Positions 1-64,000 of a DNA stretch of 64,000 nt are shown here, in pieces (position 1 is the first letter of the stretch; the number at the start of each line of letters is the position of its first letter). Both the position numbers and the translations under genes were made by a program. Source of the DNA: Felis catus (Eukaryota). Location of the stretch: NCBI RefSeq assembly GCF_018350175.1, contig NC_058379.1, forward strand, positions 22,196,001 to 22,260,000, in the 5' to 3' direction. Below the pieces are notes generated by a model that worked only from the letters and a program-made list of their open reading frames with translations, was not told where the DNA came from and did no database searches.

Positions 1-1238
1 ACTTGGGGAAGTCTGCCCAATTTTTGGCTAAAAATCCATTTCTTTAGTGATTATTTACAAAAGATTAAAATAAAAATCTTTTTTCCCCCCACATAACAGA
101 AAGAAAGATTTGACAACTGTGTCAATGTCATTTTTGTAAGTGCTGTGTGCTTCTGATCTCTTGGGACCTGATCAATGTGACATAGTATTTGGGTGTGACA
201 AATAAGGACAAGTAAACTCAAACAAGGAACCCCAGATACATAGGTAAGAGGTAGTGTAAGAGCCTTCACTAAGCAAAAAGGAAGAAATCTAACATTGATT
301 GGAGAAAAGGCCATTGGATTTTAGGGCATTTGACAGGACATGATGCTTCAGTGCTTCCAAATCCTTGTGATAATTTGAAATATGTGTAAGTAATTTGCAG
401 GCAAATAGGACCTTGCCCAGGAAAAGCCCAATGATAGCTGTTAGCCAAACCCTTTTTCAAAGGGGTACAAATAACTGAAGTATTCAAATCTTCTGATGCA
501 AGGTCCCTGGGCAAAAAGGTCATTCTGCTGTATGGGGGATTCTGCCACTGACCAAAGGTGCTCAGGCCTCCTGGGACGGGCACGTGGCTTCTGTGCTCTG
601 ACTGCTGAACCAGTCAGTCCTCCTGGCTAAACTCTCCCTTTAGGAGCCCTGTGCACACAGCCAGATGGAGGCCCTAGCCCCAGATATTCCCAAGCCCACC
701 CCTACCAGACTGTTCTCAAACCTCCCCTTGGTGACTGCCAGGCTGAGGGACGATGCAGCCCAAATGCATGCCGTGTCCCCAGCCACAGAGAACCCCCACA
801 GTCTCTGAACACATCCTCCCCTCTGCTTCAGACATTCCCACGCCTGGATAGTCTTCCTTCTTCCCTTCTCTCCTCACCTCCATCTCCATATTTCAAGCTC
901 TTCTCTGTCCCTCAAAACCCAGCTCAGGTCTCAGCTCCTACAAGTGACCTTCCCTGACTTTGTTCCCCTCTCCCACCCATCCCAGTGGTGACAGCCTCCT
1001 ACCTTACACTGTGCTAACTCACCTGCAAATTACTCTAACCTCCATGGGAACTGTCACGCCTCGTTCATAAAGTTTGAGTTCATGTAGGACTGTGCCATTT
1101 GAATGACATCCATTCCCTCTGAAATGTTAATATACAAGAGCACATACTGTGCAGAGGTCTATTAGGGGTTATTTTTTATATAATAAAAATTATTGTGGCC
1201 TGGAAATAGGTGGTTCCCTCCTTTTGCCCATTTTAATC

Positions 1239-1346
1239 TTTTTTTTTTTTTTTTTTAAGTAGGCTCCATGCCCAGCATGGGCTTGAACTTACAACTCTGA
1301 AATTGAGAGGTGCGTGCTCTACTGACTGAACCAGCCAGGTGCCCCC
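1239..1346 (-). mobile_element. Short CanSINE (tRNA-derived)
   Basis: Poly(T) tail, GGGGCACCTGGCTGG head, TSD TTTTGC(C/T)CATTTTA. Confidence 0.85.
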
Positions 1347-3249
1347 AACTTTTGCTCATTTTAGACAACTGGCAGGTTAAAGCCAGAAATATAAAACTGG
1401 AAGAATATTCCAATATACCAATATACTGAAGAATACAATATTCCAATATACTCAAGAATATTTACAAAGATAGCAAATAAAAATATAGATTAATATTTAA
1501 AAAAACTGGAAGAGCTCAAAAGGCCAAGTTTCAGGTGCCCAAGAGATCAGTTACTTCTACAGAGAGCAGGGGCAGATATGCACAGCTGAGGGGTGGGCTC
1601 CAGGAGTGTGTCCAGGTCCTGGGCTCTGCAGAAGGTCCACAGCTAGGGCAGGGCTGGCAGGGGAAGGGCCACTGTCACAGCACCCACACTCCTGACTGAC
1701 ACAGACACTTCTTTAGGAGGTGCAGGCATACCCCCAAGGTGATCATGACTCGTCCCTCTGCATCCACCAGTGACATGTCCCCACCCAGAGGGGAGGACAG
1801 CTGCCTTCTCAGAGATGCAGCCCCCTGGGGCTGCTGTGCCACATTTCATGCTGTTGGAGGTAGGTCATTTTAAGACTGTGAAAGAACATTTTTCCCCTTC
1901 CCTTTTCAAACACCCTGGGGTGCTTGACCTTCTGCGGTTGATTCTGTCATATCACTTACTACCAGCTGTGGGCAGGATGATTTATGAGTGCTGGGGCACA
2001 CTCCCCAACAACAGTGCTGGGATGAATGGAATTACTAGCACCCATAGCAGTACACACCTCCCATGTGTTATCACGTAATCCTCCTGGCAACTGAGCAGGA
2101 GTGCGAAAGATGAGGAATCTGGAACTCAGAAATATTCACTGGTTTGACCAAGGCCCCAGAGCTGGATGGGAGCTCACAGAAAAGCCTTGCCAACCACCCA
2201 TTTTATAGATAGAGTGAGGTCCCAAGGGACACAGTGACTTGCCCAAGGTCAGATCTGACCCTCCTTGACTCAGCACCCTGTCCATAGTACCACAGAACAT
2301 TCTACCAAATTTGGAAAGTGAATGGCAAAAGAAACACAAAGTAGCCCAGAAAGACAACCTTGGAGTCATGAATACCTTTGGGACCCCCAGCCCCAGCCCA
2401 GCTCTGTGCTGGAACCTCCCATCATGTCCCCTACCAACACTTTCCCTTTTGTAGTCCACTGATCTGTTTCCCAGACTAAGCAGAAATCGGTCTCACCCCT
2501 TTCTCCACAGGTTCTGCTTATGTCTTCCAGTGCCACAAAAACAAAAACAAAAACAGAAACACAGGTCTGCATCCTTATTCACATTCTCTGACACTTCAAA
2601 TTTTCAATATGAGTAGGCTCTACCTGGCCTTCCCTTCTCCAGATTAAACGTCATCAGTTCCTTCATCTGTTCTAGTGGTGACAGGTATAGAGAAACCACA
2701 ACACCCCAATCCTCCTCTCCAATCCTCCTCTCCAAAGATGATTCTAGCATGGACAAGGGTGTCCTGGCTGCTCTGCACACTGGTCCCACAACAGATCCTC
2801 CAGTGCCAAGCCCAGTGGTGGGCCCTGAGGTCACCATGGAAACAAGATACACAGGATCTCTCTGCCCTGGAGGAACTAAGGTTTTGTGAAAAGGATGGAT
2901 AATAAGTAAATAAACAAGTCAGTCAACTAATAATGAAAAATTGCAGTGGAGAAAATAACAAGGATTCTGTCATGAAGCTGTCCTAAGAAGGGAACAACTT
3001 AAAACACTCTGAAGTGTTATTAAGCTGAGACCTGAAGGATGAAAGCCAGGCAGGCCAAGAGTAGGAGCAGGAGTATTCTAGGCAGAGAAGAAAGGCCAAC
3101 GAGTACAAAGGTCCTGAGGCAGGAGCTGAGTATAGTGAGGAGGGAGACAGGCGGGGAAGGAGGCCATAGACTGTCATACAGCATAAGGAGCTCAGATTTT
3201 ACCCTAAGAGCACTGACAAGCCACCTGAGATTACTGTGTGTGTGTGTGG

Positions 3250-6200
3250 TAAAATATACATAACATTTAACATTTTAAACATTTTACATATATAATTCAG
3301 TGATATTTAGTACATTCACAATGTTGTGCAACCATCACAACATTTTCACTACCCAAAAAGAAATCCTGTACCCACTAAGCAGACACTTCTCAACCTCTTT
3401 CCCCAGTTCCTGGCAACCACTACTCTGCTTTCTGTCTCTCTGGACTTGCCTATTGTGGACATTTCATGTGAACAGAATCATAAAACATATGGCCTTCTGT
3501 ATCTGTCTTCTTAACGTGTGTTCAAGGTTCATCCATGTCATAGCATGCATTAGTACTTCGTCCCTTTTCCTTGCTCAGTAATATTCCACTGAATGGACAT
3601 ACCACACTTATTCATTCATTCATCTGATGATGGACATTTGGGCTATGTTCACCTTTTGGCTCTTGTGGATAGTGATGCTATTAACATTCATGTACAAGTT
3701 TTTATTTGAAAACATGTTTTCAGTTCTTTTTTGCTTGAAAACGTGTTTTCAGTTCTTTCAGTGTTCAGTTCTTTCCACTGAATGGAGTGGAAGTGCTAGT
3801 ATCATAGGGGTAATTATGCTTAACTCAGTGAGAAAGCACTAGAACATTTTCCATAGTAGCTGCACTATTTTACATTCCTACTGGCAATGTATGAGGGTTC
3901 CTATCTTCCATATCCCTGTCAATGCNNNNNNNNNNNNNNNNNNNNNNNNNNNNNNNNNNNNNNNNNNNNNNNNNNNNNNNNNNNNNNNNNNNNNNNNNNN
4001 NNNNNNNNNNNNNNNNNNNNNNNNNNNNNNNNNNNNNNNNNNNNNNNNNNNNNNNNNNNNNNNNNNNNNNNNNNNNNNNNNNNNNNNNNNNNNNNNNNNN
4101 NNNNNNNNNNNNNNNNTAATATTCTGGATACTAGCCTCATCAAAAACATGTCTTGCAAATATTCTCTCCCATTCTGTGAGTTGTCTTTTCCCTTTNNNNN
4201 NNNNNNNNNNNNNNNNNNNNNNNNNNNNNNNNNNNNNNNNNNNNNNNNNNNNNNNNNNNNNNNNNNNNNNNNNNNNNNNNNNNNNNNNNNNNNNNNNNNN
4301 NNNNNNNNNNNNNNNNNNNNNNNNNNNNNNNNNNNNNNNNNNNNNNNNNNNNNNNNNNNNGTATTATGGTTTGGGCCCTTATATTTAGGTCTTTGATGCA
4401 TTTGAGTTAAGTCTTTGTATATGGAGTGAGGTAGGAGTCTAACTTCATTCTTTTACATGTGGACATCCAGCCATCTCAGCACCTTTGTTGAAGAGACTAT
4501 CCTTTCTCCATTGAATGACCTTGGTACCCTCGCTGAAAATCCATTGATCATAGATGTATAGTTTATTTCTAGACTCTTAATTTTATTTCATTCATCTGTA
4601 TGTCTGTCCTTAGGTCAGTACCATACAGTTTTGATTTATAGTAAACTAGCTTTATAGTAAGTTTTGATGTTGAAAAGAGTTCTCTTAACTTTGTCTTCCT
4701 TTCTAAGATTGTTTTGACTACTTTGGGTTCCCTGGAATGTTTTTTTCTACCTCTAAGAAAAAAGGTCATTGTAATTTTGATATGGATTATACTGAATCTA
4801 TACATTGCTTTGGGTTGNNNNNNNNNNNNNNNNNNNNNNNNNNNNNNNNNNNNNNNNNNNNNNNNNNNNNNNNNNNNNNNNNNNNNNNNNNNNNNNNNNN
4901 NNNNNNNNNNNNNNNNNNNNNNNNNNNNNNNNNNNNNNNNNNNNNNNNNNNNNNNNNNNNNNNNNNNNTCTTCAGAATTTATTTGTGATGATGCTTAAAG
5001 GAAATTGTTTTCTTAATCTCTTTTTTTTGGATTGTTCATTGTGGGTATATAGAAATATAAGTGATATTTGTTGGTCTTGTGCCCTGCAGCTTTGCTGAAT
5101 TTGTTTATTAGCTCTCATAGGGTTTTTTTGTGGATTCTTTGGCATTTTCTATATGTAGAATTGTATCATCTATGTGCCAATAGAAAGTTTTACTTCTTCC
5201 TTTCCAATTTTTCCTTTTGTTTCCTTTTCTTGTCTAGAACTTCAAGTACAATGTTGAATAGCCATGGTGAAAATGGGGATCCTTGTCTTGTTCCTCATCT
5301 TAGGGGAAAACTTCAGTTTTTTTACCATTGAATATGAAGCCAGCTGTGGGTTTTTCATAAATGGCCTTCATCATATTTGCTGATGTTTTTATGAAGAAAG
5401 GGTGTTAGATTTTGTCAAATCCTTTTTCTGCATCAATTGAGATGATCACATAAGTGAGGATTTTTTCCTTCAATCAGTGAAGTATACTATATTGATTGGT
5501 TTCTTATGTTGAACTGCCCTTGCAATTCCTGGGATAAATCCCACATGGTCATGGTGTATAATCCTTTTGATATGCTGTTGGATTTTGTTTGCCAGTATTG
5601 TGTTGAGGAGTTGAGGGGTTGAGATGTTGAATCTATATTCATAAGGGATAATGGTCTATAGTTTTCCTTTCTTGTGATGCCTTTGTTTGGCTTTGGTATA
5701 GGGGCAGACTCACAGAATAAGTTAGAAAGTGTTTCCCTCCCCTTAATTTTTTTGGAAGAGTTTGAGAAAGACTGGTATTAATTCTTCTTTAAATGTTTAG
5801 TAGACTTATGTGGATCTTGAGAAACTTAACAGAAACCCATGGGGGAGGGGAAGGAAAAAAAAAAAAGAGGTTAGAGTGGGAGAGAGCCAAAGCATAAGAG
5901 ACTGTTAAAAACTGAGAACAAACTGAGGGTTGATTGGGGGTGGGAGGGAGGGGAGGGTGGGTGATGGGTATTGAGGAGGGCACCTTTTGGGATGAGCACT
6001 GGGTGTTGTATGGAAACCAATTTGACAATAAATTTCATATACTGAAAAAAAATAAATAAATGTTTAGTAGAATTCATCAGTGAAACCATCTAGTCCTGGG
6101 CTTTTCTTTGTTGGGAGACTTTTGAGGACTGATTCAATCTCTTATTACAGAACTGCTAAGATTTTCTGTTTCTTCTTTANNNNNNNNNNNNNNNNNNNNN

Positions 6201-6980
6201 NNNNNNNNNNNNNNNNNNNNNNNNNNNNNNNNNNNNNNNNNNNNNNNNNNNNNNNNNNNNNNNNNNNNNNNNNNNNNNNNNNNNNNNNNNNNNNNNNNNN
6301 NNNNNNNNNNNNNNNNNNNNNNNNNNNNNNNNNNNNNNNNNNNNNNNNNNNNNNNNNNNNNNNNNNNNNNNNNGAAGGTTTGCCAACTTTGTTGATCACC
6401 TTAAAGAAGCAACTTTTAGTTTCATTGATTTTTTTAATTATTTTTCTATTCTCTATTTCATTTATCTCAACTCTGATATTTGTTGTTTCCTTCCTTCTAC
6501 TAGTTTTGGGTTTAGTTTGGTCTTCCTTAAAATGTAAGATGTAAAGCTTGATTACTGATTTGAGATTTTCTGTCTTTTTAAATGTTATTTTATAGCTATA
6601 AATTTCCCTCTGAGTACTGCTTTTGCTGTATCCCATAAATTATGGCATGTTGTGTTTTCATTTTCATTCTTCTCAAAGTATTTTTTTAATTTCCTTGTGA
6701 TTTCATCTTTGAATCAAGGGTTGTTCAAGAGTGTGTTATTTAATATCTACATATTTTTTAATTTTCTTCTGTAATTGATTTCTAGTTTCATTTCACTGTG
6801 GTTAGAAAAGATACTTTGTATGATTTCAATCTTCTTAAACTTATGGAGACTTGTTTTGTGGCCTAACATTTAGTGTATCATGGAGAACTTTCTACATGCA
6901 CTTGAGAAGAGTATGTGTGTCCCACCGTTGTTGGGTGAGTGTTCTGTATATGTTTGTTAAGTCTAGTTGGTTTATAGCAC
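3250..6980 (-). mobile_element. Old L1 (L1MA/MB-type) 3' UTR plus ORF2 fragments, gapped
   Basis: Antisense L1 3' end near 3250. ORF 6145-6636 encodes KPKTSRRKETTNIRVEINEIENRKIIKKINETKSCFF (L1 ORF2), and ORF 4569-4805 is also ORF2-like. Confidence 0.85.
5805..6056 (+). mobile_element. 5'-truncated felid L1 3' end inserted into the older L1, 15-bp TSD
   Basis: G-rich L1 3' UTR ending in AATAAA and an A tail. TSD TAAATGTTTAGTAGA at 5790-5804 and 6057-6071. Confidence 0.85.
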
Positions 6981-7936
6981 TCAAGAGGTGTAAGTAATGC
7001 AGTGATATGATCAGATTCCCACTTTTTAACATGTCATTTTGCCTGCTGTTTGGGGAACTGACTGAAAGCAGGAAGACAGTGAGGAGGTTTTCAGACATTC
7101 AGGTAAGAGGGGATGGTGCCTGGACTGGGGTTGTGAGGGGTGGCAGAAAAGCTAGAGAGTAGGCTTCCTGATGGATGAGAGATAGTCCATAGCCTAGGAA
7201 GGGACAGATAGGCCTTGGGATGACCTGAAGGGGGTCCATCTGGAGCACCATCTATGCTCTTGACCCAGCTGGTAGCTATGAGCCAGAGTCAAGGAGAACC
7301 ACACTAGGCTGTCTTTCCTTATTTGGGGTTACCTGAATCTGACCCCATGTGAAAAGTTGCAAACCACAACTCTTTAACATCAGCCTGAGAACTGTGGGAG
7401 AAAGATATTGCCTTGCAGAGATGCCACCACAAGAACTCTTTCTCAAGAAATAATCAGGTAACCCCAACCTTTTTATAAAAGCACAGTACCTTTTTGAAGT
7501 CTTCACCTTCACATGCGTTAGTTCATTTATGTTTCAAAACACCAAAAGGAGAGGAATCCTACCATTTCTGATTAACACATAGCAAGTGCTACCTTGAATT
7601 GTACCTGAATGTTTGCCCTATGTCCCTACCCAGGAGGCTAACCCCTTGGGAACACAAGACATGTGCTATGTCTCCAGCCCCTGACCATGCCTAAGGGGTA
7701 TGAAACGAAGGAAGGTGAGCCTGAGGCAACTCCCTCAGGGGTCCCAACCCTCTTAGAGGAAGTCCAGGCTTAGAAATTACTAGCACTTCCCAGCTGAGTT
7801 AACAAGTACTTCCACCCCAGGTGCAGAAGAAACTCTGTCCATTGGCTGTCCCAGGAAAATTGTTCCAGAATGATGAATCCAATAAATACTACCTGCTACG
7901 TTATTTTCAGAAGGTTCCTAGAATATGATTCAATTA

Positions 7937-9830
7937 TTTTTTTCTTTTTTTTTTAATACGAAGTTTATTCGTCAAATTGGTTTCCATACAACACCCAGTG
8001 CTCATCCCAACAGGTGCCCTCCTCAATACCCATCACCCACTTTCCCCTCCCTCCCACCACCCATCAACCCTCAGTTTATTCTGTTTTTAAGAGTCTCTTA
8101 TGGTTTGCCTCCCTCCCTCTGTAACTTTCCCCCCCTTTCCCCTCCCCCATGGTCTTCCGTTAAGTTTCTCAGGATCCACATAAGAGTGAAAACATATGGT
8201 ATCTGTCTTTCTCTGTATGACTTATTTCATTTAGCATCACACTCTCCAGTTCCATCCACATTGCTACAAAGGGCCACATTTCATTCTTTCTCATTGCCAA
8301 GTAGTATTCCATTGTATATATAAACCACAACTTCTTCATCCATTCATCAGTTGATGGACATTTAGGTTCTTTCCATAATTTGGCTATTGTTGAGAGTGCT
8401 GCCATAAACATTAGGGTACAAGTGCCCCTATGCATCAGCACTCTTGTATCCCTTGGGTAAATTCCTAGCAGTGCTATTGCTGGATCATAGGGTAGGTCTT
8501 TTTTTAATTTTTTGAGGAACCTCCACACTGTTTTCCAGAGCGGCTGCACCAGTTTGCATTCCCACCAACAGTGCAAGAGAGTTCCCATTTCTCCACATCC
8601 TCTCCAGCATCTATAGTCTCCTGATTTGTTCATTTTAGCCACTNNNNNNNNNNNNNNNNNNNNNNNNNNNNNNNNNNNNNNNNNNNNNNNNNNNNNNNNN
8701 NNNNNNNNNNNNNNNNNNNNNNNNNNNNNNNNNNNNNNNNNNNNNNNNNNNNNNNNNNNNNNNNNNNNNNNNNNNNNNNNNNNNNNNNNNNNNNNATTAT
8801 TTTTTTTTTCAGGTGTGGAGTTTGGTGAGTTCTTTATAGATTTTGGAAACTAGCCCTTTGTCCAATATGTCATTTGCATATATCTTTTCCCATTCCATCA
8901 ATTGCCTTTTAGTTTTGCTCATTGTTTCCTTTGCAGTGCAGAAGCTTTTTATCTTCATGAGGTCCCAATAGTTCATTTCTGCTTTTAATTCCCTTGCCTT
9001 TGGGGATGTGTCAAGTAAGAAATTGCTGCGGCTGAGGTCAGAGAGGTTTTTTTCCTGCTTTCTCCTCTATGGTTTTGATGGTTTCCTGTCTCANNNNNNN
9101 NNNNNNNNNNNNNNNNNNNNNNNNNNNNNNNNNNNNNNNNNNNNNNNNNNNNNNNNNNNNNNNNNNNNNNNNNNNNNNNNNNNNNNNNNNNNNNNNNNNN
9201 NNNNNNNNNNNNNNNNNNNNNNNNNNNNNNNNTCTTTCCTGCTTTGTCAAAGATTAGTTGGCCATACTTTTGTGGGTCCAGTTCTGGAGTCTCTATTCTA
9301 TTGCATTGGTCTATCTGTTTTTGTACCAATGCCATGCTGTCTTGATGATTACAGCTTTGTAGTAGAGGCTAAAGTCTGGGATTGTGATGCCTCCTGCTTT
9401 GGTCTTCTTCTTCAATATTACTTTGGCTATTTGGGGTCTTTTGTGGTTCCATACAAATTTTAGGATTGCTTGTTCTAGCTTCAANNNNNNNNNNNNNNNN
9501 NNNNNNNNNNNNNNNNNNNNNNNNNNNNNNNNNNNNNNNNNNNNNNNNNNNNNNNNNNNNNNNNNNNNNNNNNNNNNNNNNNNNNNNNNNNNNNNNNNNN
9601 NNNNNNNNNNNNNNNNNNNNNTTTCCTTCATAAGCTTTCTATAGTTTTCAGCATACAGATCCTTTACATCTTGGGTTAGATTTATTCCTAGGTATTTAAT
9701 GATTCTTGGTGCAATTGTGAGTGGGATCAGTTTCTTTATTTGTCTTTCTGCTGCTTCATTATTACTGTATAAGAATGCAACTGATTTCTGTACATTAATT
9801 TTGTATCCTGCGACTTTGCTGAATTTATGA
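7937..9830 (-). mobile_element. 5'-truncated felid/carnivore L1 (ORF2 C-terminus plus 3' UTR)
   Basis: ORFs 9311-9835 ([19 protein letters not shown]) and 8169-8642 ([29 protein letters not shown]) are L1 ORF2. Poly(T) at about 7937-7954. Confidence 0.93.
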
Positions 9831-10579
9831 AACAATCATTTTAATTATTTCATTTTATTTTACTCACGAGAAGCTAGAAAGAGGAAACTCATTCTTCCAT
9901 GACCATCAGTGCTCCTAAACTTAGCCAATGCGTGTCTTGAGCCATGTCATCCACACCACCAGCCACACCACCCACCATGTCATCCACCACAGTGGCTTTC
10001 CATAGACCTCCAAACAGAAAGCACAGGTCCTATTGGGGGTCCCAGCACAGCCCATGCCTGAAATGGCTCCAAAACCCTCCTTCACTGAGAAATGGAGTGG
10101 TATCTTGGGGATCCTGTGTCAAAATTAGCATCACTGTTGACACACCAGAGTCACATGAGTGATGATCCCAAGGAAAAATCACCGGGGGTAAGGGGGAATC
10201 CATGCTCCAAATATGTGAGACCAAAAGAGAAGGTCAGAATGATATTAAATGACCATCAATGTGCACTGAGAAGCTAGTGCTGGGAGAGACCCCAATACAA
10301 TAGACCAGGTATGGGGCATGGTGACTGACATTACCAGTCCCTCTCATCCTGTTTTGTGCTAGAGCTCCTTCCATAGGACTCAATGTCTCCCCAACCAGCC
10401 TGTGAGATAATCCTGGAGCGGAGAGGCTGTGATTTGTTCTCACATGGAGCCCTGCCTTCCTAAAAGAACCCCACATAGGTCTGAGAAAGCACACACCATT
10501 TTGCTTTAACTTCAGAAGAGTTACAGCTTCCCAATATCTCCTCCCTGAGTGTGTGTGGACCTAGTTTTCACCCATCAGA

Positions 10580-11180
10580 AACATTTGCTATCACTCTGGG
10601 TGGACACGGCTATGGGAGGCAGACATTCTCACACACTGCTACAGTCATCTGATATTACAACCCCTATGGAAGTTAGCTTGACAATCTCTCAGAATTACAA
10701 AGGCACACTGTTATTAACCCAGCAACCCTACTTTCTAGAATGTATACTTCATTTATACTTTTACGAATGTGAAACAAAATGCAAGATTACTCATTGCAGT
10801 ACAGCATGTCATAGCAAAATAAACAACCTCAATGTTCATCAACAGGTTTTGGGTTAAATAAACTATGATATATCCATACAACAAAGTACTATACTGCTGT
10901 AAAAACAAGGAGGAAGCTTTTTATGTACTGATAGGGAAGAAATTCCAAGATATATTGCTAAGTGGAAAGAAGGAAAGTGGAAGACTGCATTTATTTTAAA
11001 ATAAATACCAATTTTAATAAATATGTAAAAGACACAAGGTAGGTCTGGTTGCCTCTGGGAGGGATAATAGGGTGGTTGTCTGGGAACAAGAGTCAAGGGC
11101 AGGTGTCACTGCATGTGCTTTTGAAACTTCTGGTTTATGAATCACATAAAGACATGACATATTAAAAAAAATAAATGCAG
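10580..11180 (+). mobile_element. Ancient L1 (L1ME-type) 3' fragment
   Basis: Degenerate L1 ORF2-end/3' UTR phrases (acccagcaaccctacttctaga, aacctcaatgttcatcaacagg, ctggttgcctctggg). Confidence 0.6.
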
Positions 11181-11666
11181 GTATTAAACAATTAAATGTC
11201 TTGCTCAGGATATCTGAGCTGGTCTACCACCTCAGCAAAGACAACAGCTCTGGCTAAATAGCTTTCAATCTCCATAATGGGCCTGGGAAAAAGTCTGGCC
11301 CACGCCACAGGTACATGATCCTGGACTCCCACCTCTGCTGCTGCTTCTGGATCTCACTCACTGCAGCATCTGAAGGTTCTGTTAAAATCTAGGAACCATA
11401 CTTGCCCAAAGAAAGATACACACAGCCCTCCTCATCACAAATATTTCTATCCCAAGACCTGTCCACCCAACCTTGACCACCTAAGCATCTCATTGCTGAG
11501 GACACACAGAGTTGAATGGGAAGGGTAAACACATATCCCAACCTTCCAGGGTTGGTCTGGACTAGCCTGGGTCTCCTGGTCACCACCACCCCCCAAACAC
11601 TTTCAAGTCCCACTCTCTCTGGATCCATGACACTGCATGTATACCCGCTCACCAAGTGCTCACTAC

Positions 11667-11875
11667 CTGAGTGGCTGCTCATCATGCAGACAGCCTTGGC
11701 CTTGGCCAGCTCCAGGGCGGTGATCCACTGCTGCCGCTCTACCTCCGAGCTGGCCTTGAGGTGGTAGGTCCTTGCCCCACTGGTCAGCACGATACTGCAA
11801 GAGTCCTCCGTGTCAAAGTGCGCGGTGGACAGGTTGATGGTGCCACGACAGGTGTGGGCCATTTCACCCTGATTT
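11667..11875 (-). CDS. OSBP2: OSBP2 coding exon 2 (C-terminal half of PH domain)
   Basis: Acceptor CCTACAG|A (AG 11877-11876). Reads (R)NQGEMAHTCRGTINLSTAHFDTEDSCSIVLTSGARTYHLKASSEVERQQWITALELAKAKAVCMMSSHS. Donor CAG|GTAGTG (GT 11666-11665). 209 nt; AG+A completes the split Arg codon from exon 1. Confidence 0.96.
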
Positions 11876-13831
11876 CTGTAGGATGCAAGAGAAGGTATGG
11901 GGTGAGGCTCCCAAACTCAATACCTCTAGACTGCTCAAGGCAAATCCTCAGAACCTCAGACCCTTAGAACTGAGAGAGTCCCTGGAGTCAGAGCAGGGAG
12001 ATAATGCCTGATGGGATTGACTGGTAGGGGCTTGGCTGAGGGGCGCTCAGTGGGGAGATAGCAAAGGGAGGAGGGCCCGCATTAGTGCCAACTGCAGGGC
12101 ATGCTGGCTGTGGGTTAAGCCCTTGCAGACATGAGGAAATGGATAAGGGTGACTGTCTAGAGACCTGTGAGGCAGCACAGACCACTAACTCCAACCCAGC
12201 CTCCTTCCACTAAGTCTCAGAACCACAGAGCTGGAGCAGGATGGCAAATACCACTGAAACTGAGATTAGAGACCCAGAACCCCAGAGGGTGGATTTGGAG
12301 GCACACCCTGCCAGGAGTGACCTAGGAACAGAGATCCACAGAGCAAGGATGCCACCACACTCTTCTGGCCCCACAACAAATGGGAAGAAGGCAATGGCGG
12401 GACTAACACAGTGCTGCCTCATGACGGACATGACCTTATAACCTTTGCTGGTTATAAGATTATGGAGCTGATGGTACCAAAGTAAGGGGAAATGGAAGTG
12501 ACTGAAGTGCAGGCCATTTCCAACTGTGACCAATGTCTAAAAACAGATCCAACCATCATGACTGGATCTACCTAACTTAGTCCTTCACATACTTAAAGGA
12601 AATTTGGAACCCTCACAACATACCAAATCTCTTTTCACAGAGAGTATTGGAAAAGGAAGAGCAATTGGTGGTCAGCATGTAACACAGCCAGTGGCAGAAG
12701 CTCATTTGGCAAATTCTGCTGCCCTTTGATGCTGGTTGTTCCTCATGTTATTTTCTTGATTCTTCTACCAGTTATAAAGTCAAATGACTTGACACTCAAC
12801 AAGACATTCAGCTTTTATGTGAACAGCTTATGCCTTTTCCAATTTCCTCCTGCTTTGGCTACATTCCTTAGAGAAGATGACATAGTTTATACTTGAGGAA
12901 AAGTCCCGCTCCTAGGTGCTGACATGTTCTACTTGAAGAAAACTCCTTCTAATTAACAAAACTGGCAAAGATGAGCATACCTGTTGGAAGCCTGCCCTTT
13001 TTGATTCAAGGACTTTTTGGCTAGAGGCTGTTCAGGTGCTAAACAATACAGTAACTAACCAAAAAAGGCCACTATGGCTCAGCTCAAAAAGAAGGCGGGG
13101 AGGTGGTGACCATTCTAGGCAGGGGGAACAGAAAGGGCAAAGAACATAAGGCAAGGTGAACTTTACAGGTTTCAAAAAAGAAGAAAAGTTTCCGTGTAGT
13201 AAGAGCATTGAGAACAACAGAGTGAATGAGAAAAAGGTGAAGCTAGAAAATTACATAGGGGCCAGATGCAATACTTTGTGGGTTATGTTAGGATTTAGAC
13301 TTTTATCTCAAAACTAAAACAGTGGGCCTCCTAGGCCTAATGTTAGGAAAGAAGCAGAGGTGGCCAAGAGTTACAGAAATTCCTATGGAAAACGGGGAAT
13401 AGAAGTACCTGGTATGAGATGGGATATGGAAGCCAGGCCACTGTGTGGTATCAGAGTAGGCTGGAAGTTATCCAGTGGCTATTGTATTGGATTACAACCC
13501 ATCAACTAAAATAAATACCCCTGAGTTCATGCTGATATAAGCAAATAGTTGAAGGGATAAATAAATGGGGGAGAAGGGACAGATCTTCTTTAATAAAAGT
13601 AGATGTGATCACAGATATAGAAATTCACTAAATGCAATGTAGGATTCTAGATTGGATTACAAGATAGAAAAAGACATTAGAGAAAAACTTGTGAAATATG
13701 AATAAAGCTGGAGGTTTAGTTAATAGTATCATATCATGTTAATTTTCTGGTTTTGATAATTGTACTTTGCTGAGATAAGATATTAACATTAGGGGAAGCT
13801 AGATGATGGATACTTGAACTTTTCTATAAGA

Positions 13832-14002
13832 CTCCTCCTCCTCCTGTTCCGCCTCTTCCTCCTCCTCCTCCTCCTCCTCTTCCTCCTCCTCCTTTTTCTT
13901 CTCCTCCTCCTCTTCCTTCCTTCCTTCCTTCATTCTTCCTTCTTTCTTTCTTCTTTATTCTTCTTCCTTCTCCTCCTCCTTCTCCTCCTCCTCTTTCTTC
14001 TT
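13832..14002 (+). repeat. (CCT)n/(CTT)n polypyrimidine-polypurine tract
   Basis: About 170 bp of almost pure C/T; it explains ORFs 13814-14080 and 13824-14012. Confidence 0.95.
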
Positions 14003-14160
14003 TGTAGATCACCAGTTTATTTTAAAAGTACACAACACAGGAATAGCCAGATGGAAGAGATAAATAGGAAAAGAGTGTAGAGTTTCCACGCTCTCTGAGC
14101 ATGCCACTGTCCCCATATCTCCACATGTTCACCATGAAAACTCTGGAAACTCTCCAAACC
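14003..14160 (-). mobile_element. MER21-like LTR fragment
   Basis: caggaatagccagatggaagagat...ctccacatgttcacca...ggaaactctccaaacc resembles antisense MER21-type LTR. Confidence 0.5.
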
Positions 14161-14408
14161 ACAGTATAAGTTATTTCAAAATTAAAAATAAAAATTTTAA
14201 TGCTGCTATCACACTCTTCCCAGAGTCATAGCTGAAATGAAGTCTTGTGGCCAGAACCTGAACTCACTTGCTGTCAGGCTCAGTGACAGGGTGGGTGGGA
14301 TATGTTCCCAATGTTACTGAAGAACAGAAGCCCTAAGTCCCTATTATAAGGCCTAGCTCTGGACTGGGCTCTCCAGAGTGAGGTGCAGGAACTTTGAAAA
14401 TCACTAGA

Positions 14409-14848
14409 GGGTTGCCTGTGTGGCTCAGTCAGTTGAGCATCTGACTTTGGCTCAGGTCATGATCTTACAGTTTGTGAGTTCGAGCCCCACATTGGGCTCA
14501 CTGATGTCAACATGGAGCCCTCTTCAGATCCTCTGTTCCCCTCTTTCTCCAACCTTCCCCAGTTTGCACTCTCTCTCAAAAATAAATAAACATTTAAACA
14601 AACAAACAAACAAACAAAACTTAAGATTTTTTTGGTAAGGTTTATTCATTTTTGAGAGACAGAGCATGAGCAGGGGAGGGGTGGAGAGAGAAGGAGACAC
14701 AGATTCTGAAGCAGGCCCCAGGCTCTGAGCTGTCAGCACAGAGCCTGACCTGGGGCTCAAACCATCAGCCACAAGATCATGACTTGAGCCAAAGTCAGAT
14801 GCTTAACGAACTGAGCCAACCAGGTGCCCCTTAAGTAAAACATTTTTA
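14409..14848. mobile_element. CanSINE (+, 14409-14619) with a second CanSINE (-, 14626-14830) inserted in its tail
   Basis: Outer TSD AAAATCACTAGA (14397-14408, 14849-14860); inner element flanked by CTTAAG. Confidence 0.9.
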
Positions 14849-15189
14849 AAAATCACTAGACAAAAAGTAAAGTTGTGGGTAAGGCTCAGGGAGGGAGAGA
14901 GAAACTGCCCACTCAAGACAAACTGGAAACCAAACTTTAAAATCAATGAAGAAAATCAATGCTAACAAAGAAGCCAACAAAGTCAAATGCTCAGCAGATG
15001 AATCACTTCAGACAAAATGGATGTATCAGAACAATATTTTTAAAATGAATGTAAATAGGTTTAATATTCTAAAGATGAAGGAATAATATCAATAAAAGAG
15101 AAATAATTTGTGAAACAAAGCTGGTAAAAATGAAACAAGAACAAGTAGACATGAAAAAGTAACAGGGAATTTCAGAAAATGAAAATATA

Positions 15190-16260
15190 AGCAGATAAGC
15201 TTTACCAGTCACCCAGCATCCACATCTAAATTTAACCTTAACTCTTTGTAACTAGAGTTACTTTTCATTAAAAGATTTGAGGGGAGATTGATTTTTCGTT
15301 TTATTTTTCTGCATTATTGGAAGAAATTATGTAGCAACACATGGGAATTTAGGAATTAAAGGTCCATTAAAATCATCAAGGTCCAATATATTTACTTGTC
15401 TTGGAATTTAACTCTGTTCTTTTTTCTTTCATTTAGATGTTTTGTGGTCAATCCATTTTCCACTAGTAGCCAAAGTGATATTTTTTGTCCTGTTACTCAG
15501 TTTTTAAGATTTCAATGCCTTCAAAGTAAGTCACAAAAGGGTCCAAAATTCAGAGTCATATCATAAAATTCAGGTTGTTTTTTGGGAGTGGTGCACCTAC
15601 CCATGTTGTATATAAGCTTTTGTTTCTCCCATTGTAAGTTCTGGCTGAGGTAACTTCTCCTATGAGAGTCAACCTTCCAGGGCCACCCAACAGTCCAGAT
15701 GGTGGAAAGGTTAAAGTCCCACTCATGGCACACTGTGGACTTGGGTCTGCAAGCAGCAGTGGCAATTCCTATCCTACCCACCCTGGAAGGAGAGCTTTGG
15801 AGGTGTGCAACAACCCAGAACCATCTATTCTCATTGAGCCCTAGGCATATTTAGTGCCTCAAGACAAACCAGGCCATGTGATAGGGTTTGCCAGTTATAT
15901 GAGAGCTCATATCCAGCACACATGATCAAGTATCTTCTGCCAGTTTTTAAAAGAATATGTTTTGTGGCATTACTTTACATTCAGTGAATGTTTTAAGTAT
16001 TTAGAACAAGTAGAGACAAAATATGGAACACCTGCAGTAAACTTAACTGTAGGAGAGGCTACCATAACTAACATTCTTCTAAGTGAGTCACACTGACTCT
16101 CAACCAAATAATATTCAGCTGTTCTGATGGCCAGTGTCCTTGCCACAGATAAGAATATGACATCAGCTATCAGAACTTGGAAGCCCGTAATAGTTTATAT
16201 AGAACTTCCTAAGCACTAACTAAGCTGTAATAATTAATGTAGCATTTTGGCTAGTGACTA
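15190..16260 (-). mobile_element. Possible very old LTR-retroelement gag-protease relic (ERV-L/Gypsy-like)
   Basis: Collinear degenerate motifs PELTMGE..(S)LWLL..IDHK..LDLDDF..RVKVKFRCG echo ERV-L gag-pro PDLTVG..LWHWL..IDRK..PDLSQF..RVTVHWGKG. Many stops and a frameshift. Confidence 0.35.
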
Positions 16261-16266
16261 CCCACC

Positions 16267-18357
16267 TGTATTGGATATAAACCTTGTGCACCAGCTCAGA
16301 GACCCCTTACCACCTCCTTTATTATCTCTTGGTACCCCATGTGGCTTGGGACACTCCTCCATTTCTGAGCTTGGAAGGATGCTGAATCTCAGAGTGTGGG
16401 ATCTGGCTTCTTGAGTGGCCATCAAGAGGCTAGATTTTTGCAATCCACTAGTTTAGAAAGGTTTTCACCTCACAGGCTGAACAATGACCAGTGGGAAGTG
16501 GGAAATAGATGGGAAGCAGGCAGATAAATACTCCTCATTCTTCCCTCAGTGGACCTCTCCAAAGTATGCTTTATGCTTGAAAACCTTTTGGAGAAGTCCA
16601 TGAGCCCAGAGAATGAGTAGCTCCTATGACCCTTGCAGTCTGCTGTGAGGTCATAGCCAACCTATTAAAGTATTGCATCACTTTGTATCTTTCCCTTACC
16701 TTTACCTTTTTGCCTCCACATCACCAATGTTTGTCTCGCTGAGTGTCCAACCTGTCAGCAGGAGGGACTGACACAACCTTCATGGTATAACCCAATCTTT
16801 GGGAAGAATAAGACATCCATCAACTAGATCAAACAGCTTTCACTTGGTGGGGCAGGGGGAGGGGAGACTGAGCAATTTGTCCTTACTGGAATCCATGTGT
16901 TTTCTGGTAATAGGGTTGCCTCCAGCAGCCCTATAGTCCATAGTTATCAAATCCTCATATGCCTGCCTAGATTCTCATAGGACACAGCCTCAGATTAAGT
17001 CACCCACTTCAACTAAGGAAGTGAACCAATAACTCCTGATTGGAGTTCGCCTATCTTACTGTGAACCCTGCTGCCACTCGGGAGCAGCCAACCTGACAGA
17101 AGAATGGAATGGCCTAGTGAAGGCTCAGCTGGGGCACCTACTGAGGAGATATCTATGGGCTTGAGCATCAATCCCCCAGGATGAAGTATATGCCCTGAAC
17201 TGACAACTGATATCTGGATGACCTGTATAATTACAGAAGATGGGTCCAGGAGTAGCCCTGTTCACTGTTACACATAGTGACCCTAGCAGAGTCTATGCTT
17301 CTCATCAGCTGGGCTAAGCTGGGTTAGAGGTTCTGCTTCCAGGGAAAGGGGAAACACAACACAATAAGGCTTCCATTAAATCAGAAGCTGATGCTACCCC
17401 CTGGCCACTTTCTGCTCCTCCTGACAGTGACCAACAGACCAAGAAGGGAGTGACAATACTACTGGGTCGCTAATACCAACTTCCATGAAGATTTAGGTTA
17501 GTGGTACATATGGGGATGGGAGAGGAATGTCTGGAATAGAGCTGAAGGGATTCCCCCAGAGACTCTCTTAATACTTTTATGTCTGGTAATGGTTATTAAT
17601 GGGCAAGGCAACAAGGAACTCAAACCCCTCAGGACAAATGTCACAGACCAGCCAAAGTGCTAGCAGAGAATGAAGAGGATCTAGAATGGGTAGGGGGGAG
17701 GAATATGATGAATATCAATTACAGCATTGGGACCAGACATAGCAGCAGCAAATGAACTTGTTTCATAGCCTTCTTACTTCAGTTTTCCGGGCAACCTCAG
17801 TTAGCCACCAGGAAAGGGACTCTGTCATTGATTGGACTTGCACCTCCAAGGAAGGGGTAAAGATGTCTTCATTCTCTCAAGAGAATGGATGTCCCCACAT
17901 CGTAGTAGGAAAGCTGACACCATGGGAGGGCACAAGAGGACCTGAGTAGCGCAAGGTGTGAAGCATATTGGACACAAACCTTGTGCACCTTCTCAGATTC
18001 CCTCGACCACCTCCTTCTCTGTCTCTCTCGGTCGGTACCTCAGCCTTGCCCAATTGTCCTTCCGCTTCTGGACTTTCATGAAATGCCACAGTGGGAGACA
18101 GGAGGTGGAAGCAAAGGGGGCAGATAAATTCCACCTCCATTCTTCCTTCTGCAGACTTCTCAGAGGTGTGTTTTCTCCTTGCATATCTTCTGGAGAAGTC
18201 CATGTGCCAGACCTGCTGTCTCTCTGCAGCTCACTGTGATGGGACATCCATCCTTCCACTTCCTGTTTCTGCCTCACCACCCTGGGACCGCATCTCTCAG
18301 AGTGTCAGCCCTTTTATCCTTGCCTTGGCTCTGTTGTCTAGAGGACCTTCATAAAAA
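16267..18357 (+). mobile_element. Internally deleted ERV-L (LTR16/HERV16/ERV3-16A3-like) provirus relic: 5' LTR about 16267-16725, integrase and dUTPase remnants about 16738-17610, 3' LTR about 17963-18357
   Basis: Both LTRs start alike (TATTGGAyAyAAACCTTGTGCACC) and share GGCAGATAAAT and TGGAGAAGTCCATG blocks. Degenerate peptides AECPTCQQ, FVLTGIHVFSG, AANLTEEWNGLVKAQL, VYALN, AGLEVL, LMLPPGHF and QQTKKGVTIL match ERV-L integrase/dUTPase. Ends are approximate. Confidence 0.8.
17927..18011 (-). ncRNA. MIR3200: miR-3200 precursor hairpin orthologue (5p arm 17999-17978, 3p arm 17958-17937)
   Basis: Minus strand reads GGTGGTCGAGGGAATCTGAGAAGGTGCACAAGGTTTGTGTCCAATATGCTTCACACCTTGCGCTACTCAGGTCCTCTTGTGCCCT (85 nt). 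The arms pair (CTGAG/CTCAG, CAAGGT/ACCTTG). It is nearly identical to human mir-3200 as I recall it, which also lies in OSBP2 intron 1. Confidence 0.85.
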
Positions 18358-19112
18358 TTGTCCATAGGCAGGAAGAAAATTGATAAGCAACAAATTTGAA
18401 TCCAGACACACAGAAAGACAAAAGCTACTAATTTGGAGCAAAGCACTTATCCTTGTGTATGACTTTCATTCAATTGCTAGCTCAAGCTGAGTCTGATTCA
18501 CCCGGCAAATTCCACTCTAATCTTCCAAATCCAAATTCAGCAAGTACTTCCTATGGGCTACTATATAAAGGAATTGTGCTAGAAACTGGAGAGAGGGTAA
18601 ATATAAAGATAAATGAAACACATTTTCGGGCCTCAAAGAACATTCCATCTTGTGAAAGAGACAGACCTGTAAATGGTAAACTGCTATTTAATAGGCAGAG
18701 GAAAATAAACTCAAAATAAAAGGAGCATTTACTTTATGAAAATTCATTGAGTTGTGTCCTTATAATTTACCTACTTTTCTGCATGTATGTTACACACATA
18801 TAGTATGTTGTATGCTACATACATAGCCATTGTTAATAAACAGTTTGCTTTAAAAACAAACTCAAAATGGAAGGATAAGTCGCCAGTGGTGGGAGCTCAG
18901 GAGACAGAATGACACTTTCCTTTCCAGATGGATCAAGGAGGTACATACACTGGAGCAGAATTTCAAACAATGAGGGGACTCTGCCCAGGCAAAGGCTAGG
19001 AGGAGGACCAGGCCAACCCAGAGCAGCGATGTGGAGGCATGTGGCTCTGGGAAAGCCCAGGGATCTAGGACAGCCAAAGGAGAGGGTCTACACATGGCCA
19101 GGCTTGACGATG

Positions 19113-19543
19113 AGTATTGAGTTAAACTGTGCCCCCCAGGAAGATATTGTGAAGTCCTAACCCCTAGTACCTGCAAATATGACCTTATTAGGAAATATGG
19201 TCTTTGAAGATATAATCAAGTTAAGATGAGGTCATTAGGGTGGGCCCTAATCCAGTATGACTGGTGTCCTTATAAGAAGAAGAGAGAGAGACAGAGGCAC
19301 AGAGGGCAGTAGAGATGGGAATGATGCATCTACAAGCCAAGGAGCACCAAGGATTACTGGCAAACATCAGAAGCTAGCCAGGCCTAGAAGAAAACCTCCC
19401 CTACAGCCTGCAGAGAGAGTACAGTGCTGCTAGCCCTTTGATTTTAGACTTCTAGCCTCTGGAAATGTGAGGCAGTAAATTTCTGCTGTCTTTAGCCACC
19501 CAGTTTATGGTGTTTTATTACTGCATCCCTAGGACACTAAACA
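19113..19543 (+). mobile_element. MaLR solo LTR (MLT1B/C-like)
   Basis: Characteristic gaagtcctaacccctagtacc, gttaagatgaggtcattagggtgggccctaatccagtatgactggtgtccttataagaaga and CA end. Near-TSD CGATG/TGATG. Confidence 0.85.
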
Positions 19544-20309
19544 TGATGGCTGAACAGATGAGTTCAGGAAGGGTCCTTTGGAAGTTCCCATACAGCTGAG
19601 CTGGTTTATCTCTACATATCGATCATGGGACTGCATTTCAACCCCCACCCCCACCCCCAATCTCCACTGAGAACACTCAGTCACCACAGCACCCATATGG
19701 CTCTTTTTTCCCTAGAACAGTCCTGCCCCCAAACCACCCATCGCAGCTCAGAGCTTTCCCCTTTTCCTATACCATTGAGGTTGGAGCACCCAAAATGACC
19801 CGCAGCAAAGATTCCAAGGATTCAGGTTCCATCAATGACATGACACGTATTAACTGCAGAAGCAAGTTAGGATGGAACTGAGCAGGAGAAAATTATTCAT
19901 TGTGGTGGCAGGAACTGTGACAGAGGGAGCAGGATTTGTTGCCATCGGCTTCCTGATTCTGTGGCTCCCTGCAGCAGCAGCCGCCTACCAGCAGAGCTAG
20001 TGAGAGTCTGGGGACCCTCAATACTCCTGACTTTCAGCTTCCAGCTGCTTTTCCAGCCCTCCCAGCAACTAGGAAGCTACCTCACCCCTGGCAGCATAGC
20101 CTTTCAGCTAACACTAGCCAGACTCATTTCTGGTATGTGCAGCTGAGTCCTGGCCAAGGCACCTTCCTAGAGGCTACAACATCTCAGAATGAATATCCAA
20201 GACTGCAAATAAGGTTTGATGTGTGCTGTTTGGGATCTCTAGCATCCAAGGCACCCATAGGTTCATCCCATGCATTTGCAAAGATTTTAAAATCTGGATC
20301 CAGAGATGC

Positions 20310-21240
20310 AAAATGTATAGCCAACAACCCAATTTAAAAATAGGCAAAAGAGGGGCACCTGGGTGGCTCACTCAGTTAAGCATCTGACTTTGGCTCAGGT
20401 ATGATCTCGCGGTTCATGGGTTCAAGCCCCACGTCGAGCTCTGGGCTGACAGCTCAGAGCCTGGAGCCTGCTTTGGATTCTGTGTCTCCCCCTCTCTGCC
20501 CCTCCCCTGTTTGTATTCTCCCTCTCTCTCAAAAATAAATAAACATTAAATAAAAATAAAAATAGGCAAAGGATTTGAACAGATACTTCACAAAAGGGGA
20601 TCTCTGAATAACTAATGAGCATATGAAAAAGGGCTCAACCTCATCAGTAATTAGTAAACATACATGTGCACCATGATCCAGCAATTCCATTCCTATGGAC
20701 CTCCCCATTAGGGATATATGCATGTGGTTACCAAAGACATGTGCTGGAGTATCTGCAGCCTTCTTCTTAAAAGCCCCAAACTGCAACAACCCACATGTCC
20801 ATCCATACCATCCATATTAGAATCGATAAGCAAATGGTGGCTTATCCAATTCATGGCTTATCCAAATGGTAGAGTATTATACAGAAATTAGAATAAATCC
20901 ATAAGAACCACGCAAACGACCTGGAAGAACCTCAAATATAATGTTGAGCAGAAGTCAGACACAAAGAAAACGTATTGTGTGAGTCTACTTAGACAAAGCA
21001 CAGTTACAGGCAAACCTAAGCTCTGGGGTGAGAAGTCAAGGTAGCAGTTACCCTTAAGGAGCAATGAGTGGAGGGGAGACAAGGGGAGGCTCCTGGGGGT
21101 GGGGGGGCTGGTCATGTTTTATTTCTTTAGCAGGGTCAACGGCTATCTAATGTGTTCATTTGGGGAACATCTCCTGAGCTGTATATATATTTACCACTTG
21201 TCTCTATGCATATCAAACCTCATTAAAATGGCATTTAAAA
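20310..21240 (+). mobile_element. Ancient L1M fragment interrupted by a CanSINE (20352-20560)
   Basis: L1 phrases aacaacccaatttaaaaataggcaaa and gatccagcaattccattccta. The SINE is flanked by TSD AAAAATAGGCAAA. Confidence 0.7.
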
Positions 21241-21249
21241 AGAACAGAG

Positions 21250-21560
21250 ATGCAGGGAATCCTTTCCTGGCAGTGGAGGCAGCAACAACTGGTTCTCTAG
21301 GGCAGCAGAAGTAGCAAAGCCTAGGGAGCATCAACATCCAGTGCCCAGGTGGCAATGTCCTCTCCAGGATAGTTTTGTGACATGATTTTGGTCATAGACC
21401 TGGCTACTAGCCTGCCTTGTTCTCACCTCCCCCCCTCTGAGACCTCTGTCCTCCTACCTTTCCAGGAATCCTGTCTGTGAGTTCCTGAAGATCCTTCCAG
21501 TAAATACATCTTTTTTTTTTTTTTTTCCTTAAAATATCCAGAGCTGGGTTTCTGTTGTTC
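21250..21560 (+). mobile_element. LTR33-like ERV-L LTR fragment (similar old LTR piece at about 19850-20150)
   Basis: gcagtggaggcagcaac..., atccttccagtaaat...ccagagctgggtttctgttg terminus. Confidence 0.5.
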
Positions 21561-22005
21561 TGCTAGGACAGGTGGACAGCGGCCACAGAAGGGATGTCAG
21601 AAGGCAGAGAAGACAGTGAAGAAGGTCGTACAAAAGACACATGCAGGAGAAACAGATTTCGGTTCTTTTATCTCTCAGGCCATGGGGATGCTGTTAGGAT
21701 CCTTCCAGATCTAAGTAACAAAGCTCAGCTTATTCATTCTAACTACCACATCCTGAGGACTTACCTTAGAGATGTCTCACATGGATTAGCCACTTAAGAT
21801 GTGATAGGAAAGGCAGGAATGACCTCCCTGTTCCAGAGGCAGAGGCTGAGGCTGAGGCTTGGCTAAGTGGGCAGCTCATTGCAGGTTCTAAGGGGGACCA
21901 AGCCAGTCTCACCCATTCACCCGCAGCCCTGTTTCTTACCCAGAGGGGTGCATGGACTTGTCCCCAGGCTTCATTTCTACTCTTAAAAGTCATCAAAGCT
22001 GGTTA

Positions 22006-22113
22006 GGGGCACCTGGGTGGCTCAGTTGTTAAGTACCCAACTCTTGATTTTACCTTAGGTCATAATCTCATGGTTCATGGGATCAAGCCCCTCATCAGGT
22101 AAACATTAAGAAA
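22006..22113 (+). mobile_element. Internally deleted CanSINE (another CanSINE at 22467-22660 and a gapped one at 23746-23889, minus)
   Basis: SINE head joined directly to the tail. 21-bp TSD AAAAGTCATCAAAGCT(G/C)GTTA. Confidence 0.8.
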
Positions 22114-25100
22114 AAAAGTCATCAAAGCTCGTTAAATGGTGCCATCCAGAAAATGCTCAGTATGGCAACTGTCAGAAGTGGCCAAACAGAAGCATTTACT
22201 GTGCAGATGAGATTGTCACCATGAGACCTGACACCGTTTCACTTTGCTTCTGGCCTCATTCTTTTCCATTTAGAGCTTCCCTCGAGAAATGCTCAAAAAA
22301 TGCTGCTGCAAATTCTACAGGAAGGACATTTCCAATGTATTTTTTTTTTCAATAAAAAAGGAGACTTGGGAGCCATTCTCCAGTAACTGAAATTCACATT
22401 GCTGCATGTTTACACAAATGGAGGATGACAGATGGTGATTTACAAAGGCCAGTGGCTTTTACAAAGTGGCTCAGTCAGTTAAGCATCTGCCTCTTGGTTT
22501 CAGCTCAGGTCATGATCTCACAGTGTGTGAGTTCATGCCCCACACCAGGCTCTTTGCTGACAGAGTGGAGCCTGCTTGGGATTCTCTCTCCCTCTCTCTC
22601 TGCCCCTTCCCCGTTTGCTTGCTCTCTTTCTCAAAATAAATAAACAAACTTAAAAAAAAATTTTAACTGTAAACCAATAAATCCAGGCTGGAACTGAGTT
22701 TCTCTGCCACAGCACAGGGCTCTGTCCATGCAGAATACTGGGGTATCCATCCAGAAAAATGTTTTGCTTTACCTGGTCATTGTTTCTATTTGCCACTTGC
22801 AAGTGAGAACACACTTGTGGCCTATCCTGTCCCTGCCCAGGTCAGAGCTGACACGTGGTGAGAGCTCAGGGATGGTGGGCAAGCTGAGTGAATTAATACA
22901 GGAGTGTTACACAAGCAAAGGAATAAACCCAGGGAGATGACCCAGCCCTGGAACCACCCAAAGTCCTGCCAAACTCACATTCTTAAGGTAGAACAGTAGG
23001 GTAACACCCTACCCTTGAACATCACTCACTGAAAAACCACTAGACCCTTTTTGTGGTTCCACCAAAATGTTAGAATACCATGTACTAGCCACATATAAGG
23101 TGGTTCCTAAGAATATTAAGTGAAAATCCTGTCACAGAATATTAAACAAATACTTTACATCTCAAATTTAGACTAAAATGTCTCATCAGGTAGAAAATGG
23201 ATGAACATGCCGCTTTTGCTGCCAATGCAATAACAACAAACCAGAATATTTTCCCAAGTTACTGCACTTTTAAAGTGTGATGTTGGTCAGGCAAAAGCCT
23301 GACCCCTGGACTTCACCAAGCAGAATTCCAAGTCCTCTCCAGCATGCCTCCTCAATATCTCTCAAATCCACCCCCTTCACTGAAGCTGTCCCGCTCAGCC
23401 CTGTACTGGGCCATGGTCATCTCTCACCAGGACATACCCACAGCTCCTCCATCAGCCTCTGCCTTGCCCCTGAAAGTCCACTCGTGCTACATTTTTCTAA
23501 AACTTCAGTCTGAGTCTGTCAATATGCTGCTTTAAACNNNNNNNNNNNNNNNNNNNNNNNNNNNNNNNNNNNNNNNNNNNNNNNNNNNNNNNNNNNNNNN
23601 NNNNNNNNNNNNNNNNNNNNNNNNNNNNNNNNNNNNNNNNNNNNNNNNNNNNNNNNNNNNNNNNNNNNNNNNNNNNNNNNNNNNNNNNNNNNNNNNNNNN
23701 NNNNNNNNNNNNNNNNNNNNNNNNNNNNNNNNNNNNNNNNNNNNNAGGGAGAGAGAGAATGCTAAGCAGGCTCCATATCCACACCCAGCACGGAGCCCCA
23801 TGTAGAGCTTGATTCCAAAATGCTGAGATCATGAACTGAGCTGAAATCAGGAGTCAGACACTCAACCAACTGAGCCACCCAGGAGGCCCTAATATCCTCT
23901 TTCTTCAGGACAAATTCCTTGCTCCTGAATAAGACTTACCAGCTCTTCCTGAGGTAGAGTAAAGTGCCACAACATTTTTCAAGGGCTGAAAGTAAAAAAC
24001 TGTCAACTCAGAATCCAGTGAAAATATCCTCCAAGAATGATGGAAAGGTAAGGCAATTCTCAGATGAAGGAAAACAAACATTCTTTCAGACCAGCAGACC
24101 TACCCTAAAAGAATGGCAAGAGAAAGATTCTCTAGAAATAAAGGAAATGATAGAAGAAGGAATCTTAGAACATCAAAGAGGAAAAAAGAACATGATAAAC
24201 AAAAATATGGATTAAGACAATAGATATTTCTTCTCTTGAGTTTTTAAACTATGTTTGATGGCTGAAGCAAAAATTAAAACACTGTATGATGTGATTCTAC
24301 ATGTATATAGAGGAAAATGTAAGACTACACTATCCTATTAATAGGGGAAGGTAAAGGAACTTACAGGGAAGTAAAGTTTCTATACTTCATTGAAACTAAT
24401 TAAATGANNNNNNNNNNNNNNNNNNNNNNNNNNNNNNNNNNNNNNNNNNNNNNNNNNNNNNNNNNNNNNNNNNNNNNNNNNNNNNNNNNNNNNNNNNNNN
24501 NNNNNNNNNNNNNNNNNNNNNNNNNNNNNNNNNNNNNNNNNNNNNNNNNNNNNNNNNNNNNNNNNNNNNNNNNNNNNNNNNNNNNNNNNNNNNNNNNNNN
24601 NNNNNNNNNNNNNNNNNNNNNNNNNNNNNNNNNNNNNNNNNNNNNNNNNNNNNNNNNNNNNNNNNNNNNNNNNNNNNNNNNNNNNNNNNNNNNNNNNNNN
24701 NNNNNNNNNNNNNNNNNNNNNNNNNNNAAGTTATCCAAAGATATATACTCAAAAACACTTTAGAATTATTAAATATAGTTACCATATGATCCAGCACTTC
24801 CAAGAGAAATATAACCAAGAGAAATGAAAACATACGTCCACACAAAAACCTGTACACAAACTTTTATAATAGCATTACACATAAATGGTGGAAATAACCC
24901 AGATATCCATCAGTAGATGAATGGACATAAAAAATGGTATGNNNNNNNNNNNNNNNNNNNNNNNNNNNNNNNNNNNNNNNNNNNNNNNNNNNNNNNNNNN
25001 NNNNNNNNNNNNNNNNNNNNNNNNNNNNNNNNNNNNNNNNNNNNNNNNNNNNNNNNNNNNNNNNNNNNNNNNNNNNNNNNNNNNNNNNCCATCTGTATGA

Positions 25101-26836
25101 AAGTCCACAAAAGGGAAATACATAGAGACAGAAAGTATATGAGTGGTTGCTTAGGACTGGGGGGAGATTCAGGGGTGGAGAGATGGGTAAAGGAGTGATA
25201 GCTAAATGGTATGGGGTTTCTTTGGGAGGTAATGAAAATGTTCAAAAATTGACTATGATAGTTGCACATATCGGTGAATATATTAAAAATTATTAAGTTG
25301 TAGACTTTAAATTCATGGTATATGAATCATATCTCAAAGATTAGAACAAGAATAACAACTGCAATACACCAAAAGGCACCAAGTCAAGAAGTTCATAATG
25401 ATGCTTAAAAAATAAGTCATTAGTGACCCTGGAGAGATGCTAGAGGTCCAACTCATTTGTCTGATAACTGATGAATAAAGGAAATCATGGTGCATTTTTC
25501 CTACTGTTTCCATAGTAACTAAACTATTGGGTAACCAAATGGTTAGATGAGGGGAAGTTTCTCTTTATAGAATTATTCTCACTAATAACTACAAAAGGAA
25601 TGATAGAATATTATCATTTTGCAACCTGTACTGAACTAATGGGTCTAGGAATTTGTCCTCAATGACTGCTGGTGTGTATGTGTGTATGTATGTGTGTGTG
25701 TGTGAGAAAGAGAGGGAAGAACTAGACAACACGTGTCCCCTTTTAATATATCTATGAATCATTTTGCCAATATAATTGAAACTTACTCTGAATTTCTATT
25801 CATCAGTTTACAGTAAATAAAGGAGATAGAAGGGTATCATAAACAGCATTATGGAGATGAAATCAGCAAAATCCAGTCTGTGGGAAACTACAGAACAAAT
25901 GACCTAGTTTTTTTCAACCAATAAATTGCAAGAGAAAAATAAAGAGATGGGGAGAACCTATAAATCACAAGAGACTGGGGAACTCCTTCTCCTTTCCCAG
26001 GCTGTGCTCAGCCATGAGCATCAGGGCAGCCAGGCCCTAAGGCAGAGAGGTTTGGCTGGCATAACCAGCAATATCAGCAATACCAAGGTCAAGAAAATTC
26101 ATCCAGTATGACTGGGTGTGAAGGAACAGAGGATATTTGTTCAGCATGGCTGGAAGAGTAGTTTTATATAGGAAACTGAGCAAATAAGTAAATATATTAA
26201 GGATAGTGGGAGCCAGAGCTCTTATTGTTAGATTCTGAAGTTGGAAATATGGAAGGGGAACATGAGGAAAAAAACTGTCTCTATCCACATAGAAAGCCTA
26301 GAAGTAGTGATGTCCCAATGACAATAAGCACACCCAGCACTCAGAATTTGGCTTCTAGATACCACTTTCTACTAAAAGGAACCAGGGCTCATCAGAGAAA
26401 CACACAGTCCAGTACAAGATAAACCAGGGACATTTTGTTGTGCCAAAAGTAAGGAAATGTCCAGAGTGATAGGAAATGTCAAAAGGACACAGGAGCAAAA
26501 GACTCCTCCTATCCAAAGCTGGGACAATTTGAGTATCAGTATAAATGAGAGTTACTGATAATAACTCACTGGATGAGACAGAAATCCATGAGGTCACATT
26601 GATAAAAACAGATGAGCAGACAAATAAATAAAAAGCTCCTCTTTATAGTACAACACCTTCTAATAAATATGCAAAGAATGGTTATAAGAAAAACCACCAA
26701 CTGGCAACCATCAAAATGATAAATTATTTGATTTGGCCAAGAATAACCAAAGTGTACTAAAAACCAGGGGATGTGTTAAAGAACAGGGTTTTACCTAGCT
26801 TCAAAGTGTCTTCCCATAAAAATACATTCTAATTCT

Positions 26837-27030
26837 GGGGTGCCTGGGTAGCTCAGTCAGCTGAACTTCTGACTCTTGATTTTGGCTCAGGTCATGATCC
26901 CACGGTCATGGGATTGAGCCCCATGTCAGGCTCCATGCTGGGCATGGAATCTGTTTAAGATTCTCTCTCTCTCCCCCTCTGTGCCTCTCCCTGCTCACAT
27001 GCTCTCTCTCTCTCTCTCTCTCTAAAAATA
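26837..27030 (+). mobile_element. CanSINE
   Basis: tRNA-like head, (CT)n, A tail, TSD AAAATACATT(C/T)TAATT. Confidence 0.85.
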
Positions 27031-27039
27031 TAATACATC

Positions 27040-27260
27040 TTTTAAAAATACATTTTAATTTAATTCTAATGAATTACACATTATTATATCAATTATATTC
27101 TCATTTCATTCTAACTAATCATCCCAATTAACTAAACTATAATTTAATTATAATAAATTACTTATTGATTCTAATTGTTTATAATTCCAACCATTTATTA
27201 ATTCTAATTAATTAGTTCTTAGTTCTGATTAATTACTTATTAATCAATAATTATAAGTTA
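27040..27260. repeat. AT-rich low-complexity tract (TAATT-like units)
   Basis: Read directly from the sequence; follows the SINE at 26837-27030. Confidence 0.75.
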
Positions 27261-28189
27261 GCTTTACAGCAGAGAAATCTGGCAAACACCATCCTAACCA
27301 AATGATAAAAGTTACATCACTAGTAGTAGGACAATCAACATCATGTGCCTCTTGATATGGTGCACTGTGAAGGACACAGTAGTGTATCCTGTTGTGTTCC
27401 AAAACAAATCAGGCCCTGAATCTAAACATAAGGGAACACTGGGCAATTCCAAACTGAGGCACATTCTACAAGGTAACTGGCATATATTTATCAAAAATGT
27501 TCATGTCATGAAAGACAAGAAAAAATGGAGGAACTAGTCCACACTGAAACTCAAGTGACAAGACAAGACAACCAAATGCAATCGATGATCCTGGATTGGC
27601 TCTTGTACCTCTAAAGGACATTATTGGGACAAATGGCAAAATATGGATGGGGTCCATGGATTAGATGGTAGCATTGTATCAATGTTTACACTGTGAATAT
27701 AGGAGAATGCCCTTATATTAAGGAATATACACTGAAGTATTAAGTGATAATAGGTATCATGTCTGGAACTTACTTTTAAATGCTTAAGAAATATTATATA
27801 TAAATATAACATAGAAAATGATAAGGTAAATGGAGTATAGCAACAATTGGGGGTTCTCAGGGATGAGTACATAGGAGTTCTCTGTGTTATTATTGAAACT
27901 TCCTGCTAAGTTTGAAATTATTTCAAAACAAAAAATTTATTTAAAAAATCTGGTGAGAAATATCAACAATTGCAATAAATGGACCTTATTTGGATCCTGA
28001 TTTCTAGAAACTGTAAAAAATGTTTTTAAGTCAATGGGGAAATTTTAATATTGACTGAATATTTGATAACATTAAGGAATCATTGTTAAACTTTTGGGCT
28101 TGTTAATGCCATTTTGATTACGTTTTTTTAAAAAACCTGCTATCTCTATAGAGAAACTGAAATATTTGCAAATATTTATTATTAAAATT

Positions 28190-29575
28190 ATTTTTAATGC
28201 TTATTTATTTATTTTTGATAGAGAGAATGCACACGCTTTGGGGAGGGGCAGAAAGGGAGGGGGGGACAGAGGATCAGAAGCAGGCTCTGTCTGTGCTGAC
28301 AGCAGAGAGGCCAATGTTTGAACTCACAAACCTGTGAGATCATGACCTGAGCCAAGATCAAGAGATGGATACTTAACCAACTGAGCCACCCAGGCGCCCC
28401 TCTTTATTTATTTTTAAGCAAATTCTACACCCAACATGGGGCCCCTTATTAAAGTTATTTTTAATTTAAATCATTTTTAACTTAAATCATTTTTAAACTT
28501 AGTCATTAAAATTGGATTAAAGGTATCTTGGATCTGCTTCAAATTAAGTGAGGGTGGGGAGACGATAGACTGATCCAAAAGTAAGACTTGCTCACAGTGA
28601 GTGATGGGGACATGGGGCTCATCATACCTACATCTCTACTTGTATGTGTTTGAAATTCCCCATAGTAAAAAATAAAATCCATTTGAAATCCATTGCATTG
28701 GGTGCCTGAGTGGCTCAGTCGGTTAAGCATCCAACTTCAGCTCAGGTCATGATCTCACAGTTCGTGAGTTCGAGTCCTGTGTCAGGCTCTGTGCTGACAG
28801 CTCAGAGCCTGGAGCCTGGTTTGGATTCTGTGTCTCCCTCTCTCTCACTGCCCTTCTTCTGCTCATGCGCTCTCTCTCTCTCTCTCTCTCTCTTAAAAAT
28901 AAACATTAAAAAAATTTTTTTAGTTAAAAAAAAAAGCGATCCATTGCATTTTAAATTCTTCGCTGTGTCGGGGCGCCTGGGTGGCCCAGTCGGTTAAGTG
29001 TCTGACTTTGGCTCACGTCATGATCTTGCAGTTGTGAGTTAAAGCCCCATGTCAGGCTCTGTGCTGACAGCTCGGAGCCTGGAGCCTGCTTTCGGATTCT
29101 GCATCTCCCTCTCTCTCTGTTCCTCCCCTACTCTCACTCTGTCTCTCTCTCTCTCTCTCAAAAAAAAGATTAAAAAAAAATTTAAATTCTTCCCCGTGTG
29201 TAATGGCAACCAACAGCAGTGCTGAACTGTTTTTTTAAAGGACTTTTATTTATTTACTTACTTACTTATTTTTAAAGTTTACTTATTTATTCTGAGAAAG
29301 AGGAGAGAGAGCATGTGCAGGGGAGGGACAGAGAGGGAGAAAGAGAATCCCAAGCAGGCTCTAGGCTGACAGTGCATAGCCCAATGCAGGGCTTGAACTC
29401 ATGAACCCCTGAGATCATGACCTGAGCCAAGATCAAGTCAGATGCTTAACTGACTGAGCCACCCAGGCATCCCTATTTATTTATTTTTTAGTAAACTCTA
29501 CACCCAACATGGGGCTTGAACTCACAGCCCTGAGATCAGTCATATGCTCCACCAACTGAGGCAGCCAGGCACCCC
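28190..29575. mobile_element. Cluster of five CanSINEs: 28190-28400(-), 28700-28935(+), 28970-29180(+), 29243-29473(-), 29475-29575(-)
   Basis: Each has the GGGGCGCCTGGGTGGCTCAG-type head; TSDs such as ATCCATTGCATT and TAAATTCTTC. Confidence 0.9.
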
Positions 29576-30889
29576 TGGGCTGAACTACTTTAATGATGAA
29601 GGGGACCTCTTGAGTCCCAGTGAGCCTGGCACAGGAATGAGCTGTGCACTGAGTGTCTCAGGAGGAGATAAAAGATGACAGGTCCCCAGGGCAAAGGGAT
29701 GGATCTATTTCAAGACCTAGTCATGGGTACAGAACAATTCAGGATAGTTGAACAGATTTGTTTTTTTAAATCATCGCACAATCTCTGTAGCTGCAGCCAC
29801 AATCTACAGAATGTTCTAGCAACCTAGATTCTTCCTTTTACAAGTGACCTGTTAGCTTAAAATTTCAGCAACACTAAACATATCCCCCTACCAAATACTA
29901 CACTAAACAAAGAAGGTTCTAAAAAAGAAAATCAGCTAGCAAGCTAAGCAAAAGACTAGAACACTACAAATTAGAAGTCAATTAAGGAAACACTTAGATT
30001 GAATTTTAACACACCAAAACCAATTACATTTAAATGCACAGATTACAATATAAACTTACAGATCTGATGGTGAGACACATAATTTATTCAGGAATTCTAT
30101 TCCTTCCTTTCATGGCCTCCAGTATTATGAACACTGATATTAATATTAGGTGGAATAATCTTATGTGAAAGTGACTTCCACTGAGCTTCAAGTGAAGCAG
30201 AAATAGCAGCTAAACTCCAATCAAAACATGACAGCAGCCTGCAAAACTGAAGGTCTCACACCACAGGCAGCCACAGATTTCCCAAACAGAGACTGTGTTT
30301 AAAACAACTCTCACCCCCACTTGTCATGTTCACTGTTTCATTCAGTCAGTGTGGCAGGCCAGGCAGTAGGTTCAGACCATTGAAAAAAACAGCACAGGTC
30401 CAGGCCTCCATGGGGTGGTGGCTCTCCTGGGCCCCCAGAGAATCCAACAAGAGCGAATGACCTTCTGTCTCTCCTCCACCATTTGGACTGAATGAGGGAA
30501 GGGCCCTGTCAGCAGAGAGGGGTCTTCCTATGAACACGTTTCTGAACTCCAGAAGGATAGTACACAGCATGGCTACACCCAAAAGAGCCCTCAAATATGT
30601 CTTCTCATCCTCTGGCAAATCTAGCTCTGCTTTCCTTGATTGTACATGTTAAACAGGAGTGTGAGGTTAAACAGGAGATTTTCGCTAGTTAAGCATTTAC
30701 TACTAGCAAAATCCTTACATTCAAAACATCTCTTTCACTTCTGAAAGAGTTTACCAAGTACTTCCTCATGGTTTGTTTTGAACAGTCAAGTTGGGCTGTT
30801 TATAGATCACAAAAGTGGGGGCCACAGAGGTTTGGAGACTTTCTCCCACATTGGCAGGGACGATTGTGTAACTAACAGGCTACTGTGGA

Positions 30890-31260
30890 AATTACATGGT
30901 CAAAAAGGCTTTAAAAATTGTGATTTCTGTTTGCTCTCTCCTGGATCACTCTCTCTGGAAAAAGCCAGCTGCCATGCTGTGAGGACACTCAAATAGCTCT
31001 TTGGAGAGGTCCAAAGAGAGAGGCACCGAGGCCAGCATCACTTTGCAAGGCACATGAGTGAGCCATCTTGAAAGTGGAGCCTCCAGCCCCAGTCAAGCCT
31101 TCAAGTGAGTGCAGCTCTCATGAGACATCCCAAGCCAGAATCACCCCAACTAACCGCCCACTCAGGAATTCTAGACCCACAGAAACTGTGAGATAATGTT
31201 AATTGTTGTTTTAAGCCACTAAATTTTAGGATGATTTGTTATGCAGCAAGAAAGAATACA
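30890..31260 (+). mobile_element. MaLR LTR (MLT1F-like)
   Basis: gccagctgccatgctgtgaggacactcaa, ccagccccagtcaagccttca, cacagaaactgtgagataa, ttgttttaagccactaaatttt. Confidence 0.75.
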
Positions 31261-32093
31261 CAGGAACACAGAGCCAGCATCTCTGAGGATGAAGAATATG
31301 GCTGCATGGAATGGATAAGTCCATCCCTGTGGGACAGAGAAACATTCCATTGAGCATGGATGTTGCCTGGAAACCCATCTCAGATCAACAGAGGGAGAAC
31401 TTTCTAACAGTCCAAGTTATCAGGAATACCAGCTTGTCTTGGGAGATAGGTCTGTTCTCTGTCACCACAGAGGTTTGCTCAGAGGCTGGTGCTCATGGGG
31501 CAGATATGCCATAGGAAGAAGTCAATGAACAGAGAGATGGTTAGATTGGATGACTTCTAAGTTCCTTTCCTACCAAAGATTCTTCCACTGCCACACCATG
31601 CAGGGACCTGGAGAAACTTGCTCACCAGCTTCCTAGGCACCAATGACATGCCCGTACAATGTGTGTCTGGCTAACAGTTTCTGAAAACTGATTCTTTCTG
31701 GGAGGAAGCAGACAACACATGATCTACTGGTCCTGCCTTCAAACAGCTGTACATGCACATGAGCGGCATATTGCCACCAAGTACAATCTAGGGCTGACAG
31801 GGGAAGGGAGGCAGGAGGGCTTCAGCCCGAAGTCATTAATGTCTAAAAGGTTGCAAAGGCAGGGCACATTGTGAGGCACTCAGGTAAATGCAAGTGACAG
31901 AGAAAACACTATGGAAATCTGCTCAGGGGTTAAGAATGCCCTAATCACATCTCCTGAAGGCAATGACTCAGTAAACTGGCAGGCAAAATAAATTCAAACT
32001 TAGAACTGCAGGACTCAGAAGGAAATTACTTCTGTGCCTGCATCTGGCAAAATAATTTCATTTTCTAAAAATGGAAAATTCAAGGAAAATGTC

Positions 32094-32108
32094 TTTTTTT
32101 ATGTTTGT

Positions 32109-32143
<35 letters not shown>

Positions 32144-32314
32144 TTGAGAGACAGAGCATGAGCAGGGGAGGGGCAGAGAGAGAGGGAGTTACAGAATCCG
32201 AAGCAGGCTCCAGGCTCTGAGCTGTCAGCACAGCAGGACTCAAACTCACCAGCCGTGAGATCATGACCTGAGCTGAAGTCGGACGCTTAACCGACTGAGC
32301 CACCCAGGTGCCCC
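32094..32314 (-). mobile_element. CanSINE with (TTTA)n tail
   Basis: Full SINE; TSD AAGGAA(AA/GG)TGTCTTT. Confidence 0.9.
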
Positions 32315-32689
32315 AAGGAAGGTGTCTTTCTTGTCACAGCATGTGAACAATGTAGCAAAAGGTGGTACCCTCCCACACTCAGCCTGCTTGCAAGTCTCCC
32401 CAAACTGGGAACAGGAACACACCATTAGCCCATCTGTGGCTCAGCAAAACCAGCCCCAGCTCCAGCTGCCTGGACTCTGATCTCTAAGCCACTAAGTCAA
32501 TAGACATTTCCATGCCATGCCCAGATCATCTTTGATATTTCATATCTCTTCCAACTTCTTTTAATCAGCTCCCCATCAAATTATCAGGAAGCTGGGGCTA
32601 AAAGGAACCCCATAGGTCTCCCAGTCCAGCCCCTTTATTTTACAGATGATTAGTGGGATCATTGGAAGGAAGGTTAGAGGCTGGGATAG

Positions 32690-33105
32690 ACTGAAGTATT
32701 TTCCCCAATTCCTAATGTCCTTCATGAATTACAATTACATGTCCACACCCTTTGTCATTGGACTTTGGAGGATCACTCACTACAGTGGGGAGTGGGTACC
32801 CACTGGCCCCACTGATATTGGAAGAGGCCATATGCCTTGATTCAGCCAACAGAATGTGGACCAGAGTAAAGGTGTGCGGGCTCGAGCCAGGGTGCTTCCT
32901 TTCCTGCTCGGCCTCCTACACTTCTACCATCATGGGGAGAAGACTGACTCTGCTAGCCTACTTGTTCAAAGCAGAGGAGTGTCCCAGGTGCTGCTGCTGG
33001 AGGCAGAGCTGCCCCAGCCACCTGCAGACGTGCAAACAAGAATAAACCCCCCTTGCTTTAAACCTCTGAATTTTGGGGTGATTTATTTTGGGGCTGCCTG
33101 ATCCA
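32690..33105 (+). mobile_element. MaLR LTR (MLT1I/J-like)
   Basis: gcagagctgccccagcc...cctgcagac, aataaa, tttaaacctctgaattttggggtgattt. Confidence 0.6.
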
Positions 33106-33172
33106 GGAGTACAAGTGAGATGAGGACCCAGTTCTAACTCTCATCTCCCCTCTCCCCTTTAAGAATACACAT

Positions 33173-33392
33173 GGGGTGCCTGGGTGGCTCAGTCGGTTAA
33201 GCATCCGACTTTGGCTCAGGTCATGATCTCACAGTTTGTGAGTTCAAGCCCCCCATCAGGCTCTGTGCTGACAGCTCAGAGCCTAGAGCCTGCTTTGTGG
33301 ATTCTGTCTCCTGCTCTCTCTGCCTCTCCCCTGCTCGTACTCTGCCTCTCTCTCTCAAAAATAAATAAAACATTTAAAAAATTAAAAAAAAA
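33173..33392 (+). mobile_element. CanSINE
   Basis: Full SINE; TSD AAGA(A/G)TACACA. Confidence 0.9.
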
Positions 33393-33789
33393 GAGTACAC
33401 AGAGCCCATTGTCACTGTGGTATGACAGTAGAGGAAGAAACCAGAAGATGATCTTGGAGAGGCAGAGACGAGGCTGGTCCTAAGAATAAGCAGTGGTTGT
33501 ATGTATTTGGGATGCTTAGAAGATGAAAAAGGAGTCTCTTGTGCCAAAATGCAGATACCTGTCAGCAATCTTTGTCAGCAACCTAACTGAGTGCTTTTGA
33601 TTTCAACACACTTTCTCTTATGCTATCACAATCATTTTTTTTTTGCAAGTGGGGGGCTTAGTAGCTGGTTACAGAAACCTAGAGATGTGGGAAGGGAACT
33701 TAGATGTCTGTTTTCTTGGATAAACTTCCCACAGTCCCAGACAACGGAGCTGCAGGTGGACCCTGCAATGGCACAATGTCCTATCCAAT

Positions 33790-34745
33790 AAGTATACATG
33801 TTTTCCAAATAGGTTTGATTTTCATCCTTGCATATATGGTGCCAAGGGTACTAAGACCACTCAATGGGGAAAGGACATCTTCAGCCAATGGTTCTAGGAA
33901 AACTGAATGTCTACATGCAAAAGAATGAAATTGGAGCTTTGACTGACTCCAGGGTTGGGACAAGACAAGTGCAAGAAGAGCCTGGAACATGTTTTCAAGC
34001 TAGACACAGGAAACTCTTAATCCCATCAGAGTCCTATCCAAAGGACTCCAGAACCAACTGAAGAGGCCCCCCTGAGGGCAAAGACAGGGCAGGACAATAG
34101 AAACATCATTAAGTGCAATACAACAGTGGGCTGACACACGGCAAACATGTTTGTATCCATGAGATGATAGTGGTTTTGCGAAAACAAACCAAACAGATTG
34201 GTCACCATTAGAAGGTAAGAACCAACTCATGATTTTGAAATCTTGTGATTAAAGGGAAGAACACATTACCTCCTGGATCAAGTTTCTAGATCCATCTGCT
34301 GAATTAAAGAACTACAGAGGACACAGGAACTTGTTAACTGACACCAAGAGAATTCAATCAGCAAAACCCAGACTGTGTGAAATTCTATGGGTGGACGTCA
34401 TTTTGGTCCTTGTACAAAAAAATGTATCAAAAAACCATTCACAACATTTGAGACAATTAAAACTGTGGACACTGGATATTTGGTGATAATCAGGAATTAT
34501 TATTTTTAGTGTAACAATGGTATTGCAGATAAGTTCTTAAAAATCCTTATCCTTTAGAGAGATATACTGAAACATTTACAGGTGAAATGTGATATTTGTG
34601 ATTCACTTTGAAACGGTATTGGCAGGAGACTGAGATGAAATAAGATTGGCCAGAAACTTAGTAATTGCTAAAACTGGGTAATGGGTGCATGGGGGTTTAT
34701 TACACTATTGTCTACTAGTGCATATGTTTAAACTTCTTCACCAAA
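33790..34745 (+). mobile_element. Old L1MC-type fragments
   Basis: ORF2-end phrase (caatggggaaaggacatcttcagccaatggttctaggaaaactgaat) and L1MC 3' UTR phrases. Confidence 0.55.
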
Positions 34746-34746
34746 G

Positions 34747-35769
34747 TTTTATTTATTTTTTTAATGTTTACTCATTTATTTTGAGAGAGAGAGAGAGTAC
34801 ACAAGCAGGGGAGGGGCAGAGAAAGAGGGAGAGAATCCCAAGCAGGCTCTGCACTGTCAGCACAGAGCCTGACATGGGTCTCTATCCCATCAACCATGAG
34901 ATCATGACCTGAGCCAAAATCAAGAGTCCAACACTTAACTCACTGAGTCATCCAGACACCCCCCTCCAAAGAATTTTAAAAATTTTTTTAATGTTTTATT
35001 TATTCTTGAGAGAGAGAGACAGACAGAGCACGAGCAGAGGAGGGGCAGAGTGAGAGAGGGACACAGAATCTGAAGCAGGCTCCAGGCTCTGAGCTGTCAG
35101 CACAGAGCCCAGCCTGGGGCTTGAACTCACAAGCCGTGAGATCATGACCTGAACCAAAGTCAGATGCTTTACTGACTGAGCCACCCAGGCGCCCCAATTA
35201 AATACAAGCGAGTACAATGAATTTTCAATAATGTCACATATCCTTGGTTCACAATAAGCCTCAGAAAAGGAGCGAAAATCTGAGCGATGTATAGCCTCTG
35301 TGGTCACTCCGTTTCTCCTGGCAATTCAGTGATGTCCCCTGGGCTATTGCAATAGCNNNNNNNNNNNNNNNNNNNNNNNNNNNNNNNNNNNNNNNNNNNN
35401 NNNNNNNNNNNNNNNNNNNNNNNNNNNNNNNNNNNNNNNNNNNNNNNNNNNNNNNNNNNNNNNNNNNNNNNNNNNNNNNNNNNNNNNNNNACTAAGTAGA
35501 AGACACTATGCCTGGGGCGCCTGGGTGGCTCAGTCAGTTAAGCGTCCGACTTCAGCTCAGGTCATGATCTTGTGGTCCGTGAGTTCAAGCCCCGCGTTGG
35601 GCTCTGGGCTGATGGCTCAGAGCCTGGAGCCTGCTTCCGATTCTGTGTCTCCCTCTCTCTCTGCCCCTCCCCCATTTGTGCTCTCTCTCTGTCTCAAAAA
35701 TAAATAAACATTAAAAAAAATTTTTTTAAATAAAAATAAAAAAATATAAAAAAATAAAAAAAAAAAAAA
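34747..35769. mobile_element. CanSINEs: 34747-34963(-), 34983-35195(-), 35514-35769(+)
   Basis: Heads and tails visible; the last has TSD AGAAGACACTATGCC. Confidence 0.9.
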
Positions 35770-37535
35770 GAAGACACTATGCCCAGAACCCCAGGGAACA
35801 CTACAGTGAGAAAACACAGCCCCAGGCTATGGAGGGGAGGAGCCAGGTATTAATCTTATAGAGGGAGATAAACCAAAATCCTGCTAATAGGGGTGCACAG
35901 CCAAATGATATAATACAAAACAAAAGAGCATCAGAGGAAGAATGGTTCTGCCAGCCCAGCTCGTCACAGGGGAATCCAGGCAGGTTCATCCTGAGATGCC
36001 TTGGAATTAAGACTGTCAGTTAGGATGTCTATAGCAATGAAGAGGGGATGAAGGGATGGCCAGTATAGAGATTTGAATAGGATACTGCAGGTCATGTGGT
36101 TTGCAGAGGAGAAATAAGGCAAATTAGATAGAAGAAGGGTCAAGGCCAGGGGATTGAGAGAGAGGGAGGGGGAGAAAGGGAAGGGGCACTCAGCTGGGAA
36201 GGACAATGAATGGTGAGCCCAGGAAAGTCACACACTATATTTCAGGAAGACAGTACCTACTGCTGCTTCAGAACAACACAATCTGGCAGTTTTCTATGCA
36301 AGCTCAGCAATGCCATATGCCCTCTTCTTGGTTTAGGCAATGGCCCAACAAAGCAGATCAAATGGTATGAGTCAAGATTGTTAAATCAGCCTTCAATGCG
36401 CAGAGCTGTGGCTGAGCATGTGATGAGGTGTCAAGAGGAGTGAAGCTTAGTGATCAGAACTCTTAAAAACGGAAACAGACGCAGGAAGTAGTCCCATATA
36501 AAAGAAAAAAAAAACATACAACAACCAGCATGACCCTGAAACTCACTGACAGTTTGCTTCATGTGTGTGATTATGAAAGGAGCCTCTTAAAGCCACATCT
36601 CTGTGTGGTGACACCTGGTATGTGTGATTCACCACACATCAAGCTGCCAATTTCAATTTTGTTCAGGGTGTTTCTTACCATCTCCTACTCCTTGTATGTG
36701 AGTTTACAGTATAGTGTACTTCTCTCCCCCTAGGACAAGCAGACATTGATCCTAGTTAAGGAACCTCACACCCTTTCCACAGACTTGTCTTTCTTTGCTG
36801 ACATAGTTTATGAACTATACCCCAGAAGACTACAGAGGCATGAAAGCTGCATGCTTGGATACCCAACTTCCTGGGAGCTCCCCCACAACACTGTGTCTGA
36901 ACTGCTGGCCTTTTACTTAATGGCCAGGATGGGTATGGATTCCCCTCCTCCCCTTCCTCCTCCACCCAGTGGTTTGATGGTGGTATGCATGTCTATCTCC
37001 CACACTGCCTTATAGATCGTTGGCCCTCAATAAAAGATACAACCAGAGCTGGTGTATGCTTACTGTTGCAAATGTTCCAGACTGCTCATCAGGCCCCAAT
37101 CTTGGATTAACAGACCCTTCCCGAAGAAGGCACAAGGGTCAGTAGCAGCTGAAGAACTCACACGAGACATTCCATCAAAGGCACAAAAGTACTTGCAGAG
37201 GAAGGAAGTCCATGTAGCAAGTATACCCTAGACATATGCAAAATCCAAGTCACCAAAGGGTACTGGGGAAGGTCTAGATTACAAAAGTGTCTTTGAAATG
37301 ATAAAGGGACAACCAAGTGACCAGAACTCCATAGAGAAGGCCCTCAGACATACAGAGCAGCAGGCCACACCCATACCCTGCACGACTGGCACATGCTTTC
37401 TCTGATAGAAAATAAGAAGCCACTCTGCCACTCAAAGCCAAAGGTAAGCACTTACTCTCCTTGAACCAGAGCAAGTGTTGGCCCTTACCCCTGCCTGACA
37501 TCACTGAAGTCTGCAAGGAGGAAGGAAGTCAGAGC

Positions 37536-38074
37536 TGTGCAGAAAAGAATTACCATGGCTGGCCTGAGACCACTTACCCTTTGAAAGGCCTGCACCTGAG
37601 ATTTGCCCTTGGCCAGCATCTGGGAACCTGGATTTGGGGAAGTCTCCCCCCATTCACTAACTGCTAAAGGTGGCTCATTGTGCCTAAACTACTTGTACAA
37701 AACTGTGGTCTCTGCTGAATACCTTCTTTCCTTCTGGGAGTCTGGACTTTGGGTATATGCCAGGCAGAGGGTACCCATGTGGTCAGCCCCCAGTAAAAAC
37801 CATAGCCACTGAGTCTCTAATGAGTTTCTCTGGCTGGCAACATTTCACATTTCATTGATGGAGGAATTGAGCATGTTCTGTGTGACTCCACTGGGAAAGG
37901 ACTCTCAGAAGCTTGCATCTGGTTTCCCCAGACTTCGCCCCATGCCCTCTCCTTCCTCTTGCTGATGGTGCTTTGCCCCCTTTCACTGTAATAAAGCATA
38001 GCTGTAAGCACAAATAGATGCTGAGTCGTAGGAGTCCTCCTAGCTCCTTATGTAACCTGGAGTTAGTCAACACA
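37536..38074 (+). mobile_element. MER68-like ERV-L solo LTR
   Basis: Starts TGTGCAGAAAAGAATTACCATGGCTGGCCTGAGAC, ends CA, has an internal AATAAA. Near-TSD AGAGC/AGACC. Confidence 0.8.
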
Positions 38075-38117
38075 AGACCACACTAGGGGTCTCCCCAATG
38101 TGAGGTGGTAGAGTTTG

Positions 38118-38138
38118 TGAGCTGTCCCTGGTGCTGTC
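38118..38138 (-). promoter_or_regulatory. RE1/NRSE (REST/NRSF binding site)
   Basis: Minus strand GACAGCACCAGGGACAGCTCA versus consensus TTCAGCACCnnGGACAGCGCC. The CAGCACCnnGGACAGC core is perfect with the canonical 2-nt spacer, and a second right half-site (ATGGACAGCACC) overlaps it. Confidence 0.7.
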
Positions 38139-40407
38139 CATGAGCTCCTACTTTTTGTTCCAAATAATAGAACAGCACTCCTGGTCTGCACTCCTCACTG
38201 AAACCATGAGCTGGAAATCCCTCTGATATCTGCGGAGAATCCCACAGATGTGAGGGCCTATTACCTGATTGGTTCTAACATTTTGGGGTGGGAGCCTCAC
38301 CTCTGATCCATGGTCTGCTTCCCACAGGGTCTTACACATGGAGCATGTGCAAAGCAAACCGTCTGGTGAACATGAAACTAGTTTTGAAGGAGCGATAAAA
38401 TCACAAAAATCCCTTTTAATAGCTTTATCTTTGCTCCCCATTCCTCCAACTTTATGAAGTGACAAATCGTCTTAGGTATATAGAGACCATATGCACAAAC
38501 ACTTGTAACCCTATGGGAATACAAATGAGGAACACAGAAAGAGGTTACTGTTTCATTGAAAAGCCTATTTCAACACATTCAAATCTGTCAACATAATATA
38601 TCCAGATAATCTCTATTTTATAACTATAGCTTTTCTGGCACGCCAGGCTTAAGCCAGTAATCTCCCACTTATCATCCAAATCTCCTGCCAGCAAACAAGT
38701 TTTTAAAACTGAAAACAAATTAAGAAAATCCAAGTTTGGCACTAACATACTTGGCTTTCTGAAATCTCATAAAATTGCAGGCAATTCTCATTCATTCACT
38801 TACTCATCCATTCAGATTAACCAAGCTACTGAGAACATACCAGCAGCAAAGCACCCTGCTAGGCTCTATGCAGAATACAAAGATGCTGCACTTGGCCATG
38901 ATGTTCCTTTGCTGCAAAGCTATCTGCAGAGATGCCTACAGGCACACTGTGTGTATGTGGCACCCAGAGAAGGAAGACATGGCCCTTGGATCAGTCAGGG
39001 GCCACTGTGGGCATTTCAAACAGGAGAAAACCAATGCAGGGATGTATAAACACAAGGGATGGAACTGTTGAAAAAGAATCCTGGAGAAGACAAGGCAACT
39101 CCAGGGCCACTGGGTGGGGATGAGCTGTCCAGAGCAGAATTTGGAAGCTGGGACACCAGTGAAGCAAAAGGCAGACCTGAACCACAATGTGGCACTAGGA
39201 ACGGAGAGGAGGGACTAGAGGAGAAAGACAGGCAGAGCTCACAATTCCATCTGATGTCGGAATAGGGAGGGAGGAGGCAGCAAGCATGACTCAGAGGTTT
39301 GCAGCTATTCATAGAAAGAAAAGTTAGCAGGAGGAGCAGGCTTGGTGGGGAAAATTACAATTCGTGTCACCAGACCTTGCTAAAAATGTTGGTGTGTACC
39401 GTGCTTCTCCAAAGTATGCTACCAGTCCACTCATGACCTTTTTGCCACACCCTTATGCTAAATGTGAAGAAAATAGACTTCAAACAAATGTGGACACATT
39501 AGCAACCAACGCATTTCTTCTCAGCTTCCTAACGGTCTCACGGTATGAAACACTGAATGATATTTTAAAGCCGAATCCAATATGGTAAGGCCACCATCTT
39601 CTAGGGTAGAGACCCCAGTGACTTAACCTGCAGACCTGCATTCTTAACTTCACGTTTTTCAGGGACATTTTGCAACTTTCCCATATCTGTCCTATGAGTA
39701 TTACCTAAAGTGACACTGAGGACACTACTATTTCCTGGCACCCAGTCTCTGTGACAGTGGCTTTTGAGAGATGGCCTCGCTAGAAGAATGAGTGCACGAT
39801 CCATCCTAGAGGCAAAGATGTCTTGGTGTGCCATCTTCTCTCACCTGGCCACAACCCAACAATGGGCCCAGCTCACCAAATGTTCAATGGTCTTCCTCAC
39901 CAAAAGGCTTTCAAATTTTACTCTCACTTGACTGAAGCCTTCTTTCTTACAGACCCAGACTAATTTCTTTGAGGCCTCCCTTGCTAACTGCCTTAGCCAT
40001 GCCTACCTGCACAGATCAGCCTGAACAACAAATAAATTAAAACAAATGCTCCTGTTTGAAATCATTTCCTGGGAAACAAATGTCATTTATAGTGTCACTG
40101 AATAAGCAACTGGTATAAACAAAGCTGAATTTTGCTTAACCAAATCAATTTTGTCATTAATGTCGATAAAGCAATATGCGTGAAATGGTCTTTCCCTAAG
40201 GACTTGCTGAAGATGACACCTTTGAAAATTCCACATCATTTATGAATTTTTCCTTAATGTCATGTAATCACATGTTCTCTGTGAGATGAGAGAACTAGGG
40301 ATACATGGGAACCAACAACCAAAAGAAAAAAAAAAAAAACTGAGCGCAAACCATATTCTCTTTGTTTGTATCCAAACAGATATGTGATTAAGAATGCCAG
40401 CAATGGA

Positions 40408-40527
40408 GGGGCACCTGTGTGACTCAGTCAGTTAAGCTTCCAACTCTGAATTTTGGCTCAGGTCATGATCTCACAGTTTGTGAGTCCGAGCCCCACATCT
40501 CCACTGTCAGTGCAAAGCCTGCTTGGG

Positions 40528-40587
<60 letters not shown>

Positions 40588-40660
40588 CCCCTCCCCTGCT
40601 TGTGCTCTCTCTCTTTCTAAATAAATAAATAAATAAACAAACAAACAAACTTAAAAAAAA
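40408..40660 (+). mobile_element. CanSINE with expanded (CT)n (about 40530-40583)
   Basis: TSD AAGAATGC(C/T)AGCAATGGA. Confidence 0.9.
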
Positions 40661-43455
40661 AAGAATGCTAGCAATGGAATAAGAACCGTAACTCCTGTGT
40701 TTATTTATATTCCTAGCACATTGTTGGAAAGAAGTAAATACCTGCCAACAATTCCTGATACTTCCCAGAAATTGTTTTTACACGTGACAATATTTAGAGT
40801 ATTTTTTTAATCCTGATAACATGACTGTTACTAAGCCCAGCTGTTGGCACTATGCACTTTCTCTCACTATGTACCTAGAATAAGCTTAGGTGATCAAATG
40901 AGCTTCTCAAGCAAAATCCAGGACAGAAGTACCTGAAGAAGTCACACTTAATAGAGAAATTCTAATCCAAACCTCTACTGACTTCCCATTAAGGTAAAAA
41001 TAATGAGGAATTCAGGCCAAAATGACAAGATAGCATAGTGTGCCTATTTGATTGGTAAAAATCAATGCTGAGGATACCAACTGTTGCAAAGAATACAAAT
41101 CCACAAAATCTATTAACTGCCGGTGGGAGTCTAAATTGATACAACCGCTTTGGCCAACAGTTTGGGCATTATATAAGGGGAATTTTCACATTCCTACAAC
41201 CTGGCAATTTCACCCAAGAGAAACCCCTGCATGTGTACTAGAATTATCATGGTCACCCATCAACAGGAAAATGCATAAATGAAAGTGGCACACTCACATC
41301 CTGGACTGTTATACCGCAGTCAAAATGAGCCCCCCCCCTCTCCAAATCATATATTGTACAATACTCTTTTTATCAAGTTAAAAATGGCTGAAATGAAAAA
41401 CATGGGGCTTTTAAACTGTACATAAAAGAGATAAAACTAAATAAGAAGGAAAGAAAGAGGATAGTGAGCAAAATTTGGGATGGTGGCTCCCCTGGAGGGA
41501 GGGAGGCTGGAGGATGGGATTAGGAGAGAGAGCACAAGAAATGTGTGCCCACATTTTCTCTGAAGACATTTCTCCAAACACCAGGCTTCACTTAGTTAAA
41601 AAATAATAATAAAATAAAATCAGAGTGGTCTTTCCAAAAGGGAAGCTTGTGAGAGAAATGGCTCTGATTCCTTCTCCACCCGGGCGCATCAGCCCAACAG
41701 GTTAAACCTGGCTCTACCTGGCCCCTAAGGAAGAGAGATCATGAACAAAAATTCTCTCACCCTGTCTTCAGCCCACAAGCTTGTATCTTGCCTCTCTTCT
41801 AGCCACACACACACTTAGAGAACTACTGAGAGCCGGGGTTCCAGGGAGGGTGAGGAGAGAACACACATGAGCAGGCACAGACAGAGCCCTGGGGAACCCA
41901 CCCCGCTGCTGTCAGCACCGTGCGCGACAGGCCTACAGGGCACTCAATCCTTGACCACAGCAGGCAGGATGGCAGGATTCAGATCAGAAGCAGGGACAGG
42001 AGAGCGGTGTGGTGTCAAACATCTGAACTGCTGAGAAGCACGAGGAGGGCCAGGCCAAAGGGTCTTCCAGAGGGCAGAACAGAAGTGCCAGGAAGAAGTG
42101 GCAATTTTGGCTCCGCTTCAGAAGGGCCTTTTCTGTACTTGGAGACTTACCCATCTCCAGTGGCACCACGTACAAGTGGGCACCTCTGGGTAAGCCACTG
42201 AAGTTTGGTCATTTGGCTTCAGTTTCTCTTCCTGTAAAATGGGAATGAGGACATATTCCTGGAAAGGCTCACATGGGACTAAATGATGGCACAGGGCTGT
42301 ACAAATGTCAGGAATCATTCACTCCACCCGGACAAGTCAAATAACTATTCTGCCCATCTTGGAGTCTAGAAATGTTCAAAAGCAAAACTACAGAGCCAGA
42401 CTATGCAAGGACACACACAAGAAACTTGTTCCCTCCCCCTCCACCCCACAAACCAGTATCTGTCCCCACAACCTTATCAGCAAGCAATAAGAATTTTTCT
42501 TGGTACCCAAAGAATCTGCACATTTAAGATAACCTTGAAATGCCAACTGTCTACACACAGTTATTTTTAAGAAAAGAAAATGAGACATCTTTGCCCTTTC
42601 AACTAGAATAAAACAAAACAAAAGTGAATGCAATCAGGTTTTACTTCCATTAGAACTGGGGGACCCCATATTCATAAACATTATCTTGATCCCTATAGGT
42701 TAGTAATACCTGGTAAATACAGATGATTCAACAATGCTAACTCAGAGATGCGTGGGCATCTGGACACACATCTGGGACAGGCACAGACCATGGAGTACTA
42801 AAGGCCCAGGTCAGAATCTCTCTCCATTGCCTATTGGGCCAGTGACTCCTGACAAGCTACATCCTCCTGTCAAACCTCAGAACCCCTCATTTGTACAACA
42901 GTGTGGTGGTGAGGATGATGTGAATGTAACATAAAACAGTGTGGTCTATAGCTGACAATGACACATTTATACCAAATCACTGATGATCCCTATCATTGCA
43001 TATCTTGGTGAAGTGTTTATACACCTGACAGAGAATGGTAAGTGGGATAAAACACCATTTGGAAAAGGTCCTCTGTTCATTTGGTTGCCTAACTCTAAGA
43101 ACACTGTTCTGTGTGATCCGGATGGCACAGCTGAGTGAGCTTAGGGGCACCAAGACATCACATGAGAAAAGCACATGAAAAGTGTCAGCTTTCTGCCTTT
43201 TCAGGAATTAACAACAGTGATCCCCATTTTGGAGTGGGAGCCATCACTTAAGTCCAGTGGAGCTCTTGAATTCTCAGGGGCATCATAGACTGAAACATCC
43301 TCTAGAAGCTGTGTCCCAAGAAAGCTGGAGAAGGTCATATAAATCCTATAGTGAGTGACCTGAAGGCATACTGCTTGGCCAAGTGAAGTGACCAAGGTGA
43401 CCTGAGTTTCAGCAAACAGCAAGGCAGGGCCCTCCTGTTTGCAATGACAATGGAG

Positions 43456-43621
43456 CAGTTCTTCTCAGACCATGGTCCAGAGCAGCAGCATCTGGGAACT
43501 TGGGAGAAATGCCAAATCTCAGGTCCTCCTAGACTCACTGCTTCAGAAACACAGCAGAGGGGCAAGTACTTTGTGGCCCTTCTGGGAATTCTGCTGATGG
43601 CTCAGGTTTGAGGACCAATGG
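43456..43621. mobile_element. MER5A-like hAT-Charlie MITE (other hAT MITEs at about 45920-46097 and 47255-47411)
   Basis: cagttcttctca...gcagcagcatctgggaacttgggagaaatgccaaatctcagg...tttgaggaccaatg with imperfect TIRs. Confidence 0.7.
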
Positions 43622-44419
43622 CATAGAGTGATCTAAGACCTCGATGTTGAAACTAACCATCCCCAGGAAATACACTAAGGCAATAGCCAGTAAGAAAGGA
43701 GAGAAAGCCTTCAGTATCTTTCCCCCTTTCATCCATTTCAGTGGGCAGTGTTAGCTATCTCACTACCCGACTTCAATTTTGAAACCCATGCTGCTTGAAA
43801 CCCAGCAGGACACTTCTGGTTCTCCACAGAACGCTAAGATGGGCCCTTAAAATGCAGACACTGTGTCTGATGCATCTGTGAGTCTGCTGTGCCCCACCCA
43901 AGGCCTGGCAACCAGGGGTGTCAGGAAAAGTGGGAAATAAACTAAGTGACCAACTAAGGGGGGAACAAACAGTCCCAAGTACTGTGGGTCCCAAAGTACT
44001 GAACAAGGTGACTGTCCCCCTCAGTCCTTAACTGAGGACTTAGGTCCTGAACCAGAATCAAAGACTTTGGGGGAACTGACTCTGATTGGCTGCCTGAGGT
44101 TCCACAGTTACCAAGACCAGAGGGGCCTGGAGGCCCCAGATCACTCCCTCCCTCCATGTCCCCACTCACTCCTTTAACCCAAGCTTGTCAGAGGTCCTGT
44201 CAGAGGAGGTGGAGGTGGGAGGCGGGGGGCTCCCCCATTAGAGGTCAGGGCCCCCAGCCTTTAGAGGTTGGCCAGAGATATTATTTCTCCTGCTAGGGGC
44301 TTGTTCCCAAACATCCCTAGGCTAGTGGCAGTGTCCTCCAACCCTAGACGCCCTCTGTCACCATCACTGTAGCATCACCACCCTCCAACGTCAGATGCCC
44401 CAACTTGGCACATTCCTAC

Positions 44420-45096
44420 CTGTAGTAAGACAGCAGGCCGTTGCTGAGCACGAACCAGCGCCGCTGGTAGCCTTTCAGGTAGTTGGTCCACTTGAGCAGC
44501 CAGCCCTTGAAGCTGTCCAGAGGCAGTAAAGCCATGGGCGCAGTGGAGGTCGTGTCAGTCCCTGACATTGGAACCCCAAGAGGCGTCCTCGCCTGTCCAG
44601 GTCGCCCAAGGGGTAGCGGCTTTGACGCCGGCAGCGACCCGGGCTCGGGTTTGGTCCAGGGCACGCTCCCCGCTACTGGCCCGAGTGCCGGTAGCTGCTC
44701 TGGCGAGGTCTTGGGGAAGGGTCCAGCCCCTACACTTGAGCCCAACTCTTGCCAGGGCCCTGACCCCCGCTCCAATCCCAGCAGCAGTTCCGTTCCCGGT
44801 CTGGACTCTGGCCTTGGGTCGGACGTCTTCTCAGACGCAGGCTCCAGTCTCGGCACCGGCTCAGAAACTGGCTCCGACACCTGTTGTGACACAGGGTGCC
44901 GCTCAGGCTTCGGCACTGGCTGGGGCTGAGGCTTGGGCTGGGGCTTGGGCTCCGGCCCGGGGCCAGGCGTGGAAGCGCTCATGCTCGGCGCCGCCGTGTG
45001 GCAGGACAGGCAGGGGACAACCGTGAACAGCGACGAGAGTCCGCGGGAGCGGCCGCCACAGCCGCCGCCTCGGCACAGAGCGGCCGCTTTCCCCAT
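44420..45096 (-). CDS. OSBP2: OSBP2 (ORP4L) coding exon 1: Pro/Glu-rich N-terminus and first part of PH domain
   Basis: ATG at 45096 gives MGKAAALCRGGGCGGRSRGLSSLFTVVPCLSCHTAAP...FKGWLLKWTNYLKGYQRRWFVLSNGLLSYY(R), matching OSBP2 as I recall it. It ends at donor AG|GTAGGA (GT 44419-44418). 677 nt, phase 2, in frame with exon 2. Confidence 0.97.
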
Positions 45097-45850
45097 AGAG
45101 CCCGCCGACCGGAGCGCGGCCGAGTCGCTGGGAGGGGGAAGCCGGAGGCGGAGGCCGGGGGCGGGGCCGGGGGCGCCGTCACGAGCGCGCGGCACGGGGC
45201 GGGAGCACGCGCAGGTCCCCTCGCGGCCCCGTGCGCCCCGCGCTGCCTGCGCCAGCTGACTGTTGTCCTCCCCGCGCTCAGCGGGCCAGACTTGGACCCT
45301 TGTCCCTCTCTCGCGTCGCCAGCGCCTGGCTCAGGTCTGGCCCTGGGAAGGCTCTCTGGAAACACCTGTGGCGCTAGAGCTTGGCGACGGGCGACGCGGA
45401 AGGGACCGCGCGCTTCAGGCCACCATCCCTGCCTGCGCCCCAACCCGTGCCAGGCGCTGGGGGAACAATGATGAATGCGGAGCCCGCCGGCTTCCAGCGC
45501 AGCTCTGCCTGCCGCGCCCAGCGCCGGCGTTCCCTGTCAGGGGTGGGTTCGCTCCCCAAAACCCAGGAAAGCGGGGGTGGGGCGGTGCGGAGAGCAGGTG
45601 GTGCCGTGCTCAAAAACCGTGAAATGCGCCCGAAGCACCGGGACCCAGAGGGATGATGCTAAAAAGCTGAGGAGGACACCCACCGCCCCAACGGGAGCCA
45701 TTACCTATCTGTGGGTCCTTACCCCCCGCCCCTGACTAGCCAACGATCTGTCTCAATGGCGGAAGCCACTGCCGCCTCCGCCTCCTGAGCAAGCTGGCCT
45801 CTAGTTCAAGGCCAGCAGGGCACTTCGCTGCAAGTGGCGACATAGTTCAG
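44450..45850. promoter_or_regulatory. CpG island / OSBP2 promoter with GC boxes
   Basis: Sharp rise in GC and CpG content relative to the CpG-depleted flanks. GC boxes at 45158-45166 (GGGGCGGGG) and near 45196-45203; YY1/ETS-like CAATGGCGGAAG at about 45754-45765. Confidence 0.85.
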
Positions 45851-46099
45851 GCTCTCTAAAGAATAGAGAGTTTTTGTAAACTGAGCGTTTTAAGTATATA
45901 TATAAAGGAACATCTAAAAGCAGAGTTCTTAACTTGGACCTCCTGGATATCCTGGGTAATCTTGGCTGGCTGGCTGTGAAGCTTCTGCGATAGGCTGCAG
46001 AGTTTTATGTATCTGTGCGTCTTTCTAGGGAGATGGACCACGGTTTTCATGAGATTCCTAAAGGAGTCTGTGATACCAGAAAAGTTAAATATCACTGAT

Positions 46100-46674
46100 T
46101 TTTAAATGTTTATTAATTATTTAATAATTTTTAATGTTTATTAATTATCTATTAATAAACATTATTAATTTAATGTTTATTAATTAAATGATTATTTAAT
46201 GTGTGCTCTCTTAATCTATTATTAGTATTAATATTATATATTATTATATATTATATAATGTTAATCTATTTAATCTATTAATAAAATAATAATTTTTATT
46301 AATTTTTGGTGGGGGTGGGGCAGAGAGAGGGAGAGAGAGAATCCAAGCAGGCTCTGCACTGTTAGCGGAGCCTGACCTCACCAATGGTAAGATCATGACC
46401 GGAGTTGGATGCTTAACCGAATGAACCACCCAGGCGCCCCTAAATAATACTGATTTTTTAAAAATTTTTAATGTTTATTTTTGAGAGAGAGAGAGACAGA
46501 GTGCAAGCAAGGGAGGGGCAGAGAGAAAGAGAGAGGGAGACACAGAATCTGAAGCAGGCTCCAAGCTCAGAACTGTCAGCACAGAGCCCAATGTGGGGCT
46601 ACAACTCACGAACTGTGAGATCATGACCTGAGCCAAAGTCAGATGCTTAACGGACTGAGCCACCCAAATGCCCC
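46100..46674 (-). mobile_element. Two tandem CanSINEs, the first with a roughly 200-bp AT-rich tail region
   Basis: Heads end at 46440 and 46674; repeated flank ACTGAT(T/A)TT. Confidence 0.8.
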
Positions 46675-47419
46675 AATAATACTGATATTAAAGGGAAAGG
46701 TTCATGGCTACCACAAATAATGGGAAATACAAATGGAAATGTTAGATTTGCAACTCCTACCCAGACCCTTCCATCTCTAGACCTCTGTGCAGGCTCCCCT
46801 CTGTTCATCCTAATGTGTCTTACCTTCCCTTTGCCCAGTTCTTTCTTGATCTTTGCTTGTGATAAGACTGCCTGTGCAGGGACCACCCTCCTACATGAAG
46901 TGATAGACTGAGCAGAGCAAGTTGGAAAGTCCTAGAAAAGGGTGGTGTAGGCACTGCCCAAACAGAACTCCTTGCCATCTTTGCTGGTGACTCTGGGACC
47001 TGCCCTTGAACGGTGATCTTACCTGCAGATTTTTGTGGGCTCTGGAGTGCAGACACCTGCTTCTCTTGATGTATCGGCTAAATACAAAGATGGCCCTCAA
47101 ACTTCAGTGTGTGGAGTCAAGGAAAAGTGGTTGCCTCTGAGAACTGGGCATTTGGGGAATGGAGCTGGGGTGTTTGCTTTTTTCATTTATATCCTTTGAA
47201 CCTTTTGAATGTTTTAACTGTGTGTGTTTCACATATTCAAAAAATAATAATTGTTTCAGCTCATCCCAAGGAAGCTTATTAGAAATTCAGTTTTCCATCC
47301 CCATCTCCCTGGGATTCTGAATCAGTAGATCTGGAATGGAATCCAAGAGTGTGCATTTTAATGAACTCCCCAGGGGTTTCTGAAGTGGGTGGATCATTGA
47401 CCACACTTTGATGGACAGT

Positions 47420-47630
47420 GATGTGGAGGGAAATCTTGGGCTTTGTGGGTCAGATCCACTACAGAAATCCCAGGCCAGCCACTACCTAGCTATGGGAACT
47501 TCAGCCACCTCACTTAGCTTCCTCTTGCTCATCTGTAAAATGAGGATAATAATCCCTACCTCACTGGCTGAGAGTAATAAAATCATGTCTGTAAAGCACA
47601 TTTGGCATAGTAGGTGTTTAGTAAGTATTT
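47420..47630 (+). mobile_element. MIR (others at about 2190-2260, 42200-42300, 50540-50670, 54730-54920, 56870-57060, 57640-57860, 59440-59590, 60380-60500, 62230-62390)
   Basis: MIR core ctcatctgtaaaatgaggataataat and its variants. Confidence 0.65.
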
Positions 47631-47910
47631 TCTAGCTATTTAACTAGAGGGTGCTCTGTGAAATGTATTAAACAGAAGCCAGAGCAGGAAGAGATGAGAC
47701 CAAGGTTAATAAGCTTGGAAAATAGCCACAACGATAGGAAAAGCTCAGTGCCTGCTATGTATGTGCCAGATGTGTTTACAACCCCAAGGAAGGAAGCCAA
47801 CTATTAAAAGTTTAATGATCTGTTTTGACTACTTCAATAAATGGATGATAGGATCTAAGTCACCCCACAGAGTGAAGAAGGTGTCACAAAAAGGGCAAGG
47901 TTTGGGGGGT

Positions 47911-48121
47911 GGGGCACCTGGGTGGCTCAGTCGGTTAAGCATCCGACTTTGGCTCAAGTCATGATCTCACTGTTTATGGGTTCGAGCCCCATATCGGGTT
48001 CTATGCTGACAGCTCAGAGCCTGGAGCCTGCTTCAGATTCTGTGTCTCCCTCTCTGCTCCTCCCCCACTCGCCCTCTGTCTCTCAAAAATGAATAAACAT
48101 TAAATTTTTTTTAAAAAAAGA
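47911..48121 (+). mobile_element. CanSINE
   Basis: Full SINE; degenerate TSD AAAGG(G/T)CAAGG(T/C)TTG. Confidence 0.88.
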
Positions 48122-48399
48122 AAGGTCAAGGCTTGCACTGAGTCAGAGGGGCAGGAAGTGGAAGGGCATTTAAGACAAAGGAATCAGTGTGCACAAAGTC
48201 CCAAATCAGGAGAGAAGACCTTGTCTGGGAAATGACAAAGAGCTCAGCATATTTGAAAAAGCTGGAAAGGAGATAAAACAGGGAGCTAAGCTAGATGGGC
48301 ACCATACAATCAGGAATACCCTATATCATACAGAAAGTGGGCCTCCTGGGCACTGGGGTCTCCTGGGAGATTTTTTTTTACATTTAAAGTGCCAGATTC

Positions 48400-50470
48400 C
48401 ACCTAATGGAGAAATGGCTGTCTCCAAGTCTGGGGCAGGAAATATGCGAGATGAGCCTGCCTGAGATATTTTGTCATGCCAGAAAGTAAAGAGGCTAGTC
48501 AAGACCACTGTGTGTCAAAAGGACTCAGATGCCATCTTTAAAGGGACTCCCACAGGCCAAAGACAGGACAACTTGAGCATCCAAAAGAATAATGATTACA
48601 ATGGGTCAAAACACCAAATATATAAAGATCCAGAAGTTAGGCCCACAGTTCCTAAAGTTACAAAAAAACCAAAACCAAAAACAAAAACTTATAGGTTGCT
48701 TTTGGTGACCAGCACCAATTCATTTTTCTGAAAACTGAGAATAAAGAGAAAGAATTAAGTCTGTATCTTTCCTTTCTTATACAAACCCTATCTCATAGTA
48801 ACCAAAGAGTTTATGAGGGAAAAATCTTTATAGATGTATTAGCTAATGAATGCAGAAGGAATAATAAAATTAGTGGTGCCTAGGTGGCTCAATCGGTTAA
48901 GTGTCCGACTTCAGCTCAGGTCATGATCTCATGGTTCATGGGTTCGAGCCCCATGTTGGGCTCTATGCTGACAGCTCACAGCCTGGAGCCTGCTTTGGAT
49001 TCTGTGTCTCCCTCTGTCTCTGGCCCTCCTCTGTTCACGCTCTGTCTCTCAAAAATAAATGTTTAAAAAATAAAATAAAATTTAGAAGAAAACATCATCT
49101 TTTGGCAACCCCAAATGAAATAATGGATCCAGGCAATGATCATCAAAGCTTCCTAGTGATGGGGTATATGGGCAACTTCATAAAGACTGATCAGGCTGTT
49201 GTCAGCTGAATCTACAGATCGATCTCACATCACTGAAAGTGAAACCACAGGATATTATGTGCTTCTGGATATGACCCAGTAGGAAACTCATAGCACCACC
49301 TATGAAGTATTTTTACTTCTCCCTCCTTTTCCCTCCAAAAGAAACCTCTAAACCTGAAACTAATCAAGCTTCTAGCTTGATCAATACAAAAGAAATGCAG
49401 AGGACAGAGGAACATGCTAAATGACCCAAGGAGTCAATCAGTCAAATTCATAAAATAGGAAAATCTAATCAGCAAAACTAAAGGGCAACCGATGGAATGG
49501 GAGAAGATATTTGCAAATGACATATCAGATAAAGGGTTAGTATCCAAAATCTATGAAGAACTTATCAAACTCAACACCCAAAAACCAAATAATCCANNNN
49601 NNNNNNNNNNNNNNNNNNNNNNNNNNNNNNNNNNNNNNNNNNNNNNNNNNNNNNNNNNNNNNNNNNNNNNNNNNNNNNNNNNNNNNNNNNNNNNNNNNNN
49701 NNNNNNNNNNNNNNNNNNNNNNNNNNNNNNNNNNNNNNNNNTTCAAATGACCTATTCAATAAATACATGGCCTAGGAAAAAAGATGGGAAAAGGAAAATG
49801 TTATCAATTTTAAAGACTTAAGAGACATATCAACCAGATGCAGTATGTGAACCTTGTTTGGGTCTTGATTCAAACAAACCAACTGTAAAAAATATATTTC
49901 TGGAACAGTTGGGTAATATTGAACAAAGAGTGGGTTTTAAGAAATATTAAGAAATTGTTAATTTTGCTATATGTGTTATAATGGTATTGTGATTTTTTAA
50001 AAGGATTTATCTATAGAGATACATTCTGATGTATTTATGAGTGAAATTATATGATATTTGGATTTACTTTAAAATAATACAGTTTTAGGGGCACCTGATT
50101 GGCTCAGCCAATTAAGCATCCCAACTTCTCTTAGGTCATGATCTCATAGTCCGTGAGTTCGAGCCCCATGTTGGGTTCTGTGCTGACAGCTTGGAGCCTG
50201 GAGCCTACTTCGGATTCTGTGTCTCCCTCTCTTTCTGCCCCTCCCCTGCTTGCACTCTGTCTCTCTCTCTCTCTGTGCGTCTCTCTCTCAAAGATAAATA
50301 AACATTTAAAAAATTACGAAAAAAAAAATAATACAGCTTTAAAAAGAATGAGGCAGGTGGGGAGCAGATGAAAAAAGAATGGCCAGATGTTGACAGTGTT
50401 GAAGTTGGGTGATGAGTACACAGGCATACATTATATTGTTTTCTCTGTTTTTGTGTAGGTTTGAAAATTA
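48400..50470 (+). mobile_element. Old L1MC-type 3' region containing a younger L1 ORF2 piece (about 49470-49600) and two CanSINEs (48874-49080, 50088-50328)
   Basis: ORF 49492 MEWEKIFANDISDKGLVSKIYEELIKLNTQKPNNP is L1 ORF2, and the flanks resemble 25400-28680. Confidence 0.7.
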
Positions 50471-51330
50471 CCACGAAACTGCTTTTGTTTTACAGATGTT
50501 GGGCCTTTTACAGAACTCACCTCCTACCTTTCCAACAACTCTGTAAGTTCCCCTATGTTTACATAATAGGAAATTGAGGTTCACAGAGCTAAAGGCCTGC
50601 CCCCAGTCACACCATGGGCAAATGGGAAGCCAAGATTCAAACAGAAGGTTTTCTATCCACAAAGCCTGTCCACCTGTGCCAGAATAGAGATTCCAGACAC
50701 CTGCCTCCCACCCCCAAAAGAAGCCTTCCCTGACTGTCCCTGAGGACCTTAGGAACAGGAAAATACTAAGAGTGACAGTCAGTGAAGGCCCTTGTGAGCC
50801 GAAAGACCCTGGGATAGCTGATCCAACCTCATGCAACAGAGCTGGTCACAGCCACCACTTACACCTGAGGTCAGCTCAAGGTCACATTGCTAACTGGATA
50901 AGAACTAGGCCTTTCAGTTCCCATTGGTCTTTGTTCAAAATCCAGACAGATTCTCCTATAGGCTTGTAGGCACAGATGTTGACAGTAGTTTGTGCCTCAT
51001 TTTCCCCAGGAAAGGATATGCATGAGCTGAGAGGGAGGCAGGACGGCAGGTAGCTAAGAGCACAAGTTTGGAAGGAAGGCCTCTGTTCAAATCCCAGGTT
51101 AGCCACTTTCTGGCTGTATGCCCATTAGTGAGTACCTCGTAAAATGAGTTGGTGTGGGTTTCTTCTGCTATTACACAATTAGGTCTGTTGTACCTCTGGC
51201 TCTTTTGCTAAATGAGAATACCTGGCTGGAAGCCCTGTGTGAGGGAGAATCACAGATAGCAGAGTCAGGAGGCTTCTATTCTGTGGTGCCAACATCCACA
51301 CTGCAAGCTCTAGGTGACTAGTAAAAAAAA

Positions 51331-51408
51331 TTTTTTTAAATATTTTATCATTTTTTTGAGAGCAAATATGAGCGGTCAGTGTGTGTGTGTGTGTGTGTGC
51401 GTGTGTGA

Positions 51409-51453
<45 letters not shown>

Positions 51454-51833
51454 GAGAGAGAGAATCCTAAGCAGGCTCCACACTGTCAGTGCAGAGCCAG
51501 ATGTGGGGTTCAATCCCATGGACTGGGAGATCATGACCTAAGCCGAAATTAAAAGTCAGATGCTGGGGCACCTGGGTGGCGCAGTCGGTTAAGCGTCCGA
51601 CTTCAGCCAGGTCACAATCTCGCGGTCCGTGAGTTCGAGCCCCGCGTCAGGCTCTGGGCTGATGGCTCAGAGCCTGGAGCCTGTTTCCGATTCTGTGTCT
51701 CCCTCTCTCTCTGCCCCTCCCCTGTTCATGCTCTGTCTCTCTCTGTCCCAAAAAAAACTAAATAAAAACGTTGAAAAAAAATTAAAAAAAAAAAAAGTCG
51801 GATGCTTAACCGACTGAGCCAACCAGGAGCCCC
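51331..51833. mobile_element. Older CanSINE (-) with (TG)n, split by a young felid SINE (+, 51565-51792)
   Basis: TSD AAAAGTC(A/G)GATGCT (51551-51564, 51793-51806); the host head resumes after the insert. Confidence 0.9.
51379..51452 (+). repeat. (TG)n microsatellite (shorter one at about 25674-25703)
   Basis: Read directly from the sequence. Confidence 0.95.
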
Positions 51834-52633
51834 TGACCTCAGATATTTAATTCAATTTCTTTAGAGAAGAGCCATACTATTTTCTGCCTGGGAGAAATGT
51901 TACCTGCACTTTGGAAACTTGAGTATAGAGAAGGGTAGGACAGTAGGTTGGAGCGGTTATCCAACCCCCTCTCCATTCCCATCCACCCCAGGTTGTGTAT
52001 GAGTTTATTATATACTGAGTAGATACAAAAGAATATTATAAACTATGTGTAGGGCATACAAATAACAGTACAAGTGACACCCATGAGCTTACTAACTAGC
52101 TTAAGGAATAAAATGTCTTATTTTAGTTCACTTTTCTCCCTCCTCCCTTCTTCCATAACCTGTTGACTTTGAGCCCAAAGCCTCCATGGATTTTTTTCAA
52201 GCCAACTGACTCCTGTCTCCTCTTTAGTTGGCTAAGAGAATATTCTCTACTGCTACTTCCACCTGATTCATTCATCAAGATCTCTCATCCTCTTCCACAT
52301 TCCAAGCACCTGTTGAAATTTCTCATTCATCAGTTATCCATCTTTAAAACTGAAACGCCCCAACATGGCCTCACCAAGCCCCCTTAACTGTTTTCTTTAT
52401 CTCCGACAGAATTTGTCACCTTCTAAATGATTTCTTTGGTTTATTTATGTCTCTTCTTATTAGAATATAAGCTCCAGGATGGCAGAAATTTTTATCAGAT
52501 TTATTTCACTGCTCTACCATCAAGGCCTAGAAGAAGACTTTTCATATGATATGACTTCAATGAATACCTGTTAAATGAAGTCTTCTTTCTAGTTCTCTTT
52601 GCTGTTGAGTGTTTAGTACTTTTAGAATTTACT

Positions 52634-52857
52634 GGGGCACCTGGGTGGCGCAGTCGGTTAAGTGTCCGACTTCAGCCAGGTCACGATCTCGCAGTCCGTG
52701 AGTTCGAGCCCCGCGTCGGGCTCTGGGCTGATGGCTCAGAGCCTGGAGCCTGTTTCCGATTCTGTGTCTCCCTCTCTCTCTGCCCCTCCCCTGTTCATGC
52801 TCTGTCTCTCTCTGTCCCAAAAATAAATAAACGTTGAAAAAAAAAATTAAAAAAAAA
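52634..52857 (+). mobile_element. Young felid CanSINE
   Basis: CpG-rich; perfect TSD AGAATTTACT. Confidence 0.93.
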
Positions 52858-54446
52858 AGAATTTACTATACTTCTTTTTCACTGGAGTCTCAAGAAAGAT
52901 GGGAGCCCAACATGGGTGCTACTAGTGCCTCCTGAACTAGAAGTCTCAAAGTCAGTGGTTCTTAATGTGTGTGTGTGGGGGGGGGGGGGGGAGGGATTGA
53001 GGACCCTTATAAAATTTTGATGAAACCTACAGAATCTATAAATCAGCATTTACATATAAAATTTTACATATAGTTTATGAAGACCATGAACTTCATCTTA
53101 AGGACCTGTGATCTTAGAACATTTCTGGAAAGATGCATAGAAACTGTTAACTTGGTTGTCCCAGACAGGAGGAAGTGGGGAGTTCTCATTTCATTATGTA
53201 CCCTGTACATTTCAATTTTGTATAAAGTGTAAGTTTACAGTTGTAGAAACTAGTTAAATATTTTAAAGGAACCTATGTTCTGGCACTTAGGGGTGATCAC
53301 AAACTCACATGTCTTCAGGGGCCAGGGAGGTAAACGCACTTGGCCAATGGTGGTGGTTGGGGCTGTTGCTAATCAGAACTTGTATATCCCACTCAAAGTG
53401 CTTAACTTTCACAGCACGGAAAACATGGTGTTGATCAAACTCGATATCCCCACTGTCAGCCCTGAGAGGACTATTGGTTAGCAACCTCTGTTTTGCCCTC
53501 TGCTTAGAGTGATAGAAATCCTAGGTTGTGTTTGAAAACCTTTCTGGGTAGTCAAAGAATCCTCAGTGCTAGGGTATGCAGAATCTCTGAAGCGGTAGAA
53601 GGAAAAAGAAAATAGAAAACCTCTTGGAAATGACCTGGGAGCTCCAGAGAAAATGGTGGTGCATGACACAAATTTTACAAAGGGGTAGCCAAGTCTCCCT
53701 TTTGCCTATTTGTCCAACCCCTACCTAGTGGGGCCTCCCAGTCCCATTAGAGAACAAAGGGAGGATGGTAGACAATGACAACACCAGGTATGAGAGACAG
53801 ATGGGGTAGGTCTAGGTCCAGGAAGGAGAGCTAACCTCAGGGCAGGCTTCATGAAGGTGGACCAGGAGTCAAGCCCTGAAGGGTCTGGGCTGAATATCAA
53901 GTGGAGAGGTGGGAGGGCTGTATTCCTAGCAGAGTAAACAGTAGGATCAAAGGTTCCAGGTAGAAAATCAAGAGGCCTCTTTGGAGAAGAGAATTCATGA
54001 AGTTTGGCTCATGGGAAGAAACACAGGAAATAAGCTTGGAAAGCTAGGTTCCACAGGATTAGGTGCTCCTGGTCCTCTAATTTACATTTGGAATGAAGCT
54101 AAGGAACTGTTTTTTCCCCTGTGACCACTTCATCCTGCAGAGCCTGTGTACTTGGCCCCATAGAACCACCAGAGGAAGGCTTGGTTGGGGTCCCTCAGTG
54201 ACTGACCACTGCTCCATGACCAGGTTCCCCCAGGTAGTCATTGACATACAGAGGCTCTGAGGCCCTGAATGGGTTATAGATGTATCTCAGTCCATCCTTT
54301 TCCTCCTGAGCAATTAACTAAAATTCAGGGAAGAGAGAAGTCCATCAAGACCCAGAGATGGGATGTATGTTGCCCAGGGTCTCAGAGCAAATTGAGGGGC
54401 TCACTCTCCTCTTTTTTCCTCAGGCTGTCTCTTAAAAATAAAAAAG

Positions 54447-54634
54447 CTTATTTATTTATTTTGAGAGAGAGAGAAAGAGAGAAAGCATGTGCACAAGCAG
54501 GGGAGGGGCAGAGAGAAAGGGAGAGAATCCCAAGCAGGCTCCTCACCGTCAACATGCTGCCTGACACGGGGCTCGATCCCACAAACTATGAGATCATGAC
54601 CTGAGCTTAACCAACTGAGCCACCTAGGTGCCCC
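54447..54634 (-). mobile_element. CanSINE
   Basis: TSD CAGGCTG(T/C)CTCTT. Confidence 0.85.
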
Positions 54635-57600
54635 GCACCAGGCTGCCTCTTAAGGTTTACATGTCGACTCCAAGTACATCTCAACGATCGCCACCACAAT
54701 CCTCTTCATATTTACCCCATGAGGTGCCAGGCCTCATGCCATGTTCCTGATGTGAGCATTAGCTCACTGAGTTCTAAGAACAAGCCTATAATGTAGATAC
54801 CACAATTATTCCCATTATCAGATGAGGAACTAAAGCTCCAAATGGGGGGGTGGGGTGGAGGGTAAAATAGCTTTCTCCTGAGAGATAGAGCTGAGATTCT
54901 GACTCAGAGTCATCCAACTACAGAGCCCATGTACATCAGATGAATGAAACCTCACTGTGGCAGTGAAGAATGAGGACACATGAATCCTCAAGGCTTGTGG
55001 GCAGCATTTCCAGTGGCTAAAGGGTTGAACAGGGCAAGTGCAGCCCCAATGGTTCTTCCTGTAGAACCCAAAGGAGGTACCAGCCACCAGCAGCCAGGAT
55101 TTTCATCTGATTCATTTTCCCCCACTAGGGACTATTCAAATGTAACCTCCATGAGGGCAAAGGATTTGAGCCAGCCAGCAGCTGAGAGATCTAATGCGAA
55201 TAATGGAGGGCAGGAGGGCATGTGCACTTGAATGACAGTGACTTGGTGACAGAACCTTTAAAATGCTCCCAGATGAGCAGAGTGGCTAAAGTAATCTCAT
55301 TAGGAATTATTCTGCCAAGTGATAAATAACATTAGTAAAGCAAAGTTCAGCCTGAATTATCATTTGGGATAAACCTGGATTAGCTAAGAGCAGGAGTTTC
55401 TCCCATCCATTCAAATACAGTTATCTATGGGGCATTATGTGTGCAAAGCCCTTTGCCACATCTCAGGAGCTGAGAACTGGAAGGAAGTGCAGGTATCAGC
55501 CACCAGGTTGCAGGTGGGAAAGCTAAAGCCCAGAGAAAGTTTACTTGAGAAGGTAGGGAGCCCCAGGCCTGCTTCTAGCTCTGCCTCCTCAGCCCTCACA
55601 GCTGGGCAGAATTCCAAAGTCATCAGCTGGACCAGGCTCTGTACTACAATACCCAAAGTAACACTTCTCAATTCAACAAGGGGCTGGACTGGGATAGGTC
55701 CCCACCTCTCTGTGCTACGGGTCCCCAGGAATTGAATGACTTGGCCTCCCTCCCAGACCCCAGCACACAAGCTCCTGCCTTCCAGCAGATCCTGACTGAG
55801 CTCACAACTGTCTGCTGACCCCTTGTGGTCACTGTGGGATCTGTTCTGGCCCAGTAGCCTGGGCCTTGGTTGCTCCTCTGGGACATTCTGGCCTAGTAAC
55901 CTCACTTCTCAAGGCGCTTTCCCACCACTTACCTTGTGGGGTCCTCCCTACAATCCCAGGAGGCTAGGAGAGCCAGGATCCCCACTCCCACTTTACAAAT
56001 GAGTGGCAGCATCCTGCAATCCAGTCCTAAATCCACCATGAATTCCTTACTTAACCTTGACAAATCAGTTCCCCTCTCCCTGCCTCACTTACCCACCAGT
56101 AAAATAAGAGAAGTGACCCGCACCAGGCAGCCCTAAGGTTTTTTGAGCCCCACAAACTCCCAGAGTGGAGAGGTGACTTGCTCACCCAAGGTCAGAGTGA
56201 AGCCAGGCAGAAGCACTCCCAGCCGGCAGGCCACCCCACTTCTCCCCACTGATCAGGAAAACTGAGAGGCATCACAGCAAACAAGAAAATGAGTTCTTCC
56301 ACCTTTGTGTTCTGATTATGTGCTGAAGGGCCNNNNNNNNNNNNNNNNNNNNNNNNNNNNNNNNNNNNNNNNNNNNNNNNNNNNNNNNNNNNNNNNNNNN
56401 NNNNNNNNNNNNNNNNNNNNNNNNNNNNNNNNNNNNNNNNNNNNNNNNNNNNNNNNNNNNNNNNNNNNNNNNNNNNNNNNNNNNNNTGTAAGAATTCTGG
56501 GTTCACTCTGAGCTGCAGCTGTAGCAGCCAGCTGCCTCCCCCTGCTCCCTGACAAGCTGCGGCTATAATTCTAGCTGTCTAGCCCCTTGGCAGCCCACAT
56601 TCCCCTGCTGGGGTTCCAAAGCCACTGCCCCAGTCTGACAGCCTGGAGCTGGGACCCGCCATGAGGGGATTGAGTCTTCATTTAAGACTTCCTCCCCGCC
56701 ATGTCACTGACCACCGTGGCCAACAGCAGTAGCCAGGAAGAAAGTCAGCGGCCAAGGCCATGAATAGGCCCACAACATGGGTATCCCTCACAGAGCAATT
56801 TCTGCAGCCAACAATGGCTGGAATTGGGTTCGGTGCTGACAGTGAGGCTGAGAATCACCAGAGTGACTGGATGGTATGGAAAGAGTGTGCCCTATGCATT
56901 TCATGGGCTGGATCAAACCTACTGACTCTGAGCAAGTTCCTTAGCCTCTCTGTGCCTTGGTTTTCTCACCTGTGAAATGGACATCATACCTGACAACTAT
57001 TGTCAGGATTGAATGAGGTAAAATATGAAATGCCTTGCATGAAACAGGTGCTCAGTAAATAGAAGCTCCCTCCTTTTGTTTCAGGTCATGGAGAAATTCT
57101 GGAAGGAAAACAAGGTCCACTGTGCACCCAGTACATTTTATACACTGGGAATTTTTTCCAAGTACTCTAAAGTAGTAACATGGATGTGGTGATAGAGGAG
57201 GAGGGAATGAAATGTATTTTCAGCAAGAATTAAAGGTGTGCTGAAACAGACTCGATCCCTTTCAAAGAGATTATATTCATCTGTGCCCTGCCCTCAGCAT
57301 AGCTCCTCAGACACAAAAGATATCCCACAGAGACTTCCTGAGGGTGAAACTGGGAACATGTCTTCACAGCCAGTGGGCAGTAGGTGGGACTCCTGTGCCC
57401 TACTTCATCTCGCTCATCTCTATCTCCCTAGCCCAGCCTAACTCTCCTTAAACAGCCTATCCATCCCAGGATCACTGACAAGGTCTTCTTAGCCACATGG
57501 CAGAAGGCAGACCTGGGCTTTAGTCCAGCTGCTATTACAGCTGAGGCTCCTGCAACACCATCTGTGAAATCATGCTCCAGAAGGCTCTAGGTCCCAGGCC

Positions 57601-58170
57601 CTCCACTTTCAACTAGAGTAATAAAGATGGGGAACTTAACACATGGTGGTTAGGAGATGGTCTTCAGAGTGAGACAGGCTTAGGGTGGCTTTTGTCACTT
57701 ATTAGGTGCCCAACCTTAGACAGGATTCTTACTCTCTGAGCCTTCTCACCTATAAAATGGGGCTAATAAAATTACCTACTTTGTCATTGGGAGGATTCAA
57801 TGACTCATGTTTGAAAAGAGCTGAGCCTTGTGCCTGGCACATGAGTGCTAAATAAATGTTAATATGGCAAAAGTCTTAATTACCATAATGGGCTTCCAGG
57901 CAAAATTTCATTTGAACTAATAGTTTCACACATGTGTGCATGCATGTATGTGTATCCACTGAACTAAAGAATCTCTAAACCTCCTTAACTTCAAGATTCT
58001 ATTTCTTGAACAATATCATCCCATCCAACACCCCTCCATTCTTTCCTTGCTGATTTTTCTTCTCTTTAAACTTCTTTTTCCCACCCAACAATTAAGTGGA
58101 GTCTCCAGAATTCTATCATGTCTTGTTCCCTGCTTAAATGCAACATCCCGTTTTTAATTTAAAAAAAAAA

Positions 58171-58592
58171 ATTTAATGTTTATTTATTTTTGAGAGAGAG
58201 GGAGACAGAGTGCAAATGGGAGAAGGGCAGAGACAGAGGGAGACACAGAATCTGAAGCAGGCTCCAGGCTCTGAGCTGTCAGCAGAGAGCCCAATGCAGG
58301 GCTCGAACTCACAGACCTCGAGATCATCACCTAAGCCAAAGTAGGACGCTTAACTGAGCCACCCAGGCACCCCTTTTTAATTTTTTTTTAACATTTATTT
58401 ATTTTTGAGAGATAGAGAGAGACAAAGCATGAGTGGGGGAGGGTCAGAGAGAAAGGTAGACACAGAATCCAAAGCAGGCTCCAGGCTCCGAGGTGTCACC
58501 ACAGAGACCAACAAGGGGCTCAAACCCACAAACTGTGAGATCATGACCTGAGCCGAAGTTGGACGTCCAACCGACTGAGCCACCGAGGTGCC
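58171..58592 (-). mobile_element. Two tandem CanSINEs (58171-58373, 58375-58592)
   Basis: Head-to-tail arrangement; flanks CAACAT(T)CCC. Confidence 0.88.
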
Positions 58593-60771
58593 ACAACATT
58601 CCCTGGCTTTTAATGTGAAAATGGGAAGACTAAGTCCACACAATCAGAGGTGAAGTAGTGACCTATAACATGACTCATTAGGTTGACATCTCAGCTCCAC
58701 CACCTGCTCCACTCCCAAGGATCCCCCAATCCTTCCAGCCACAGCAAGATGATGCAAAGACCCTCAGCCAAGGCCAGCCATCCAGGGGAGAAGGGTGCAT
58801 GTGGCTGGAGGCTAGACTGGGGTAAGGCTCAGAGAGAATGCATTAAATGAGATCCAGGAAGCAGGGAGACCCCGGGGACAGTTTGGAGAAAGAGGGGCTG
58901 GGGCTGCTCTGTGTGTCCTGTAAAGACTCCAGGATCCCCAGAGCCTTTCCCCTTTCCTGGTACATCAGCTGATGGTCAAGGGAAAATATTTGTGGAAAGG
59001 AAACAAATACACCAAATTTAGGAAAGACACCAAAGCGCTAACAATGGTTGATCTAACAGAAGAGGTCTTCGGCAAATATGGTCATATTGCTTGTATGATA
59101 AAATTTAAACATTGAAAATATTAAAATAAAATTTAAATATTGAAAATCAATTATTCTAATCAGTTGTGATCAGCCAAGGAAACAGACAAGAGTCTGGGAA
59201 AAGACTGCTTTTACCCCTACTGAAAAGCAGCACACTCCAGTTCTCAAAGGAAGACCATAAAGGAGGAAAAGAAAAACATCATGAACATCTCCCCCTCCCC
59301 CTCCATCTGCAGGCCACCTGGGCTGGGGACTCCTGGAGATTCAGCCTAGAGGAAGGTCTGCTGCCAGGCAGCAAGACTGGAGAGGGCATGGTGAGGACAG
59401 TGAGGACAGCCACTGAGAGTACTGATGTCCTTACCTAGCAGGTGTTGTGATGCAGAATGACCACTCCATGGCAGTAAGGAAACCTGCTTCTAGTTCTCTG
59501 CCATTAACATGCTGCATGACCTTGGGTATATCAGGTCACCTTTCTGGCCTCAGTTTCCTTATCTGGAAAATGAGGGGACTTGGTTAACTTAAAAAATATA
59601 TATATACTAGGCCCTTGCTCTATGCACTGTGCTAAAGCTATAATACAAAGAGGAACCAGTCATTTATTAAAAAAAAAACAAAAAAATAAAAAAACACCAA
59701 GTGCCTACTCCATTTACTAGGCATTGTGGTTACAGATGAGTAAGTCAGGGTTCCTGCCATTAAGACATTCACAATCTGGTTAGGGAGACAGTGAGCAAAC
59801 AAGAAATGGCCAACCATATACTCAGTGCAGACAGAGGTGTGGGCACAGGAAGGAGTGGCCTTTTCCACTGGGGCCAGGTGGGGCAAGTGTCACAGAAGAA
59901 GCCTGGACTGAATCTTGGAGGATCCTTCGTCCCTGCTCTTGAAGTCCGTACCATCTAATCGGGGTTAGGACAAATGCCCAAACAGCTACCACCTAAGGCA
60001 GAATGAAGCCACCCTAGGTAATCCAAGTTCAGAGGGGAGAAGAAGCCCATGTGACAAAGGCAGGGTGGGAGAAGGGTCAGGCAGGAGGCAGAGGAGGTCA
60101 GAAACACTTTGCAGGAAATGGCATTGAGATAAACTTTGAAAGATGAAGAGTTTTCTGACAGCCCTGGGGGGCTGAAGGGGTGTTCTGGATAAGGGGCCTG
60201 TGCATGTAAAGGCACAATGTGAGGACTGTCGAGAGTGTAGTCGGAACAGCAGGCAGGCCAGGAAGTGAGAACTGGCAAGGCTGGAAGCCAACGGGAGCCA
60301 TCATGATAAGAGCCATCAGCAGGCCCCAGGCCAACCACACCACACACCACATCCTCACACCAGTTCTTGGAGGTTGGTTCCCTCACTACTAGCCCACTCT
60401 TTCAGATAGGAAAACAGAGGCTCAGAGAGGTTACAAAGTCACACAGCTGAGGAGTAGCAGATATAGCCCTTAACCTAGGTCTGTCCAATGCCCCACCTTG
60501 ACCCCCTTACCACTAGGCAGCGGCACTATTGAATCCTTCCCATTTAAGGTACTACTGTCCCAGGACACCTGGCCTAGCATTTCACTTCAGACACATGGGT
60601 ACCAGAGGTCAATCTTTGCCTTAACCATGGAAACCAGCTTGATTCAGCCTCCTCCCAGTTAGGCAGCTACAGGACCTTCAGGATCACCTTTACCAGTACA
60701 GATGGGATGGGTAGGGGAAGGAATATTACAGTGGCTGAGGGTTTTGGTGCTCCACTGTCCGCTGATCTTAG

Positions 60772-60777
60772 TTTATT
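60772..60777 (-). terminator. Poly(A) signal AATAAA of the C5orf52-like gene
   Basis: TTTATT on the plus strand, about 95 nt downstream of the distal in-frame stop (60875-60873). Confidence 0.65.
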
Positions 60778-60872
60778 ATGGTTCTGTGATGGTGTAGGCT
60801 GGCTAGTTTCTAAGTCTCCTCCTCCTGTAGTCTAGTGTCATCATGGTTCAGGGGCAGATTATTCTGCTTTGA

Positions 60873-61106
<234 letters not shown>

Positions 61107-62479
61107 CTACTTCACAGAAAGAGAAATGCTCATGCTGCTGATATGGGGGTGGAAAATGTGCCAGATGGACCCAATATTCCATAAATATATTGACTCATAG
61201 GGAACCTCAGTTTCCCTATTTGTAAAATGTGGGCATCGAGCTAGATTACCCCTAGAGTACCTCCAACAGTCTGCAGCCCAGGGGCCTGATTTTGACCTCA
61301 ACATCTCTATTTGAAAACTGGTCAGAAAGAGGTGCGGGTGGGGAGGGTGGAGGAAAAGACCATCTTGTTCCTCCTCCTCCTCAAATCCTATCATCCCGTC
61401 CCTATGATTCATTCAGTGCTTACCACATATTGTCTGCGACATCCTCTGTATCACACTGAACTCTACTTATTTCATCTATCATATCATTTCTGTCCTGTCC
61501 CCAACAAGACTAGAAGCTCTGGGAAGGGACATTCTCTATCTTATTCACTCATGTACTTATTCCAATGAGCTAGCTGTGAGGAGGATACTAACAAAAATCA
61601 ACCACAGGTCTTCATAACAACTACAACATAGTCAGGAAGGTGGGGCACATGCCCAAATATTTCTAAGTGAGGCACAGGGTGCCATATCCCTAAAAGTACA
61701 GAGTTCAAAGAAGGGAGATATCAAGAAAAGCCTCCTGTAAGAGTGACACATAAATTGGGGCTGGGTTTTGAAGGATGGGGAAGTGTTGGGCGTGTGAAAT
61801 AAGAATCAGGTGGGAGGTGATCTTGGGGTTGACATTTTCACAAACTCTCCCAGGGACTCTAAAAATGGATGCTGTCTCAAAACCCAGCACAATATAAGCA
61901 AAGGAAAACTCCATAAAGGCCAGTCAGTGTTGCCATGATTATGTGACAAAGGGAGTTAAAGAACCTAAGTGGATCTTGGGAACAAGGGATAAAGAGGGAG
62001 GGTGGGTGATTTCTCTCTGTGTGCTCAGATTATTCCCAAGACACAAGGCCTTTGCTGTTCTTGTCAAGGTCCTGAGAAATCAGTGGCTAGTCAAAGCTGC
62101 CTCTTTGCCTAATGTGCCTCTTTTCCTTTCTGTGGGGAGACAGAAAGACTGCCATGCTGGGCCCTTAGCAAGTCACCAGGTCTACAAATAAGGAGAAGAT
62201 AGTCCTTGTCCTTAAGGGAAGATGTCCCATACCGTGGTCAGTCAGACCCAGGTTTGCAATTCTACAATGATGCACTGTATGATCTTAATGAATTTACTCC
62301 ATCTCTCTGAGCCTCAATTTCCTGAACTAGTAAGTAGGTTAATAATACATAATGGACACTGAGTATCTAAAACACATAAGGGCTCGATATAGCTTTAAAA
62401 GGAGAACTTCTGGATGGCTGGAGGGTGCTTGGCACAGCCCTCTGGTACATATAAAGCACCTCAGGAGAGTCTCCAGTTA

Positions 62480-62960
62480 TAGTATCTCAGGGATCCTCAA
62501 CCCATTTGCCAGAGGTATAACATCCCCTCCCCCACTGGTCATAGGAATTGACCCCCAATCCATCCTGAGCCAATCAGAATAGCTCATACCCACTGGCCAT
62601 ACTGACCGGGGCAACAATGGACCAGTGACACTGGTCCTGGGCCAATAGGAGTCCTTCTCCAGGAATTGTCTAATGTGAGCAACAGTGGAAACACTCCATT
62701 TCCTTTCTAGGCTACAGGCCAAGGTTTCCTGGGGCCATGCTCCCCAGGGATAGCCAGCCAACATGCAAAAAGACACAGGAAAGAGATGAAAAGGGAAAAT
62801 GGAAGATACATCCAATGGTATTGGAGCCCCTGGCTCCTCTCATCCCAAACATTGGTGATCCTGCCCTACCTATCCTTGATTATGTAAACACATTGTTCTC
62901 CATTTACTTGTACTAGTTCAAGTTCAGTTTGAGTCACCTGCAACCAATAGGATCCTAATA
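62480..62960 (+). mobile_element. Old MaLR LTR (MLT1K/L-like)
   Basis: ctgagccaatcagaa, ctgggccaataggagtccttctccaggaatt, gagtcacctgcaaccaa...atcctaa. Confidence 0.55.
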
Positions 62961-63300
62961 GACCCTAGTTTACAAATGAGAAAGAGTCCTACAGGAAATG
63001 TGATTCCCCAAGGTCACACAAAGCTGGCTTGCCCATTGCCAAGTCCACCCTCTTTCCACTAACTGTGCTATTGAAGTTTAGCAGAAGGAGAAACACCCAG
63101 ACCCCTGCTCTTCTTTTGGCCTCTAGGACCTTTAAGAGGATTTAGCATCATCTCCCGAGCCTCTTCTACTCTTTTTAATGTCAGAATCTCATAGGCCCAT
63201 CCAGATTTGGGCCTGGAATGTTGGAGAGAAGTCAGTAGAGTCAAGAAGAGGGCAGCAACTCAACTCTGGGCTGCCTGCTCTGCTTGAAGAAATGAGTACA

Positions 63301-63525
63301 GGGGCGCCTGGGTGGCGCAGTCGGTTAAGCGTCCGACTTCAGCCAGGTCACGATCTCGCAGTCCGTGAGTTCGAGCCCCACGTCGGGCTCTGGGCTGATG
63401 GCTCAGAGCCTGGAGCCTGTTTCCGATTCTGTGTCTCCCTCTCTCTCTGCCCCTCCCCCGTTCATGCTCTGTCTCTCTCTGTCCCAAAAATAAATAAACG
63501 TTGAAAAAAAAATTTTTTTTTAAAA
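63301..63525 (+). mobile_element. Young felid CanSINE
   Basis: Intact GGGGCGCCTGGGTGGCGCAGTCGGTTAAGCG head; perfect TSD AAGAAATGAGTACA. Confidence 0.93.
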
Positions 63526-64000
63526 AAGAAATGAGTACATTCTCATAGTCCATTGTGTTCACCAGCCTCTTTCTAGTGCCCAACACAGTGCCTATCCCAA
63601 AAAGCCCCTAATGATATATTTAATGAATTAATTGAGCCTGTGTGGTGAAAACACTGTTTTCTTTCCCATTCTTCTGTGGGCTTTTGGGTAAGCAGGTCTA
63701 ACCCTACTTAAAAGCAAAAAAAAAGGGGGGGGGGCTTCAGTTCTCCTCTGGAAAACAGGGGGAATCTCTGAGGGAAAAAAACAGACCTAATAGTGTTGAT
63801 GCCACTTCAAACTCTAAGACCCAAGATTTCTTTCTATAGGATATAGTAGAATCCATTTATGGATTCCCTAAATAGAGAAATAACATGATTGGAGGGGGAG
63901 AAATGCCACAAGAGCCAACAAACATAGAATCCTCTCCCTAGCTCCCGCAGCCCAAGAATAGCTAGGACATCTGGGGTAAATCAGTAACCCTGAATCTCAG

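What the first reader, a model, noticed from the sequence alone, without database searches (positions are those of the whole stretch)
17927..18011. Intronic microRNA hairpin (miR-3200) built from a retroviral internal/LTR junction and retained in a felid
Seen: an 85-nt fold-back, sense to OSBP2 and antisense to an ERV-L relic. Its 5p arm (17999-17978) lies in the first bases of the 3' LTR, and its 3p arm (17958-17937) lies in the internal segment just before that LTR, where the polypurine tract is expected. The 5' LTR copy at 16267 has the same start but no partner arm and is diverged, so only the junction can fold. Recalled: human miR-3200-5p AAUCUGAGAAGGCGCACAAGGU and 3p CACCUUGCGCUACUCAGGUCUG. 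Here both seeds are identical; differences are confined to the loop, the 3' flank and one C>U that is compatible with a G:U pair. Inference: an ERV boundary was exapted as a co-transcribed miRNA before primates and carnivores split and is under purifying selection while the rest of the provirus decays. I do not know whether it is annotated in cats.
Basis: partly seen in the sequence, partly recalled or inferred. Interest (0 to 1): 0.75.

Follow-up and report, generated by a model that had tools for sequence, protein, structure and literature searches.

The report
Cat copy of retrovirus-derived microRNA miR-3200
This is the cat-family counterpart of a known human microRNA gene, miR-3200, lying in an intron of OSBP2 across the edge of an old retroviral insertion; it is likely made at low level together with OSBP2, but two cat small-RNA catalogues do not list it, and its retroviral origin is already published.

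Summary
The hairpin is real and is the felid ortholog of mir-3200 (Rfam RF03405, 98.5 bits against a cut-off of 79). It lies sense in OSBP2 intron 1 and antisense to a decayed ERV-L. The LTR boundary at 17964 falls in the loop: the 5p arm is in the LTR and the 3p arm on the purine-rich internal side. The ERVL/LTR16D2 origin of miR-3200-5p is published for human and macaque. The arms match human products at 44 of 47 nt, with both seeds intact.

Ancient exaptation under selection is not shown. Two cat catalogues lack it, MirMachine's list places it beside a Catarrhini-specific family, basal UG and canonical CNNC are missing, and a stronger non-miRNA hairpin survives in the same relic. One new point: the upstream LTR copy still pairs with the 3p arm as well as the real 5p arm does, so the stem was likely built into the element. 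Verdict: new member of a known family, low interest.

The parts
17924..18015 (-). mir-3200 precursor hairpin (Rfam RF03405)
   Evidence: cmscan 98.5 bits, gathering score 79, full model; fold
17978..17999 (-). predicted 5p arm, antisense to nt 15-36 of the downstream LTR copy
   Evidence: 23 of 24 nt identical to the human 5p product and 27 of 28 to the macaque entry, compared by eye; boundary
17959..17977 (-). terminal loop region holding the internal/LTR boundary (17963/17964) and an apical UGU at hairpin nt 24-26
17937..17958 (-). predicted 3p arm (the dominant arm in human), on the internal side of the boundary
   Evidence: 21 of 23 nt identical to the human 3p product, differences at nt 21-22; human reads 478 (3p) against 43 (5p) over 16 libraries
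17919..17963 (+). purine-rich stretch just before the downstream LTR, where a polypurine tract is expected (inferred)
   Evidence: 71-75% purine against 33-49% before the upstream copy
17964..18360 (+). downstream (3') LTR copy, LTR16D2-like by orthology to the human annotation; 3' end approximate
   Evidence: family name from PMC10671384 and PMC10379226
16726..17963 (+). decayed ERV-L internal remnant with stops and frameshifts; integrase-like at 16973-17350
   Evidence: phmmer E 1.8e-4 to P0011, which carries a weak Pfam rve hit, E 2e-4; 35% over 139 aa; no direct Pfam hit in 6 frames
16267..16725 (+). upstream LTR copy, apparently truncated at its 3' end; end approximate
   Evidence: blastn E 1e-11 and 6e-9 to the downstream copy; 346 of 486 aligned columns identical
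16531..16615 (-). second, stronger hairpin inside the upstream LTR copy, with no Rfam family match (internal control)
   Evidence: z -4.5, 0 of 200 shuffles; best Rfam E 6.1
44420..45096 (-). OSBP2 first coding exon
   Evidence: 98% to jaguarundi and 99% to Prionailurus OSBP2; GT donor at 44419
11876..44419 (-). OSBP2 intron that hosts the hairpin
   Evidence: GT-AG, phase 2, splits the PH domain
11667..11875 (-). OSBP2 second coding exon (rest of the PH domain)
   Evidence: Pfam PH E 1.4e-5; AG and GT boundaries

Best explanation
This is the felid ortholog of the mir-3200 hairpin, spanning the internal/LTR boundary of a decayed ERV-L in OSBP2 intron 1, and it is likely copied as part of the OSBP2 pre-mRNA and predicted to be cut by Drosha and Dicer into a low-abundance, 3p-dominant microRNA with the human seed. 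Shown: the hairpin, its family match, its position and strand, and the boundary in the loop. Inferred: the two arms were already complementary in the element when it inserted (before the primate-carnivore split). Insertion antisense within an intron put the stem into a host transcript with no promoter of its own, and later weak constraint kept the seeds. Untested: processing, level and targets in cats.
For: Rfam 98.5 bits over a cut-off of 79. Intron, strand and host gene. Boundary. 44 of 47 nt identical to human products, both seeds intact, and the same 41-nt arm spacing (by eye); binomial P 0.001-0.009 for an assumed 75-80% neutral identity. Predicted 2-nt 3' overhang at the Drosha end, a lower stem of about 12 bp and an apical UGU. 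The upstream copy's 5p-equivalent pairs with the 3p arm at -20.9 kcal/mol against -19.8 for the real arm; 24 of 8,782 window 22-mers do as well. Two reviews name miR-3200 in horse small-RNA studies (second-hand).
Against: Absent by name and by 4 arm motifs from the Lagana 2017 cat catalogue (27 libraries including brain and testis, a table that holds sequences). Absent from the cat (823 rows), cow and mouse sheets of miRWoods. Listed in the block with Catarrhini-specific Mir-4677 in the MirMachine supplement, and not named in MirGeneDB 3.0 Supplementary Table 1. No basal UG at -14; CNNC at +8, +9 and +21, not +16-18. Fold z is only -2.2, while a non-miRNA hairpin in the same relic reaches -4.5. 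The unselected upstream copy still matches the 5p arm at 18 of 22.
Confidence: 0.55

Rival explanations
1. An unprocessed or non-functional proto-microRNA in cats: the stem is an inherited feature of the element, became a real microRNA only in catarrhine primates, and its likeness to human is slow drift plus selection bias in how it was noticed.
For: No cat entry in two catalogues. Grouped with a Catarrhini family. Basal UG and canonical CNNC are missing. Stems persist in this relic without being microRNAs. The complementarity predates divergence of the LTR copies.
Against: 44 of 47 identity with all three changes outside the seeds, one of them keeping a G:U pair. Horse reports. The cat libraries were shallow, 0.6-7.2 M raw reads, and the human product is itself low, 0-69 RPM.
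Confidence: 0.32
2. The stretch is constrained for a DNA-level or pre-mRNA-level reason (an LTR-derived enhancer or protein-binding site in OSBP2 intron 1), and small-RNA output is incidental.
For: LTR starts often carry factor sites (established knowledge). The upstream copy also keeps a well-matched first 60 nt, 47 of 60.
Against: High identity covers both arms, including the non-LTR 3p arm, and the visible changes sit at arm ends and, against the Rfam consensus, in the loop. That is the microRNA pattern.
Confidence: 0.08
3. The two LTR copies are separate insertions of related LTR16 subfamilies rather than the two ends of one provirus, so the upstream copy is no true control for the ancestral state.
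For: No target-site duplication found. The upstream copy has about 110 extra nt and is truncated.
Against: Same orientation, an integrase-like remnant between them, a purine-rich tract before the downstream copy only, and divergence (K2P about 0.36) that fits an old single insertion. This rival does not change the junction origin of the hairpin.
Confidence: 0.15

Closest known systems
hsa-mir-3200 / mml-mir-3200 (Rfam RF03405)
   Same: Full-length model match above cut-off; both seeds; 41-nt arm spacing; 5p arm annotated in ERVL LTR16D2 in human and macaque (PMC10671384, PMC10379226; table passages).
   Different: One change in 5p (nt 13) and two at the 3p end (nt 21-22). Reads exist for human, but no cat entry was found.
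Other LTR16-derived microRNAs (miR-3681 in LTR16D1, miR-3670 in LTR16A1)
   Same: Same ERV3-16A3/LTR16 element group (PMC10379226 table; PMC5753468 table).
   Different: Both miR-3681 arms are listed inside the LTR. For miR-3200 only the 5p arm is listed there, which fits the junction geometry shown here.
TE-derived intronic microRNAs in general (L2-, MIR-, MITE-derived)
   Same: Stem supplied by a repeat and transcription supplied by a host intron (PMC10136691 table passage lists miR-3200 as ERV-L).
   Different: Here the two arms come from two different parts of one element (LTR start and internal end), not from a palindromic element or two opposed copies.

Membership tests
mir-3200 precursor family (Rfam RF03405) | Covariance-model score above the curated gathering threshold over the full model | tested here: met
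   98.5 bits against 79, positions 1-92 of 92
mir-3200 precursor family (Rfam RF03405) | Seed identity of the mature arms | tested here: met
   nt 2-8 of both arms identical to human products listed (by eye)
mir-3200 precursor family (Rfam RF03405) | Syntenic position in OSBP2 intron 1 | tested here: inconclusive
   Shown for this window. That the human chr22 site lies in OSBP2 intron 1 is recalled; three papers hold both terms (listing only)
Bona fide microRNA gene (MirGeneDB-type criteria) | Unbranched stem with predicted 2-nt 3' overhang | tested here: met
Bona fide microRNA gene (MirGeneDB-type criteria) | Reads from both arms with homogeneous 5' ends in this species | tested here: inconclusive
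   Absent from two cat catalogues; no small-RNA run among the 24 listed; no read-level data obtained
Bona fide microRNA gene (MirGeneDB-type criteria) | Microprocessor motifs (basal UG, apical UGU, CNNC at +16-18); supportive, not required | tested here: inconclusive
   Apical UGU present; basal UG and canonical CNNC absent
Bona fide microRNA gene (MirGeneDB-type criteria) | Arms conserved more than loop and flanks across species | not testable with these tools
   No genome held; no orthologous locus found; only mature human and macaque arms seen in papers
ERV3-16A3 / LTR16D2 (class III ERV-L) | Two same-orientation LTR copies around a pol-derived remnant | tested here: met
ERV3-16A3 / LTR16D2 (class III ERV-L) | Match to the Dfam/Repbase family model | not testable with these tools
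   No repeat library offered; name taken from the human and macaque annotation
ERV3-16A3 / LTR16D2 (class III ERV-L) | Target-site duplication flanking one provirus | tested here: inconclusive
   None found with up to 1 mismatch at a plausible end; the 3' end is not fixed and the element is old

The most novel reading that the evidence does not exclude
miR-3200 is not a catarrhine novelty but a boreoeutherian microRNA, still made in cats and horses. It was born ready-made from a stem that the ERV-L element itself carried across its polypurine-tract/LTR junction, so other intronic antisense copies of this junction are a predictable source of microRNAs.
Probability: 0.35. Interest if true: 0.45.

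Novelty: new member of a known kind. Interest (0 to 1): 0.24.

Why it matters
If processed and constrained in felids, it would move the origin of a family apparently grouped with catarrhine-specific microRNAs back to the primate-carnivore ancestor. It would also give a clean example of a pre-formed retroviral stem becoming a microRNA. That is a useful detail for microRNA-evolution and transposon specialists, not a new kind of system: the gene, its Rfam family and its ERVL origin are already described.

Tried and rejected
No whole genome is held, so other LTR16D2 junction copies could not be compared; none lies elsewhere in the window.

Pfam on six frames of the internal segment: 0 of 6 with a hit. 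PDB search with one frame gave only chance hits. The Ig/fn3-like hits (P0004 and P0008 checked) were rejected as unrelated to a retroviral remnant. P0001-P0003 (71-73% in phmmer, unnamed) look like decayed orthologous or close copies but came without DNA context. A JGI metagenome scan with P0003 found 0 relatives among 96 pattern matches.

The run search listed 24 runs, none labelled small-RNA; no read-level evidence on the hairpin was obtained.

PMC9548565 supplements: 0 hits, but 3 of 7 files were cut and one was unreadable. PMC6242877 supplements: 0 hits, with no check that they hold names or sequences and the PDF unreadable. Both are treated as uninformative.

Paper searches: six species-prefixed names, 0 papers; mir-3200 + ERV3-16A3, 0 papers; mir-3200 + feline + microRNA, 2 listings that looked unrelated and were not read. 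PMC9393553 main text has no '3200' and is reference 146, not the reference 148 that the horse review cites. bioRxiv 10.64898/2025.12.23.696236 main text has no '3200'; its supplements were not seen and may bear on the family's range. Earlier scan findings: none.

Full report
Observation. The minus strand of 17927-18011 folds into one stem at -31.6 kcal/mol, z -2.2, with 6 of 200 shuffles as good. That alone is modest: 20 of 12,120 sampled 85-nt windows in the 64 kb pass the same cut-off. What settles identity is Rfam: mir-3200 (RF03405) at 17924-18015, 98.5 bits against a gathering score of 79, whole model, E 6.7e-18.

Host gene. A minus-strand ORF from 45096 is 98% identical to jaguarundi OSBP2 and 99% to Prionailurus OSBP2, so the window is felid. 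A GT at 44419 and an AG at 11876 bound a phase-2 intron that splits the PH domain. The hairpin lies in this intron, on the host strand.

Retroviral anatomy. Two same-orientation copies begin at 16267 and 17964. Homology starts sharply: 31 of 40 nt match downstream and 10 of 40 upstream. Between them, one plus-strand frame read with X at stops matches P0011 (E 1.8e-4; 35% over 139 aa), which has a weak integrase-core hit. Pfam found nothing directly in 6 frames. The 45 nt before 17964 are 71-75% purine, against 33-49% before 16267. So the boundary lies in the loop, the 5p arm (17999-17978) is antisense to LTR nt 15-36, and the 3p arm (17958-17937) ends 6 nt short of the LTR. The upstream copy gives no hairpin and no mir-3200 hit. 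No target-site duplication was found and the upstream copy has about 110 extra nt, so a single provirus is likely but not proven.

Comparison with primates. Against human products in a miRWoods supplement (PMC6785219, table rows), compared by eye, 5p matches 23 of 24 and 3p 21 of 23, with both seeds intact and the same 41-nt spacing of arm starts. The macaque 5p entry matches 27 of 28 (PMC10671384, table passage). The 5p change sits in a G:U pair and is the same base the upstream LTR copy has, which fits CpG decay (inference). The two 3p changes are at nt 21-22, inside the mature arm. With an assumed neutral human-cat identity of 75-80% (own knowledge), 44 of 47 has P 0.001-0.009. The locus was noticed because it looked like a human microRNA, and no human flank was available, so this is suggestive only. 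The unselected upstream copy still matches the 5p arm at 18 of 22, a level reached by 20% of 276 other 22-nt windows.

Was the stem built in? The upstream copy's 5p-equivalent pairs with the junction 3p arm at -20.9 kcal/mol, as well as the real 5p arm does (-19.8). Of 8,782 window 22-mers, 24 and 50 reach these values. The simplest reading is that the LTR start and the end of the internal region were complementary before the copies diverged (inference; it rests on the two copies being kin). The relic also holds a stronger hairpin with no Rfam match at 16531-16615 (z -4.5), echoed weakly in the downstream copy on the plus strand only (z -2.2; minus strand z +0.35). A surviving fold is therefore not in itself evidence of selection here.

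Processing signals. The predicted duplex has a 2-nt 3' overhang at the Drosha end, a lower stem of about 12 bp and an apical UGU. It lacks the basal UG at -14, and CNNC falls at +8, +9 and +21. The canonical positions are from own knowledge.

Expression evidence. Human: 478 3p and 43 5p reads over 16 libraries, 0-69 RPM. Cat: absent by name and by four arm motifs from Lagana 2017 (PMC5569061, supplements searched and part 1 of file 2 read; 27 libraries of 0.6-7.2 M raw reads including brain and testis; the table holds sequences). Also absent from the cat muscle/skin, cow and mouse sheets of miRWoods. Two other supplement searches were negative but uninformative. Horse: two reviews name miR-3200 in equine samples (PMC11593097, PMC13556994; passages); I did not see the primary data. 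No read-level data for this locus were obtained.

What is known. miR-3200-5p is listed as ERVL LTR16D2-derived in human and macaque and as ERV-L or ERVL in two reviews (PMC10136691, PMC9502224; table passages). LTR16D2 belongs to ERV3-16A3_I (PMC5753468, table passage). Only the 5p arm is listed in the LTR in those tables, which agrees with the junction layout. I found no paper stating that layout, but the library is limited to open papers. The MirMachine supplement lists Mir-3200 in the same block as Mir-4677 (PMC10435380, two passages), which the text calls Catarrhini-specific; reading the block as a node is my inference. MirGeneDB 3.0 Supplementary Table 1 holds Mir-4677 and Mir-2387 but not this name (PMC11701709), for a reason I could not determine.

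Mechanism and verdict. Most likely the element inserted antisense in OSBP2 intron 1 before primates and carnivores split, carrying a ready stem across its internal/LTR junction. Host transcription supplies the primary RNA, and Drosha and Dicer would release a low-level 3p product (0.55). The main rival is an inherited, unprocessed stem in cats that became a true microRNA only in catarrhines (0.32). This is a felid member of a known family with a published ERV origin. The junction anatomy and the built-in complementarity are small additions. Interest 0.24.

Noticed in passing
window 16531-16615 (-): A long hairpin inside the upstream LTR copy, sense to OSBP2, z -4.5 on both strands, no Rfam match (best E 6.1). 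The downstream copy keeps a weaker version on the plus strand only. It could be an LTR structural element or an unannotated intronic hairpin.
   Followed up: partly
window 18080-18164 (-) and 16160-16244 (-): Further windows with fold z near -3 in a 40-shuffle scan of 117 windows along the relic.
   Followed up: no
window 14414-14498 (+) and 35111-35190 (-): Rfam tRNA hits just above cut-off (33 bits) that look like heads of carnivore tRNA-derived SINEs (identification recalled; related repeats).
   Followed up: no
window 44001-46000: CpG island (GC 0.62-0.66, CpG o/e 0.44-0.82) over the OSBP2 first exon and promoter.
   Followed up: no
window 5490-9835 (-): Fragments whose translations look like LINE-1 ORF2 (recalled identification), interrupted by N runs; the window holds 2,237 N.
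   Followed up: no
window about 19120-19500: Sequence that resembles a MaLR (MLT1-type) solo LTR by eye (recalled).
   Followed up: no
P0001-P0003 against window 17154-17596: Unnamed short ORFs that match the decayed internal remnant at 58-77% in tblastn; P0003 spans two frames here. Possibly the same relic in other mammals, called as genes by chance.
   Followed up: partly
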